Shown here one piece after another: positions 1-64,000 of a stretch of DNA of 64,000 nt. Source of the DNA: Dicyema japonicum (Eukaryota; Animalia; Dicyemida). The stretch lies in the NCBI GenBank assembly GCA_011109175.1, contig RDEW01000013.1, forward strand, positions 910,181 through 974,180, written 5' to 3'. Below the pieces are notes generated by a model. That model saw only the letters and a list, made by a program, of their open reading frames with translations, made no database searches and was not told the origin of the DNA. Every line of letters starts with the position of its first letter. Within the stretch, counting starts at the first letter, position 1. A program made the position numbers and the translations under genes.

Positions 1-419
1 CATGAGGGGTGTCCAACGGCGTCTAAAGCTAGCTTAACAACTTCGTTCAAGGCCTGTATTTGGGAATCAACCTGCACTCTTCCAGAAGGAAAGAAGATGT
101 GAGCCAAAACAGTCGATCTGGTCTGCTTCTGCAATAATTTAAACATAATACATCGTAAGAAGCCAGCGGTTATGGAAAGAAAAATTGATCACTTCAAGAG
201 ATACTCTCATTTAAATCAGATTATCTATTTGAGAAAGTAACTGAATCATTGGAACTCGTCAGTACGCAATCCTTCAACCCCCTAAGCACTATCTGTTCAT
301 TCAAAATGTCATTAATCAAGAAAATACGATAGTAATTCCGATATTTCAAAAATTTAAAAAAAAGTTTTTTTTATAATTATAATTTTAGAAAATAAAATTT
401 GATGAAAACTACCTCTCAT

Positions 420-831
420 ATGGGTTTTCTCAAAACGGATCTAACATCAATTGAATATATGAACATCTTATTGGTTTGAGATCAGATATATAAAATGAAT
501 CCTTTTTTAATTTTTGGAGAGCATACATTTCAAAATATCCTGATATCTCAGAAAAGGCTATACGTACACTATTACTTTTCCAACGACTGAATACATCTAC
601 CAAAACAAAATATAAACTCAATGCTTCCGCTGATATGAGGACACAGTTGGCAACAATAACTCCTAACGTTACACAACTATGCTATGATAGAGTTATCTCA
701 ATGTTACATTAAATTGTCTTTGGTTATTGCGATTATAATTTAAGTAAAAATTGTAATAATTGAATTAGAAGGTTCTGCAAAAAAATTAGCCCAAAAGAGT
801 TCCGCGAGCACTTTAAGGTTGGGAACCATTG
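420..831 (+). mobile_element. Right-hand part of a Buster/Charlie-type hAT DNA transposon (degraded transposase C-terminus plus right TIR)
   Basis: Ends AAGGTTGGGAACCATTG followed by GTCTAGAC. The internal sequence closely matches 28590-28829. Remnant reads EHLIGL..., ...ADMRTQLATITPNV..., typical of the hAT dimerisation region. Confidence 0.8.
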
Positions 832-844
832 GTCTAGACGTTAG

Positions 845-1900
845 AATATACAGTTTAAGAGATCCACGGCAGTGTCTCATGATTTGAGGTAAATGAGTAA
901 TCCTACAAAACTCGAAACTTTTGGATTATAAATTGGCCCCATGGAAGGTCTAATATGCGCATGATGAAATCGCTAAAGGGTGGCGTAATCTTAGTTTAAT
1001 TCATATGGTTGAGATCTCAAGACTTGCAGATATTCGGGAGATGTGATGGACATTGAAATTATAGAATAACACACCTTAACGTTTTAGATCCTACAAGAAC
1101 AGCATAAATTACTCAGATTTATAAAATCGGCAAGGGGTTAATATCGATGGAAGTTGAAATTTAATAAACACCTCTACCATGACTGGTTCAGGTTACTGCA
1201 CAAAACCATAACCGACGCGGGGATCCCTTCAAGCTATCTAATTTAACAGCTTTCACATGTTAACAAATGGGGGGTCACTTTCCACATTTAGTCATTTAAC
1301 TAGTGACGTTAATGGTTGATTTGTTGGAAAGTTGAGCTGGAGATGTAGTCCCAGTGAACCATGAAGTAGTCCTAATACAATTCTTTCATATCAAAGTGGA
1401 CATAAACATCTTGTCCGATTCTTGATTGCCTCAGAAACATCGCAAATCATGAAACATGAGATACCTCAATGTCTGGTTTCCTAAATTGGGGAAACATGGA
1501 TAATTCTACTTTGAGAGGAAAAAGATTTCCTCTTAGAAAATCAACTTTAACGGAGTGTAGTTAACTCCATCGATGATTATAGTTTTTAAGTTTTCTAAAT
1601 TTCTTGCGAATATTTTTTTCAGTCGTTTTGTGCATACTACATACAGATTCAAATTCATCTGTGACCTTAAAGTTGATAAGCCAATACTCGTGATGTCAAT
1701 GACTCATCATAACAATTGAAAGGAATAGCTCTTTCCAGGACCAGAATAGTACATTTATCTCACGTTCTTTTGGAGTAGCAGAACTCTCGATATACGAATC
1801 CTTAAAGACTGGTCTGTGCGGGGCATTTTATTTGCTGCTTCCAAAATACGGCCTTTCAAAAATTCACAAGTTAGCTTCTATTAATAACATGAACGTTTGA
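845..1900. mobile_element. Highly degraded non-LTR retrotransposon fragments (R4-like), probably both orientations
   Basis: Weak remnants resembling the RLY..R..GGRGL region near 1110-1150; many stops. Boundaries approximate. Confidence 0.35.
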
Positions 1901-2199
1901 GAATAACTGATAATTTCCTTATTACTTCCAAGGTAGGCTGATTCAAGTTTCTCCAATTTGGGACAGCTGGGATTAAAACCCAGGCGTTTCATTATGTTAA
2001 AAAATTTGTGTTTCTAATGTCTTCTGTGACCATTGAAAATGAGACGAGAGGTTCTATCCACCATGAGGAGATTAGGAAGTTGTACAGGGGCTATTCTATA
2101 GTGGACCAGAATGGATGAGTATCCCTTGAATTAAGGAGTAGGACGTGATGGTGAAAATCGAGTTCCCCTCATTAAAGTAATTTCCACGTCTTGGGATGA

Positions 2200-2660
2200 T
2201 AAAAAATCCATCAGCAGTGAGAACAGCCAAAAGGATCTCGTTGAAGAGAAGATCCCATCGGGAGAGAGATATGATCTTTTAGTTGCCATGTAGAACATAA
2301 CATCCCAATCTGATCCACATATGTCGTCATGGAACGACTCCAGATTGCCGTAAAACATTCTTTACAAGAGAACAAGGAGCATAGAGATTACGATCGAGAT
2401 CCTGGAAGCAAGATGGAAGCTGGTTGGCCATATACTTCGTCTGGACCTAGAAACCCCCTGCAATCAGAACCATGAGCGCTACTTTATGGAAATCGTGTTT
2501 CCGTGGTCGAACAAGGACAACCGTACTAACCGTCTTAAATGAAAAACTTAGAGAAACCGGGAGGCCCTTTACAGACTACGGAATATGCCACAACAGAAAA
2601 AAATGGAAGAAGTTAATTAGTGACTTGATTTTTCGTGTGCACGTGATTTTGACATGACCT
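2200..2660 (+). mobile_element. Degraded 3' part of an RTE-like LINE
   Basis: Reads RWKLVGHILRLDLETPCN...FRGRTRTT..L, homologous to the RTE C-termini at 36694-37287 and 38885-39427. Confidence 0.7.
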
Positions 2661-2687
2661 ATAACATACTACACTGTACAATACTGT

Positions 2688-3000
2688 ACCCTACTGGCCT
2701 GGACAAGGAAGACGGAAAGCCATCAGACGGAGTAACTATCTTTCCGATAGAGGAGGGGAAACGATTAGTTCGGGGTGCAAAATGTGTGGACTCTCTGTCT
2801 TCACCAACATCATCGGGATCACGATAAGGCACTTTCCGTCGCAGAGAAAGCAGAGAGAGATAAAGAAAAGAAATATAGAGGACTCCTTAGCCGATATACC
2901 TTCCACACGATTGCTGTCGAGACAAAAGGAGCGATAAACAACAAGTCCCTGATATTCCTCAAAAACTGACGTATTGCATGATCAGAAGCCACAATGACCG
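2688..3000 (+). mobile_element. CRE-like non-LTR retrotransposon, restriction-like endonuclease remnant
   Basis: PTGLDKEDGKPSDGVTIFP...AEKAERDKEKKY...F.TIAVETKG matches the DGKRPDG...AE..K..KY...ETxG C-terminus of RLE-type elements. Homologous to 18450-19150 and 58600-58890. Confidence 0.65.
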
Positions 3001-3239
3001 CGAAACGCGATCGATAGCTGTCTGTTTAGTATCTTCAGGAAATTTCTCAGTTTTTTATAATCTCTTTTTACTGAGGAAATCAAGTTATCCAAATTAAAAA
3101 AAATAAATTTCGATGTACAGCAATAGAATAAGTGTACACGTGGAACATATCTGAACCCCTTTATTTTAGAATACCAGTTTTCTCCATACAACTTTCTTTT
3201 CGTTCATCGCGGTCGTCCGCTGTTTTCATTTTCAACCAA

Positions 3240-3505
3240 CTTATTATTATTTATTTATTTAACCCCGGATACACCGAGAAAGAAGTTAAAGTAAACAACT
3301 AATTAAGTGTAACCAGTTTCCACTTCTACAGAAACAGAGTCCATCCGGAATCAGCATAAAAGGTAAGACGTCCATTACATGCAGTTGTGGAAACCCCTCC
3401 AGTGGATTGGGGGAGAGCAAATGATCTTTTTTTGTGCCGGCCAGGCACTAGGCACCATCTAGACAGGTGGATCACATGATGCCACTCTATTAGGAAAAGA
3501 GAGAA
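3240..3505 (-). mobile_element. 5'-truncated LINE 3' end (Ingi/Vingi-like tail)
   Basis: On the minus strand ends ...CTCGGTGTATCCGGGGTTAAATAAATAA, like the tails at 34860 and 45960. Body 3340-3500 is repeated at 13395-13555. Confidence 0.55.
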
Positions 3506-3650
3506 GAAATAAACAAGGAATTTTCAACCAACTTGACCATAACATTGAGATGTCGTTCGTTTTCTTCTAAAAAAGTCCCAGTTTTATTTTAGTAGTAAAA
3601 ATTTTCCATCATGAGATTACATGGTGTCACCATTTGAAAGAGGGAGAGCA

Positions 3651-3812
3651 AAGGAATGCTTTTTAACTCATTTTTGTTGGGTGTGAGTCCTTTTAGGCGA
3701 TCCGGTTCAGCAGTGGAGTATTCATTGACAAAAAATCACTCGTCAAAGGCAGGAACTTTCAGCTAGATGTACAGCAGCGAGATTCGAACACAAAACCATT
3801 AGGATTTTCCGT
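3651..3812 (-). mobile_element. tRNA-derived SINE, degraded copy
   Basis: B-box-like GTTCGAATC and body TTTGACGAGTG...ACCGGATCGCCTAAAAGGA, shared with the copies at 6121, 29561 and 60371. Confidence 0.6.
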
Positions 3813-3814
3813 AA

Positions 3815-5830
3815 CTATGACACTGCCTCGTCCCTACAAAGAATACTCCCCAAAAGTATCCAGCGAAGTAATATCACATTCTCACCTAGATGACTACTAA
3901 TATCGGCTCTCGTTCCTGAGCTGTATAGAAGGATCGGTTGCACGAACGCATAAATAGACTTATCCTGAGATAATTTGGGGAACATAATTATCATTGCAAG
4001 GGACATCAGCATTTTTCGATTAGCCATGTCCTTGTGATCTCCAGAAGCGAGCCGAGAATTTTGACGAACCTCCACTTTTCATCAACCCGCTTAGGTATCC
4101 GTTCAATCGACGTCAGCTCAGTTTTTTTTAATTGATTTCAATGACAATCCATCACAAATATCTATGACTTTATCCTCAGCTGAATTAGGTAACTCCAAAG
4201 GCACTTGTTAGGTAACCCAATTCTTTACGAATGTCCCTCAAAGACCCGTCTTGAATGCTTCTCTTCATCCAAAATCAATAATCTTATTCAGTCTTAGTCA
4301 ATAACCTGAGAACAAGCAGTGGTTATTTCTACAAGTAAACTCCCAGAATGTACATCATTTTTTCAACTCCCAACTCCCAGAATGACTAAAAAATAGTTAT
4401 TCAATACACGAACCATTGATGGTTCCAAACGATATCACCGGTTGACCTTCCTTGGTTAAGTCCACTTTGACGGAGCGATAAATAGTTATAATAGATAAGG
4501 ATTTTTGTAGACACGTTTGTAGAATTACGGCCTCAGATAAATGTGTGTGCCTCACTTTTGGGAGTAGGAAAAAAGTCAAACGGAAAATGGTCAAATTTTA
4601 ATTTGGAAAAAAAGTCAAATTATTATTTCTTGGTCATTTTCAAATAAAATAAGATTTTAAAGACTTTATTTGTTTACAAAAAAATTTTCAAGAAAAATTT
4701 GCATTTGATTTTTTTCCGTTTTTCCTATTTTCTTCTGCTAATTTTACGAAAGATGGAAAAAAGTAAAAAAATTTAAGTCATGTTTATATTTTTGTAAAAG
4801 TCAATTTTTTTTAATTTCCAAAATTAAAATCACTCAAACCGCAACCTTGGTAAAATTGATTCTACTTTGAACTTTAAAATTTGACCTGCTAGTTGCGTAG
4901 CGTGCTTAAAAATAAAACTATTTTTACGTTGAATATTTATTTTTCTATGAAACTTATAAAATCGAATAAACGTGGATCAAAAAATTTTTTTCAATGGATA
5001 TATACTAGAAATTCCGGAACTAAATAGAAAATATACTGAAAATGTATTTTAAAAATTTCTAAAAAGAAGAAGTTTAATAACAGATCTTGAGTTTCAAAAT
5101 GCTACTGAAAGTCAACCTCATAATTATCCTTTTGACTTTCATGGAATCAGATTGAGCAAATTGACAAATGAATTTAAACTTCCGGCATATCATTACAATG
5201 AAACACCATCCCAAATTTTCTCTGAATATTTAGCACAATGCGATCCGAACTTAAACAATTATGTCCTTCTGATTCGTTTAGAAAAACAATCCGTAAGCAA
5301 CGCTCGTCTAATTGCGGTTAAAATTACATCATGGGGTTTAATTTTTGATTTTATATCGTGGTTAAACCAAATTCATTTTTTTAAAGTTTTGGGTGAAATT
5401 AAAATTGACTTTTTTCCAAAAAATATAAACATGGCTTAAAATTTTTGACTTTCCCCCATTTTTCGTACAATTAGCAGAAGAAAATGGGAAAACGAAAAAA
5501 AAGTGAACGGAAAAAAAGTCAAATGCAATTTTTTTTGAATTTTTTTGTTAAAAATAAAGTCTTTAAAGTCTTATTTTACTTGAAAATAATTAAGAAATGA
5601 TGATTTGATTTTTTTTCCTTTTGACTTTTTTCTACTTCCCTCACTTTTACCAGGTTTTTGTAGACAGTAATATATATTTCCCGTTGAGATTTCAAATAGA
5701 CAGTGAATCTTAAATATTTCGGTAAACATAATTTTTTGGCATTCTTCACAAATATTGTAAAGCCAGCCACTCGATTATTATTCGAACTCCAAAAATTTAT
5801 GAATCCGCGAACAGTTTATTAAGTAAGCAG
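3815..5830 (-). mobile_element. Degraded RTE-like LINE RT region, split by a MULE insertion
   Basis: Minus-strand remnants YAFVQPILLYSSGT, GRSTGDIVWNHQW and CLQKPGK. The LQKPGKSE segment joins across the 4560-5639 insertion. Confidence 0.65.
4560..5639. mobile_element. Non-autonomous Mutator-like element (MULE) with long TIRs
   Basis: Imperfect inverted repeats of about 270-300 bp (4560-~4830 versus ~5385-5639), starting GGGAGTAGGAAAAAAGTCAAA and ending TTTGACTTTTTTCTACTTCC. 9-bp direct duplication CTCACTTTT at 4551-4559 and 5640-5648. Internal ORF remnant FKLPAYHYNETPSQIF resembles a MULE transposase. Confidence 0.85.
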
Positions 5831-6120
5831 GGCTCTTATCAACTGTGAAAGGGGAAGATGTCATTCCGATTAAAATGTTGCTGATTAATTTAATTAATTT
5901 CATTATTAAAAATTATAACCAAAATTTTAATTTATTATAATTTAAAAAATTAACAAAAATGAATTGATAGAGTATGTCTTGGACCGTCATGGGGTTTTCC
6001 CTTCCATTATTTTATAAATCTCTGATTTCCCCAAACAATTCATTGACTTCTCCAAGTTGATGGACATTTTAGAAGCATTGGCAATAGACTTTTATGAAAA
6101 ATTTAAAATAAATAAATTCT

Positions 6121-6298
6121 GGGTGGCATAGTGGTTAGTTGTCGGGCTAAAGTGACTTAGGTTACGGGTTCGATGTCGCTGGTTTCAACGCAAATGCAGC
6201 AAGGGTTTGACGAGTGGCGTCATCAGGATACTCACTGCGGAACTGATTGTCTAGAAAGGACCACACACAAAAAAAAAGAAGTGAAGATTATTCCTTAA
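6121..6298 (+). mobile_element. tRNA-derived SINE
   Basis: A box TGGCATAGTGG, B box GGTTCGATGTC, conserved body and A-rich tail. Three further copies in the window. Confidence 0.75.
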
Positions 6299-7219
6299 TT
6301 TTACGATTAGTTAAAATTAACTGTTCTTTACTTAAATGAAGAGTGTATCCTGCCTATGCGGAGCTATATATGGCTCTCGTGAAAACCGAAAAAATTAATA
6401 TTATGGCTCTCGTGAAAAACCGAAAAAAATTTTTTCTAATATTCACTTAAAATTTCACTTTCAAACATCATTTACTTTTTTGCCAAATAAAATATTTTAA
6501 TGTCATTTATTACTTTATAATCTTTAATCGAATTATGAAACGAATTAATGCGTTTAGTGTGACATAATTAATATTTCAAAATTTTATTAGGAAATGAGAG
6601 TAAACGTTATATATCTTCCCTGACTGCGTGCTACTTCCTCTCAGGATGCGAGCGAGATTCGCTCAAATAACCCAGCAGCGCAGAGGTTTCCTGTTCGTTA
6701 GCGATCCGATTGCTGATACATTATCCACAATGTCGTTTACAAGTCTTTAATTGGCTATTATGAAGTTCCACCCACATCAATTGCAAGGACGATGCTGTCA
6801 CTTGTCTAACCTTCAAGCTTCGGAATAGGCAGACTGGAAGTAAGGATGGGCATTTTAGCGGACTACACAAACAAATAATCCGATTCAAAAAATTGTTTTT
6901 TTAAACATTAATAATTAATTTTTGTATATATTAACTAAGGGAAGATTCTAAGAACACGGTAACAACAAACTAACTAATCACGTGGTCAACCACGCTCTAA
7001 GAGACTCATTTTGGGCCGACGTTCCTCCTCAACTCCATACAAACACGTATCGGCCGTATAACCGGATCTCCTAGTGAACAGGAACAGCCTCGGTTTCTCC
7101 TGATTAGGGATTCCAGAAACACTAAAGAGGAGATTTTAACAGAAGTTCATCACTCCGTAATTTTAAAAGCCCCATTTTCTGGCTAACTTAGATGTTCAAA
7201 GAGTTTCCAGGAAATAAAT

Positions 7220-7320
7220 GAGATAAATGCATATTAATCATATTCTCATGAATGGAGATAATGCATATTAATCATATTCTCATGAATGGAGATAAATGCA
7301 TATTGATCTTATTCTCATTA
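7220..7320. repeat. Short tandem repeat, about 34-bp unit x3
   Basis: GAGATAAATGCATATTAATCATATTCTCATGAATG repeated three times. Confidence 0.85.
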
Positions 7321-7893
7321 TGAGGTTGTGATTTATTTTAGGCATGCTATTGGAGCATTTGCTGAATATAAATTGATAAAACGTTCAGGAATTATTGACT
7401 AAATATCTACAGGAGGTGGGGTATGTCTCACACGAATCAAGAGCTATATTTGACCCGCATGTGCAGCAAAAAAATAAGAGAGTCAGCTTCTTCATGCTTT
7501 TAGGTTTAGAAATTAAAGTTAGGCAGCTTGAATGGCATGCTGTTTCCTGACGATAGCTATCGAGACACGCTCTCGAAGGCATCCAGTCCTCACGTGAATC
7601 CTTAGTGACTCTATGGATCAATAGTCGATCCAACGGACTAGAGGTTAGTTTGTGGGCCAACTCTAATTAGAAATAATGACTGATCCGAGGGATTAAATTT
7701 ATTTTAATAAGTTTTACTATTGGAAGTAAGAAAAAATCAGTGCTCCTCAGTTAACACAAAATCCAGTGAAACCTACACTGCTTATTTATGATTTACGACT
7801 CCTGGAAGATCTATTAAGGCTAAGGTGAACCTGAATGATTAAAATAGAGTTATTCAGCATTTCTAAATGATATTATGGGATTAGAGTAATACA

Positions 7894-7909
7894 CGGATTT
7901 TATAATGCG
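7894..7909 (+). promoter_or_regulatory. Putative TATA-containing core promoter motif of micro-exon gene 1
   Basis: CGGATTTTATAATGCG, 15/16 identical to 13926-13941 upstream of the paralog; about 45 nt before the ATG. Confidence 0.55.
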
Positions 7910-7952
7910 CGAATGAAGTAGTATTTAAATTAATCGAGAAATTATCGTTAGA

Positions 7953-9631
7953 ATGGCAATGGCTTGTTTCCTTTTGTTTTTTATAATAAACTTCGGTAAT
8001 TTTTTTTGTAACTAGATATTGGATTTGGATTTTCAATGGGGGTATCCACATGAAATAATAAAATTTTAGTTTCCTAACCCAAATTCTGCTCAAAGTAAAT
8101 TTTGTTAAATACCTTTAGATCAAAATGGAGGAATCGGCGGTATTTCAATGAATATTAAATTTTAAAGGTCCTAACATCCATAATGGCCCACGTAAACTTA
8201 ATTATTTTATTTTTAGAATCCAGCGGAGGATCCAGTGGTATTTCAATGAATTTTAAATTTTAAAGGTCCTAACATCCATAATGGCCCACGTAAACTTTAT
8301 TATTTTATTTTTAGAATCCAGCGGAGGATCCAGTGGTATTTCAATGAATTTTACATTTTAAAGGTCCTAACATCCATAATGGCCCACGTAAACTTAATTA
8401 TTTTATTTTTAGAATCCAGCGGAGGATCCAGTGGTATTTCATTGAATTTTAAATTTTAAAGGTGCTAACATCCATAATGGCCCACGTAAACTTAATTATT
8501 TTATTTTTAGAATCCAGCGGAGGATCCAGTGGTATTTCAATGAATTTTAAATTTTAAAGGTCCTAACATCCATAATGGCCCACGTAAACTTAATTATTTT
8601 ATTTTTAGAATCCAACGGAGGATCCAGTGGTATTTCAATGAATTTTAAATTTTAAAGGTGCTAACATCCAAAATGGCCCACGTAAACTTAATTATTTTAT
8701 TTTTAGAATCCAGCGGAGGATCCAGTGGTATTTCAGTGAATATTAAATTTTAAAGGTGCTAACATCCAAAATAACCCACGTAAACTTAATTATATTATTT
8801 TTAGATTCCAGCGAAGGATCCATTGGTACTTCAATAAATATAAATTTTTAGGAGGATTTACGGTATTTCCGCATCAAACAATAAATATTTAGACTACTGG
8901 AACTACCCAGGCTAGAAGCAGCCGAACCACCCAACGTAAATTAATTAAATAATCTTTTTAGGAACCAGCAGAACATCCGGTTGTATTCTATGAATATTAA
9001 ATTTTAGGACAATATACGGTATTAAAGCATCAAAAAATAAATATTTAGACTGCAATTACCCAAGGTACTACCAACCAAGCCACCCAATGTAAACTTAATT
9101 AAATAATTTTTAGCTGCAGAATACAGTGGTATTTCTATGCATATTACATTTCAAAGGTAGTACTTACATACCTCCCCCGCGTAAGCATAATTAAATAATT
9201 TTTAGCTCCAGGATACGGTGGTATTTCCATGCATATTAAATTTTAAAGGTGGTCATGGGTCAGGTCCTTCAAGTAAGCCTAATTCAATAATTTTTAGATT
9301 ATGGTGTAACAGCAAGTAGTTTTTTATGAATTTTATTTTTTAGAATCTAAAAATCCATTTTCATTTATGCGTTCTGATTTATCAGGTTTTATTATTATTT
9401 TTTTAATTCCACTAAATTATAAGCCTGTAATCATTAGATCCTGATAATGATGAAAAAAATCCAAAAAATTGGAAATCTCTGATTTTTAGTAATTTTGTGT
9501 CCAAATTAGATAATTTTAATTATGGTTTAGTATCTTGTATCATCGGTGTGGTGGTTCTACCAGTCTACTTGAATTACAGAAAATTTAATAAAGAAACAAA
9601 AAAATCAGAATCGAAACCTGGAAATAAGTAA
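7953..9631 (+). CDS. Micro-exon gene 1: predicted 294-aa type-I membrane protein with Gly/Ser/Asn/Pro repeats (30 exons)
   Basis: Manual GT-AG splicing gives one uninterrupted 885-nt ORF. Exons: 7953-7995, 8016-8041, 8070-8094, 8119-8139, then 7x(24-nt + 21-nt) from 8168 with a 98-bp period, then 11,43,18,11,40,15,24,15,24,18,42 nt, last exon 9438-9631. Protein: MAMACFLLFFIINFDIGFG-FSMGFPNPNSAQNQNGGIG-(GPNIHNGPQSSGGSS)x7 with variants-GGFTTTGTTQARSSRTTQ...PKNWKSLIFSNFVSKLDNFNYGLVSCIIGVVVLPVYLNYRKFNKETKKSESKPGNK*. AATAAA at 9637-9642. Confidence 0.88.
8140..8825 (+). repeat. 98-bp tandem repeat x7 (28-nt intron + 24-nt exon + 25-nt intron + 21-nt exon)
   Basis: Units start at exact 98-bp spacing (24-nt exons at 8168, 8266, 8364, 8462, 8560, 8658, 8756) with no indels. 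Confidence 0.95.
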
Positions 9632-12600
9632 TTTATAATAAATGTTTAAAGAGATTCATTTTATGAGTATGGCAACTATTACAACAATTCCTAACAGTAG
9701 AATTATGCAGTCTAGTAATTAGTTTAACTTTCTTTTTTGGTAATTAACAATTTCTTTATTTTTTTATTATAATTATAAGAAATTTAAAATTCTGATTTAT
9801 TTAATTTTTTAGTAATTTACGTATTCTCGCTTTGGTGTTGTTGGTCGAACTTTCCTCTGCGAGAGTTCACGCTATTTATTCGTTTGGTTTAAGATTTCCT
9901 CTGTAGAACATTTATATCGCAGAAGAAAAAAATTATATCCCCCTCGAGAAGACGAGAAGAGTAGCATTATGGATAACACTTAACAAAAGCCTTAGAAATG
10001 AATTGGACAACAAGCGGGAGAAACTTTTTATGCCCATTCGCTGGATAGTGGAGGACGGATCGATTTTTCAAAAGAATTCAAAGATTCAGGACTTTGAAAG
10101 ATTCTGAGAAAATAATGAGGAGAGAGTCCGTTTCTAGTGTCCAAGACAGTTCTCTCAAAAAATTAAGAAGACATTTTCTAGATACGATAAGATAGTTACG
10201 GACCACTCAAAGAGACTGGAAATTACTAAAAGCTGGGATCACCTGTTTAGTTGGTAATGACTCTAAGAGATTTATGACCTCTCTGCACTCTCGGCTGTAC
10301 ATTTGATAGCAATCGGCCTTCTATATGTTAGTGAAGTCGAGTTAACTAACTAGACTTGATAATATGCATGTGCATAACACGCGCTTTTTAAGAGCAAATA
10401 ACAGTCACTTTAACTAACTGAAAACCTAATCTTAATTTATGAGTTTGGAAAATTAGTCTACGAGGCCATAGATACCTAGAAGCGCATGGTCTTTGGTAGA
10501 TCTACTAAGTTTGAGGATTCTCTTCCATGTTCTCACCTGGATGAGACTGTTTTTCTCCAGCCACTGTGAAAACCTAAACTGATTTATAACCCCCAATGTC
10601 ATTTGGAAGGCTAATTGAGAACATTTTCATACTAATTGTAAAAAAGGAATTCGCTCTCATCGCTAGATCCTTATTATTATTAATAGTAATGTCCGCGGAA
10701 CCAAAAAAATAAATTAATTTGAGGTTCCACCTTTGCCATGCATCTCAGGATACGCGGTGTAAGTCGTTTCCATCCTCCTCTGTTTCTCGCAACCGCCCTC
10801 GTATTGCTGGAGCCTGACAAATGGAAATATATTTCTAATAAATCATGTTAGTAATTTAAAAAAATACATTAGTCATTTTTCTAAGGACCTTTGAATATTA
10901 TAATTTTCCTTTACAGAAATATAACTGATCTTTTCAGAATCTTCAAAATTGTTCACTATGTTTTTTATTCGATTAGATTTTGGAATAAAAAAAGTGACGC
11001 AGTAAGAAACTCCCCCATCGTGTGAGAATTACAACTGGAGGAAGTTTAATCTCATCCAACATAGCTCTGTGTCAAAAATCAATCAAAATGATCATTGCGA
11101 GCATAATCTACGTTGAGTTAACTCTCTTGATGGCAACAGAGATCAACTGGAGGAGCCACTGAGTCTCGTCGTTGATAATTAAATAGAATTGTTTGTTTAA
11201 AAATTTGAGAGGTCTCAATATTTTTTGGCATTCTGTCTGATGTTTTTTTCCATTAAAAAATTGATCGATGTAATGTTGTTTAGATGATTTTACTATCTTA
11301 TAGCATTTTGGAAAAATAATCCTCCTTTAGGTGTTCGTGTAAATATGTATGAGTTTCTAGAAAATACTTTTGAAATTCGTTCCTTTTTTTGCCTCTGAGA
11401 TCTAATCGTTTTAATAAATGAGAAAATACAAGCCTGGTATTAAATGAAGACTGCTAATTTAAAAAAATTAAAATTAATTCCAAAGACCACTGTTAAACCG
11501 AAAAAACTAAGTGATCGAATTGAATCATGGCTCTCATCTTTGCTCGATGTTGATTCCTTGAGCCTAAAAATTCGCAATTCCTTTTTGGCATTGGTGTCCT
11601 TTTTTGTTTTTGTTTTTTTACACAACAAAATCAATTTAAAACGTGTATTTAAAAAAAAAGACAAATAAAAAATTGTAAATAAATTAAAAAAATAATTAAA
11701 ATAATTATATCCCAAATAGGACAATTCCCGCCCTAATAATAACTAAATAATATTGTCCCTGATTTTCCCTCATATATCTGTTCTTTACATAAATAAAGCG
11801 TGTCTCTGCTGAGCGGACTTCTAGCAAATATGTATCTGCGTATAAGTGCAGAGAATTAATTATATCAGGTCATAATGAAATATCTAAAAATAAACTGACG
11901 TTGTTAATTCAAATATAATTTTAATGGATAAAGAAGTCTTTGACAAAATCCAAAATGCGATTACGCCGTGATTCAGAGACCCTCGCAAATGGAGATGTTT
12001 TTAGCGCAACGGGATAACTGTCTTGTGGCATCTGGGGCAAAATCAGTCAAAATTGAAACAACACTAGGTTTCTAGAATAGGATGGTTGCCGATCTTCGAT
12101 TTTCCTAGGAGGCTTTTTGTTAGATTTGTCCTCACATTTTGTTAGTACATTTTCAAAATGCAGCAAAAACACGGTTACCCCCATAATATTTGGAATTTGC
12201 TGATTGAAATCGAGTTTTCACCTTCCCAACCTTTTCTCTGATGTGATAGACTTTTCTAGATGCTATTTTGTCGCAGATAAGAGAACAAAATAACCATCAA
12301 AATTCATTTTGAACGATGGAATTTAGGTTTTTTGTTTTTATTATTTAGAGACTGAAATTCCATATTTTGGATTAAAACACACGTGTTTCGAAAATGTATC
12401 TATCCAAATTTGCAATCCTCTTCTTTTACTTAGTCCACCAAGTTCTTTCAGCATTCCTCAGTCTAGGGTTGACTGCTAAGCATGTCGTTGCACGTGTGAG
12501 TCACGAATAGCTAACAGGATTCCATCACGTCTTCTGGGCCGATTCGACGCTAGTGCGCTTCAGTGATGCCCAGCGATAAGGCTGCTTAGTTAATATTCAG

Positions 12601-13394
12601 CTGTAGCCCAGGTCTCTCTGCTGTATAAAAGGATTGATCTTCATCTTTGGTTGTCTTTTCGTCCAGAGTTCGTTAGCGCTACATATTACACGAGCGATGT
12701 CTTTTTGTCAAGTTTTATTTCAAATCTCACAGTGTCGCTTCGTAATAAACAATAAATAGCAGAGGACATTGAATCGCCTTGAGGAGTCCAATAGTTGTTG
12801 GATTCAGTCTTCACAGCCAACTCTGTCTACAAGCAGTACACAAAAATCCTAATAGAATCGTCGCCCAAAATAGTCTTGAATATTTGTATTAAGTTGTCCC
12901 TTCGGATCGTGTCAAATGACAACTCACCAATAGTCACGTGGTCGTTTCTATTTTGCATTTCAGAGATACGACATAGAGCAACCATTGACTCAATGGTATC
13001 GTTTATGTAATCACCATTTTCTGACTTCAGTCCTGTGTTTTAATGATGTACTGCATCAGCAAAGATTATAATGAAAAAAGTTAACAGCAAAGTTTGAATT
13101 TAAGTTCACAACACGTCATTAAGTGTGTTTTCTTGCCTAATCTATGATTTGCCATGCAGAGCAGACTTCGGCATTCGTGTGGGAGTTTTTAAATAGAAAA
13201 AATGTGACAGAAAAACTCTGTTCACTTTTAATGCTTAAACTTGGTGGGTCATAGATATTCATTATGTTGATTAATCAGTCCAGATGAGTCATCCCCGAAT
13301 CTCTTGAAGTTGAAGCATGATTCGATATAATCAAAAGGATGAAGATGAGAATATGTTTGATAGTGCAGCTATCAATTTCTTAGTCAAGAAATTT

Positions 13395-13555
13395 CATCCG
13401 GAATCAGCATCAAAAGGTAAAAGAAATCCATTACATGCAGTTGTGGATACCTTCCAGTGGAGTGGGGGAGAGCAAAGGATCCTTTTTCGTGCCAGTCTGA
13501 CCTTAGGCGTCACCTAGACAGGTGGATCACATGAGCCGTTCTAAGAGGAAGGGAA
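13395..13555 (-). repeat. Dispersed repeat, second copy of 3340-3500 (LINE 3' region)
   Basis: CATCCGGAATCAGCAT...CATTACATGCAGTTGTGGA...CTAGACAGGTGGATCACATGA is shared between the two copies. Confidence 0.7.
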
Positions 13556-13925
13556 AGTAAAAACAGACAAAAACAGAAAACTTTAAAAAATTAGCCACGA
13601 AGAAAAAGGGAAGAAGAGAAAAATCAAAAAGTGGATAAAAATCACAACGTTATGTCATAATATCGACAATCAGCCAATTACAAGTGGGTAACTAGAATGT
13701 ACAAAAATGTAATGAGATTAATATAATTCAAATAAGCCATACGTAATAGAATTAAAAAAGGTGCAAAAAAAAACGAGTGGAATTACAAAAATGAGTTAAG
13801 ATAAATGATTCTTAGGAACAACAATCAAGAAAATAGAATGATAAAAAATCGAAAAATAGGATAGTAAGGTAATGGTAAAAAGAAAAAAAATCAGCACATA
13901 GTATTTATAGAATTAATGTAAGATG

Positions 13926-13941
13926 CGGATATTATAATGCG
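13926..13941 (+). promoter_or_regulatory. Putative TATA-containing core promoter motif of micro-exon gene 2
   Basis: CGGATATTATAATGCG, matches 7894-7909; about 55 nt before the ATG. Confidence 0.55.
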
Positions 13942-13995
13942 AAATAGCATATAAGTATGAAACAAAAACGAAAAAATAAAAAAAGATAAATTATA

Positions 13996-16900
13996 ATGAA
14001 AGTGGGCATCTACATAATTATATTCTTGATAAACATGGGTAATGTTGAGATAAGACTTAGAAATCGGATATGGATTTCCTTCAAATGTATTTAGAGAAAT
14101 AATAAATGTATAGATTAATGGAATGGGTGGTCATGGAATGCTACAGAATGCACAAAGTATAACTTAAAGATAATCTTTAGATGGATTTGGAAATGGTAGA
14201 ATTTTGAGAGAATTATTTTTTAGGAGGATCAACGGTAATTTAAAAAATAAAAACATAGACGAGTACACATGTCCAAACTACTCCACCTAACGCTGGACAA
14301 AGTAAATCTTAAACATAATTTATAGATGGGGGAGGAAATGGTAGAATTATTAGAGAATTATTTTTAGGAGGATCAACGGTAATTTAAAAAATAAAAACAT
14401 AGACGAGTACACATGGCCAAACTACTCCAACTAACGCTGGACAAAGTAAATCTTAAACATAATTTATAGATGGGGGAGGGAATGGTAGAATTTTTAGAGA
14501 ATTATTTTTTAGGAGGATCAACGGTAATTTAAAAAATAAAACATAGACGAGTACACATGGCCAAACTACTCCAACTAACGCTGGACAAAGTATATCTTAA
14601 ACATAATTTATAGATGGGGGAGGAAATGGTAGAATTATTAAAAAATTATTTTTTAGGAGGATCAACGGTAATTTAAAAAATAAAAACATAGACGAGTACA
14701 CATGGCCAAACTACTCCCCCTAACTCTGGACAAAGTATATCTTAAAACATAATTCTTAGATGGGAGGAAATGGTAGAATTTTAGAGAATTATTTTTTAGG
14801 AGGATCAACGGTAATTTAAAAATAAAAACATAGACGAGTACACATGCCAAACTACTCCTTAACGCTGGACAAAGTATATTTTAAAATAATTTATAGATGG
14901 AGGAAATGGTAGAATTTGAAGAATTATTTTTTAGGAGGATCAACGGTAATTTAAAAATAAAAAACATAGACGAGTACATGGCCAAACTACTCCCTAACTC
15001 TGGACAAAGTAATATCTTAAAATAATTCTTAGATGGATTTGGAAATGGTAGAATTTTAGAAATTATTTTTTAGAGGATCAACGGTAATTTTAAAAAAAAA
15101 ACATAGACGAGTACGCATGGCCAAAAACTACTCCCTTTAACTCTGGACAAGTATATCTTAAAAATAATTTTAGATGGATTTGGAAATGGTAGAATTTTGA
15201 AGAATTATTTTTTAGGAGGATCAACGGTAATTTAAAAAATAAAAATATAGACGAGTACTCAGGGCCAATCTACTTCCTTTAACTCTGGACAAAGTATATC
15301 TTAAAATTAATTCTTAGATGGGGACATGGTAGAATTTTGAAAAATTATTTTTTAGGAGGATCAACGGTAATTTAAAAAAATAAACATAGACGAGTACGCA
15401 TGGCCAAACTACTCCTTTAACTCTGGACAAAGTATATTTAAAAATAATTTTTAGATGGAGGAAATGGTAGAATTTTGAGAATTATCTTTTAGGAGGATCA
15501 ACGGTAATTTAAAATAAAAACATAGACGAGTACGCAGGCCAAACTACTCCCTTTAACTCTGGACAAAGTATATTAAAAATAATTCTTAGATGGATTTGGA
15601 AATGGTAGAATTTTGGAGAATTATTTTTTAGGAGGATCAACGGTAATTTAAAAAAAAAACATAGACGAGTACGCAGGGCCAAACTACTCCCTTTAACTCT
15701 GGACAAAGTATATTTAAAAATAATTCTTAGATGGATTTGGAAATGGTAGAATTTTGAAAATTAATTTTTTAGGAGGATCAACGGTAATTTAAAAAATAAA
15801 ACATAGACGAGTACGCAGGGCCAAACTACTCCCTTTAACTCTGGACAAAGTATATTTAAAAATAATTCTTAGATGGATTTGGAAATGGTAGAATTTTGAA
15901 AAATTATTTTTTAGGAGGATCAACGGTAATTTAAAAATAAAAAACGAGTACGAGCAGGCCAAACTACTCCCTTTAACTCTGGACAAAGTATATTTAAAAA
16001 AATTCTTAGATGGATTTGGAAATGGTAGAATTTTGAAAAATTATTTTTTAGGAGGATCAACGGTAATTTAAAAATAAAAACATAGACGAGTACTCAGGGC
16101 CAATCTACTCCCTTTAACACTGGACAAAGTATATCTTAAAAATAAATCTTAGATCCATTTGTACATGGTAGAATTTTGAAAGAATTATTTTTTAGGAGGA
16201 TCAACGGTAATTTAAAAAATAAAACATAGACGAGTACTCAGGGCCAATCTACTTCGTTTAACTCTGGACAAAGTATATCTTAAAAATAATTTTAGATGAA
16301 TTTGGAAATGGTAGAATTTTGAAAGAATTATTTTTTAGAAGGATCAACGGTAATTTAAAAAATAAAAATAGACGAGTACGCAGGGCCAAACTACTCCTTT
16401 AACTCTGCACAAAGTATATTTTAAAAATAATTCTTAGATCAATTTGGACATGGTAGAATTTTGATAAAATTATCTTTTAGTAGAATCAACGGTAATTTAA
16501 AATAAACACATAGACGAGTACGCAAGGCCAAACTACTCCCTTTAACTCTGCACACAGTATATTTAAAAAATTCTTAGATCCATTTGGACATGGTAGAATT
16601 TTGAAAAATTATTTTTTAGGAGATCAACGGTAATTTAAAAAATAAAAAATAGACGAGTACGCAGGCCAAACTACTCCCTTTAACTCTGCACAGTATATTT
16701 AAAAATAATTTTTAGATCCATTTGGACATGGTAGAATTTTGAAAATTATTTTTAGGAGGATCAACGGTAATTTAAAAAATAAAAATAGACGAGTACGCAG
16801 GCCAAACTACTCCCTTTAACTCTGCAAAAGTATATTTAAAAATAATTCTTAGATCCATTCGGACTGGTAGAATTTTGAAAAATTATCTTTTAGGAGAATC

Positions 16901-18303
16901 AACGGTAATTTAAAAAATAAATAGACGAGTACGCATGGCCAAACTACTCCCTTTAACTCTGGACAAAGTATATTTAAAAATATTCTTAGATGGATTTGAA
17001 TGGTAGAATTTTAAAAATTATTTTTTAGGAGGATCAACGGTAATTTAAAAAATAAAACATAGACGAGTACTCAGGGCCAAACTACTCCCTTTAACACTGG
17101 ACAAAGTATATCTTAAAAATAATTTTAGATATTTGGAATGGTAGAATTTTGAGAAATTATTTTTTAGGAGGATCAACGGTAATTTAAAAAATAAAAACAT
17201 AGACGAGTACTCAGGGCCAAACAACTCCTTTAACTCTGGACAAAGTATACTTAAAATAATTTTAGATCCATTTGGACAATGGTAGAATTTTTGAGAAAAT
17301 TATTTTTAGAAGGATCAACGGTAATTTAAAAAATAAAAACATAGACGAGTACTCAGGGCCAAACTCTTCTCTTTAACTCTGCACAAAGTATATCTTAAAA
17401 ATAATTTTTAGATGGATTTGGACTTGGTAGAATTTTTGAGATAATTATTTTTTAGGAGGATCAACGGTAATTTAAAAAATAAAAAAATAGACAAGTACTC
17501 ATGACCAAACTACTCTTTTTTACTCTGGACAAAGTATAATTTAAAAATTATTTTTAGATGGATTTGGAAATGGTACTTTTTTGAAATAATTATTTTTAGG
17601 TGGAACAACGGTTATTTAAAAAATAAAAACATAGACGAGTAAACATGGCCAAACTCCTCCGCCAAACGCTGCATCAAGTATTCATTAGATTTTATTTTTA
17701 GATGAAGGAGGACATGGTATAATTTTTTCAACAATTAATTTTAGATAGTATCACTGTATTTCCTTCTTATAATTATAATAAATATTTAGACTGTCTTATA
17801 TTCATCAACTGGAACTCATCATACGACCAAAGTTTTTATTTTATAACATAAATTAGATTCTGTTTCAACATCATGTAATATTTTAAATTTTAAATTCTTT
17901 TTTTAGACGGATCTTCTGTATTTTTTTATTTTTCATTTATTTAGACTAATGGAAAATTTTCAGATTTTTATAACCCTTTTGCCCAAAGTAGATTTTTTCA
18001 AATTATTTATTAGATTCAGCTAAGGGATCATCTAGTATTCTGAATTAAAATTTTTTAGGTCCATCGATTAATCTAGATTCTACTCTTTCTGGTTTATTTA
18101 TTATTTTTTAATTTTTCTAAATTCAATGTTGTTTATCAATAGTTACTCCATATAATGGATTCATTCCACAAAATTGGAAAGAATATTTTTATAGTAATCT
18201 TTATCAACTAAACATAGATCACTTCAATTCTGTTTTGGTTCTTTTTATTTTATGTACCCTGGTTTTGACTATCTATCGAAACAATACCCGAAGTAAACGA
18301 TAG
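13996..18303 (+). CDS. Micro-exon gene 2: mucin-like type-I membrane protein, about 87 exons, about 730 aa if in frame; paralog of gene 1. Frame-breaking 1-2 nt deletions occur in several repeat units.
   Basis: Exons 13996-14038 (43 nt), 14061-14086 (26), 14114-14156 (43), then 25 units of 15+11+43-nt exons encoding NGFGN-GGST-TSTQGQTTPFNSGQ and variants, eight divergent micro-exons, last exon 18143-18303. N-terminus MKVGIYIIIFLINMEIGYG-FPSN. C-terminus IPQNWKEYFYSNLYQLNIDHFNSVLVLFILCTLVLTIYRNNTRSKR*. Confidence 0.8.
14157..17716 (+). repeat. About 141-bp tandem repeat x25 (three micro-exons plus three 24-29 nt introns per unit)
   Basis: GATCAACGGTAAT or a close variant recurs 25 times between about 14227 and about 17603. 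Each unit has three GT...AG AT-rich segments. Confidence 0.95.
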
Positions 18304-18449
18304 ACTTAAATTAACCCTTAATGTTTAACTAAATTTCTTTTTCAGAGGTTATTAACTTTTCTTTAACTTTTGATGCGATCATCATGATTTAAAATAATTT
18401 AAATTTTCCTGTTATTAAGCAAAATAATTAAATCAACATAATAAAAATA

Positions 18450-19150
18450 TTTTAAATCTAATCTGTTTTAATAGCCACGCTATTTCTTCAGCGATGGCTA
18501 TAGAGATACACTCTCGAAGTCACCTCGGTGTTTTGTTGAACGTGTTCCCATCATCGTTAATTGGTTCCCTTCTGGAATGGGATATCAATCAGTCTCGATC
18601 TACCTATGCCAGCCTCATTCATGCTTTTGTAGATCTGTTGTAAACTGCGGAGAACTTCACCAGCTTTCTTGCCGTCTCAGCACAAGCCGGTTCACGAGTC
18701 ATGCAGCCATCAACGGGGTTGTCAAACGCTCTCATGAGGCAACTGGATTCCCGTCGTCTCTGGTACCGGTGGGCCTAAAACGTAGAGATTGAAGGCGCCC
18801 AGACGGGGTAACTGTCTTTCCCTTTTATCGGAGGAGATGCTTGATTTGAGATGGAGCCTGTACCGACACCTTTTCCCAGTCGAGACTTACTGGTTCCGCG
18901 TTGAAAGCTGGGGAAGTTGCTCTGACTTTCGAGCATTCTAAGATAAAAAATACGACATCCTCTTTACAAGATTCTATTTACAGCCCGTTGTCGTCAAGAT
19001 GAGCGGAGTCTCCGGGCCCAAAACGGTCTCTTTTCTAAGACTGCTTGGATCAATTATTTCGAAAGTTAGCAATAGCGTCGGGAAACCGAATGCTTGCCTC
19101 AAAGGATTTCTCTGGCAGTTATCAGGGGTAATAGCCATTTCATCTTATCA
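18450..19150 (+). mobile_element. CRE-like non-LTR retrotransposon C-terminal remnant
   Basis: H.LSC..S..RFTSHAAINGVVKR...P.GL.R.D..RPDGVTVFPF..GRCLI*DGACTDTF: CCHC finger plus RLE motif, with stops. Confidence 0.75.
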
Positions 19151-19499
19151 GCTGGATTACTTTGATCGTCTTATTCGCAATTTACTACAAATATCGATTA
19201 TTCAAAGTTTTTACATACTTTTTAGATAAGATTTAGAGGTCTGATTTAATGGTGTTGTATGTCACTACTTGAAATCTTAAATTTTAATGATTACATTAAA
19301 ATTTTATCACGCTAGAGATTTTACGTCCCAGAGGCTTCCCTGTTTCAAGCTGAAGGACGGTCATCCAATCTGGACGATTTCTATCTTCCTACATAAGCCG
19401 ATGGGTTATCCCTGGGAGACCTTTCACCACTCCTTTACCAGCGCTTATGGATTACAAATCAATTTTTAACTGTGATGTTTGAAACTTATGATTTCAAAA

Positions 19500-19805
19500 T
19501 TGGCGAATCCTTGATTGAACTCAAAATTTCACAGGAGCCACTAATATTAGTTAAAAGAAAACGATGGAGTAATATTAGTGAAAGTGCGATGTCGTATCTC
19601 GCATATTTGAAAACCCGGTAAAGGACTCGCCTTCGGGTTGAAGACGATATGCGCGTTGCTTTGAGTGAGACACAAGACCAATCATTTCAAATCTTATTAC
19701 AAATATGCAGGATCAGAAGTCACATTAATTTTGTAATTTAAAAATCAAGTTATTGTCATTATTAAAAATTAGGGGTCCCCAAAGAAAAAAAGTTGGGAAA
19801 CGCTG
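19500..19805 (+). mobile_element. hAT (Buster-type) right end with transposase C-terminal remnant
   Basis: LKTR*RTRLRVEDDMRVALSET...QDQKSH; ends AAGTTGGGAAACGCTG followed by GTCTAGGG. Confidence 0.75.
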
Positions 19806-19899
19806 GTCTAGGGACTCTCTTTGCTGCACCTCAGAGGTCGATGGGACAGAATACTATCTTTCTTTAGAATGTTGAAAGGATTCCCGATGTCTCGGAATC

Positions 19900-20600
19900 T
19901 TCCATCACTTATTCAGACTCATACATGAGGAATCCGTAAGAATTTCGTTATAAAAGGAATTAAAGATCGGGAAGTAAACTTGGCAGTTAGCCTCCTAAAG
20001 ACAAATCAAATCGCAATTGACTGCACTCCGACTCGTTTTACAAAGGTTGTCCATGAACAGAGGTGGTGGACCAGTTCAAAGTTCTTAGAGAAAATCTGGT
20101 TCATGAGTGATGTAATTGAATTTGTAAGACAGATGTCTATATCTCCGACGGACAGAAAAATCAAGTCTTTCAAAGACCATGTCAGATTCCGCATTGCACG
20201 AAGTACTTCATAATTGATGTGGTCAGGTGATTAACCTTGCCGGGAAGGTGACAAGTCGCAGATCGTGAGACGGTGGTGAATGCTTATCCAAGATTGTTGT
20301 AGATGTCGATAGTTTTTGCGCGGTCCGTTTGAAAAAAGGGACGTGAAATCCTCACACGAATAATACATGAAAAACGTTGCTGCGAGAATATACGTAGATT
20401 GATACAAATTCCATGTCTGTTGAATGACCGGGAGACGAGTTAACATTGGTACGAATACGGAGAATCTTTCTGCGTAGACCAGGGAGGAAGGCATTGCCAT
20501 TCCTCGAGTGTGTATGTAGAGAGGTAGTTTGAGTCACCTGAGGTGGAAGAAATGACCACATGCAGAACAGGGGATCACGTTTTCAAGTATTGATTGAACA
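19900..20600 (-). mobile_element. CRE-like RT remnant
   Basis: Minus strand VGVQSIAI*FVFRRLTAK resembles the GGVRPIAVG..RRL.AK motif. Confidence 0.55.
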
Positions 20601-21191
20601 CAAAGAGCATTTATTGGATGAACTCACTGTTGTGACTGTACTAGAATCCATGACTTCTTTTTTCCATCGAAACATTTTTTTGCAAAAAACCACAATAGAA
20701 ACTTTTTAAAATTGTTTAAATTAAATTATTCCAAAGACCAAGGGTGACCAAACTAACTATGTCCTTGATCCTGACTCGTTCCAGCATTCCAGAACTTGTC
20801 TCCAGGTAACGACATTGTCTCCGGGAAGTAATAATTGGACCCTCTTGATGCCGGCAAGGCATTGAGCGTCTTCTCAGTAAGCTGGATCCAACGACGCCAT
20901 CGGACGAAATAATTTATGAGCAACTATCCATATAGCACCAGATGGGCCACGCGGTCAATAAAATCTAAAAAAACTGTTGTTTTTATTTAAAAATTAATAT
21001 GTCAAAAAGTTTAAAATTTAAATTCTTTGTCAAGACTGTCAAAATTTTAATTTATTTTTTATTTCTTATAGTTTTTGACGATACCCAGAAATCAGCTGAG
21101 AAAAATAGTAAGAATCGAGGGAGAACTACTAATACTTTCCATATGGAAAGATTATGCTTATATTGGTAGGAAAATAATAATTGCCGACGAC

Positions 21192-21909
21192 AGAGCTGAC
21201 AACTTTGATGAGGAAGGAATCTATTTCTGGAAGAGCATTGGCGAAAGGTTTAAAAGCTGGATCCCTGCTTGGAGATAAAGAAGACATTATTGCACGGAAA
21301 ATTAAAAGCAAATACGGCCTTATACAACTTGAGAAGAAATTGGTTTCTAAGAAAGAAGGGCTTGAATCGAGAGATCAGAACTCGACTATACAATTCGTTA
21401 GTCAACCAATACTCCTATATAATGCAAGTTCTTGGTCATTAACCCTAAATGACATTGAAAAACTTAAACTCCTTCCATCGGGACAACTGCGGAAGATTCA
21501 TTCGTGCTGGGACCGTATGAGAACAAGAAGTCAAGTACTTATACTCTGTTACGTCTTCTAAACCGATTTCACTAAACATCATGGAATTTCGTTGGAGCCT
21601 ATTTGGGACACATCCTACGGGGAAATATCGAAACTCCAGCTAATGTTGCCATGGAGGAATACTTCCAAACTGAGGAGGTGAAGTTCCGAGGACGTCCGAG
21701 AGCATCACTGGCCACGACACTGAATGAAGACCTGAAGAGAATAGGATTATCTTTAACTACGGGAGATGACCTGGACTACTTGAGGGATTTGGCTCAGGAT
21801 CGTGGAAAGTGGAGAAAATTAACTAAAAGATTAATGTTTGGTACTGCACTGGTTTTGTCATTTCCAATGGCAAGACGTTGTGCTTTATAATAATATAATA
21901 ATAATATAA
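21192..21909 (+). mobile_element. 5'-truncated RTE-like LINE with (ATAAT)n tail and an about 125-bp flanking direct duplication
   Basis: GSLLGDKEDI, QPILLYNASSW, GHILR, FRGRPR, LAQDRGKW. Flanks 21067-21191 and 21910-22036 are near-identical. Confidence 0.85.
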
Positions 21910-24020
21910 TATAGTTTTTGACGGATATCCAGAAATCAGCTGAGAAAAATAGTAAGAATCGAGGGAGAAACTACTAATACTTTCCATATGGAAAGATTAT
22001 GCTTATATTGGTAGGAAAATAATAATTGCCGACGACTTCGATGGACTACGGAACCTTGCGAGAGGGAGGTTGCAAGGAGAAAACTGTGAAACGCAAAACA
22101 AAGAGTCTGTCTGACCCTATATGTTCAACATAAGTTGTGCTCTAAAAGCCTACAAGACTTGTTTGATAGTATTGGAAATCATATTGCCGAAAAATGTAGA
22201 AAATATATGACAAAATTATGATATTTTTAAGTTATACTTCGATTTGCAGTGGCGCGGACAAATTATTTCAATGAACTGCCTCCTTGCTCCTCGAGGATGC
22301 GATTTTATGGAGATCATCTTGGTCTTCTGCGTCATCTAGCATCATTTTTGAATTCTTTCGTTCTCTTGGATTGCAACTCGATATCTTTGTGAACACTCTA
22401 AGTATTTATTATTATATAGACCCCTGATCTCTCTTTGAGGAATCTGTAACAGCGAACGTAGATATCTTCTATGATGTGATTCCAATTTCTTCCCACTTTC
22501 CATAATTGTGGTTACCACATAGTACTTGTTTACAGTAACAAAGTTCTTAATTTTTAGATTTTGTAGGAAATCGATATCAGAAAAGTTTATTTTTAATGAT
22601 TTTTATTAAAGATATCCCGGGGAGTAGTTGAATTAGGAAACTACATACAAAATGAATATTTTATGTGGTGAGATCGATTTATTTTTAGGTGTCAAGTGGT
22701 TTTCATATTTTGGCGTTCAAATTGGCAAAATTTGATGAGGATGCTGACCACCAGGTAAATGTCCGGGTCTAAATTGTGTTTTAAAAGTATCTTGATGTTG
22801 CTGACAAATCCTTCTGCATTAAATTTCCTGAGGGTACAAACATGAGTAGAGGTAGAATGGTTGCCTCGAAAGTCGTTTCGAAGTCTTGACATTGGACTAA
22901 TTTTTTCAATTTCTGGAATGACATTAATCAAGTACCAGATCTTAGAGAGTTCTCATTGAGAACTTTAGATAGCTTTCTCTACGTTTTACGCCTTGGTTTT
23001 TTATTTATAGGCAAACCTCTTTGTTGAAATATCAATTCTGGAAATACAGCGGATACGTTGCAAACTCAATCGTATGGCCAATTGACCCTTCTCAGTGCCA
23101 CTTATTATTAGCAACAATAGCTTACTTATAAAGTCTCGAGTAGATCATTCATGTCAACGATCCCAATATTGTATTGAAACTCGAAACTTTCCGTTATCCG
23201 ATGACTTTATTTTTCATTCCGTTACCCCATTTTAAGGGAACCAAGTTGATTATAATGATCTTCATAAGGCAACGAACAACATATAGTACCGTCGTGGATT
23301 TACTAAACTCGAATAATCGGATGCAAAGCCTCCTTAACTTCTCTGAATCCGCCTTTTAGTTCTTATTAGTCCAGGGCGTTAGAAAAGAACAGACGAGTGG
23401 ATAGACTTAGTAAGGAGCTACAGGGTCCACTATATTTGACCAGCTTGACAGATTAGCAAACCGCTAATCGGCAAGACTAACAGAGATTGTCAGGTACCTC
23501 AGATTCATATTCGAATTTTAGAAAATAGATGATTCACTATACAACCATTCGGGACACGTGTATAAAAACCACTGAAGAAGTGATCCATACTTATTTTAAA
23601 ATTTCTAGTTTCCGATATCCGACATGTTTTCATCAAGAAAGGAGGGGGTCATAAGGTAATAAGGAAATCGTGCTAGAGTATTCTATAGTGCAGCAGAGCT
23701 ACTTCACCACCACATCAATGAACCAATAATGGTCACTAATTTATGATCGGAAAATAACGTGGTGTGTATAACTTCTCCGTAAATAGTAAATTGTGGTGAC
23801 TATGTTTGTTCGGCCTCTCCACATCAGAGTCAGTCGACAAATAATAAATTCTTTAATTAAACCGCGGAAATGCCACAAATGTTCTTTTATTGCCATACCA
23901 ACTAAAACGCAATTCTATGCCATTAAATCGGAAATTAACAGTTACTTGCGTATATTGGCAATTTTAATATATTTTATTGATTAAAAATTAGCGCTGTAAT
24001 AAATAGCCCGCAGTTTTTGA

Positions 24021-25227
24021 ATGTCGCATATGAAACTGGAAATTAAAGACTCAATTGGAACTTTGAAATCCTCGGTAAACTTTGATGCCAAAAATGAGGC
24101 AAATAGGCTCAACAAGGCCATGAAAGGAATGGGTTTGCGATTTCAATAATTCTTAGGGACCGACGAGGATGTCGTGATACAATTTCTAGGGCTCCCTTCA
24201 AGGCAGAAAAGATTAGTTTCAGAACTTTATCTTCAAATGTTCGGAAAAGTAAGAATATACAGCATTTTAGAATTTACACGATCAAATAAAGAGCGAATTG
24301 AGCGGGGACTTTAAAAATCTGGCACTTTCCCTACTGAAGAGTCCCGTCGACTTGGCCTGCGAGGCTATTCAGGCAGCCACGAAGGCATATCTGGTTTCAT
24401 AACTACTAGAAATCCGGTACTTCTGGACTAATACTCCTAATTACTGTACTATTAAGCAGAAGTAACGAGGAGAGATCCGAAATTTTAAAATTGTACGATT
24501 CACGTAAGCAATGTCGCCATTTCCGTAGAAAACAAGAAAACGCTGCTAAAATACGTCGAAACGAAGACCAGCGGAATTGCGAGAACTTTCATCTCCGAAT
24601 TACTGGAGGTCAGTAATATTTATATCTCCCAGAAAGGCGTGGTGGAACTGTCGGATTATGAGAAAGACAATTATTTGTATAATAATAAAATTGATCCTCT
24701 GATAAACCGAGATTCTTCGAAAAGGCGAGTTCAGCGAATGAGAGAGCTTTTAAGCACAAATCAGCCGATTATAGACACAAGTCTGTTCAACGAACTATTT
24801 CTCCAGCAAAACAGGTTTCAGGCGGCTGATTGCATCATGGCATATCAAAAAGTTGGGTTTTTTGTAAATTCAGCTAACTGGGAAAACAGTGCTCAATTCA
24901 ACTACTTCCAAGATAAACGAGACTGACAAACTTCTAATAGGACACCTCAGTTAGGTGAATGTAATTTTAGTCGATTGGATTGTTCATCCCGTCGGGTACT
25001 TCACCAATTGTCTCCAAGTTGCTTTCAAGGGGATTGGAACCGATGAGAATCTGCTCAACTTCATTATAGCCGACAGATGCGAGGTAAGTCCTGCAAGGTT
25101 ATACTAGAAAGATTTAGCGAATATTAGTGGTAATTACAAAACCGCAACAGGGAAATCACTCCAGTCTTTGATCAAAAGCGAAACATCTGGTGATTATCGC
25201 AAATTGTTGTTGAGTATTCTTCCATAA
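24021..25227 (+). CDS. Annexin (4 repeats, about 339 aa, 9 exons)
   Basis: Splicing eight 21-25 nt introns gives an open frame: ...FDAKNEANRLNKAMKGMGTDEDVVIQFL...FGKNLHDQIKSELSGDFKNLALSLL...KTSG...YFTNCLQVAFKGIGTDENLLNFIIADRCEKDLANI...GKSLQSLIKSETSGDYRKLLLSILP*. Confidence 0.93.
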
Positions 25228-26649
25228 TGATAATTCTAATGACTAATATGCTAACGATTTCTTGTGATTTTAACACAACAAATGACTTTAATTTACTCAA
25301 AGAATAATATTAGGATTGACTCGGAGACTCTGATGAAAGTAGCTGTGGAAGACTACTGTTGGTTCGGAGGGAATCACGGTTGTCGTGGGCAAAGACTTGT
25401 GAAAAGCGTAGATAACTTGCGTGTACGAGCAGAGGGAGCGACCTGGTTTGGTCTTGTAGTGACCTTCCGGTCTATTTCAGTTAAGAGTGTCTCGGGGAGA
25501 TTGTGAGTTTACACTCTACGTAATATTGAGTAGGTCCGGCCCTTAGCTGGAATTCAGGATGGAGTTCTAGTTCTTTAATGCTTTGATCTCGTGTTATTCC
25601 TGCGTTAAAATCAGGAGACACCCTTCAAACGGTTAAAGAAATATTTGAAGATGGCCATAAAAGGCTGTAGAAACTAGGCTCTTCCGTCTTAAAAAAGGGC
25701 CCGAGATTTTATCTTAACTGTGATGACTGTTCATTTCACTTTAACTTCCAAGTGACAAATGCGAGAAATATCAGTAGTCACAGGAATACGAGGCCCTACT
25801 ACTCCAACTATCCCGTATCGGGGCACCACCGACTTTGATAAAATGGAAAATGAATCTTCTGCACAAGCAATACTCGATATCAGATATGGATCCGAATTGT
25901 CGGAGAGAATCGAGCTGAAAAAAGGAGACCCATCCGGGATCGATCGTAAGTCCCCTTCTGTTCAACGTTGTCATGGTAAACCTTCAAATTCCGAAATGTC
26001 AAAGCACTAGAACATTGATTTATGCTGACGACATTCTTTTTATAAGAAATCTGATATAGAAGCAATCAAGAGTTTATGAATCATGGTTGGAACTCTCTGA
26101 GGCCACGTGCCAGTACGTGTGAATAGTTCTATGATGGAAGCAGACATTGATGTTCAAGTTACGGTAGGACTCGTGTACCATTATCTATTATTTATTCCCT
26201 ATTAACGTTTCCCTTTGAGAATTAATGACGTTAAAGTCAAGATACATGAAGCATTCTCAAATTCTAAGCCACACAACCATTGTTGGACAACTCAAGAAGG
26301 TTCCAAAATGTGAGGTCATGTGGTTTACCAGTAGTGGTGACCTTCAGTGTCAAATATGAAAAAGAATCATTCTGGCACCAGTTACTTCAATGGGGTATTT
26401 TTTAACCATTTTTACAGTGATTAACCAATTTAATTTAATTTGGTTATTGGAAAATTAATCGGCCAGAAATTGTTTTATTTTAATTATTTTTTTTAATTTT
26501 GTTACTATTTTTTATTTATTTTAAATACATGTTATAAATTGATTTTGTGGTGTTGTAGTGTTCATTTAATGACAGGTTTGTATTATTTTCCAATTATTAA
26601 AACCATTAGAACTCAGAGGCAAAAATAAGGAATGAATTTCAAAAGAAAT

Positions 26650-28140
26650 TCTCAGAAACTTGTACATATTTACAAGAACGCCTTAAGGAGATTTATTTTT
26701 CGAAAAATGTTTTAAGATGGTAAGATCATCTAAGCAATATTACAAGTTCAAAATGACATTCCTGAATGAGCTATACTATGTGAAGCAGACAGAACACTCT
26801 ATACGACAGAGAACAAGAAAACAGCTTACTACCAAGTAAATCGAGATATTCCAATTCTCTGTAAGGAAAATATTTCAACTTTGATTTACGCAGGATAATC
26901 AGCAAGACTAACGGATAAAATACGGAGAAGTGTGATGTTAAAGAAAATTGAGGAATGGAAATCTCATTCAGCTATTATTGAAAAATTCTTACTGAAAACT
27001 AAACCTTATCTGTGATCGGATATAGAAAGAAACAATCAGGAGAAAGATCAAGGATATCAATTATTAATGATATTAAAATAATCGGAAAGAAACTTTATAC
27101 AAGTGAATCCCAGTTTCGATAACCCAAATTTTGAATTGAATCGGAGGTTTTTATAGAAGCCTTTAACTAAATGGAAATAATGAAATTCTAATTATGAAAA
27201 TGTGAATCATTTTGGAGATATGGAAAGGAGTTGACTAATGAGAGTTTCAATGTTGAGAGACGACTGACTGGAGAAGAAAATGTATCCTCCAATATATCAA
27301 AAGGATTATTTGAAGTTATAAATTCCCTTCCCTAACTGGAATGCGCCTGGATGTGATGGCGTCTATAATTTCTCCGTTCATATTTTTAATTCTCTCCATG
27401 GTGGAATGAAGTGGTGAAAGTTTTAAACGGGAATCTAGTCCGGGGGATTGTTTATACCAGGGCTACCTACTTGGTCCGAACTGTAGAAATCCGAATTTTC
27501 AAAAAGATCTTTTCCCGATAACATGAATGCCATCGCTCTACAAGCTTATGTACTAATCGGGGAATATGTGAACGCATTCAATCTCCTCAATGAATGGCCA
27601 AAGGAAGAGATCAGGGAGCTAAGTAACAGCCCTCATTAATAAATCACTATAAAGTAAATAAGTATTGATTGTTTACTACATGGGTGAATGTCAAGAAAGT
27701 TTTGACTCTGTGGACAATATTTTTTTATTGGAAGTCCTCGTTATCTCGGAATAGATTGTTGATAATTTTTTAATATGGAGTGAGCCTTGAACTCAATAAT
27801 GATATTTGTGATATACCGATGAAGGAGGAATTTTACGAGGCGACAAACTTCTCCTATGCTATTTGTGTTAGTCTCCGACCCACTTAGCAGACCTCTATCT
27901 AGAAGTGTCCAAAATGGCTTCCAAAAGGAACAATCCACACACTCAGAAGCTTTGTTCTGTCTTATTCAGGACAAATCTATTCTTTTCAGAGCCGAATGGA
28001 CTTTGTGGATATGGCAAGAAATGGAAGAAGACTGTTGTTCTTTGTGTACTAAATGTGGAGATGTTTCATAGAGAATATGTTAGAAGACATAATGAAATTA
28101 TAAGGTGTTATTCTGATATTAATGTTCCCTGTTCTACTGA
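26650..28140 (+). mobile_element. Degraded R4-like (RLE-type) non-LTR retrotransposon
   Basis: LPNWNAPGCDGVYNF, a KKVFDSV RT remnant and CTKCG...YVRRHNEIIR; many stops and deletions. Confidence 0.65.
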
Positions 28141-28167
28141 TCCCTTCCTTCGAACGTTGGTCTAGAC

Positions 28168-28829
28168 TAGTTGTTCCCAACCTGGGTTCCGCGAAATTTA
28201 TTATATAATATTTAATTATTAAAATATATTAAACATCCATGCTTATATCTTGTTTCTGTTTGGGTTTGTACTCAATTTTATAAGATTTTAACGAGAAGCA
28301 ATAACAGGTTGGAAATGTCCTATTTTGCCAAGGATGACAACTTAATAGACCAGAATATTTTATGAAGTATAGAATTATTTTAATTAAACAGTGAGTTATC
28401 TTGTAGCATGTTGTGGAGAGGAAAATACAATTGCGAAAATCTTATAGAGCCATGTTCAAAAAAGATCATCCGTACAGAAGTAAGATGGTTGTCACGTGGA
28501 AAGGTATTGGAACGTTTGTTCGAATTACGAAACGAATTTGATGACGGTTGGGTTCAAAATCCATTCAAAGCCAAAGTAATACCAGCAAATCTAACATCAA
28601 TTGAATATGAACATCTTATTGATTTGAGATCAGAATCAACGTTAAATCAGATATATAAAATGAATCCCTTTTAATTTTTTGAGAGCTTATATTTCAAAAT
28701 ATCCTGATATCTCAGAAAAGGCATGATTACAATTTAATTAAAAATTGTAATCATTGAATTGGAAGGGTTCCGCAAAAAATAAATTAGCCTAACAGGGTTC
28801 CGCGAGCACCTTAAGGTTGGGAACCACTG
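28168..28829 (+). mobile_element. Internally deleted Buster-type hAT transposon with both TIRs and TSD
   Basis: TIRs TAGTTGTTCCCAACCT and AGGTTGGGAACCACTG. 8-bp TSD GTCTAGAC at 28160-28167 and 28830-28837. Transposase remnant TEVRWLSRGKVLERLFELR...WVQNPF. Confidence 0.92.
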
Positions 28830-28899
28830 GTCTAGACTAGAGCATGAAAATACCACGACTTATTTGGGTTCTGTCACGGATGATTTTAATGAGAAAACT

Positions 28900-30100
28900 G
28901 GTCAAGTGACGTACAGAAGGCCTTAAGTTTGTTTCGAGGTCATTTTGACTGAGGATTTTCATGTCAAGTGTACATCCGAACATAAAGCTGTGGCTGGAGA
29001 ATTATCTGGCGATCTTTTTTCTGTCTCCGATTCTATTTGTTTCTACACGATGTCCAATAATTAAAGACTATGATGCCATACTTCTATCCTATGGACGATC
29101 TTATTATTGCCACTGTGAATAGTTCTTCCTGAGTGGCTGCCGCGGTGGTCCAGTCTCACCTTAGCCAGTTGACGCAATGCTATCGGCATATAGATCAAAG
29201 TTCATTCCTTTTACTACGGATAGGATAATTGGTGAACATGAATTATTAATCGGTGACGACCCACGTGAGACTCTGGCGTATCCAGTTGATCTCCATGCAA
29301 TAATAAGAGGCAGCGCAACATCGATTAAATCAACTGGGACTATTTTTATGGTAGGCTTTATTTACATTAAATAGCAGTTTATTTTTGAAAGATTATAGCC
29401 GAATTACTTACTAAATGTATTTTTTTTCAATTTCCAAAATTTTGTATAATGATGTTCGCACTTTCCGAAGTGCTATATCAGTTATAGCTCCCCACAGGTA
29501 GAACACACACTTTATTTTAAGCAAAGAACAGTTATTATAACTAATCGTAGATGGAGAACCAAGGAATGCTCCTCACTTATTGTTTTCTTTTTCTTGGGTG
29601 TGTCCTTTTTAGACAATCCAGTTCCGCAGAGAATCTCCACTGATGATGACGTCACTCGTCAAACCCTTTTAGCAGCGAGAATCGAACCCGTGACCTGAGC
29701 CACTTCAACCCGACACCTAACCACTGTGCCCCCAAAATTTTGTATATTTTATTAAATAGCATTTTGTCTACTTGACTAAGATTTCTTTTCCTTCTAGTGG
29801 CGTCATCGAATCCGCTTTAGTCTGAAGACGCCCAATGACTGGCCGGAATTAAAGGATTTCATCTCTTCATTCCAATTCTGGAATCTACCATAGATTCCCG
29901 GATAACTCCCTCTGGATCACTGTACCTACACGAGCTCAACCATTTTTGACTTTATTATATGAACATATATCGAATACATCGATTTCTGTAAGGCGAAATA
30001 ATTACAGCCTGCGCTATCCAGCATAATTGTCCACGTGAGATAAAACCTCGTCCAAGGTCACTTAGGAAATTTCTTTCTTTTTAACTCGGTGATCCTGAGG
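28900..30100. mobile_element. Gypsy-like LTR retrotransposon debris (protease remnant on minus, RNase H remnant on plus), interrupted by a SINE
   Basis: Weak motif similarity only (F.VA....IG; ...ALSS after an RNase H-like segment). Confidence 0.3.
29561..29733 (-). mobile_element. tRNA-derived SINE
   Basis: Minus strand GGGGCACAGTGGTTAG...GGGTTCGATTC plus the body shared with 6121-6298. Confidence 0.75.
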
Positions 30101-31321
30101 GTGATAATAATAAATAATTACAGCCTAAAAATCAGAATACAACACAAATGTGACGTTAAAATATAAAAAACGAATTGCACTGGAAGTTATCCCTCAAGCT
30201 TGTAATCGACTATTGGAGGATGGATTTTATTATATATGATAATTTTTCTCTATTTTTTGCGATCTCTGGCTGGACATTTAATTTTTATATCATTGTCGGA
30301 CTATGCCGTTGCATTTTCGAAAAGATATTGGGATTCAACGTGCATGGAATAGGATTTGCTCATTAAAATTGGAAACCCTTTTGTTGCGATTTGAGATTAT
30401 TGGACAATTCTATAATAATTTCAGTCTCCTCATTTTGAATTATTTACTTGAATCACAATCATTTTGTGACTCAATCTGTCATTCAGATATTCTCTAACAC
30501 GATAAACACAAGCATTAATGTATTCGTTTAACGCAGGTCTTTGTATTATTATTGTCTCATGGGTTAAAGGAAAAGAGAATACAGTTGAGTTGGGATCCGA
30601 TTGTTCGGTCTTGGACTACCCCACATTCTGCAATAATTTTAATGAGATTAGAAAATTTCATAATTTTTACTGAGAAAAATGATTCTTTGATAAATTTCCT
30701 CTGTCGGCTTTTCAAAGAATATTTGATACATCAATTTTCTGAGACGTTTCTTTGTATAATGTTCATTAATGATTATAAAATGTGTGGATTTAATCTGACG
30801 ATACTTTTCATGACGATTTGTACAACCAACGTCTTTCGACATCTTCTAAAATATTCATCAGCATACTGATTAATGTTTTTACGTACAAACGACACAACGT
30901 GCAATACAAGATTTTATTTGAGTATTTTTTAATATATTTAGAAACCCTAGATCACCACCGTTATTATAGGAAATATGCGTAAAACCATAATAGTTATCGT
31001 TTCACACGTGTAGCAATCACACAGGCCTTTAATTTAACTCTTTCTTCGCGATTTTTAAAGCGATTTTTCGGATCAATCTCGTCCTCTTTCCTGGTTTTTA
31101 GTATTGGCCGTATTATTGCCTGTTTCCATAATAATGATATCACATTCTGGTTAATTGAATAGTTGAAAACCGACGTAGAAAAGTGACTCCCCGTGTCTTT
31201 TTTGCGGAATTTTTGATCACAATATATTCAATAATAATAAATTTTTTTAATTTTTAAATTTATTGAACCACAAATAATTTAAATATATATAATTTCAAAT
31301 AAATTGTAAATACGCGTTGAT

Positions 31322-32180
31322 ATGGTTTGCACGTTTATAGTTTATTCTTTAAGGGTGTTAAAGGAATAAAGAGACATTTGAAACGAGTAAATGCTCCCAA
31401 AAAGTGGATGCTCAGTAAGTTTGCCTAAATCTCACAAACAGAGAGAGTGTATTCCGATGGCATTGATATTTCGAGAGTACTTCAAATTTGCCCTAAACTA
31501 CCAGGAGACAAAGAAAATAGCCGAAAGAAGGATCGTAATGGTCGACAGGGAAATCATAACGCATCATCGCTTTCCGATCGGCCTAATGAGTAAGCTTAGT
31601 TCTCTATGGAAGACGTGATCTTCCTCTCCAAGGTGAACAAGCACTACAGGATGCTCCACGATGCCAAGGGAAGATTCAAGCCGACTCCTATGGAGAAGCC
31701 GTGGCTGAGGTATACAAAGATCTCATGTCCCCAGGTGAAGCTCTGCAAGGTTAAGAAAACTGTACACACGTGACAGTCGGACAATCCGCTTTCCAAATCT
31801 CGCAGTAAAGGCTAACGACAATATAATGTTCCATTTGTCCACTGGGTAAATTAGGGACCACATAACCGTGGACAAAGGCTGGAGTTATTCCTCATCTCTA
31901 GGGAATCTGTGCATCATAACCGGGGGACGTAACTTTGGTATAGTTGGGGTGGTCAACAAGATTGAAAGACACCCTGGTGTGTATGACATTGTGTACGTGG
32001 AAGATCAGGCTCACAACAAGTTTTGTACTCGGTTTGGTGTTTGAATGAATTTAGGATGCAAAATATATTTATTGGACGGGGGAATACTTCATGGATTTCG
32101 TTTACCACTGATAAGGACATTAACCTATGGCTGACAGAGACTGAATCAAAATGCCAAGATAAAGGAACTGTTATGGATTG
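31322..32180 (+). pseudogene. RPS4: 40S ribosomal protein S4 (eS4) unprocessed pseudogene
   Basis: KGIKRHLKRVNAPKKWMLSK...HKQRECIP...KFALNYQETKKI...FPIGLM|DVI...HDAKGRF...KLCKVKK...RTIRFP...GNLCIITGGRNFGIVGV...ERHPG. Tiny introns are retained. Two internal deletions, frameshifts and an in-frame TAA at 31847-31849. Confidence 0.88.
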
Positions 32181-33379
32181 AATAGTCTAACTCGTTTTTT
32201 ATTTATTGATACATTCTTTTTGTTGATTGCTGTGCTTTGAGAGGCCAGCGCAAGGGAACCTTAAGTTTCCCTAATTATTAGTGAATCCGTTTTACTTCTT
32301 TATGGATATTATCGATTTTTAAAGAGGCAAATTACGATTGTAGAAGACCTGAAGTAGCTCACTGAAAATGTACTTGTCCACACCTTATCTTTGACGTTAC
32401 TTGATTTAAACCTGAATGGATACTACAGTGAACAAATGGTCAAACAGCGTCTCCCTGACTGCGTGGCTATTCCCTCTCAGGATGGAGAGCGACATTCACT
32501 CAAATAACCAACAGAGCTCACGGGGATCGCCTATTTGTGCAGAAATCAAATTCCCTAGACGACTCAAGAATTCCAGCGTCGCAGACTTAAGGGAACCATA
32601 CGCAGATTATTTGGAGAACATTGGAGTTACAGTCAATGATAACACATGCATACTGAAAGTACCATTACTAAATTCGGAAAGCCAGGATATTCAGGGATTT
32701 AATTGGAGAATTCATCAAAAATATATTGGGCGATAGACTTTAAATGAGCGATCAAAGGTATAACTGGGAGATAGTCATATTATTAGCAACATACAATTAA
32801 CCTAAGATATTATATTTCATCTTCGGACAGATTATCTTCCACGTTCTCTCTCAAAATGTCTTTATACTCCATAATCCCCGGTGTTATAATGAACATTGAC
32901 TAAATGGAAAACTCAGAGATATTTCATGCATGAATTACCGGAAATTAATAAACGCCTGATTTCGATTGAGTCAACTCATCCTCACCAAAGTCAATGGAGC
33001 TTCGAGGGAGACTATTATCGTCTACCGTCAGGGGCAACATTATTAATACCTGAAGGAGTCAATAATAAACACAAATAACTTAAATAATAAAATAACCTCT
33101 CAAGACCACTTTGAACCTTCAACCTTGACTTCCTGAAGGCCAAATAAATAGACCCAGGCTTTGTGATCAACGATGAAGGTCTTTGAGCTATTTTTTCAGA
33201 TGATGAATCATAGGATGATAACCACGTGTACTTTGAGTATATTTTAGTAGCCAAAGGGATCACGTTTTTACAGAGTTCCTCGATGTTCTGCTCCTTTGGG
33301 GACAAGTCGAGACGAGTCTGAGTAATGGAAACGAGGCGAGTTGAGTTTGCTAACTTTCAGACCACAGGATGAGGGGAGG

Positions 33380-35530
33380 GAAACAAAAACTAAATTTTTG
33401 AATTACTAAGTTTGTTGTGATTTGGCGGATCTCAGTTGAACGATGTGAAGTTTATCGATGTTTTTTCCCGCTAATTTTGTTCGCCAGGTAGACTGAGTGC
33501 TGACCGTCAAAGTTACCACAAGAATTTTGACTGTGCTCTTGCATGAGATTTCTTTTACAATCAGGACCAGTCCAATAGTTAGCCAATCAAAAACAATGTA
33601 GATGAGTTGTCTGTACTCGTGGTCATTGAATTATTGTTTAGTCATTCATTCTGGTGGTCGAGCATGCTACAATTTTTCGGTAGCTCTCAGCACGCTTTTC
33701 CTTTGTATGCTGAGATGACATCGTCCGTAAGAGAGAGATAATGTATTCGAGTCGGAATTGATTGGTAGATCATACAGAAAGATTAAACAGTGACGGTGAC
33801 AAGGGGATATTGCTATGCTTCTGTTACCACTCTTCGTCCTGTTAGAAAATTTGCGAGCCATCGTTTAAATTCCTTGGGGATTAGAGACCATAGATCTTTC
33901 GAATCAAGATTTTTCTGGGTATTGAGTCAAAAGCCTTGTGAATATCAATAGAGCAAATCAGAGTTTTGTGTCACTAGGCTTTGAGAAAGTGATTAGATGT
34001 CGACAACATCTTGGCTTGGGTACATTGGTCTGTGCCAAGGAGGAAACTCTTTTGGCTTCCCATGGAAGTGTGTTAATTTTCATGTTGTGGAAGTTGCTTC
34101 GATTGATCGAGAGATTATATAACTGAGTTAGAGCTATGAGGGCACAATTTCTTTACGAGAGTTGCTAGTATTCCATCTGGTCTAGTAAAGTAAATTTTTT
34201 CTGTGTTTTAATGGCATTTTAATCTTGTGGGTGAGAAAGTGATTAGGTTGAGACATCATCTTGGTTTCAGGCAAGACGGTCGAATGAGTTAGTAGAGGAC
34301 TGGGATGTCTTTTTGTGGATGTATTGTTTAATGGCCACATATGGTTTTACTAAAAGGTTTCACTGCATTATGTGAACTTTCTGCGCCTAAGACCGTGGGG
34401 ATGCTAAAGTAAGTCTGGTGAGGTAACATTGTCATTAGCTCTGTAAGGTGTTCTTGTATTTCTTCGGTAGTCAGTAATGATCATAGGTTTTCCTGTGATC
34501 AGAGTATAGACAGGTGCCGTAGTTTTTTTTAAACTAGTTTTTTTACTCCATTCTTCATTATTAAAATTCCAAGTATTCTAATGGGGATGAGAACTCGTTA
34601 TGGCAAGGGGTCGTCATGTGAAAAATTAAGACTCAATTACTTATCCTTCCACTCCGTTGACATTCAGTTAAATAATAGAGATAGATTTTGGTAGTCGGAT
34701 TAGGTTTGACCTCACAAGATATGATCAGTAATGTTTTCACCAGGTTAGGTTAATAGCAGCAACAAAAGAGTATTACTGTGAAGTTGTCCACTGTTGACTT
34801 TAGCAGAAACAGTGAACCACATGACCCCGCTAAATTACAATTAGTAAATTATTGTGATTTATTTATTTATTTTAATAACCCCGGAACACCGAGAAAGAAA
34901 GACAAAAGACTCAGACAGTTAGGTGATCCCAGTCCTCGCAATCAATTGAGCCATTCGACGTCTGTGATCTTCCATCGTCCCCACTACTTTCCGGAAGAGC
35001 CTTCTCTCGGTCTTGCAGAGGAATCCGATCTGGTGATAAATAATGAGAATTATAATTCATTAATTATTTATAAAATTATATTAAATATTTATTTATTTGA
35101 TTAAATTAATAAATTATTTTCAAAATAAAGTATAATTCTTTTGTGGTCACTACTTATGTTACAATTAACCACTTTTGATGTGTTCCAAGCAATCTGTTCT
35201 ACAAATCCAAACACCTGCCAACTCAAACCCCTTATAATAAAGATTGAGGAAATGATAAAAGAACGTTTACCTTATCTTTCCCTGGTAAACCGTGGTGTAG
35301 ACTTTCTGGGTGTTCCATTCCATAAAAATTGGAATTGATACTCGAAAATGTTGAGTCTGAGCATTTGAATTCAGTCAATGGTCGTCTGCTTATGCTTATG
35401 GTGTTCAGTCGGTCACTGGCTAGTGCTCATCCTAATAATGTTAATGATATTGTGAATGTGTTTGCATCTCATTTGATTGCAATGAGGAATATGTTAATAA
35501 TGTTGAGGTCAAAGGGGGTTGGCTTAGATT
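33380..35530 (-). mobile_element. Degraded Ingi/Vingi-like LINE fragments, including a 3' end at 34860-35030
   Basis: 34860-35030 is the reverse complement of the 45835-45980 end. APE-like SSHPH (SDH) and RT-like remnants lie nearby. Confidence 0.5.
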
Positions 35531-36693
35531 TCTAAAAAAGGTGCAGGACCTTGTACTGAAAATAAATCAATGTTCTCATATTATATGAGGTGGCTTGGTC
35601 TGTATTTAGAATTTAATTTTATTTTAATAAAATTTTTATTATGTTTTGATTTTGTTAAAGGATTTTATTAAGTTTGCTATTTTTAATTAAGTGTCTTTGT
35701 GACGTCATAGATTGCGGTTTTACCGTAACTCCGGTTTTATCGATTTTTACAATTCATGATATGAATCTAGAATACAAGCCAAGTCCTAAAAATAATGATT
35801 TCTGGTTTATCATGCATTTAGGAAGGTGATCTGAGCTTGCTTTGATATGATGCCAAAAAGTCTCACTTCAGTGAGGTTGAAAAAGAAGTTTTCTATCCGT
35901 TTTTGAAGAGCACTATTTTGAAAACGTATTTATTCGAGATGTAAGTAATCATTTTCAATAATTCAAAGACCCACATAAAAAACTCGAGACCCTTGCCTTA
36001 GACGACCCAGGAATTCCAGGTTCGAAGACACAAGGGAACGCCGGATGTTTGCACCCCCGATTTTTATCTTACTATATAGTCGACAAGATTGTTATCAGAT
36101 TGTTTGTTGAGAAGGTGAACTTATCAACCTTACAGTATCAACGACTCGGGTTCTGACGACATTACTACTAACCTCGAATATATAAAAGTTGAGAATTTAT
36201 TGGTGGCTAATTAAGGCATATTCAGTTTCCAAGTTGGACGTGAAAACCCATTTAATCCAAGCATCACGTCCCTTTATACCGGCATTGTGTGAACCCCTCC
36301 ACTGTAATAGGGGAGGAAAAGATATTTATAACTTCTGTGACAACCGCAACTGACGCCTCTTAGGATTTGATTAAGGCATGAGTATGTTTTCGTCTCAAAC
36401 AAAATAGATCCACTGGATTTCTAGTGGTCAATATATTTCAAGAATATGGTGGATCCAATAACGCCTCTGTGAATTGAAGATGGCAAAGAGCAGAAATTCA
36501 TCAATCAAGTAGGCAGCGGTAGGAGAATCAAACCCACTGCTAAAGATAACCTGTAAATTACGAGCGATGAAATTACCTGAACCATTGCTAAATGCAACGA
36601 GAGCAATGCACTCAGCAGATCAATCTAACCAAAAAACAGCAAGCAGAGTACGCATGAGCCGATTGAGTTTTTTTGCCTACCCATACTAACAAG

Positions 36694-37985
36694 TTAGTTA
36701 AGAGCTCTTTCGCGTGGCCCTAAAAGGGGTTCGCTTGAGCCATGTTTTGCAGCCATCCTCCTCGCCCACGCCATCTTGTTCCTGACCCTCATTCGAACAT
36801 CATCCAGATCGTCCGGTGTCATCAATTTACGACTGTTTTGTTTGTAGTCATCTTTTAAGCAGGTTGGAAGTGTGTTTCTTGGTCTGCCTCGAAATCCGCG
36901 ACTTCTGGCGTAGTAGAAATATTCTTCCATTATTCTGTTACTTGGCGTAGTCGGGTCCAGTCTGAGGATATGTCCAAATAGTCGCCATCTCGATAAAATA
37001 ACATCGGTGCTGAGTGGTCTGGATTTACATCGTGAATATAGATTTTCATTTGAGATTTTTCTCGGCCAAAAAATTCCAATCAACATGCGGAGTTGGCTCC
37101 TGTGAAAAGTATCTAGCTTCTCTAAATCAATTTTAGAACATGCCCATGTTCCAGTATTGTATAGCAAAATTGGTTTAACAAACGTGTCGTATAGTCTGAC
37201 ACGAAGTTTCTGTGATACATCTTTTTTCCTTATCCAAATTAGGTACATTTTTTGAAATATATGGTAGCCAGCATTTTCCTTCGACAAATATCCTCAGCAT
37301 CACCTAGCAGTGAGCCGAGTTTTTTGGTATGTCTCCAGCACTCATCGTTCTTTGATTCTGCTCGTTCGACTCGTGTATATTCAGTTTTTTTAATGTTTAT
37401 GCGCAAATCCCAATTCTTAAAAATACGTTCGGCTTGAAGTAAAATTTGGTCAAGTATTTCTTGGTCGGTAGACACAAAGTCTACATCATCCGGATAAATT
37501 AACTCTGTTATGTCCCAGTATTTAGGACCCATGACATTTCTCAATTCCTTGAGCGCAGCTTCGAGGTAAACAATAAATATAATTGGGGACAAAGAATCTC
37601 CTTGTGGAGTGCCCATGTTGGTACTGAAACACTTCGAATGCTTTGTTCCTATTCTCACGGATAGGTCAGTTTCGGAAAGTAATAAACTTATTAGTCTCAG
37701 GCAGTCCTCGTCAAGCAGTTCCTTTAGAACAATCATGAGTTTTTCTCTATTGATGCTGTTAAAAGCCTTCGTTAGATCAATTCCTAGGATGTAGATTACT
37801 TTCGTGTATTTTTGACATATTGATGTGAGCCATCGATGACTCCATACAATATCTGAGGTTGATCTTCCACTTCTAGACCCACTTTGACTTAGGGAAAGGT
37901 ATTTTTCCACTGGCTCTCGTATACGGTTAAGCACTATGATCGATAAGGTTTTCCTGCATCCTTTGATATTGGAACGGACAAACAA
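36694..37985 (-). mobile_element. 5'-truncated RTE-like LINE, RT domain, one frameshift
   Basis: ORFs 37239-37985 and 36694-37287: GIDLTKAFNSINR, GTPQGDSLSP, YPDDVD, KKLGSLLGD, RWRLFGHILR, FRGRPR. Confidence 0.92.
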
Positions 37986-38435
37986 ATCGATGTCCTCCTG
38001 TAAGAGGTCCTCTAAATATCATTTTAACGACATTGATACAAGAAAGCGGGGATAATTACTGCTATCGCTATTTATGACCACGTGGCCCACTTCAAGAACG
38101 GTGAAAATTTAATGTATCCTGCAAAGTATCACAAATATAAACACTTGTGAGTTGCAAGCAAGAGTTAATGTTGCATACATCAGATTGTCCACTACATATG
38201 TAACGAACATGCCATATATGCATGAATGTAGACTAATATAATCAGATTTGAAAACCTTGATTAATTACATCAACAATCAAAGCGGATAGAACATCAACTC
38301 AGAAAATTCTTATAGCCCACTAAAACACCCACGTTTAATACCATTAATTATTTAAATATTTAAATATTTTTTATCAAAAACAACTAACAATTTTTATTAA
38401 TGGTTTTATTAATGAAAATGGTCAATAATGGAAGT

Positions 38436-39460
38436 TGGATGAATTGTCGGTTAGGATAATCAGACTACTACTTGCGAATACAAGACTATCTTTGAGGACA
38501 GAAGGAGCAACTTCCCACAATTTCAAAACAACGATTGGGACACCCCAGGGTGATTCCCTCTCCCCTTTACTATTCACCATATACCTTGAATCTGCACTCC
38601 GCGACCTCCGTAAATTCTATATAGGAGACATAGAAGAGACATCTTATGCGGATGATGTGGATTTCGTATCACGGGACGTGACCGCACTCTAACACCTACT
38701 AGAAAATGCACCTGCGGAGCTTGAGAAATGGTTTCTCAGCGTAAATGTAAACAAAACTGAAATTACGGAAATCAAAAGAGAAGACGATATTACTCATGAA
38801 AGATGGAGACGTACTAATAAGCTCGGCTCTCTACTAGGAGACGCTGAAGATGTACTAAGGAGGAAAACACTGGCAAATGCGGCAATGGCTAAACTGAAGA
38901 AAGGATGGCTAAGAGCCAAAGGACTTGGAATTGACATCAGATGCAGGCTTTACAACGCGTTTGTGAAACCGATCCTACTGTACAACGCTGGGACATGGGG
39001 AAGTTCCTTCAACGAACTATTGAAACTGGATTCGTTCCATAGAAGGCAACTAAGAAGCTTACTCGGAATGGAGTGGCCACGTAGAATATCAACCACTGGT
39101 ATCTACAACAAGTGTATGTGTTCGTACATCAGCAAGGATGTGATAGATGCCCGGTGGAGGCTATTTGGGCATGTACTAAGAATGAACCCGGACGCACCCG
39201 CTAACAAAGCGATGGAAGATTACTTTGACAGTTGCGACAAACCCTTCCGCGGACGACCTAGATCGACACTTCCGACTGCCTTAAACAAAGACTTAAATCG
39301 TGTGAGAAAAAATCTAAAGACGGGGGACGACCTGGACGAATTGAGATCACTCGCATTCGACAGAGGAAGATGGAAAAGACTAACTATAAATATTGTTTCT
39401 TTGAGTGTTGCACATGCGGGGCTATAATCATTATGGCTTTCGTGAAAGTGCCTTAATAAT
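38436..39460 (+). mobile_element. 5'-truncated RTE-like LINE with (TAA)n tail and 12-bp TSD
   Basis: GTPQGDSLSP, YADDVD, RWRLFGHVLR; in-frame stops. AATAATGGAAGT flanks both ends (38424-38435 and 39461-39472). Confidence 0.92.
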
Positions 39461-40159
39461 AATAATGGAAGTAGGTCTGCCCTCTTCTATTTTCGCCGCA
39501 CGTCTTACCGTCGCGGAAATCACTTCATTCTTCTGCGGAATATTTTTCATAATGTAATTTTCACTAGATGATTTGGTCAGGGAGATAGAAGCGGAACCCT
39601 GTAATGTACTATTGGAAGATGGATTTTGTCAGCACAAGCAGATGTTCTCCCTTGGGTTCCTTTCTTGGATTAATTAGTTATGACTGTTTGTTCTAGGTTT
39701 ACTAAAGATTGTATGCCTGGGCTGTTACTTTCAAAAGATTGAGAGTTGTCTCAGAGAGAAACAAGAGAGAAATAAGACTTAGAGCACCTTGCTCGTCTCA
39801 GAGAGAGATAAGACTTAGAGTGACCTTGCTCTTGAAGTATAAGAGGATGACGTTGTTATTAGTCTCGGGTTGCACATGCCTTTTCATAGCGAAAGTCCAT
39901 TAATAATAAGTCAAGCCATATTTTATGGTCTGGCACTTCCCACACCGGTTCCACGCACACGTGTAATCCAATTCCTATATTCAAATTTATTTATTTAACT
40001 CCAAGACCACCAAGAAAGATAGGTCAAAACTAACTGATTAGGTGATCCCAGCCTCCAACAACATCCGAACTTTTCTTCGCCTGGTCTTCTAATGACCCAA
40101 CTGCATTCCGGAAGCGCCTTCTCTTCCACGTGCAAATGAATTCAATCGGCGTGCACTTT

Positions 40160-41985
40160 TTTTATAACCGACCGAAATTACTCTCGGGTCCAACCTCAGG
40201 ACGTATCCAAAAAGTCTCCAACGAGAGCTAATGATCTCGTGACTTAATGGTGTACAGTCACACTTATTGTACAGTCCATTCCAGTTATGCTTCTTAGATG
40301 ATTCCTGTGAAACGAGTCTAGCTTCTCCAATTCCTCTTTTAAGGTGACCCAGGTCCCAGAGTTGTATAGTAGGATTGGTTTGATAAAGGTGTCGTATAAC
40401 ATTATCCTTTGTTTTACGTTATTCCTTTTCCGTTTTAGCCATAGGTCTTTCAGCCCGTGTAATGCCGCGTTTACCATAGTTTTTCTCCGTATGATATCTT
40501 CAATATCTCCTAATTGGGAGCCAAATTTCTTTGTATGTCTACATTTCTCTTCGAGTAGGTTATTCATTCGTCCTATTTCTGTCCGTTCTGTTTTTTTCTG
40601 TTCACGGTGAGAAACCCTTTCCCAATTATATCTGGTGCTTTTTCTAGTATATGTTCCAGGAGTTTTTTGTCTTCAGAGATTAGGTCGACATCATCAGCAT
40701 AAATCACTTCTTCTATTTTTTCATTGGTATAATGGTCTCAGTTCCCTCATAGCGGCCTCCAAGTATATTGTGAATAGTAACGGAGAGAGGGAGTCTCCTT
40801 GAGGAGTGCCTGTGTTTGTTTCAAATTTTCTTGAGTAGGTTTTTCCAACTCTCACAAGGAGTTCTGTTTTAAATATAAGAATTTGGAACATTCTTAGACT
40901 CGATTCGTCAATAAACCCTTCCAGCACTGTCATCAATTTGTTCCTGTTAACTTTTGATAGATCTATTCCCCAGAATTTGGGTGACATTGCAATATCTTTG
41001 ATGTGTTGCACATCTTCATCTGTGACTCCAGACTGCATCAGCTGTTGATTTCCCTTCTCTGAACCCACTTTGACTTCGGGTAGTCATAGGCGGGTCCTTT
41101 TATTCGTTCCAATACAATGTTAGCTAAGACTTTTTGCAGAGAATTTGTTTCCGTTGCGTGTCCATTTCGTGTATTCTCATTATTATTGTTTGTAGTGTTG
41201 TTATGTTTCTTATGTTTGATACCATGTTTCAATAGCCATTCTGTGATCGCTGACAGTTGTTGAACCTTCGTATGAGCGTGCGTTTTTAAGAGAGCGTTTG
41301 TCATTGATCCGGCATATAATGTAATCAATTTGGTTGTATATAGGGACTAGTTTTCCATCTGGGTTTCTTCGTTCGCCCTTCCAAGTGGTTATGTGGCATG
41401 CACGATGAGAGAATGCGGTGTTGCACAAGAACAGTTTGTTTGCCGTGCAGAAATGGCCAAGTATGGTCCCAGGCAAGTTTCTTTTCCCACGTCCGTGTCT
41501 TCCCATGAAGGTATCTTTTGAGTTTTTTTTGTTCCGATTTTCGCATTCAGATCGCAGCAATGAATATAAGTGAGGACGACTCGTATTCATTATACGTTTT
41601 TGATAATGCTGAGTAAAATTCATCCAGCTCAGCCGGGTTTTTTGCAACTCTTCCACAGTGTGGCGCATATACATTTATAATTGTTAGTGTATTTTTAGGG
41701 GAACACTGGTTGTTCAGATAGATCTGTATTACGCAGATCCTGTCATTCACCCGCCAAGTGCGACTGATGTCGGCTGATAGTTTTCTGTTAATGGCGAATC
41801 CGAGACCATAGTGTTTTGAGTCACTGGGTAGACATATTAGTCGATATTTTCCATGGTTTTCATCGAGATAGTACGTAATTTTCGTCTCTTGTATACAGCC
41901 AATGGTAACGTTATATCTTTCTAGGTCATCACAGAGTATTTCTTGACTGAGGCTTAGATATTCCTCTAGCATTGAAGGTAAGAAG
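40160..41985 (-). mobile_element. Degraded RTE-like LINE with APE endonuclease and RT, internally deleted
   Basis: GCIQETK, YGLGFA, INVYAP, YNQIDYI, SDH, GTPQGDSLSP, YADDVD across several frames. Confidence 0.9.
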
Positions 41986-42162
41986 CTTTAGGGCATGCAT
42001 ATTCTTTTTATCTTCTGCTTTCTAGACATTTTCCTTAAAGTTAATGCATGAAAATTTACTTTGAAAATAAACCAGCACAAGGTGACACAATTAAATATTT
42101 ATTAAATATTAAATTTATAATGTATTTTTTTCTAAAATATTTAATAATAAAATTTCCGATAA

Positions 42163-42956
42163 TCACATAATAATAATTATTATTATTAATACTATTATTA
42201 TTATTATTATTATAATCACAGTAAATATTATTTTTGTAATGAGAAGTACAATATTCGCATAAAATCTATCTTCTGAATAATTCATTTCAATTCGATTATC
42301 TGTTAAATGCGTATTTTCTAAAGCTGGCTTACGAACTGCTCCAAAAATAGACTTTCCACATTCTTTCGCTGAAAATTATTATAATAATTACCATTCCCAA
42401 CAAAATCCCTGACTGTATCAGTTCTGAAAAACTGAGCTCTAAAATACGATATTTCCACAAAGACATCTTCCGGGAAGTAAACGAACAGTTTGTCACATTT
42501 ATAGTAGTCATCGATTTCTGATGTCATGCTTACTTCCACACAAGTTTGTATTTTGTCAGACTAAATATGCATTTATAGTACATATTGTTATCTAAAGCTG
42601 ATAAATTTCAAACTTTCTTCCATCGGATCTGGCGGTGACCCCAAAATCGACTAGTCCGCTATCCATGATGATTTGAAGGGGATTCGAATTAATATACTCT
42701 TTTTTAATTCTCACGTTTTTGAATAAATTCGATTGGAGCTGATTTTATAAATTATTTACTTTATCATCCTCCTTCCAGAAAACAGTGATATTCCCACTGA
42801 TAGCCACGTGAGTTGTTTCTTGGTGATAGATGATCCAGGTTGGTGCTGGTTTAGTATGGTATTTAAATGAAAAGTAATAACGAGGAATTTGAGTATTTAT
42901 AGTAATTATGTTGATAACTAAGATGAATTATTGAAAATACAAATTATGTGTATCAT
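42163..42956 (-). pseudogene. LAMP-like (lysosome-associated membrane glycoprotein fold) membrane-protein gene, apparently disrupted
   Basis: ATG at 42956 and tiny GT-AG introns. Spliced product contains YYKCDKLFVYFPEDVFVEISYFRAQFF...FVGN|AKECG, resembling the LAMP C-terminal Y-x-C...Q-x-F...A-x-E-C motif, then a hydrophobic Ile-rich end. There is an in-frame TAG near 42592 and one splice-phase mismatch. Confidence 0.5.
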
Positions 42957-43049
42957 GTATGTTGAAATTGTTTATGCAAATTATTTTATTTAATAAAGAT
43001 TTTTTATATTTAATACAATATTATTTAAAAATTTATTTAAATAAATAAA

Positions 43050-45980
43050 AAACCCTTTCAATCTTTTTGGTTCTCCCCACCGTCCGGTGTCCTTTCATCT
43101 CCTGTGTCTTCGACCCTGTCTGGTGTCCCCATTTATCCAGACTTTTGATTCTTCTATGTGGAGACGTCGAAACCAATCCTGGTCCATGGATAGGTTTTAC
43201 AATTATACAACTGAATACGAATGGGGTCAGGAAGTAAATCTTTGAACTCCGGGCACTTCTCCGCGAAAATGAGGCTGACCTCGCTTTAATACAGGAGTCC
43301 AAGCTATCTCCCTCCATACCAACACCCTCTTTTCCCGGATACACAGTGATCCGTAAAGATCGTCAGGGAAAACGCGGAGGAGGACTACTTACTATTATAA
43401 AGAACGATTTTCTTTTATGGATACAACTCAACAAACCTCAGAGCTTCTTGGCTCCGACAAGACTTTGGAGCAGATTACTGTCAAAATGGAGTTATTCCCG
43501 TTCTTTTGGATCCATTTAGCTAATTTATATATTCCTCCACAAGGATCGTGTCCGTCATCTTACACCCCTGATTTATCACGCATTTCAACGTTGAAAAATC
43601 TACTGTTATGTGGGGATCTTAATGCACGACATCCAGTTTGGCTCACTTCCCAATTATTTGATAACCGAGGAGAACTCATTGCAAATTATCTTCCTGACCT
43701 GATTATACTGAACAACCCTAACTCACATACGAGAACCCCATTAAGGATGACTGATAGCTGCACATCCCCCGACTTAACACTATGCTCACCTTCTCTGGCT
43801 GGACTCATTTCCTGGAACGTCTTTTACGGCTTCTCCAGTGACCACAATCCAATCCTTCTAAAATTGAGAGGTCTTCGACGATACAGGAGACGGCGGCGAA
43901 ATCAAAAAGATTCAAGGATTATACGAAGGTTGACTGGTCTGGTTTCAGTAACCTTGTGGATAAATTCTTGGCCGGAGATTATCCTCCCAATACGCTCTAT
44001 TGACGAGGCCGCAGAAATTATCAGCGCTGCCATTCAGAAAGCTGACCATATTTTTATTCCTATATCGTCATACAAGAAGTTTATTCCTACCCTCAGCTCT
44101 TATACAATAAGTCTTATAAAACAAAGAGACCGGCTGAAGAGATGCCATCTGTTGGACATGAAGTCTTTGACAGCCCTCAGACAACTGAATAAAAGATCTG
44201 TCAGAGCATAAAAGAACACAAGGACAAGAGATGGCAGCATCTAGTTAACCACCTCGACAGGAAAAGTACATCCCGACATCTTCTGGAAAACTCTTAAACA
44301 AGTCAAGTCGGAGCTGGATGATGCAGACGGAACCGGAAAGTCTTCTCCTGAACACTTATGCCACCTACATCCTAACATCCTTATGAAACATTACGCTGGA
44401 ATTAGCTTCAAACCATTCTCGAAACACCTGGACATTAAGGTGCGTGCCCATAAACCGAAGAAGGAACCTTATCACGAACTATTCACAGATGACCAAGTCT
44501 TGGATGTGATCACCAGATTAAAGAGCTCACGGGCGTGCGGGCCTGACAAAGTATCTTCTATTCACCTAAAACACCTAAGCCACTACGCAATTGGCTACCT
44601 CACGCATATATACAATCTGTCCATTAACTATAATATTATTCCTAAGATTTGGAAGAATTCTATCATCAGACCGATATTGAAGGCTGGGAAACCAGAGACA
44701 GAACCTGCATCCTACAGGCCTATTTCCGTTACCAGCACACTGTCAAAAATTATGGAGAAACTTGTATTATCAGTCATTATTCCGTATCTTCCGCGTCCTA
44801 TATTTCAACATGGTTTCCTCCGCGGTAGGTCCACCGCTACATACTTGGCAACTTTATCGCAGTTCATTGCCGACGGTTTTAACACCCATCCTCCGCCTCA
44901 CAAACGCACAATCTTGGTTTCTATTGACATCAACAAAGCCTTTGACACTGTTTCGAGGAAAATCTTGGTTGGAAAAATATTTTCTACTAATATTCGTCCG
45001 AATGTGAAATTATGGCTGGCCAACTTTTTGTCTGGAAGACGTGGAAGAGTAGTCAGTGGTGATCTCAGATCTAGATCACGATTACTACCGAACGGGGTAC
45101 CCCAGGGGTCTCCACTTTCACCAATTCTATTCAACCTTTTCCTACACGACCTACCTAATGATGGAGACGAAGATTCCCTGTTATTATCCTACGCAGACGA
45201 CGTAGTCATTGCAATACGGAACCGCTCGACGCAAGTCGCATCCCTTAAAACTCAGACAAAATTGAACATTCTCCACGATTGGATTGTGGCAATCGACTTA
45301 ACGATTTCTGCAACCAAGTCTATCTGTTCCACATTCACGTCGGACCGTCGTTCCAAGGATGAACCGAGTCTTTATTGGTCCCACTAGGATTCCAGTGACA
45401 AAGTCCCCCATTGTCCTTGGAGTCAAGTACGACAGCCTTCTCAAATTCAACTCCCACGCAACAGACATGATCACCAGGGGCCTCCAGAAAGTTAACGTTA
45501 TACGCGCCCTTGTTCGGAGGACCACGAGGAACATGGACTTTTCCGTTTCTACACCTACCAACAAACAATCGCGCCTGCCATTGAGTATGCCTCCGTTGCA
45601 TGGAGATTCGGGCTATCGGAGTCTTTGGTCCAAAGAATCAACTCGATATACCGGAAAACAATCAGTATGCTTTCCCACGTAATGGATCAACAGTCGACTC
45701 ACTACTCATGGAAGCTAAGATCCGTAGTCGTGGCTCCGGATTTTTTGGCGTCTGTGAGGAAGATGGAAATCCGCTTCGCCTGATCCTTTCCATGGCAAGA
45801 GAAAACCGATTGGATAAGAAATTCCCCTCCCCGATCGGATTCCTCTGCAAGACCGAGAGAAGGCTCTTCCGGAAAGTAATGGGGACGATGGAGATCACAG
45901 ACGTCGAATGGCACAATGATTGCAAGGACTGGGATCACCTAACTGTATGACTCTTTTGTCTTTCTTTCTCGGTGTTCCAA
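43050..45980 (+). mobile_element. Near full-length Ingi/Vingi-like LINE (2A-like peptide, APE endonuclease, RT; no ORF1 seen), frameshifted
   Basis: LLILLCGDVETNPGP, IIQLNTNG, LIQESKL, LLCGDLNARH, SSDHNPI, SYRPIS, QHGFL, DINKAFDTV, GVPQGSPLSP, YADD in ORFs 43417-44211 and 44383-45387. Confidence 0.9.
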
Positions 45981-47109
45981 AAAAATCTTTTTTGTGTGAC
46001 TGTCTCTATCATGCAATTTCAGACTTTCCAAATGAGCGATTTCAAACTGATCTCATAGATCTAAAAGGTATTTTTCATTTTACTTTTTAAATTTAAAATT
46101 TTTAATAATTCATACTCTTGGTTACTCACAGTAATTTTCGTTCGGCGCATGGGTGAGCTCTTGCATTTCCTTGCGTGTCACATAATAAAAAGGAAATCAT
46201 TCGACAGAGGTTACATAAAATGTTCAGAAGAACATCGAATAATCGAACACATCATTAAAGACCAGGCATTTCCGATTCCCAACAAGCATAACAAATTTCG
46301 ACTCATTGAAAGATTAAAAAAATTTCCATATCACACAATACAGCTGAAGATAATATACTGTACTCAAATGTAATCTTGTATTGCACGTTCTACATGTCGT
46401 CTTGGTACGTAAAAACATGGTATGATGCCCTGATGAATATTTAAGCAAAAACATAACCAATTGTGATTCTTCTAGACAAAAACATATCGATATGATAATT
46501 TCCAAAAAATATATGCGTGGGAATATTAACAAAATAATGAGTATTTAAAGACACATGTAAAAATGGAGAATATTTTTCTTGATGGAAATTTTTGATCGCA
46601 AAAGAAAGCACTATTCCAAAGAGATATAGACGATTTGGAAGTTAACTCAACACTTGTAACAGACTCTTGGATATTGAATAAAAAAATCTTCAAAAAATCG
46701 ATATATCCGCTATTGTGGAAGACGTAGAGCAACACTGCCAATAGTTTTACAAAAAGACCTTGTTAATGTTAAAGAAAAAAAAACTGACGACGACCTTGAC
46801 ACTATGAGAGCCATTGCTAAGAACAGGGGGTAGCATGGAAAAGGATGACATCTAACATTGTTTCTTTTGCTACACATGCTCTCGTGAAGTGATAATAATA
46901 ATAAAATTGATAAAAATCTTAAAAATATCAATATATTGAAAAAATCAAATTTTCATTAAAATAAATATTTTACAAAAAAGCTGAAAAATTGATAAATTTG
47001 TTTAACTAAATACGAAAAAAATCAAATAGTAAAGAAATATCCAAATTTATTGGTTACCAAAACATATATATTAAACATCTTGATTACTAATCTTTTGTGA
47101 AAAGCGATA

Positions 47110-48250
47110 TTATTATTATTAACCCAAGAACACCAATAATTAATTTAATTACTAAATTAATTAAGTGATCTCGAAGGCCTCTATCAGATACTCATTTTCT
47201 CCTCGTGTGCTTTTTGGGATCCAACACAACTTCTCTGTAAGTGGGTGGTTTCGGGAATAGGAATTGGAGAGGGATGATGTATACCCTTCTCATAATACAC
47301 TTCTTGGTTGTGTATTGTTTAGAGTTGCACTGCCTGCACAGGGTAGCAAATCCTTGTCCATTTTGTCGGATAAGGTCTGTCGAAGGTGATCCCCTAGATT
47401 TTCAGATTCTTCGTGATATGTATTATTGTCCGGTTGATAAATACATCAACCGTCATTTATCCAATCGTTTGTCTGAAGTAAAGACGAATAAGATTTTTCA
47501 GTAGAGATATCAAGCCTGTTATAATTTAGCTCAAATTGAATTTTGTGAAGGTTTCTTGAAGTCTTTCTGATCCCTTGGAGATATATTGATCGTGGGATCC
47601 GACTAATTGGCCATCAGCATATAATAGGATGAAATCGTCTTTATTATGGGTTGTGGTAAATCGGACATATATAAGTTAAATAAGGCGGGTGATAAAGAGA
47701 AACTTTGTGGGACACAATTGGGTAGTATTCTTGAAACTGATTTGGTTTCATACGTGTATAAACGGGCCCTTCTTCCAATGACGAAGTGAGCAATCCAGAC
47801 AGTAATATATTGGGGTTGACAGTGAGAACAAACAATTTCTGGTTAGGATTTTCCTTGAGACAAAGTCGAAGGCCTTTTGTAAATCGATCGAGCAAATGAC
47901 TGTTTTGAGGTGACGAGGATTTGTTTTGAAGCCTTCAATGATAAATTGTTCATCCTCTTCAAGCCCTCACTGACATCTGAATGTGAGATTAAATTAATCG
48001 GCTGTGTTCTCTTCGGTCTTATAAATTTTCCTGAAAGGTTTGTTGCTTATAATGGCTAATGTTTAATGAGCTTGTTAAGATGTGTTGATCCGTCTGTTCT
48101 CTTTTAAAATTCCTATTGGAAATTTTATGTTTTCTCGAGAGTGCTTTAATAACAATAATATCGTACGAACTGAAGTTAAATATGATAGCTTTCAGATTAC
48201 AAATGAAAAGTGATGGTAACCAGTCCGACATGTCACAGTAGTATCGTGGT
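47110..48250 (-). mobile_element. Degraded Ingi/Vingi-like LINE RT and 3' end
   Basis: Minus strand SRILPNCVPQSFSLSPALFNLYMSD...ILIYADG. Tail GATCACTTAA...GGTGTTCTTGGGTTAATAATAA. Confidence 0.7.
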
Positions 48251-50559
48251 AGAGTGTATGGATAGATTCCCTAATATTTTTGAAATTGTAAATAAGTTAC
48301 TATAGTCTATATTCATCCCTACTCATGAGAAATACTAATCCAGAATGCAACAAAGAAATCCCATCGACTCCTGAAAAAATTAAAATACACTCAAAAATGT
48401 CAATTTTTTAATTTGCCACAATTTTAATTTTTTATATCAAATTGTTTGTTAAATCAGTGGAATTTTTTCATTCTGGATATGACAATGTTTTTTGGTTCAA
48501 TAATTTTAAAATTGAAGAAGCTTGCACATTTGAAAAACAAATATATAAATATTTCGTTCTAATTTTCCACATTTGGTGTTTTCTTATTAAAAATTCATTA
48601 TTACTTTTAAGATGATAAAATCTCGACAAAAAAGGTTTTCAGAGAGTTTGGGTTTTGCCGAAACGAGGCGGAATGTGTGAATATAATGCAGTCTATACTC
48701 CAGGAATAGTACTCTTCAGGTCTGTGGGATAATTATGTCAATGATAAAATACATTAAGTAGATAATCAAATATTAGTAGAATAAAAGAACAAATAGATCC
48801 GAGAAGTGATTTATATTATGATTAGCTAATAAGACATCCATCCTGTACAATGGAATTATCACGGTTTATTATTACTTTTTGTTTATGTTTCATAACTTAT
48901 ATTCTTCCAACACTTAAATTTTCCACTAAAAGTGATATAATGTCAATATTTTGTTTAGAAGTAATAAAACAACTGGCGAATACTAATCTATAATTAATAC
49001 TCTAATTACTAGTCAGCTGTTCTTATAGCTAATTCAGAGTATCCTCAATAGCCTGAGTGTCCACCATTTTGGCTATTAAAGAGAATTCTTTACCGGTAAT
49101 AGCACGAAAATATTCATCTGAACTTGTAAGAGATAACTTTAAATTAAGAAGTCTTGAGGAGTGAACATCCATTTTTTTGCTTTAAAATACAAATACAGTG
49201 TGATTAGATTAATAAATAAGGTATTTTGGAATCCGATGTGTAAATAATAATTTAAGTTGAAAAAATAATTTTTTCGAATAAAAATCCCAATTTTTTCAAA
49301 TCTAATTTTTTTGACAACTGTACATGTAAATGTCCTAAAAAATTAATCAGGGAGGGAATATTAAGGAAACTACTTTTGGGGGTTAGATCTCAGAATCACT
49401 GTTGAATCACCGGATATTGAGGAGAGTTTATTGAGTGCACAAATTTAAGATGAGGTAGTGATTCAGTATTAAATATGTCGTGGATTATTTCTAATAATGA
49501 TAATTATAGAAAACTCATAATTTCCTGTTCTTAATAACAGATCCAATTCTGTTATGGCGAATATGGATGTTATTAATCTACAACTGGGAGATTATATTGG
49601 AAGTACCTGTGAAATTACTCTCGTGGAACTGTGGATATCAAACTGAGAATATCAATGGAACCTATAATAATTAGTAATAATCAAGGCAATTTCCACCTAT
49701 CTAACATATATATTTGGTTTCCAATCAAATTCAATAAAACAGGCAAGAATGCGAGAATTTACAACTCAGATGATTTTACAACTCCATATAATTTAGAGGT
49801 TCAAGGATCTTACTCTTTATTCCAATTACATTTAGTTGAACTATCTAGTTGGTGCATGGTTAGGTTCAGTATCTCCAATTTCATTTCAAAAAAACACGAT
49901 GAGGGGGTGAATCGAATTTGTTAGATGTAATTAAAGAACAGACAGTTTTCCTCAGATTTTTGCTGAATGACATAATCATTATCACAATTCATCATATAGA
50001 ACTTAAACCTTAAGCTATGCGCACACACGCACAAGAGGAATATGTTCAAACAGTTGAGATCGCATGAAGTAGAGATCGCATATTTATTCTATAAGGAACA
50101 TCTTTATTTCACCGCGAATACTACAACATAAACCAAAATGTACACACATAATAAGATGCTTGATTAAATCAGCCACAACTGATGTCAGCATTGGATGATC
50201 ATCTGGCTGAACAGAGGGGCTTGTAATTCCAGATATAAACGAAATAATACTAAAAAACACGTTTTAAATTAAATCAAAAATTATAGTTGGTAGTTTGGTC
50301 ACTGGTGGAATCCTCCGATAGATTTTGTAAGATATTGATCCTTGAGCACACAATTAGTTTATTAACCTTTTTGATGATGGTCTTGAGGTTTTATAAATAA
50401 CTATATCTTGTAACAATGACACGTGGTTCATCTACGTAGAGGAATTTTTCACTTGAATTGACAGAATAGAGTTTCAACTTCTATCCAGCATCATGGAGGC
50501 GGATATTGTTGTATCCTGCTTTTTTACTGGAGGGACGTCGACGAAAATCCTTGACAAGA

Positions 50560-51350
50560 TCTCATTATAATGCAAGTTAACTATAAAAAAATCAGGACGA
50601 ATATTACGAATTATAACGCTTTAACTTCAGACATTCTGTAGATATCGCTATTTTCCGTGAGCCAAACTCATATTGCCCCGCAGCTATTGAATCACCGATA
50701 GAGAGGTAATCTAATTTTTGATGTGGAGATCTCAACGCCATATGTCTTCAATGACAGACTACCCAATTAACCGACAAGAGAGGTAATCTAATTTTGACTC
50801 TTTATAAAGCCAATGATTCTAAATCTCCCGAACATACAACATTGCAAGAAATCATAATCAACTTCACAAGGCTTGTCCATTTCTTCCTCAAAGATTGCCC
50901 ACTAATTTCCTGGAACGTCTCCCACGACTTCCAAAGTGATCATAATCCAATTATACTAAGTTACGCATTTCAAAACCTCAGAGCAACATTGAAGAATTAC
51001 AAGAAAACAGAGTAGCGAAATTTCAAGATATTCACTGACCGTAACGTGATTAAATTTTCATATTTAATTCTCTCGACATATGAGTGAACCATCTAAATAG
51101 TTTTATTCCAGACCAAAAAAAATATTATCTTTCGAGTAGTGCATAAATGCTATAATAATACGGAGGACGTGAGATCAAAATCAAGTCTACTCTAAATTGT
51201 TTCCGTCAAGGATCGCTTTACAATTTATTCTTAATCGGAGTATCTTGCCCAAGAGGGCTTGATTCAACGCTTCTAAAATATGTTGACAATTTAATTATTA
51301 CAAGCCGAGACAGTTATGCGGATCTACAAAATCAAAACATCATTCACACC
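50560..51350 (+). mobile_element. Degraded LINE APE/RT remnant related to 43050-45980
   Basis: CGDLNA and ISWNVSHDFQSDHNPIIL. Confidence 0.6.
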
Positions 51351-53073
51351 AAAACGCTATGTGGTATGCTGAATTCGATTCATATTGTGATTCTTACGAC
51401 TACTATCCATAATTGCTCATATAAATGTTAGTTAAGCCATGTCTCAATTTTAAATAATTTTTTGGATAAATTATACACACGTTGTCATTGTAATTGTTGT
51501 TTTATGAAACGTAACTATACACGATTAAAAAACAAACAAAAAATTGCCATTTTAAAGTTTATTGAATTACCAATAAAATATCAGAAATTTATTTCCAAAA
51601 AATATAATGATTTCTCGTAGATCTATTGATGATCTGAGAAGTAGAAGAGGAACTGAATATATGCTGAAAAACTTACGATCCTACATTTCTCGCAAAGAAT
51701 ATTTAAAGTTTAGTTTCAGTCATGTTATGTACAAATGTGGACAGATAAACGAACACTTTTACTAATTGGGATTTTACTAATTGGGCATGAAAAATGTGTA
51801 TAGAAAGGCATGAAACCTTCCAGTTCTCTACTATATCTACGAATAGTACGTCGAACCCTGCATCTCATAGGCATGTGACTTTTGGGGATGTTTATCTCTT
51901 CGAGACATTCACGAAGTTCGAAGATAACAAAAAATGGCTTCTAAAATTACGAGCGTTTTTACTTATCGAAAGTCCCAGTTTAATATTTCTGTAATCATTA
52001 GACATAAAAACCGAAAATGTGCAGTTGCGGCTACGACGAACGATTTATACGCCGTTACGTGCTTGGTTGCCTCGTGGAGGAAGATCATCCCAGTCAAAAG
52101 TCTCAATTCGAGCTTGTCACGATTACTTGAGAAGTTATTTTGAGTCATCGTGGTATTTTGAATTTTTCATATATTTATTTGGACGAATTGAGGAGGATTG
52201 AGGAAATGTCAAGAGGAAGTTCAGATTTTATGGAGTGCTGAGAATGTATTGAATATCGGTCCGGATAGTAGACAGGATGAAGATAAGGACTCTGATGGAA
52301 CCCATCTGTAGCACGTGTTTTATGTCAAATTGAATGAAATATTGAATATATGTAATAAATTCCCATATAGAAATACTCAATATTGAACACATTGATAAAT
52401 CTTGAATATATTGATTAATCATAATAGTGTAGTAGATAAGCTGTCGCGAGCCAAATCAATTACCGAGCCACAGACGTTACCTTTGACAGAAGAAACCAAT
52501 GTCAATCATTGTCAGAAAATAAAATAATCAATTATTTCAAAGCATACATTAACTAATTATTGATAATTATCTTTTTAAGGCGTTTAGAATGCACCTTCTT
52601 CGCAATTCCTCATATCTTTAACGTTGACAAAATTGTTAGACAATTTTTTCCAACAAGTTTTCAATTTTACGAAATATTATTTTCGTCTTTTTTGTTCTTA
52701 ATAAAAATCAGATTCGCCGCCACATTTTTTCTCGGCGAACCTCCAGAATAAATAAATGAAATAAATAATAATAGAAATTAGCGAGAATCATTAGGTTCGC
52801 CGTTCCTGGCGCCGCCAACTGTGGAATTAGTCACTCAGTAAAAAGTATCATTTGCTCACCATATTCCAAGAAAAATTTGTTTCTTGGACGGCTCTTTGCA
52901 TTATTCGTCTGACCTGTTAAGAACGCTCTGACCTGAATTTTTATACCGAGTTATAGTGCTGGATAGATAAATAAACAGACAGATCAAGCTGAATCATTTC
53001 ATTAATAGCTCGGGAAATTTGGACGTTCCTAATTCTGGATCTCGTAGAACGCTAAAAACTCGTAGAACGCTTG

Positions 53074-53497
53074 TATTTCAACATACATGATTCACATAAT
53101 TTGTATTTTCAATAATTCATCTTAGTTATCAACATAATTACTATAAATACTCAAATTCCTCGTTATTACTTTTCATTTAAATACCGTACTAAGCCAGCAC
53201 CAACCTGGATCATCTATAACCAAGAAACAACACACGTGGCTATCAGTGGGAATATCACTGTTTTCTGGAAGGAGGATGATAAAGTAAATAATTTATAAAA
53301 TCAGCTCCAATCGCATTTATTCAAAAACGTGAGAATTAAAACAGAATATATTAATTCGAATCCCCTTCAAATCATCATGGATAGCGGACTAGTCGATTTT
53401 GGGGTCACCGCCAGATCCGATGGAAGAAAGTTTGAAATTTATCAGCTTGAGATAACAATAAGTACTATAAATGCATATTTAGTCTGACAAAATACAA
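53074..53497 (+). pseudogene. Partial inverted duplicate (5' exons) of the LAMP-like gene at 42163-42956
   Basis: Near-identical reverse complement of about 42545-42969; bracketed by inverted repeats. Confidence 0.8.
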
Positions 53498-56400
53498 GCG
53501 TTCTACGAGATCAAACAATTTATTCAGAACTATCACGTGTATTGGCAATGTTTTATTGCTTGTCTGGAATACAGGAAATGTGTTGTTATTATTAGGCAAT
53601 AGGGACTGTTTGTACCCTTAATGGAGGCTATTCTTAGAAAGAACTGTTAAAACGAATGAAGGAATAAGTTATAAGATCTCGAGAGTTCTTGATGATAATA
53701 TAATTAAGCCCTTTGTGGAGGATTAGAATGTTTCCATAACTCATCTCAGTTTAGGCAGAACTCACTTTATTTGAGAAGTAAATCATCATGCTAATTAATC
53801 AAAGACATCGAAGGTAGTTTTAGCTTCTTGTTCTTTGCAGTTTGTTTTTTTGAGTCTTTGAGACAATCCGGATTCGCGGTGATTAAAAATTAAAATTATA
53901 CCAAAGACCAAAGGTAACAAAACTAAATAACTTCTTGACCATGACTCGTTCCAATATTTCAGAACTTGTCTCCAGGTAACGACATTGTACCCGGGAAAAA
54001 TAGTTCGCAGTAATGAAATCATTAATGACGACGTTACTCATCAATCCATATTTAATTATGAAATTAATAGTAAATATCAAATTTTATATCAATTAATTAA
54101 AAAAGTAAATTTTATTCAATTAATTAAAAAAAGTAAAATTTCAAAATTGTACGTGATGTAATGTTGTCAATAAACTTAATCATTAAAACAAGGTTAAATA
54201 ATGAATATAATCAATTTAGTATATTAAATAATACATAAAGACACTATATTAGAGATATCTGGTGATCTCTAACAAAAAAATTTTAGTTCTTGAAGAAGTT
54301 GCAAAAGATCGACATCCAGTAAATCGAGCCATGTTTCTCATTTGCATGAGCCTCATGGGATGATATGTTGGACAACTATGAGGAAAATCTAGGAAATGGA
54401 AGAGGGCTTTCAGAGTTACGGAGCGGTGGATGTGTGGGAACGTCAAACCGTGTCAACCCCGGTCCCGTAAATTCAGTCAGTCGTCCTGTACGATCATGCT
54501 CTCCCACACGGAAGGAACACCTGTCGAAAATGAGGTCACTGTTGGAATGCATCACGATTACGGAATTTACTGTCATGAATTTTCCTACAACATCTCACAA
54601 TAGTGGATGTGAATAAACATGATGTTTGGAAGGATTAGTCCCAATTTGACGGTAACTAGATTTTTTAATTCAGTGGTAACTAGATATCCCCTGTAACAAA
54701 TTTCCCTATATAACTATTATATTGGACTAATTAATATTGAACCTTATAAATTTGATGATCTTGAGCGTCAAATACGGCAACTGCTTACGACTTTCAAACC
54801 TGCAAATTAAAAGAGATTATTTTCATGCCGGAAGACTTTTAGGAGAAAACTTGCCTCAGTCACTTTCAATAGTGAACTGATGTTCTTCTAATTCCATAAA
54901 AATTTGGAAAGGCAGTCGGCTAAATATATTCCAAGGTAGGGGATTCTACGAGCAATTAAATCAAGGATATGGCATTTGGCTACAATCCCAGGATTTCTCG
55001 TCTCAAATATGCAATAACCGACAAGGACACATAGATATTCAGTTTCTCAGACCACTCTGACTCAATAATTGCTTGATAAAATTAATTGTAAAAAATGCAT
55101 GGAGGAACCCAATGTTGACTCTCAAAACCATGCTATTTGAACACAAATACGGGATGAAGGGTTCTGATGAAGACTGCACCTCTGCTACCTCTCAACTTGT
55201 GGAACTGGTATGCCGTGAGGACATCCAATTGGACTCTAACGGAGATATTTCAGCTGCTGTGGAGATGGGGAATAACAAGGAGTTGACGGCACAATTTTCT
55301 TTTAAGAGAAAGAGAGGGATTACCAGCAATCTGGATCAAAATCTGCTTAATTAGACAATTTACTCGTTTACTTTGTTAATCTTCATTATTGAGTTTATTA
55401 GTTTTTTAATTTAATGATGTGGTAGTTTATAAAGATATATTTTTAATTTATATTTTCTAAACAATTGAAATCTATACTTTAATACTTTTTGTTTTTTTAT
55501 AAATTAATTAAAAAGAAATTCATTTTTTAAATTATAAATAACTATGACGACAGAATGGCGAAGGCGTCTGATAATTGTCAATTCGAGTTTCTGCCTCAAC
55601 CAGAGCCTTTCCTGTGGCGAGATGCTTCCAATCCTGGAGAGATGTGGTCAAATGGTGTTGGCATTGCTGACAGCAGTGTGTCTCCACAGCAATGAGGGTG
55701 AAATGGGATTGGCATAGATGACAGATGGCTCAACGAATTGTTTGAGGAGATAAGGATTAAACAATAAAAAACATATTTTACTTTAATATTCTGAACTTCG
55801 CTGAAATCTTTATTTCATAGATTTGTTGTCCCAATCTGTTCAGCTATACTATACAATTTGTTTTGTATATTGATTAATTTATGATTTTTACTGATAGGAT
55901 AAGATGTATTACAAGAATTATTCAGACAGGAGGGCGCTTTCGATAAGTGTGGGTGATGATATATAGTGTTTGATAACACATGGACAGTTGAAATAAGAGC
56001 TATGGATACGTTTGATTTATTATTTATTTAACACCCAAGACCACGGTAAAACCAAAACTAATTATTACGTGATCCCGATGCGTTCCGCTAAAATCTCCAT
56101 TCTTTCCCGCTGCTCTTCCATCGTACTCACACAAGCTCGTACTGGGCGGCTGACTGTATTTGCAGGGCCACCTTCCCTCATGCCGGAGTTTTGTTTAATA
56201 GGAGATTTTATGTTAATTAGTATTATTAACTCTGACCTCCCTCCATTGTAGCGGGCCAGTCATACTCAGGAGTTCAGAAGCTAGTGCAGAACGCTTCTAT
56301 GTTCACCTGAGGCCCCTATAGGGGAAAGCTTCTTGTTGAATTAATTATAATTTCTCCGGACGTGGAAACCAAAAGCCCAACTTGGCTCCGAGTAGAAAGT

Positions 56401-56639
56401 GTCAAGAACGTAGTTGTGTAAGGGTCCTCCTTGTTTCTCTGTCAAGGGTATCCTCAGAGCCATTTATCAATGGGGAGAGCCATCCAACAGATCGTTCCAA
56501 AACAATCTTGGATTGGCTTTGGTGCGAGATGTGGTCATGTATTATCTTTAACTTGGTTTTATCAGGTGGAGACTGAAGAATTTTACCCAGTTCACGTAAT
56601 CGGATATTTTCAGAGATCGAATAGACAAATTAAAAAATA

Positions 56640-57950
56640 ATGAAAACTTTGATTGAATAAGCCATATTGAAGAAAACTCTTGAGAGTGTTGTAATAGGGA
56701 TAAAATATTAGATAAGGTCATAATCGAACATAAACAGTTACACAATTATAGAGATAACGTGGATGAAGTCAATATTTTGAAAACAATTAAGAAAGTGGGT
56801 ACAAATTACATCAACAGCCTTGATTTTATTTTAACAAAATTTCAAATTTCGAGGAGGTGAGTATAAAAAAATACAGGAAAGTAAATGCTTGTTAGTAAGT
56901 TACAGAATGTGAAGATTCTGACGTGGATTCCAAAACATTGAGGAGCGATATCTCAAAATTTTGGCAATCTTATAGAAATTTCAGATGCGCGAAAAAAGAA
57001 GAGATAAAAATAATTTCATAAAGTAAAAAATCAATGAGCAACAAAGGAACTAATGCAATAATTTTATTTGAACTCCACGTAGAAACTGTGTGGGAAACTA
57101 TGATACTCACATAGGTTTTGAGATGAACGCTGCTTTATTAGAAATTTCTAATAATTCAGAAATTTTACTAATAAAATTGATGGAATGCTAACATACTTAC
57201 AATATCCTTGGAACAGAATAGAAATATCGATAACCCTGCAAACTTACTCCTATGGAGAAGAACGACAATTTCAGGATACCACTTTGCCATAACAACAAGG
57301 GACATGGTGGATAAACTTTATAGATTAGATTATGATAGAAACATGAAGACTACTGCAGTTTTACTTAGTCTTTGAGATGTTCATCAGAGAGGAAAATGCG
57401 CTTCCGTCTGACGAGATTAAATGGGTAAAAGTCATCACTATAATCTCTTGTAGGAGGAGATCGCAAAATTGATCAGATTTGAATCTTCCAAACTACAAAC
57501 AGGCAAAAGAAACGAGCCTCAAAAGTAAAGAAATCGAATGACTTGGGGATCTCGGTAAATTTATACTTTTTGGTTCTAAAGTGAATCCACGTGTAAAATT
57601 TAGTCAGATTGTAGCAGAATTCTAGACCATGAGAAGAAGAGATTCTGAAGTTTTATTTAAAAACTCGTTTTAATGAATTTGGCTCAGTTCGACATGTGCA
57701 CACTGAAATCAATTGATTGAGATGATTACTATTTCGACCGTAAACATGTGAAGACTGTTGGATGGGATTCGAATCATCCATGAATGGGAGTAGATGACGA
57801 ATGAGGAGTTAATTCCTTTATCACGTGGATGAAAAAGTTGTAGCTGTCATGACTACCAATATTTTGAATAGCATCCAGCGGTTTTTTTGTTTCGGATTTG
57901 AAAGCTATCAGAGATTTTTTGAAGACCAGATTTGAATAGAAGGACACTAA
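56640..57950 (+). mobile_element. Degraded RLE-type (R4-like) retrotransposon debris
   Basis: Weak similarity to 26650-28140 (F..N..NF, RLLIKLM, RRDSE); heavily mutated. Confidence 0.35.
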
Positions 57951-58599
57951 TAAAGCAACAGCTCACTCAAGGAGTGTTAGGGATAAATCGAAGTAATTGC
58001 TTGAAGATTGACTCCAAGACAACCCAAAATGATGTGGACGCGTAGATTGAGGGACATGGATCAGACATTGTCGGTGATGTTGTTGAATCATTAGATCACT
58101 GGGTTAATGGAAAGGAAGAAAGTTTCCAACTGATCCCGCACCGAAAATAATGTCATCGAGTCCAACTGGGAAGGTCGTCCATTGTAGCCTGCCTCATTGG
58201 ATACGGTTGACGCTCGTAGTTGTATGATAATGTTGTGGTCAATGCTAGAGTGTGTGATAACCCAAAATGATGGTTTCGCAGATTAATGAATTATTGGATA
58301 GGTTATTAGAGAATTATTAAATTTTGTAATATTTTGTGTCACCGTCACTGCAGTCGGCATATAAGTGGACAGCATCAAAATGTTATTTATATTAATGACG
58401 TCCATATAAAATGTATCTTATTTTTTTCTAAGTCCCATTTTAAACCTATTTTTAATGGTTTAATGACTTCTGGAAAACTAAGATAGACAACAAAACAACC
58501 TAACGTCATAAGTGTATCCACTTAACACTACAGAAAGAATCCATCCGGAATCAGCATTGTTTATTACATTTAGAAGTTTTCCATTTTAAAATATTCATT

Positions 58600-58890
58600 T
58601 TTAATTCTAAAAGCTATTCCTTGCCCAAACCTAGGGACTATTTTGGACGACGATTTTTTTGAAGATGGAATCGGACAAAGGCTAGGACTATACGTTTGCC
58701 AGGATCACCGATGCCGATGCGGGAAAATAGTAGATGCGAAGGGATTGCACCCGCTGTCATGCAGAAGAAACGTCGGAAGAGGACCACTCACGCTGCTCTG
58801 AACGATGTGATCGTCAGAGCTCTGAAGGCTACAGGCTTTCCATCTCAGCTTGAACCAATGGGTCTCGATACAAGTAATGGAAAATTAAAA
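58600..58890 (+). mobile_element. CRE-like retrotransposon remnant
   Basis: PCPNLGTILDD...IGQRLG...CRCG...HAALNDVIVRALKATGFPSQLEPMGLDTSNGK. Confidence 0.7.
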
Positions 58891-59399
58891 GGATACGACT
58901 GTAGTTTTTTTTCGATTTTTAAAAAGCCAAGAATCTTACTTGTGTGAATTTATCTGGATATTTTATAAAGGAAAGTAGTGATAAAGTTAACAGAGTTTTG
59001 AATGTAATAATTCTACACGAATCTGAAAAAAGGAATTTAAGAAATTTATCATAAGAAAATTTACATTTCAGTAAAAATATAAGCGATTCTGTATATTTTA
59101 TAAAAGAATATAGAATGATCGTCAATCAATTATAAATAAACTTGTCTTGTCTTTGCAACATTTTGATAATAAAAAAATATTTATCTATGTTATTCGAAGG
59201 ATAAATTATGTTGATTTTAAAATTAAAAATAAATAATTAAAACAATTCATTAAATTATTATATAATTTAAATTTAGTTTATTTGTCGATACCGGTATTAT
59301 GATGTATATTTCAGTGAAACTCTATACAAAATGGTCAGAAACCGTAACGAATTCAAATTGTACATTTAGCATCATATATCTCATACATAGCATTATTTT

Positions 59400-60150
59400 T
59401 GAAATTTTTTTTACCTGAAGCACACCATCTAATTTCTGACTACCATTAGGGAAGCCATGGAATGTGTCAACGCGTGAAGAACCAGGCATTACTTAACTAT
59501 TGCATTAATAAGCAAAATTGAAATAATTTGGCATCTATGTGGATTGATTAGAAGAAGGCTTTTGATCGGTCATGAAATTCTGAATCAAGTTCTCGAAAAC
59601 TCTGGACTTCCTACCTTAATTTTGACCTTTGTAAAGAACTTGGTCACAAAATAGAAAATGGACTTGAATTTCAACTGGATTCTACTGTATTGCTTTCTAT
59701 GATTCATTCTTTTTGTCCTTCAGCTCTTAGTGTTTATTCCTACCTTTTAATTAGTTCCCAGAATAGGATCAATTCCAATTCCATAATAACTTCACATCTG
59801 ACTTCTTGTTCTCAGATCTAAATATTCCCTGAAGTGACAGGAAACAAGCTTGAGTAGGTACAACCTCCGAAAGGTACAATCTCCTGAAAAGAATAGGACC
59901 AAAACTCATCGAAGGGTTAACAATTAAATCAATTGCTTCCTATTGGACCTAACCTTGACAACCATCGCTATACATAATCCATGATGCGAATAATCAACAT
60001 TGATGAGGTCTTAACCAGCAGTCTTGTTATTTCAGAGAATATAATTGTTAATAAAATTCTAACTGGGGTGAGATTGAAGATCTACGACTGGAGCTTGTAA
60101 AGACCTCAGTCCTGGAAGCATTGCCAAGCCAAAATTATTCAAAATTTTTA
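59400..60150 (-). mobile_element. Gypsy-like integrase remnant
   Basis: Weak VDY...G.GID-like traces; many stops. Confidence 0.3.
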
Positions 60151-60370
60151 TTGTATATTGAAGTTTTTCTATATTAGTTTCTATTAATACTGAATTTTAT
60201 TTTTTTCCATCTGATCCGATGAGAGTTTATCTTACAGCAGCTTTACATACGATTAATCTATCACTAGCGTCTGAGGGAAATTCATTTCACGGCATTCTTC
60301 GATTAATGTAATTAAACCCACTTCATTGTTAATATTTCTTTGTGATAATTCAATATTCGAGAGAGGATCA

Positions 60371-60580
60371 AAAAATGCACTTCACTTCTTTGTTTTCATT
60401 TCTTGGGTGTATGTTTTTTTATAGACGATCCGGTTCCGCAGTGAAGTTCACTGATGACGGCACCACTCGTCAAGTCAAAGCATATTGATGCGTGGAACCT
60501 TCAACCGAAATGTGCAGTATCGTGATTCGAACTAGCGACCTTCAGGCCTCTTGCCCAGCGACCGTCACACTGCGCTACCC
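60371..60580 (-). mobile_element. tRNA-derived SINE
   Basis: Minus strand GGGTAGCGCAGTG...GTTCGAATC plus the shared body TTGACGAGTGGTGCCGTCATCAGTG...CTGCGGAACCGGAT. Confidence 0.7.
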
Positions 60581-60989
60581 GCCCTGGAAAAGCAAGGCAT
60601 CATATTCTTATGTGGTAGCTGCTGACCACTACATCTAAATTCAAAGATAACTCTAATGAGATATCTCAAAAAAATACTTTCCGAGGTAGTGAAGCTCTTG
60701 AGAGATGAGGATCACAAAGTCTTGAGAGATGAAGATCACTTGTGTTTATTGTCTTAGTGTAACAGATAATCCAAGCGTGTCTTAGTAGCTTACTCGTCTT
60801 TCCCAGTGTTTTTTTTGATCTGACGCACTTTCTGTACGTTTGTGCTACATGTAGATCAATAGAATATGTCATTCAAGATTCCTTCCAATGAGGAACCTCA
60901 GGTTTTAACAAGACTATCATTGACACTTATTGAATCAGACAACCTAGTCACGAACAGGTAAAGATTCTTCAGTTACCTCTGATAAATCC

Positions 60990-61345
60990 AATCCAAATAC
61001 ATTGCAGACCACATCCTCATCAAAGAATCCAAAGACTCGTTTGGGACGTCCTACTGGTTTGCCCTCCTCTTATCGTGGATGACTGATAGACTAGTCTCGA
61101 CAGAAAAACAAGGATTACCATAGCACAATTACGTTCTGGAAAATTTCCTCTAAAAAACGAATCGAGCTCATGGCATCCTCCACCGGACCAGTTATCATTG
61201 ATTCTTCAAGAAGTATTCTCCTGTCCGGAACCTCCGGTGAACATCAGAGACATGATGAAACGTCCAGCATTAGCTGCTGAACGCCTTAGGACAGTTGGGT
61301 TTTTCAAGGTAGCGAGGTCGAGGTTAATTGGTACCTGAATAATAA
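60990..61345 (+). mobile_element. 3' end of a Vingi/Ingi-like LINE (different subfamily)
   Basis: RITIAQLRSGKFPL...FSCPEP...RPALAAERL followed by TAATAAT. Confidence 0.55.
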
Positions 61346-62348
61346 TGTGGATGTCTCAATGATTGTGACTTCCATCACATCAGAGTAATTTTAATGAAGA
61401 CTTTAGCAGACTTTCTAGTGTTTTATGAAAGCCTTCAAAAAGTTTAGTTTTCATTGGGAGAGATGGTGTTGTTAAATTGTTTAGAAACACTGCATCATCG
61501 CTGCTAAATGTAGGAATATCGTTCAGGAAGAGGTTCTACACGATAAGAGACAGAGGAGATCTTACTGGACGAAGTTTAGCAGACACTTACGGATTTTGTA
61601 GAAATGCTAATACACCTCCGCTCAGTTCATTTAGGAAGTTTACGATCCATATTTAAAATTTTTCTGAATGTCAGAAACAAAGGGGTTCCTTGTAATTAAC
61701 TTTCCTGTGACAGAGTCAATAGAATTTGTAAGGACTTTTGATGCCTCTAAGCGGATCATCTAAGATAGATTGTACAAATTTCCCCAATGGTCCAACGTAG
61801 GACACCCAATTTTAAAGAATGAGTTCAATTAACTTTCAATTTGTTTTGAAACCACGTGCTGTTCGATGGCCAACTTTGATATCTGTCCTTCTGAAGGTTT
61901 TTCATAACGATTTCTAGTTAATTCTGATTTATTAAACAATCTATTGATTTTTAATGTGCTGTTGGATAAACTGTTGCTTTTATTTACAAAAAGCTTTTTT
62001 ACAGTTTCAAAGAATTGACTTTAATAATAAAACTTGTAATTTGTTCAATTATTTCCTGGATATTTTTTTCTTAGGGCTTTTAGGCCGGTATATAATCTTA
62101 GAAATCAAAATTTTCATCGGAATTTTATAAAATTTTATATATTGCAGAAAGTGATATATCAACTATTTCGGATATTTTTTTAACAGGAATATTGTTTTAA
62201 TCTTAGAATTTGATTAAATAAATCAAATGTGAGTTTTTCTTATTTTTCGAATTTTTACATTATAAACATTGTCTTCCATATGTTATTTATCGTTAATTTA
62301 TGTATTTTGCATTTTTATTATAATATTGGGATCGTTATTTATCTTTTT

Positions 62349-63035
62349 ATTATTATATAGCACAATGTCTTGCCATTGGAAATGACAAAACCAGTGCAGT
62401 ACCAAACATTAAGCTTTTAGTTAATTTTCTCCAATTTCCACGATCCTGAGCCAAATCCCTCAAGTAATCCATATCACCAGCTATAAATAGGTGTGCGGAG
62501 TCGGCCAATTCTAAATATGAATCTGATAAATCTTGAGTAGAAGTCATCAAATAGAGCCGGATCTTTGTTAATTTCCAACCACTGTGATGGTGCGTATACA
62601 TTGATAATGGAGACAATGTCAGTGCTTGCTTTGGCATTCATAAACTTCATTTGTAGAAACTCCGATGCGGTCATTCTGCCCATATTCTGTAGATATGGGG
62701 GGAGAAATTCCATTTTTGATGGCAAAACCCAGTCCATTAGTGCCTGTTGACAGTCGGGAGAAAGATCACTTTGAATTTACCACATGTTCTTCGTGGTTAT
62801 CTTGGATTTTGGTTTCCTGTAGGCAACCGATTGCGACATCGTATTATGTAGGTCTTGACAGGAGGGACTCCTTTCCAAGAAGAGGTTAGGCCTCGGACGT
62901 TGAATGAGAGCAGCGAGAATTTCTCCAAAAGATAAGGTTCGTACTTTTCAGACATGTTAATACTTTATTAGAGCCACGTCACCAGCTCAACCAAAACTTT
63001 TGGATTTTTATCTTTATCTTTTTTGGGAATTGTAT
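62349..63035 (-). mobile_element. Internally deleted (bipartite) non-autonomous RTE derivative
   Basis: APE N-terminus (GCLQETKIQ, INVYAP, FIAGD) is fused directly to the extreme 3' end MDYLRDLAQDRGNWRKLTK, near-identical to 21770-21890. TAA-type tail. 5' boundary approximate. Confidence 0.75.
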
Positions 63036-63449
63036 TTAAAATAATAGGATCATTATTTATCTTTCTTGGATGCACTGTAATAATATTAAAAACACATATT
63101 TTCGTCTCTTTCCTTTGTACGTAATAATAAAACTTGTAATTTGTTCAAATATTTCCTGGATATTTTTTTTTAGGGCTTTTAGCCCGTACATAATCATAGA
63201 AATCCAAATTTTCATCGGAATTTTATAAATTTTATATTTTGCAGAAGGTGATATATCAACTATTTCGGATATTTTTTTTCACAGGAATATTGTTACTTAA
63301 TCTTGGAATTTGATTAAATAAATCAAATGTGAGTTTTTTTTATTTTTCGAATTTTTACATTATAAACATTGTCTTTCTCATGTTATTTATCGTTAATTTT
63401 ATATATTTTTGCATTTTTATTTATAATATTGGGATCGTTATTTATCTTT

Positions 63450-64000
63450 TTATTATTATAAAGCACAATGTCTTGCCATTGGAAATGACAAAACCAGTGC
63501 AGTACCAAACATTAATCTTTTAGTTAATTTTCTCCACTTTCCACGATCCTGAGCCAAATCCCTCAAGTAATCCATATCACCAGCTATAAATAGGTGTGCG
63601 AGTCGGCCAATTCTAAATATGAATCTGATAAATCTGAGTAGAAGTCATCAAATAGAGCCGGATCTTTGTTAATCCAACCACTGTGAGGTGCGTATACATT
63701 GATAATGGAGACAATGTCAGTGCTTGCTTTGGCATTCATAAACTTCATTTGTAGAACTCCGATGCGGTCATTAACTGCCCATACTTCTGTAGATATGGGG
63801 AGAAATTCCATTTTGATGGCAAAAAACCCAGTCCATAGTGCCTGTTGACAGTCGGGAGAAAGATCACTTTGAATTTACCACATGTTTCTTCGTAGTTATC
63901 TTGCATTTTGGTTTCCTGTAGGCAACCGATTGCGACATCGTATTATGTAGGTCTTGAGAGAGGGAGGTCCTTTTCCAAAAATAGGTTAGGCCTCGGACGT
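63450..64000 (-). mobile_element. Second copy of the bipartite RTE derivative (runs off the window)
   Basis: Near-identical to 62349-62900, with the same deletion junction. Confidence 0.8.

Follow-up and report, generated by a model that had tools for sequence, protein, structure and literature searches.

Organisation of the locus

The sequence analysed here, referred to below as the window, is a 64,000-nt (64-kb) stretch of contig RDEW01000013.1 from the assembly of Dicyema japonicum, a dicyemid that parasitises octopus renal sacs (67,542,437 bases in 377 pieces, the figures given in PMC6736024). Between positions 7953 and 9631 of its plus strand, AT-rich stretches bounded by GT and AG alternate with GC-richer stretches, and once 29 GT-AG introns are removed the remaining 30 exons give 885 nt encoding 294 amino acids with no internal stop. 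The intron/exon parse runs continuously from an ATG exon with a signal-peptide-like leader to an exon with a predicted transmembrane (TM) helix, ending in a TAA at 9629-9631; it had been proposed in a preliminary description of this DNA and all 29 introns were rederived. Introns are 20-30 nt long in 28 of 29 cases, the last being 52 nt, and their GC content is 16.5% (83.5% AT) against 51% for the internal exons. The donor is GTA in 27 of the 29 and GTT in the other two. All 58 splice dinucleotides are intact and none of the 30 exons is frameshifted. Retention of any single intron leads to an early stop, each of the three introns with a length divisible by three containing one. As was pointed out earlier, a list of open reading frames (ORFs) misses the gene, there being no ORF of at least 100 residues that overlaps 7953-9631.

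Upstream, at 7896-7929, lies a box (TATAAT-GCG-like, followed by TATTTAAA) that was recognised by eye ahead of all three members of the gene family described below and is a candidate core promoter. A 34-bp tandem repeat of 2.9 copies occupies 7220-7318, about 630 bp upstream of the ATG. Exons 1-3 (7953-8094; 43, 26 and 25 nt, with introns of 20 and 28 nt) carry the ATG and the hydrophobic leader, and exon 4 (8119-8139; 21 nt, phase 1) is a diverged relative of the 21-nt exon of the array that follows it. The array itself, defined by TRF, the parse and shuffling, comprises exons 5-18 in seven 98-bp units (8140-8825). Exons 19-23 (8852-9088) encode a Thr/Ser-rich stalk and represent two copies of an older 156-bp module (TRF period 156) with three exons of about 21, 11 and 43 or 40 nt; among them is intron 21 (8980-9007), which has two possible donors, at 8980 and 8983. 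Exons 24-29 (9114-9385; 15, 24, 15, 24, 18 and 42 nt, all phase 1) are Pro/Gly/Tyr-rich and contain an older 92-bp duplication detected by TRF. The terminal exon 30 (9438-9631; 194 nt), which lies behind the 52-nt intron, was established from its translation, its hydropathy and homologous exons in both paralogues. The box and the exons are all on the plus strand, as is the AATAAA at 9637-9642, which is present as had been claimed but is a weak candidate for a polyadenylation signal in DNA so rich in AT. Symmetric phase-1 exons are found throughout the array and make up 22 of the 28 internal exons, any of which could be skipped in frame; outside the array, however, sets of 26+25, 11+43 and 11+40 nt preserve the frame only as pairs.

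TRF places the 98-bp repeat at 8139-8848 with 7.3 copies and 95% matches, and it agrees with the parse on the composition already given in the preliminary description: a 28-nt GT..AG intron, a 24-nt exon, a 25-nt GT..AG intron and a 21-nt exon, phase 1 throughout, encoding a 15-residue Gly/Ser/Asn/Pro/Gln repeat. Among the exons of these seven young units there are eight variants in 45 nt, affecting seven codons, all of them missense and none synonymous. The count of differences that are missense only and free of indels was thus reproduced, but the introns vary about as much (six variants in 53 nt), likewise without indels, so that it is no proof of coding constraint and was dropped as coding evidence.

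In the source sample the last array unit (8734-8859) is present in two sequence forms, with contigs of comparable depth. The second form, found in Illumina contigs, differs by I>Q, Q>L, N>D and H>Q and by a 1-nt intron insertion, and is probably an allele since it continues directly into exon 19. Summed contig depth over 8140-8825 is well above seven units' worth, although contig depth does not give copy number, and the array may have been collapsed in the assembly. Across the gene the source-sample contigs carry 20 substitutions and three indels, with all three indels intronic, no splice dinucleotide touched and no stop created; the numbers are low and none is significant by itself. A search of public sequencing runs found the locus in four DNA-type runs of one sample and no RNA run among them. 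These runs date from 2019 and contain Nextera junction sequence, in keeping with the mate-pair libraries of PMC6736024; their contigs over the locus are of unspliced DNA, with adaptor from mate-pair libraries at the ends and no junctions between exons.

Under strict rules (GTA donor, AT-rich, stop-free) a two-intron parse of the unit was obtained in one of 3000 dinucleotide shuffles and nine of 3000 block shuffles (P = 0.0003-0.003), whereas loose rules allowed one in 9-14% of shuffled units. An end-to-end, frame-aware search from ATG to stop, with scoring tuned on the 30-exon gene, recovered all of the 29 introns, predicted one more, a spurious one, inside the AT-rich last exon, and found a stop-free path in none of three reverse-strand frames and none of 12 block shuffles. 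When a frame-blind version was applied to the neighbouring repeat at 14152-17660 it yielded a paralogue with 87 exons, composed of 15+11+43-nt modules (69 nt). With a free start the search built long stop-free spliced frames on either strand at other loci of the genome, so that GT-AG borders and the lack of a stop are on their own weak evidence. There was no Rfam match within the 64-kb window.

The donor of intron 21 requires separate consideration. In a gap-free alignment with its sister exons, exon 21 is 21 nt long and its last base is 8982; the donor next to it (8983) is GTAT, and cutting there gives 888 nt with an in-frame TGA at codon 169. The earlier claim of a stop-free 885-nt product therefore holds only with the donor at 8980 (GTTG), 3 nt further upstream. 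The stop-making base at 8982 is no assembly error, for it is also read in Illumina contigs from the source sample. Use of the shifted donor is plausible: each sister exon has a GT in frame 3 nt upstream, donors of the GTT type are present at homologous sites elsewhere in the family, and the nine downstream exons are intact.

A family of three genes

Searches with the terminal exon revealed two relatives on the same scaffold, one at 18143-18304 in the window (E 0.011) and the other on the minus strand some 270 kb distant (E 1e-4), and reciprocal searches with the paralogues' terminal exons support the relationship of the three genes. What is new here is a family with common ends, namely exons 1 and 2 at the start and the last intron and TM exon at the finish, and with different arrays between them. 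All three begin with a 43-nt exon 1, an intron of 20-22 nt and a 26-nt exon 2, with an I-N-x-x-I-G-(F/Y)-G motif spanning the first junction, and at the other end the last intron is always 50-52 nt and the terminal exon encodes a hydrophobic stretch with a basic tail. A pattern for the junction motif matched the three family loci only in the genome, which bounds the size of the family and nothing else as the pattern was drawn from these loci. The number of small exons in the middle is 26 in the 30-exon gene, about 83 in paralogue 2 and two in paralogue 3.

Paralogue 2 (13996-18304, plus strand; frame-blind parse) has 87 exons, with the same leader and TM exon and 25 copies of the 15+11+43-nt module, each a 144-bp unit with three exons. 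Exon alignment showed the 156-bp module of exons 19-23 to be homologous to this unit, the 11- and 43-nt exons amplified 25 times in paralogue 2 being present twice in the 30-exon gene. As assembled paralogue 2 is frameshifted; 21 of its exons depart from the expected length, 19 being too short, and almost all lie in the centre of the array. A further 57 array exons are of full length and contain no stop. The off-length exons have mostly lost 1-4 nt in homopolymers, as expected of long-read gap filling, and so look like long-read error. Outside the array, exon 81 (17790-17831) has also lost 1 nt, and one unit near 15945 lacks its normal acceptor.

Paralogue 3 (about 645700-646170 of the scaffold, minus strand; positions 4700-5170 of the excerpt analysed) is short and without an array, and keeps the upstream box, leader exons, last intron and TM exon. 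It was found through the TM exon alone, after which the leader exons and intron positions matched too. As assembled, its frame is broken by a single base at about three homopolymer runs, which marks either a pseudogene or assembly error. A sub-threshold Pfam match of TM type to this paralogue was dismissed. About 2 kb upstream of it there is a transposase-like frame (excerpt 7127-8986), judged by eye to be of Tc1/mariner type, with 21-bp tandem arrays on both sides. The window also contains ORFs for a LINE-like retrotransposon endonuclease and reverse transcriptase at 43417-45387 (plus strand) and 37239-37985 (minus strand), split into several frames.

Divergence of exons and introns

The two older duplications of the 30-exon gene (156 and 92 bp) show the introns to be better conserved than the exons, the exons differing by 37% and the intron interiors by 11% (Fisher p 9e-7). 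AT-biased neutral simulations calibrated on the introns gave exon differences of 12-17%, and the observed value was reached in none of 400 runs. In paralogue 2 the exons differ by 37% at codon positions 1-2 compared with 24% in the introns (p 0.003). This conservation of introns over exons in older internal duplicates is, like the family, among the new observations at this locus.

Within the two older duplicates third codon positions have changed in seven of 39 cases compared with 38 of 78 at the other positions, corresponding to a pN/pS of 2.7 (simulated p 0.005-0.015). Neither paralogue 2 nor two further pairs from the 30-exon gene repeated the signal, and a synonymous excess was found nowhere. 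Positive selection is accordingly not claimed for this unreplicated value, and its action on the exons is a lead only.

Predicted product

Hydropathy of the leader reaches 3.0 over 11 residues, and cleavage near residue 19 is likely. The only other hydrophobic segment lies at about residues 257-275 (9515-9571), with a 19-residue peak of 1.97, and is followed by a Lys-rich tail; its hydrophobic core is only about 16 residues long and contains a Pro. A signal-peptide-like leader and a putative TM segment with a basic tail, as described earlier, were thus recovered, but presence of the anchor in the product hinges on use of donor 8980 at intron 21. Cys is lacking from the ectodomain, 76% of which is Gly/Ser/Asn/Pro/Gln/Thr (27% Ser+Thr, 20% Gly), and its FoldIndex of -0.08 is an unfolded score, in keeping with the previous suggestion that the protein is probably of low complexity and disordered. 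The array contains Ser but no Thr, a mucin-like composition is confined to residues 148-200 (42% Ser+Thr) and the product has no N-glycan sequon. The terminal exon had no homologue in protein sets of 5.8 billion and 1.8 billion sequences, Pfam or the ESM Atlas; these searches covered the terminal exon, the others (14 residues or fewer) falling below the minimum query length.

Comparison with known systems

In dicyemid introns the median length is about 27 nt and the donor has shrunk to GTa (PMC6543705, PMC13644364, PMC2222250). The introns of the 30-exon gene resemble them in length, in the GTA donor, in the terminal AG and in AT content, and GTA donors with introns of less than 30 nt, being the published D. 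japonicum pattern, count in favour of a spliced gene. The micro-introns are therefore ordinary for dicyemids, and the earlier framing of them as a feature of this gene was abandoned. It is the micro-exons that are unusual, for the mean exon of D. japonicum is 198 nt (PMC6736024) whereas those of this gene are mostly 11-25 nt. The same genome study masked repeats before transcript mapping (PMC6736024), so that a gene of this kind could be missed.

An analogy with the micro-exon genes (MEGs) of schistosomes had been drawn, and criteria for it were taken from PMC4350168, PMC5825161 and PMC10526429. According to these studies about 75-80% of the coding sequence of MEGs is in symmetric exons of 6-36 nt, introns are 0.1-5 kb and variation arises by exon skipping. 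MEGs (MEG-1 to MEG-32) are like the 30-exon gene in having many exons of up to 36 nt, mostly symmetric, and a leader peptide; some are anchored and O-glycosylated and their mature region evolves rapidly. The likeness extends to the leader, which for the dicyemid product is judged by hydropathy only, as is secretion or anchoring, and to the mostly symmetric exons. It fails in that symmetric exons of no more than 36 nt account for only 51% of the coding sequence (59% when every internal exon within that limit is counted) and in that long introns are lacking, those of the dicyemid gene being 20-30 nt apart from the one of 52 nt. Its exons are moreover tandem copies, whereas in MEGs skipping has been demonstrated. 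A search with the terminal exon found no similarity to a MEG family.

The closest analogue is instead tandem duplication of exons together with introns, as in the polymorphic mucins of Schistosoma mansoni (SmPoMuc), whose repeat units of about 1 kb each carry a 27-nt exon with its introns and whose introns are more alike than the exons (PMC2576457). In both systems the protein repeats lie on small exons duplicated with their flanking introns, the introns of the repeats are more alike than the exons, and both form small families with long-array and short members. SmPoMuc alleles differ and its transcripts often carry stops born of splicing, as would arise here from donor 8983. The dicyemid repeat may likewise vary between individuals, to judge from the alternative sequence of the last unit seen among the contigs of a single sample, which give no array length. 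The SmPoMuc unit of about 1 kb contains a single 27-nt exon whereas the 98-bp unit described here contains two exons and two introns, and a TM exon follows the repeats, unlike in SmPoMuc. No sequence similarity was found, and with no homologue of the terminal exon and a unit of 98 bp the gene does not belong to the SmPoMuc family. The expression and host role of SmPoMuc are established whereas the 30-exon gene is known from sequence alone. As further parallels to SmPoMuc PMC2576457 cites Coccidioides SOWgp and the modular spider silk genes, which by description have exon+intron repeats, concerted evolution and introns more homogenised than exons, with larger units and in other lineages. Tb-MEG1 of the myxozoan Tetracapsuloides bryosalmonae, as cited in PMC7923790 and PMC8481699, is a surface-protein micro-exon gene in a reduced animal parasite of the host kidney, and is likened to the present gene by description only.

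Alternative explanations

The reading we favour, which we hold to be probable though by no means secure, is that the locus is a spliced dicyemid gene for a 294-residue type I membrane protein with a role in the surface coat, grown by duplication of exon-intron blocks. Against it may be set that no RNA run contains the locus although stage transcriptomes of D. japonicum exist (BioProject PRJNA496385, named in PMC6854800), that the terminal exon has no protein homologue, that both paralogues are frameshifted as assembled, that the homologous intron 21 donor yields a TGA, that the TM core is of about 16 residues with a Pro and that there is nowhere a synonymous excess. That the repeat is a non-coding minisatellite with a GT..AG pattern produced by chance is scarcely credible. 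The loose parses of shuffled units and the ease with which free starts yield stop-free spliced frames would allow it, but it is largely refuted by the strict shuffle probabilities, by the unique flanking exons that carry the same parse on to the leader and the TM exon, by the intron positions common to three paralogues and by the contrast in rate between exons and introns. Cutting of intron 21 at 8983 deserves more weight, though it too appears unlikely; the product would be a secreted 168-residue repeat protein without an anchor, the allele might be subject to nonsense-mediated decay, or both forms might be made via both donors. The gap-free alignment of this donor with those of the sister exons, its preferred GTA, the presence of the stop-making base in the Illumina data and the frequency of splice-born stops in SmPoMuc transcripts all fit such an outcome. 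It leaves unaccounted for, however, nine downstream exons and a TM exon that are still open and homologous to those of the paralogues, the in-frame GT 3 nt upstream in all sister exons and the GTT donors at homologous positions in the family, and skipping of exons 22-23 would also avoid the stop.

The finding of no RNA run with the locus is compatible with a once-spliced gene, now silent or decaying in a pseudogene family, whose array is kept by neutral slippage. The conditional stop in the 30-exon copy and the frameshifts in the other two point the same way, as do the neutral-like spread of array variants over codon positions and the LINE-like ORFs common nearby. Decay of this kind is nonetheless distinctly improbable given that all 58 splice dinucleotides have survived, that none of the 30 exons is frameshifted, that indels in the sample are confined to introns, and that the off-length exons of paralogue 2 are clustered centrally and mostly due to homopolymer losses, as from long-read gap filling. 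Lower still is the standing of a system like that of the schistosome MEGs, with regulated exon skipping as the main source of protein variety. Although most internal exons are symmetric and phase 1, the leader and anchor resemble those of some MEGs and the two older duplicates have a raised pN/pS (p about 0.01), the exons are near-identical, so that skipping would mainly change length, and three pairs of exons are asymmetric. Introns of 25 nt imply intron definition, in which failure would be expected to lead to retention and a stop, not to skipping, and the pN/pS signal is absent from paralogue 2 and two other pairs.

A model for the growth of the arrays

For a spliced membrane-protein gene, the reading preferred here, the product would consist of a cleaved leader, a probably disordered ectodomain of about 210 residues, a single TM helix and, behind it, a short basic tail, the ectodomain being made up of 15-residue Gly/Ser/Asn-rich repeats followed by a Thr/Ser-rich stalk that is likely to be O-glycosylated. 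With introns of about 25 nt and exons of about 20 nt an exon-intron-exon-intron block would occupy less than 100 bp, and the tiny introns thus bring such blocks down to the size of minisatellites. Unequal crossing-over or slippage could then copy whole spliceable modules, of which those with an exon sum divisible by three would keep the frame and survive, and a different module may have been amplified in each paralogue between fixed ends. Introns would stay alike either because splice signals fill most of their length or because conversion homogenises them, while the exon sequence drifts or diversifies. Splicing would most likely be constitutive, and variation would lie mainly in the DNA, in copy number and sequence. 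From its composition and the anatomy of the parasite (PMC6854800) a role in the coat or in attachment is suggested, most likely in a glycocalyx or adhesion coat covering the ciliated outer cells, which are exposed to octopus urine and the renal epithelium; placement of the product on this host-facing surface is itself our inference.

A more far-reaching proposal is that dicyemids use spliceable cassettes of less than 150 bp, each an exon with a micro-intron, throughout the genome to build and diversify coat proteins, with array length shifting by recombination, exons under positive selection, introns fixed and tandem donors such as those of intron 21 switching between secreted and anchored forms. 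This is speculative and, on balance, doubtful. Were it true, a large share of the genes would lie concealed within the 49% of the genome that is counted as repeat, and 29-86 introns at intervals of 11-24 nt would have to be removed by the spliceosome.

Significance

Precedents for both the architecture and the conservation of introns over exons are to be found in SmPoMuc. If the gene is spliced as modelled, with 25-nt introns between exons of 11-24 nt, it would be an extreme test of the spliceosome, and to our knowledge this spacing is near the smallest exon-intron period in animals. Repeat masking would then be hiding real genes in a genome reported to have only 5,012 genes and 49% repeats. 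We know of no molecular account of how dicyemids attach to the octopus kidney, and a spliced family of this kind would provide candidate surface proteins for a parasite that lives attached there.

Follow-up and report, generated by a model that had tools for sequence, protein, structure and literature searches.

Micro-exon genes for putative mucin-like membrane proteins in Dicyema japonicum, with stalks probably expanded by repeat growth

The DNA analysed here, called the window below, is a stretch of 64,000 nucleotides (C35:910181-974180) from the genome of Dicyema japonicum, a parasite of the octopus kidney. The genome that we searched holds 67,542,437 bases in 377 contigs, and all array and copy counts are based on this single haploid assembly. 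It is described as a merge of Illumina and Falcon long-read assemblies, with 67.5 Mb in 377 scaffolds, a mean intron of 38 bp and 49% repeats (PMC6736024); in dicyemids the median intron measures 27 bp, and introns shorter than 30 bp make up two thirds of the total (PMC6543705). Two genes lie in the window and a third, related one on the same scaffold, all with exons predicted from the genomic DNA, those of genes 1 and 2 by a frame-aware splice parse:

7953..9631, plus strand: gene 1, 31 predicted exons from ATG (7953) to TAA (9631), an open frame of 287 amino acids, modelled as a type-I membrane mucin-like protein
7953..8041, plus strand: gene 1 exons 1 and 2 (43 and 26 nt), which probably encode a signal peptide (KD19 1.96, residues 1-19)
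8139..8848, plus strand: gene 1 98-bp tandem array x7 (7.3 copies), with 24-nt exon, 25-nt intron, 21-nt exon and 28-nt intron
8852..9088, plus strand: gene 1 split modules of 11+43 and 11+40 nt with an 18-nt exon between them, Thr-rich
9089..9315, plus strand: gene 1 92-bp units with exons of 15 and 24 nt, diverged from the 98-bp array (71-75% alike)
9386..9437, plus strand: gene 1 52-nt intron, with counterparts of 51 nt in gene 2 and 50 nt in gene 3
9489..9509, plus strand: gene 1 probable last intron, 21 nt, 3n and stop-free, so that retention would keep the frame
9510..9631, plus strand: gene 1 last exon, with membrane helix (KD19 1.97) and a basic tail of 19 amino acids
13996..18303, plus strand: gene 2, 88 predicted exons from ATG (13996) to TAG (18303), with both ends as in gene 1; array frameshifted as assembled
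13996..14156, plus strand: gene 2 exons 1-3 (43, 26 and 43 nt) by the splice parse
14181..17701, plus strand: gene 2 144-bp tandem array x25 (24.9 copies), with exons of 15, 11 and 43 nt and introns of about 28, 24 and 24 nt
17702..18091, plus strand: gene 2 diverged unique modules (15; 11+42; 18; 11+43; 21; 33 nt), of which 11+42 misses 3n by a single base
18092..18303, plus strand: gene 2 3' end, with 51-nt intron, 51-nt exon, probable 24-nt intron (18194-18217) and last exon
C35:646169-645700, minus strand: gene 3 (L011:1955-1486), third member, 272 kb from gene 1, with no array

Gene 1 has introns of 20-30 nt, apart from the single 52-nt intron, and 29 internal exons, of which 23 are 3n phase-1 exons while the rest form pairs (26+25, 11+43 and 11+40 nt) that sum to 3n. 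Internal exons of at most 36 nt make up 61% of the coding sequence in gene 1 (25 of 29 exons) and 36% in gene 2 (57 of 86). The parse of gene 1 contains 27 strong introns, compared with a mean of 4.9 (maximum 11) in shuffled sequence, and its longest micro-exon run is 17, compared with at most 2 after shuffling. No further micro-exon runs were found in the remaining window or in 200 kb of flanks.

The initial annotation had described genes 1 and 2 as paralogues with conserved ends and different central repeats, and this stands. Their C-termini agree at 41% over 39 amino acids (pairwise E 4e-8); exon 1 is in both a 43-nt, phase-1 exon ending in IN(F/M), and exon 2 a 26-nt exon reading (D/E)IG(F/Y)GF; the central arrays are 98 bp x7.3 in gene 1 versus 144 bp x24.9 in gene 2. 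Introns of the same position class resemble each other across genes more than other pairs do (mean z 1.26 versus 0.48, permutation p 2e-4), and TATA-like motifs lie 25-50 nt upstream of all three start codons (7921-7929, 13945-13952 and, on the minus strand of L011, about 2000-1990), with an identical 9-mer in genes 1 and 3. The 11+43 module that the annotation saw repeated 25 times in gene 2 is indeed repeated there, although the actual unit is a 15+11+43 triplet. For its proposed presence in gene 1, the case for homology is carried by the phase-0 intron and by the 11-nt exon, which agrees at 9/11 positions; the likeness of the 43-nt exons is weak (z 0.2-3.5).

One could also read the arrays as non-coding satellites and the gene models as over-read, given that chance GT-AG pairs are expected in AT-rich DNA, that homologues were not found in databases and that the splicing of the models is predicted from genomic DNA. 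Words from gene 1 are present in five sequencing runs, none of the five recorded as RNA: four runs from one 2019 sample hold 67-87% of the words and may be source data, and one 2017 run holds 7%, a share that would fit either RNA or shallow DNA sequencing. Against a satellite origin stand an open frame of 31 exons that begins with a signal peptide and ends with a membrane helix, the recurrence of this layout in three diverged copies, the shuffle control, the invariant splice sites, and TATA-like and poly(A)-like motifs located where a gene would have them; we consider it very improbable.

The third member was found with a profile of the C-terminal pieces of genes 1 and 2 (E 6e-6). It has six predicted exons (43, 26, 55, 32, 42 and 128 nt) and introns of 22, 27, 23, 50 and 22 nt, with the same signal-peptide and membrane ends; the many symmetric micro-exons seen in genes 1 and 2 are absent from it. 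Neither profile nor single-protein searches of the genome gave members beyond these three, and no second copy of either array was found in the assembly, each array matching its own locus only; these counts are lower bounds. Exact genome matches to each of two junction patterns fell on the same three loci, with further matches at control level; five two-mismatch matches to an exon-2 pattern were judged to be chance, and candidate matches on C90 and C68 were rejected with E above 1. On C90, at L012:1013-1420 on the plus strand, lies a short gene with tiny introns, which we take to resemble the transcription elongation factor Spt4.

Gene 3 also bears on the order of the last introns. The initial annotation gave a longer last intron (52 nt in gene 1, 51 nt in gene 2); the lengths are right, but these introns are probably second-last, followed by introns of 21 nt (9489-9509) and 24 nt (18194-18217). 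In gene 3, 42 nt past the long intron, a 22-nt GT-AG stretch carries an in-frame stop and its splicing restores the frame, and its phase and place match those of the stop-free 21- and 24-nt stretches of genes 1 and 2. Because the gene 3 counterpart has a stop that splicing would remove, we regard it as likely that the 50-52-nt intron is the second-last. Part of the C-terminal protein similarity between genes 1 and 2 may then come from reading through the short last intron.

The predicted products are those of membrane-tethered, low-complexity glycoproteins. In gene 1, a hydrophobic N-terminus, likely cleaved after G-F-G, precedes a stalk of 19% Gly, 18% Ser, 12% Asn and 10% Pro, and a C-terminal hydrophobic helix is followed by the basic tail; the 98-bp unit encodes 15 amino acids (Gly/Ser/Asn/Pro), and the product has 14 Ser-Gly pairs and zero N-glycosylation sequons. 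The array unit of gene 2 encodes 23 amino acids with 36% Ser+Thr, and its last exon a membrane helix (KD19 2.03) with a basic tail of eight amino acids. The stalks contain no Cys and have Ser+Thr contents of 26% and 36%, and in all three genes C-terminal hydrophobic 19-mers (1.97-2.43) are followed by basic tails. We therefore favour, with moderate confidence, a dicyemid-specific family of three genes for single-pass membrane glycoproteins of a mucin-like glycocalyx or of adhesion, whose stalks would have grown by tandem duplication under mostly constitutive splicing; their splicing, surface location, glycosylation and function we infer from the predicted sequences. In genes 1 and 2 this splicing would yield an extended stalk that is unstructured and O-glycosylated, with length and Ser/Thr content more important than the exact sequence, and copy number would probably differ between alleles. 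A structural or adhesive low-complexity surface protein had been named earlier as an alternative to a variation system, and it fits at least as well.

Protein databases were queried with the C-terminal genomic pieces, the repeats and the N-terminal exons encoding stretches of <30 amino acids, and no homologue or domain that would support a function scored above cut-off in the databases searched. A profile search of 1.84 billion representatives with these pieces found no true relatives, its three short matches being repeat-driven (P0003 was inspected and is unrelated); a word search of 5.8 billion clustered proteins, Pfam and the ESM Atlas gave nothing usable for the same pieces. A match to CD34/podocalyxin (PF06365) was rejected, as it reached 13.9 bits against a cut-off of 26.3 (E 0.055), in one of three genes, and rests on the membrane helix. 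The literature search returned no paper on dicyemid mucins, on such genes or on dicyemid alternative splicing.

Two of the three members are broken as assembled. In gene 3, the 32 nt of exon 4 fall one base below 3n and the frame runs into a stop, which leaves this gene either mis-assembled or broken. That all internal exons are 3n or paired to 3n, as initially proposed, holds for gene 1 (29 of 29) and fails for gene 2 as assembled, where off-length exons occur in 13 of 25 units, exons 80 and 81 (11+42 nt) add a one-base shortfall beyond the array, and 13 internal stops interrupt the spliced frame. The array exon indels, 42 deletions versus 4 insertions, lie in units 5-7, 9, 10, 13, 16 and 18-23, leaving units 1-4 and 24-25 intact, and half of the deletions fall in runs of at least three bases (background 30%). 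Substitutions affect 0 of 298 splice-dinucleotide positions of the array versus 187 of 3192 elsewhere, and none of the 12 splice-dinucleotide columns is variable versus 63 of 131 others (p 4e-4).

It could be that gene 1 is the working gene while genes 2 and 3 are genuine pseudogenes or truncated copies with real frameshifts, as the 13 stops, the short exon 4 of gene 3 and a dN/dS near 1 among the array units (0.90-0.95 between gene 2 units) would suggest. The splice dinucleotides, without substitution, argue against gene 2 as a decaying pseudogene, as do the excess of deletions, their preference for runs and the concentration of indels in the central units 5-23. The assembly, moreover, merged Falcon long-read contigs (PMC6736024). 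With the deletion bias and intact splice sites, the frameshifts of gene 2 are probably long-read consensus errors, and we infer assembly error for the indels of genes 2 and 3 alike; the pseudogene interpretation we hold to be improbable. Deletion sharing between neighbouring gene 2 units gave no separation of error from mutation. Two almost identical copies of an unrelated tiny-intron gene, on C328 (L006) and C369 (L008), likewise show a single-base discrepancy, which sits in an A-run of a predicted exon; a motif in this gene may recall a tyrosine phosphatase.

DNA-level repeat turnover, claimed for these genes at the outset, is supported as a past process. Neighbouring gene 2 units share substitutions in blocks and the last units are the most diverged, which is the pattern expected from unequal crossing-over. 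The ancestor would have resembled gene 3, with six exons for a signal peptide, a short linker, a membrane helix and a basic tail. The arrays of genes 1 and 2 would then stem from tandem duplication, through unequal crossing-over or slippage, of internal exons together with their 25-nt introns, each gene amplifying its own unit variant. The internal introns of phase 0 cluster with intron 2, which suggests that exons 2 and 3 were copied as a pair to give the split 11+43 module. Where introns are this short, a duplication of ordinary minisatellite size takes complete exon+intron units along, and since only frame-keeping units survive, exon symmetry is explained: duplicates inherit a symmetric founding unit and selection for an open frame permits only 3n changes. 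Symmetry thus needs no extra cause; as a residue of tandem duplication and open-frame selection, it is no evidence of the exon skipping that had been suggested as a possibility.

The initial annotation had proposed a candidate surface-variation system. In its full form, comparable to the schistosome micro-exon genes (MEG) and SmPoMuc mucins, symmetric micro-exons would be skipped in combinations and alleles would differ in repeat number, evading or matching recognition by the cephalopod host. Each gene 1 internal exon is individually 3n or in a 3n pair, the same design gives skipped isoforms in schistosomes (PMC4015677), and the 50-52-nt introns of these genes mean that longer excisions are not out of the question. 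Gene 2 array exons vary as much as or more than introns (0.21 versus 0.12, 0.06 versus 0.04, 0.15 versus 0.17), and gene 1 units have several amino-acid changes and no silent one (pS 0, pN 0.08), which is compatible with diversifying selection, the changes being too few for significance. Skipping a single exon, on the other hand, needs an excision of at least 61-68 nt (median 67-74), where two thirds of dicyemid introns are below 30 bp (PMC6543705). In Paramecium bursaria, whose introns are 24 nt long, the events most often regulated were retention and alternative 3' sites (PMC12862383). Skipping near-identical repeats would alter length rather than epitopes, dN/dS between gene 2 units is not above 1, and the family is tiny, with three members and each array unique in the assembly. 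These points, together with the origin of the symmetry in duplication and frame selection, count against the proposal; we consider such variation, and regulated exon skipping as such, unlikely, and less likely than plain stalk expansion by repeat growth. More doubtful still is the specific combination in which regulated skipping of 15-24-nt exons and 11+43 pairs, with rapid repeat-number change, diversifies mucins against the cephalopod host; if true, the schistosome MEG/SmPoMuc strategy would have arisen independently in this dicyemid, under splicing conditions considered unfavourable to skipping. For cassette-type antigenic variation (VSG, vls), no silent donor archive was found, three members and no extra array copies being lower bounds.

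Among known systems, SmPoMuc is alike in belonging to a parasite of a mollusc, in Ser/Thr-rich repeats on micro-exons duplicated with their introns, in a conserved non-repeat part and in introns at least as homogeneous as exons (PMC2576457). As there, a tandemly duplicated exon+intron unit encodes the protein repeat; in SmPoMuc a single exon of 27 bp encodes the repeat, its unit spans about 1 kb, and identity exceeds 93% across some ten genes (PMC2576457), whereas the Dicyema units measure 98-144 bp with two or three exons and are private to each gene of a three-member family, so that no homogenisation between members (>93%) was found. The Dicyema family is also predicted to be membrane-anchored, shows no sequence similarity that we could find, and is known here from genes alone. 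It works like SmPoMuc but, judged by its C-terminal pieces, is not homologous to it. The Schistosoma MEGs, whose exon-skipping variation was shown in transcripts, share a conventional signal-peptide end, a symmetric micro-exon run, lineage specificity and, in some, a membrane anchor (PMC4015677). In genes 1 and 2, much of the coding sequence lies in symmetric micro-exons, and hydropathy and a small-residue motif point to a signal peptide on the conventional first exons. MEG introns are of ordinary length, whereas those of Dicyema are about 25 nt, and the split 11+43 modules are not skippable singly; no true match in protein databases to the C-terminal pieces points to MEG homology. By sequence, the predicted layout is that of membrane-tethered mucins of the MUC1 and CD34/podocalyxin type: a signal peptide leads into a Cys-free Ser/Thr/Pro/Gly stalk built of variable tandem repeats, and a single membrane helix into a short basic tail. 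Those mucins usually carry their repeats within one large exon, and the Dicyema proteins have no SEA or EGF domain.

The preferred reading, a family of mucin-like membrane proteins, would give candidate host-contact proteins for an animal group with surface molecules almost unknown, and gene callers would probably mask such genes as satellites. If there is no variation, what is left is a lineage-specific mucin family of unusual but explicable layout, in which the repeat-free gene 3 would show how the arrays arose, 25-nt introns letting minisatellite-sized duplication copy exon+intron units. Gene 2, with 88 exons in 4.3 kb and 11-nt exons between 24- and 28-nt introns, would offer a sharp test of spliceosome spacing and of whether skipping occurs with ultra-short introns.

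The surroundings are, as initially described, rich in transposable elements, but this is not special in a genome with 49% repeats (PMC6736024). A LINE at 43417-45950 on the plus strand encodes an endonuclease (PF14529) and a reverse transcriptase (PF00078) in broken frames. Fragments of a second LINE type lie at 36694-37985 and 40244-41972 on the minus strand and at 38885-39427 and 21181-21561 on the plus strand, with the RT domain within 37239-37985; related fragments flank genes 1 and 2, which is ordinary for this genome. A 34-bp tandem repeat x2.9 at 7220-7318, about 630 nt upstream of gene 1, has no visible intron-like structure, and an inverted pair of about 240 bp with 79% identity (4605-4829 and 5379-5618) possibly represents the ends of an old DNA transposon.

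Follow-up and report, generated by a model that had tools for sequence, protein, structure and literature searches.

A satellite-like locus of Dicyema japonicum reads as an 88-exon gene built from a tandem three-exon, three-intron repeat

Results

A gene model of 88 exons within 4.3 kb

A 4.3-kb locus of Dicyema japonicum, a parasite of the octopus kidney, has the look of a satellite and can be modelled as a gene of 88 exons and 87 introns (positions 13996-18303, plus strand, of the window, the 64,000-nucleotide stretch of contig RDEW01000013.1 that we analysed). The 88 tiny exons would result from a block of three exons and three introns that was copied 25 times. We consider it likely that the locus is a functional single-copy gene whose product, a type I membrane surface protein, has ~722 amino acids and a stalk of 27 modules of 23 amino acids, and that most frameshifts in the centre of the array are sequencing errors.

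All 87 introns start with GT and 86 of the 87 end with AG. Their lengths range from 18 to 51 nt, with 83 of the 87 within 20-29 nt and a typical size of ~24 bases (21-29 nt, GT..AG, in the array), and GC content is 43% in exons vs 8% in intron interiors. The model gives 20.2 introns per kb, as in the original prediction (~20), which had announced ~87 exons where we count 88; this corresponds to 40 introns per kb of CDS, with exons averaging 25 nt. Exons had also been described as shorter than their flanking introns, which is true of 55 of the 86 internal exons but not of the 43-nt ones. The introns are of the ultra-short spliceosomal type (20-30 nt, GTa..AG, AT-rich) found in dicyemids and myxobolids (PMC13644364, PMC6543705, PMC2222250); those of D. 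japonicum measure ~26 nt and carry the GTa..AG signal (PMC6543705, PMC13644364; PMC2222250 for D. acuticephalum). As a control, a DNA polymerase epsilon gene located 100 kb from the locus has introns of the same type (20-27 nt).

The signal peptide and the transmembrane (TM) helix were called by hydropathy, which revealed a hydrophobic N-terminus and a C-terminal helix, as expected of a secreted or membrane-anchored product of a micro-exon gene (MEG) with a signal peptide (Table 1). The signal-peptide exon proposed ahead of the array indeed carries the hydrophobic core; however, the signal peptide is probably encoded by exons 1 and 2 together, with a probable cleavage after residue 19, encoded by exon 2, according to the -3/-1 rule. 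At the other end, a TM-encoding last exon follows divergent micro-exons as predicted; it is present in single copy, and the last intron, after the NWK exon, is 24 nt long, in frame and stop-free.

Table 1. Features of the 88-exon gene and of its paralog (positions in the window).
Feature	Position	Strand	Description
Exon 1, 43 nt	13996..14038	+	start codon and signal-peptide hydrophobic core (called by hydropathy); max 9-aa hydropathy 3.0
Exon 2, 26 nt, phase 1 to 0	14061..14086	+	xIGxGF motif
Exon 3, 43 nt, diverged C-type, phase 0 to 1	14114..14156	+	covered gap-free by Illumina contigs, 14032-14205
25-unit array	14181..17701	+	A 15 nt, intron ~28, B 11, intron ~24, C 43, intron ~24
Diverged units 26-27	17702..17987	+	exons 15/11/42 and 18/11/43
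Two tail exons, 21 and 33 nt, then 51-nt intron	18014..18091	+	sole long intron
Juxtamembrane exon, 51 nt, NWK motif	18143..18193	+	common to paralog
Last exon	18218..18303	+	~18-aa hydrophobic helix, short basic tail, stop; 19-aa hydropathy 2.0, 15-aa 2.9
Paralog	7953..9631	+	31 exons; 30 introns in all, one of 52 nt and the others of 20-30 nt

The repeat unit is an exon-intron unit found at one locus

Repeat detection returned a 25-copy tandem array with a period of ~144 bp at 14152-17660, slightly longer than the ~141 bp first proposed. Each unit was parsed into exon A (mode 15 nt), an intron (mode 27, probably 28 nt), exon B (11 nt), an intron of 23-24 nt, exon C (43 nt) and another intron of 23-24 nt, with intron phases 1, 0 and 1 after A, B and C, respectively. 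The exon sizes and the 23-amino-acid peptide encoded by these 144 bp are those of the original prediction, and its 25-fold triplet is found as well; however, the triplets number 27 when units 26-27, diverged but with their layout kept, are included. On the predicted splicing, the protein repeat coincides with an intron-containing genomic repeat. Only 30 of the 88 exons are symmetric (3n), B and C being so solely as a pair.

Could the locus be a non-coding minisatellite, with AT-rich spacers that resemble introns by chance? It is a tandem repeat, searches with the short tail exons gave no protein match and there is no dN/dS signal, as a minisatellite would have it. However, only 16 of 3000 dinucleotide-shuffled units (0.5%) contained three intron-like segments, and the pattern is strand-specific: a generic intron finder, given no unit motifs as input but written once the introns were known, reported 84 introns on the plus strand, all of which coincide with introns of the model, compared with 6 on the minus strand. 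Moreover, the exon-intron pattern runs on both sides into non-repetitive exons, where it joins the signal peptide to the TM helix, and it is restricted to one locus: a genome search for the unit found no other occurrence, and in particular none of the genome-wide arrays lacking signal and TM exons that had been named as incompatible with a gene. The absence of in-frame stops from 55 length-intact exons is weak evidence, ~2 being expected by chance. The open paralog mirrors this structure and already brings the minisatellite reading close to refutation; we regard that reading as highly improbable.

This neighbouring paralog has a frame of 287 amino acids that is open across its 30 introns with zero correction. 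Both genes have in common the exon sizes 43|26 at the start, together with the motif of exon 2 and the intron that follows it, the 11+43 module, the long intron (51 nt, with a homolog of 52 nt in the paralog) and the 51-nt NWK exon. The paralog carries two 11+43/40-nt modules, the 11-nt/43-nt module including its phase-0 intron, and has amplified a different element, a 21+24-nt exon pair, 7 times. Pattern searches for further paralogs retrieved only these two genes, both in the 64-kb window, and only they exceed 8 intron candidates per kb within the 264 kb sampled. Five additional matches to the exon 2 pattern were judged by inspection to be due to chance; one additional match to the NWK pattern has three mismatches. 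Searches for homologs or a family, with the TM exon alone or with the last two exons and the in-frame last intron between them, returned no match, and such short queries say little on full-length kin.

Evolution of the array

Similarity between units declines with distance and is lowest for the edge units (Mantel rho 0.49, p 0.0002), the mean pairwise distance being 0.054 between neighbours and 0.133 between units 20 apart. The units evolve in concert, introns included; between-unit divergence is even higher in exons (0.108) than in intron interiors (0.067). Since pN is about equal to pS (0.24/0.24 in exon A, 0.15/0.16 in exon C), the repeat peptide bears no sign of purifying selection, and dN/dS is uninformative inside the array.

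From the sequence, we infer that the array expanded by unequal crossing-over, as originally proposed; this is supported by the open paralog, by diverged units that keep their exon sizes, by the single-locus unit and by the distance gradient. The gene family would be built of modules running from phase 1 to phase 1, each consisting of a single 3n exon or of two exons (11+43 nt) across a phase-0 intron. Duplication with breakpoints in equivalent places would keep the frame, and therefore each step of unequal crossing-over between units would add 23 amino acids and three introns. The same process would homogenise the centre of the array and let its edges diverge. What had been called mass intron gain by tandem duplication would thus be the multiplication of three pre-existing introns, with no new intron positions, the phase-0 intron being present in the paralog as well.

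Most frame breaks are probably consensus errors

The locus had been presented as an intact coding gene. The anatomy agrees; however, 22 off-length triplet exons had been missed, and because of them the frame is not open as assembled, the first stop occurring at codon 147. All three exons have 15/11/43 nt in 12 of the 25 units, and the second acceptor AG is absent from unit 13. Units 1-4 and 24-25 are clean; deletions of 1-4 nt abound in the array centre, where the array indels cluster (84 deletions vs 10 insertions).

We compared this PacBio-derived stretch with contigs of four Illumina genomic runs from one sample. The contigs restore canonical length at C10 and C26 and include, for unit 20, an allele whose 15-nt exon is complete, so that 3 of the 22 off-length exons are directly contradicted. 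For the 42-nt exon C26, all four runs (4/4) have an additional base at 17820; given this one Illumina-supported base, the tail is open to the TM helix and the stop. The share of sequence words of the stretch that is present in the Illumina data is 0.31. The expected share is 0.91 if the array indels are real and 0.49-0.55 if all are errors; other causes must therefore contribute too. Since Illumina data restore three exons and the word share is this low (31%), most central frame breaks are probably long-read consensus errors.

Some of the central frameshifts, or the lost acceptor of unit 13, may nevertheless be real, in which case a copy of the same origin would now be a pseudogene or null allele whose array drifts as a minisatellite. 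The off-length exons, the stop at codon 147 and the near equality of pN and pS are compatible with this, as is an array indel density (per 100 nt, 1.6 in exons and 3.5 in introns) above the error rate of the unique flanks (11 gap letters over ~1,640 nt between assembly and Illumina). However, exons have half the indel rate of introns, the word share is low, and Illumina contigs show an intact start, TM exon and ends as well as intact splice sites throughout the non-array part. Moreover, the Illumina exon indels listed restore canonical length and none among them breaks an exon. We thus find a decayed copy unlikely.

Discussion

The predicted protein

The functional gene that we favour would encode a signal peptide followed by a disordered stalk rich in Gly, Thr, Ser, Asn and Gln; beyond the stalk would come a short conserved juxtamembrane segment, a single TM helix and a tail that is short and basic. 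The Thr/Ser/Gly-rich stalk of the original prediction is recovered as a low-complexity sequence (S+T 34%, G 24%, N+Q 23%; T 21, S 13, N 12, Q 11 and F 6%). It appears mucin-like by composition only, with 5% P, and the length-intact units contain no N-glycosylation sequon; judging from the composition, the stalk is probably O-glycosylated and exposed at the surface. A literature search for dicyemid mucins or micro-exon genes found nothing among the matches listed.

Predicted splicing at the size limit

Introns of 21-29 nt, a normal size for D. japonicum, are most likely recognised by intron definition, and therefore exons of 11-15 nt could be included. Two spliceosomes could probably not be accommodated simultaneously on a block of only 28+11+24 nt (intron, exon, intron), and neighbouring introns are probably removed one after another. 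The locus is a natural test substrate for minimal splicing architecture, where long-read RNA would reveal the order of intron removal and how far introns are retained or exons skipped at this size limit.

The gene might also be a transcribed splice-variation device, in which A, B+C or whole units are skipped and the stalk thereby comes in numerous lengths and sequences, in the manner of schistosome MEGs and SmPoMuc, the polymorphic mucins of Schistosoma mansoni. The phases would allow it, as all three skips keep the frame, the parasite faces a host, and exons vary more between units than intron interiors, as they do in SmPoMuc and silk genes (PMC2576457). However, neither B nor C, each asymmetric, can be skipped singly, near-identical units would bring little new sequence, and short introns favour intron definition and hence, by analogy, retention over skipping (PMC8378409). 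Such a device is compatible with the functional gene that we favour, from which it differs in the main function, and we hold it to be likewise unlikely. Somewhat less doubtful, but still improbable, is a broader proposal: all 87 introns would be spliced from a 4.3-kb pre-mRNA whose exon-intron packing is at or near the minimum that a spliceosome can handle, in-frame skipping and allelic copy-number change would diversify the surface coat, and many further coat genes that resemble satellites would lie unannotated across the genome of this cephalopod parasite, this one being the largest of the class.

The proposed surface-protein gene provides concrete candidate molecules at the parasite-octopus interface. 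It also suggests that some of the sequence counted among the 49% of 'repeats' in the Dicyema genome encodes protein; in the published pipeline, frequent repeats were masked prior to transcript mapping, and such surface genes may therefore be absent from the 5,012 gene models (PMC6736024).

Comparison with known systems

The introns are of the dicyemid and myxobolid type and differ in density, 40 per kb of CDS vs ~5.4 for the average D. japonicum gene (6.2 introns per 1,155-nt CDS; PMC6736024), apparently a rise of about sevenfold in a lineage known for compaction.

Like MEGs, among which the myxozoan Tb-MEG1 is cited in PMC7923790, the gene has many very short exons and a signal peptide, is secreted or membrane-anchored by prediction, is lineage-specific and escapes ORF finders. 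In schistosome MEGs, the 10-20 exons are mostly symmetric and very small ones make up to 75% of the CDS, introns measure 0.1-5 kb and skipping is demonstrated (PMC4350168, PMC4015677, bioRxiv 2023.06.21.545858). In contrast, the introns here are ~24 nt long, and exons of <=36 nt account for only 36% of the expected CDS (for most of it if the definition extends to 51 nt) and symmetric ones for 21%.

SmPoMuc proteins have a signal peptide and a Ser/Thr-rich stalk encoded by up to 20 tandem units of an exon with its flanking intron (PMC2576457). They resemble our predicted protein in these respects, in introns homogenised beyond exons and in facing the host. However, their unit is one symmetric 27-bp exon per 1 kb, in a multigene family homogenised across loci and with no edge gradient. 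In the 88-exon gene, by contrast, 144 bp hold three introns and three exons, two of them asymmetric; the unit is confined to one locus, the array has an edge gradient, and a TM anchor is predicted. The short tail-exon queries found no homolog, SmPoMuc included.

Protein repeats that are exon-plus-intron repeats under concerted evolution are also known from Coccidioides SOWgp and a modular spider silk gene (Hayashi and Lewis 2000), as described in PMC2576457. According to that description, SOWgp shares with the 25-unit array unequal crossing-over and a centre conserved beyond the edges; the proteins are unrelated, and exons of 11-15 nt between introns of 24-28 nt are not part of what is described there. 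Exon-plus-intron repeat genes are thus already known from SmPoMuc, SOWgp and spider silk, and the new part is the all-miniature scale.

Anatomy of the repeat array

The micro-exon/intron anatomy of the main gene is a real feature. Tandem Repeats Finder recovered a 144-bp period in 24.9 copies, and the three exons of each unit (A, B and C) have modal lengths of 15, 11 and 43 nt and are followed by introns of roughly 27-28, 23-24 and 23-24 nt, bearing out the original prediction of a 25-copy triplet exon-intron array. Over 4,308 bp the gene model comprises 88 exons and 87 introns: three 5' exons, the array triplets, two further diverged triplets (units 26 and 27) and four tail exons. All introns start with GT, 86 of the 87 end with AG and 83 measure 20-29 nt; GC content is 43% in exons versus 8% in intron interiors. 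Intron density reaches 20.2 per kb of gene, or 40 per kb when only CDS is counted, the genome-wide density being ~5.4 per kb of CDS (PMC6736024). The DNA polymerase epsilon gene ~100 kb away that served as local control (exon match E 1e-25) has AT-rich GT..AG introns of 20-27 nt.

A generic intron finder returned 84 plus-strand introns, every one matching the model, and 6 on the minus strand; of 3000 shuffled units, 16 contained three intron-like segments. The finder's rules were set after these introns were seen, so the result is more a check of the parse than an independent significance test. Throughout the 264 kb of contig scanned, only the main gene and its neighbour exceeded 8 intron candidates per kb. 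The genome holds 24 copies of the unit core, all of them inside this array, and the tail is single copy; the unit is therefore not a satellite forming long arrays genome-wide, the alternative that the original prediction had held against itself.

Features of the locus and its surroundings (window positions unless stated)
Feature	Position	Strand	Remarks
34-bp tandem repeat	7220-7318		2.9 copies; upstream of paralog
Paralog	7953-9631	+	31 exons, 30 introns; open over 287 codons without correction
Paralog, last intron	9489-9509	+	21 nt
Dispersed repeats	about 13450-13500 and 18830-19000		very high-copy, flanking main gene; contig depth ~100-1000x single copy
Main gene	13996-18303	+	
Array, Tandem Repeats Finder	14152-17660	+	
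Array, 25 units	14181-17701	+	
Unit variants	15225-15288	+	in Illumina contigs, missing from assembly; some below single-copy depth
A-B introns	16025-16052, 16593-16619	+	27 nt in assembly, 28 nt in Illumina
Units 26-27	17702-17987	+	
Tail	18014-18303	+	
Main gene, last intron	18194-18217	+	24 nt
LINE-type ORFs	36694-45950	both	several broken reverse transcriptase/endonuclease ORFs (from translations)
DNA polymerase epsilon catalytic subunit gene	locus L043, about 200-4200; contig C35, near 1,024-1,028 kb	-	local control

Frameshifts and coding potential

As assembled, the main gene is not open: the first stop falls at codon 147, 22 triplet exons are off-length and unit 13 lacks one acceptor, a point that the original prediction had missed. 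The assembly merges separate Illumina (Platanus) and PacBio RS II (Falcon) assemblies, and its methods section describes no polishing (PMC6736024). Several observations suggest that the frameshifts are consensus errors, the possible alternative being a pseudogene or null allele. Array indels comprise 84 deletions and 10 insertions, with 0-1 per unit in units 1-4 and 23-25 and up to 7 in the centre; both the deletion excess and the clean edges speak for consensus error. So does the restoration of exon lengths by Illumina: contigs from four genomic runs of one sample insert bases relative to the assembly, unique DNA included, and extend exon C from 42 to 43 nt in unit 26 (4/4 runs) and in unit 10 (one run), while an allele specific to unit 20 has a 15-nt exon A, against 14 nt in the assembly. 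Moreover, the deepest run contained 0.31 of the 31-mers sampled from the stretch. The expected share is 0.91 for genuine array indels and 0.49-0.55 for indels that are errors throughout; since the observed share lies below both expectations, unlisted differences or contig simplification contribute too. A broken copy would nevertheless fit the array indel rate, which exceeds the error rate in flanking unique DNA, and Illumina resolves only three of the 22 off-length exons individually. The Illumina-only unit variants listed in the table hint at allelic differences in array make-up.

Selection is not visible in the array (pN ~ pS), and the 55 intact exons hold no in-frame stop, ~2 being expected. 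Although units 26 and 27 no longer resemble the array in sequence, they retain its layout (15/11/43 and 18/11/43 nt). With X at the Illumina-supported base, their reading frame stays open across the tail exons, where it encodes a hydrophobic helix and a short basic end before the stop codon. Because these units keep the layout and the paralog reads open, we regard the main locus as a gene, most likely a functional one in a noisy assembly.

A neighbouring paralog

Both genes have a 43-nt first exon, a 26-nt second exon with xIGxGF, a single long intron (51 nt in the main gene, 52 nt in the paralog), a 51-nt juxtamembrane exon with the NWK motif and a TM exon. They also have in common an 11+43-nt module, in which the phase-0 introns of the two genes are similar (z 4.6 versus shuffles, best of 19 compared). 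The module amplified in the paralog is different, a 21+24-nt pair present seven times, and its repeat introns are perfectly regular (25 and 28 nt).

The last introns of both genes are multiples of three and stop-free, so that these introns could be retained or even coding; retention would put 8 (main gene) or 7 (paralog) extra residues directly before the TM helix. Within the array, the Illumina length of two A-B introns indicates a true length that is probably not divisible by three; the remaining two unit intron types (24 nt) contain an in-frame stop.

Array evolution and splicing

All modules have phase-1 boundaries at both ends, and unit duplication therefore preserves the frame. Inter-unit distance grows with separation, from 0.054 between neighbours to 0.133 across 20 units (Mantel rho 0.49, p 0.0002). 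Divergence is greatest in the edge units, and blocks of adjacent units have variants in common, a pattern with which unequal crossing-over has been described in SOWgp (PMC2576457). Each such event would add 23 aa and three introns. The proposed "mass intron gain by tandem duplication" is thus supported as expansion by unit duplication, but the added introns would be duplicates of three existing ones and create no new positions. Between units, synonymous sites in exons (pS 0.16-0.24) vary more than intron interiors (0.067); the tiny introns may be under constraint along the greater part of their sequence, or may be homogenised more quickly.

Dicyemid introns have a mean length of ~26 nt and a reduced GTa..AG signal (PMC2222250, PMC6543705, PMC13644364). 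In C. elegans, microexons between very short introns escape PRP-40 dependence, which fits intron definition being the default mode where introns are short (PMC8378409). By analogy, dicyemid introns, shorter still, would make micro-exons cheap. Adjacent introns with only 11 nt between them are probably spliced out one after another. Judging from the phases, the frame would survive if A, B+C or entire units were skipped.

Predicted protein and comparison with known systems

The expected CDS of 2,169 nt would encode 722 aa. The predicted signal peptide probably extends into exon 2, where the -3/-1 rule places its cleavage just behind the conserved GxG. Intact units (G 24%, T 21%, S 13%, N 12%, Q 11%, F 6%, P 5%) are nearly uncharged and contain neither Cys nor N-glycosylation sequons. 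The simplest reading of the sequence is a stalk that is disordered and probably O-glycosylated, carried by a predicted type I membrane anchor; a Gly/Asn/Gln/Phe-rich self-associating or adhesive ectodomain is equally compatible with the composition. Queries with the tail exons found no homolog.

A limited literature search found no published description of micro-exons with micro-introns in dicyemids. Schistosome MEGs and myxozoan Tb-MEG1 resemble the main gene in their many tiny exons and host-facing product; however, its exon symmetry, micro-exon share and intron lengths differ from those that define MEGs, and we therefore do not class it as one. As in SmPoMuc, SOWgp and modular silk genes, the repeat in its protein corresponds to a genomic repeat of exons plus introns that evolves in concert. 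What is new is that micro-exons and micro-introns occur together, with three of each in every unit.
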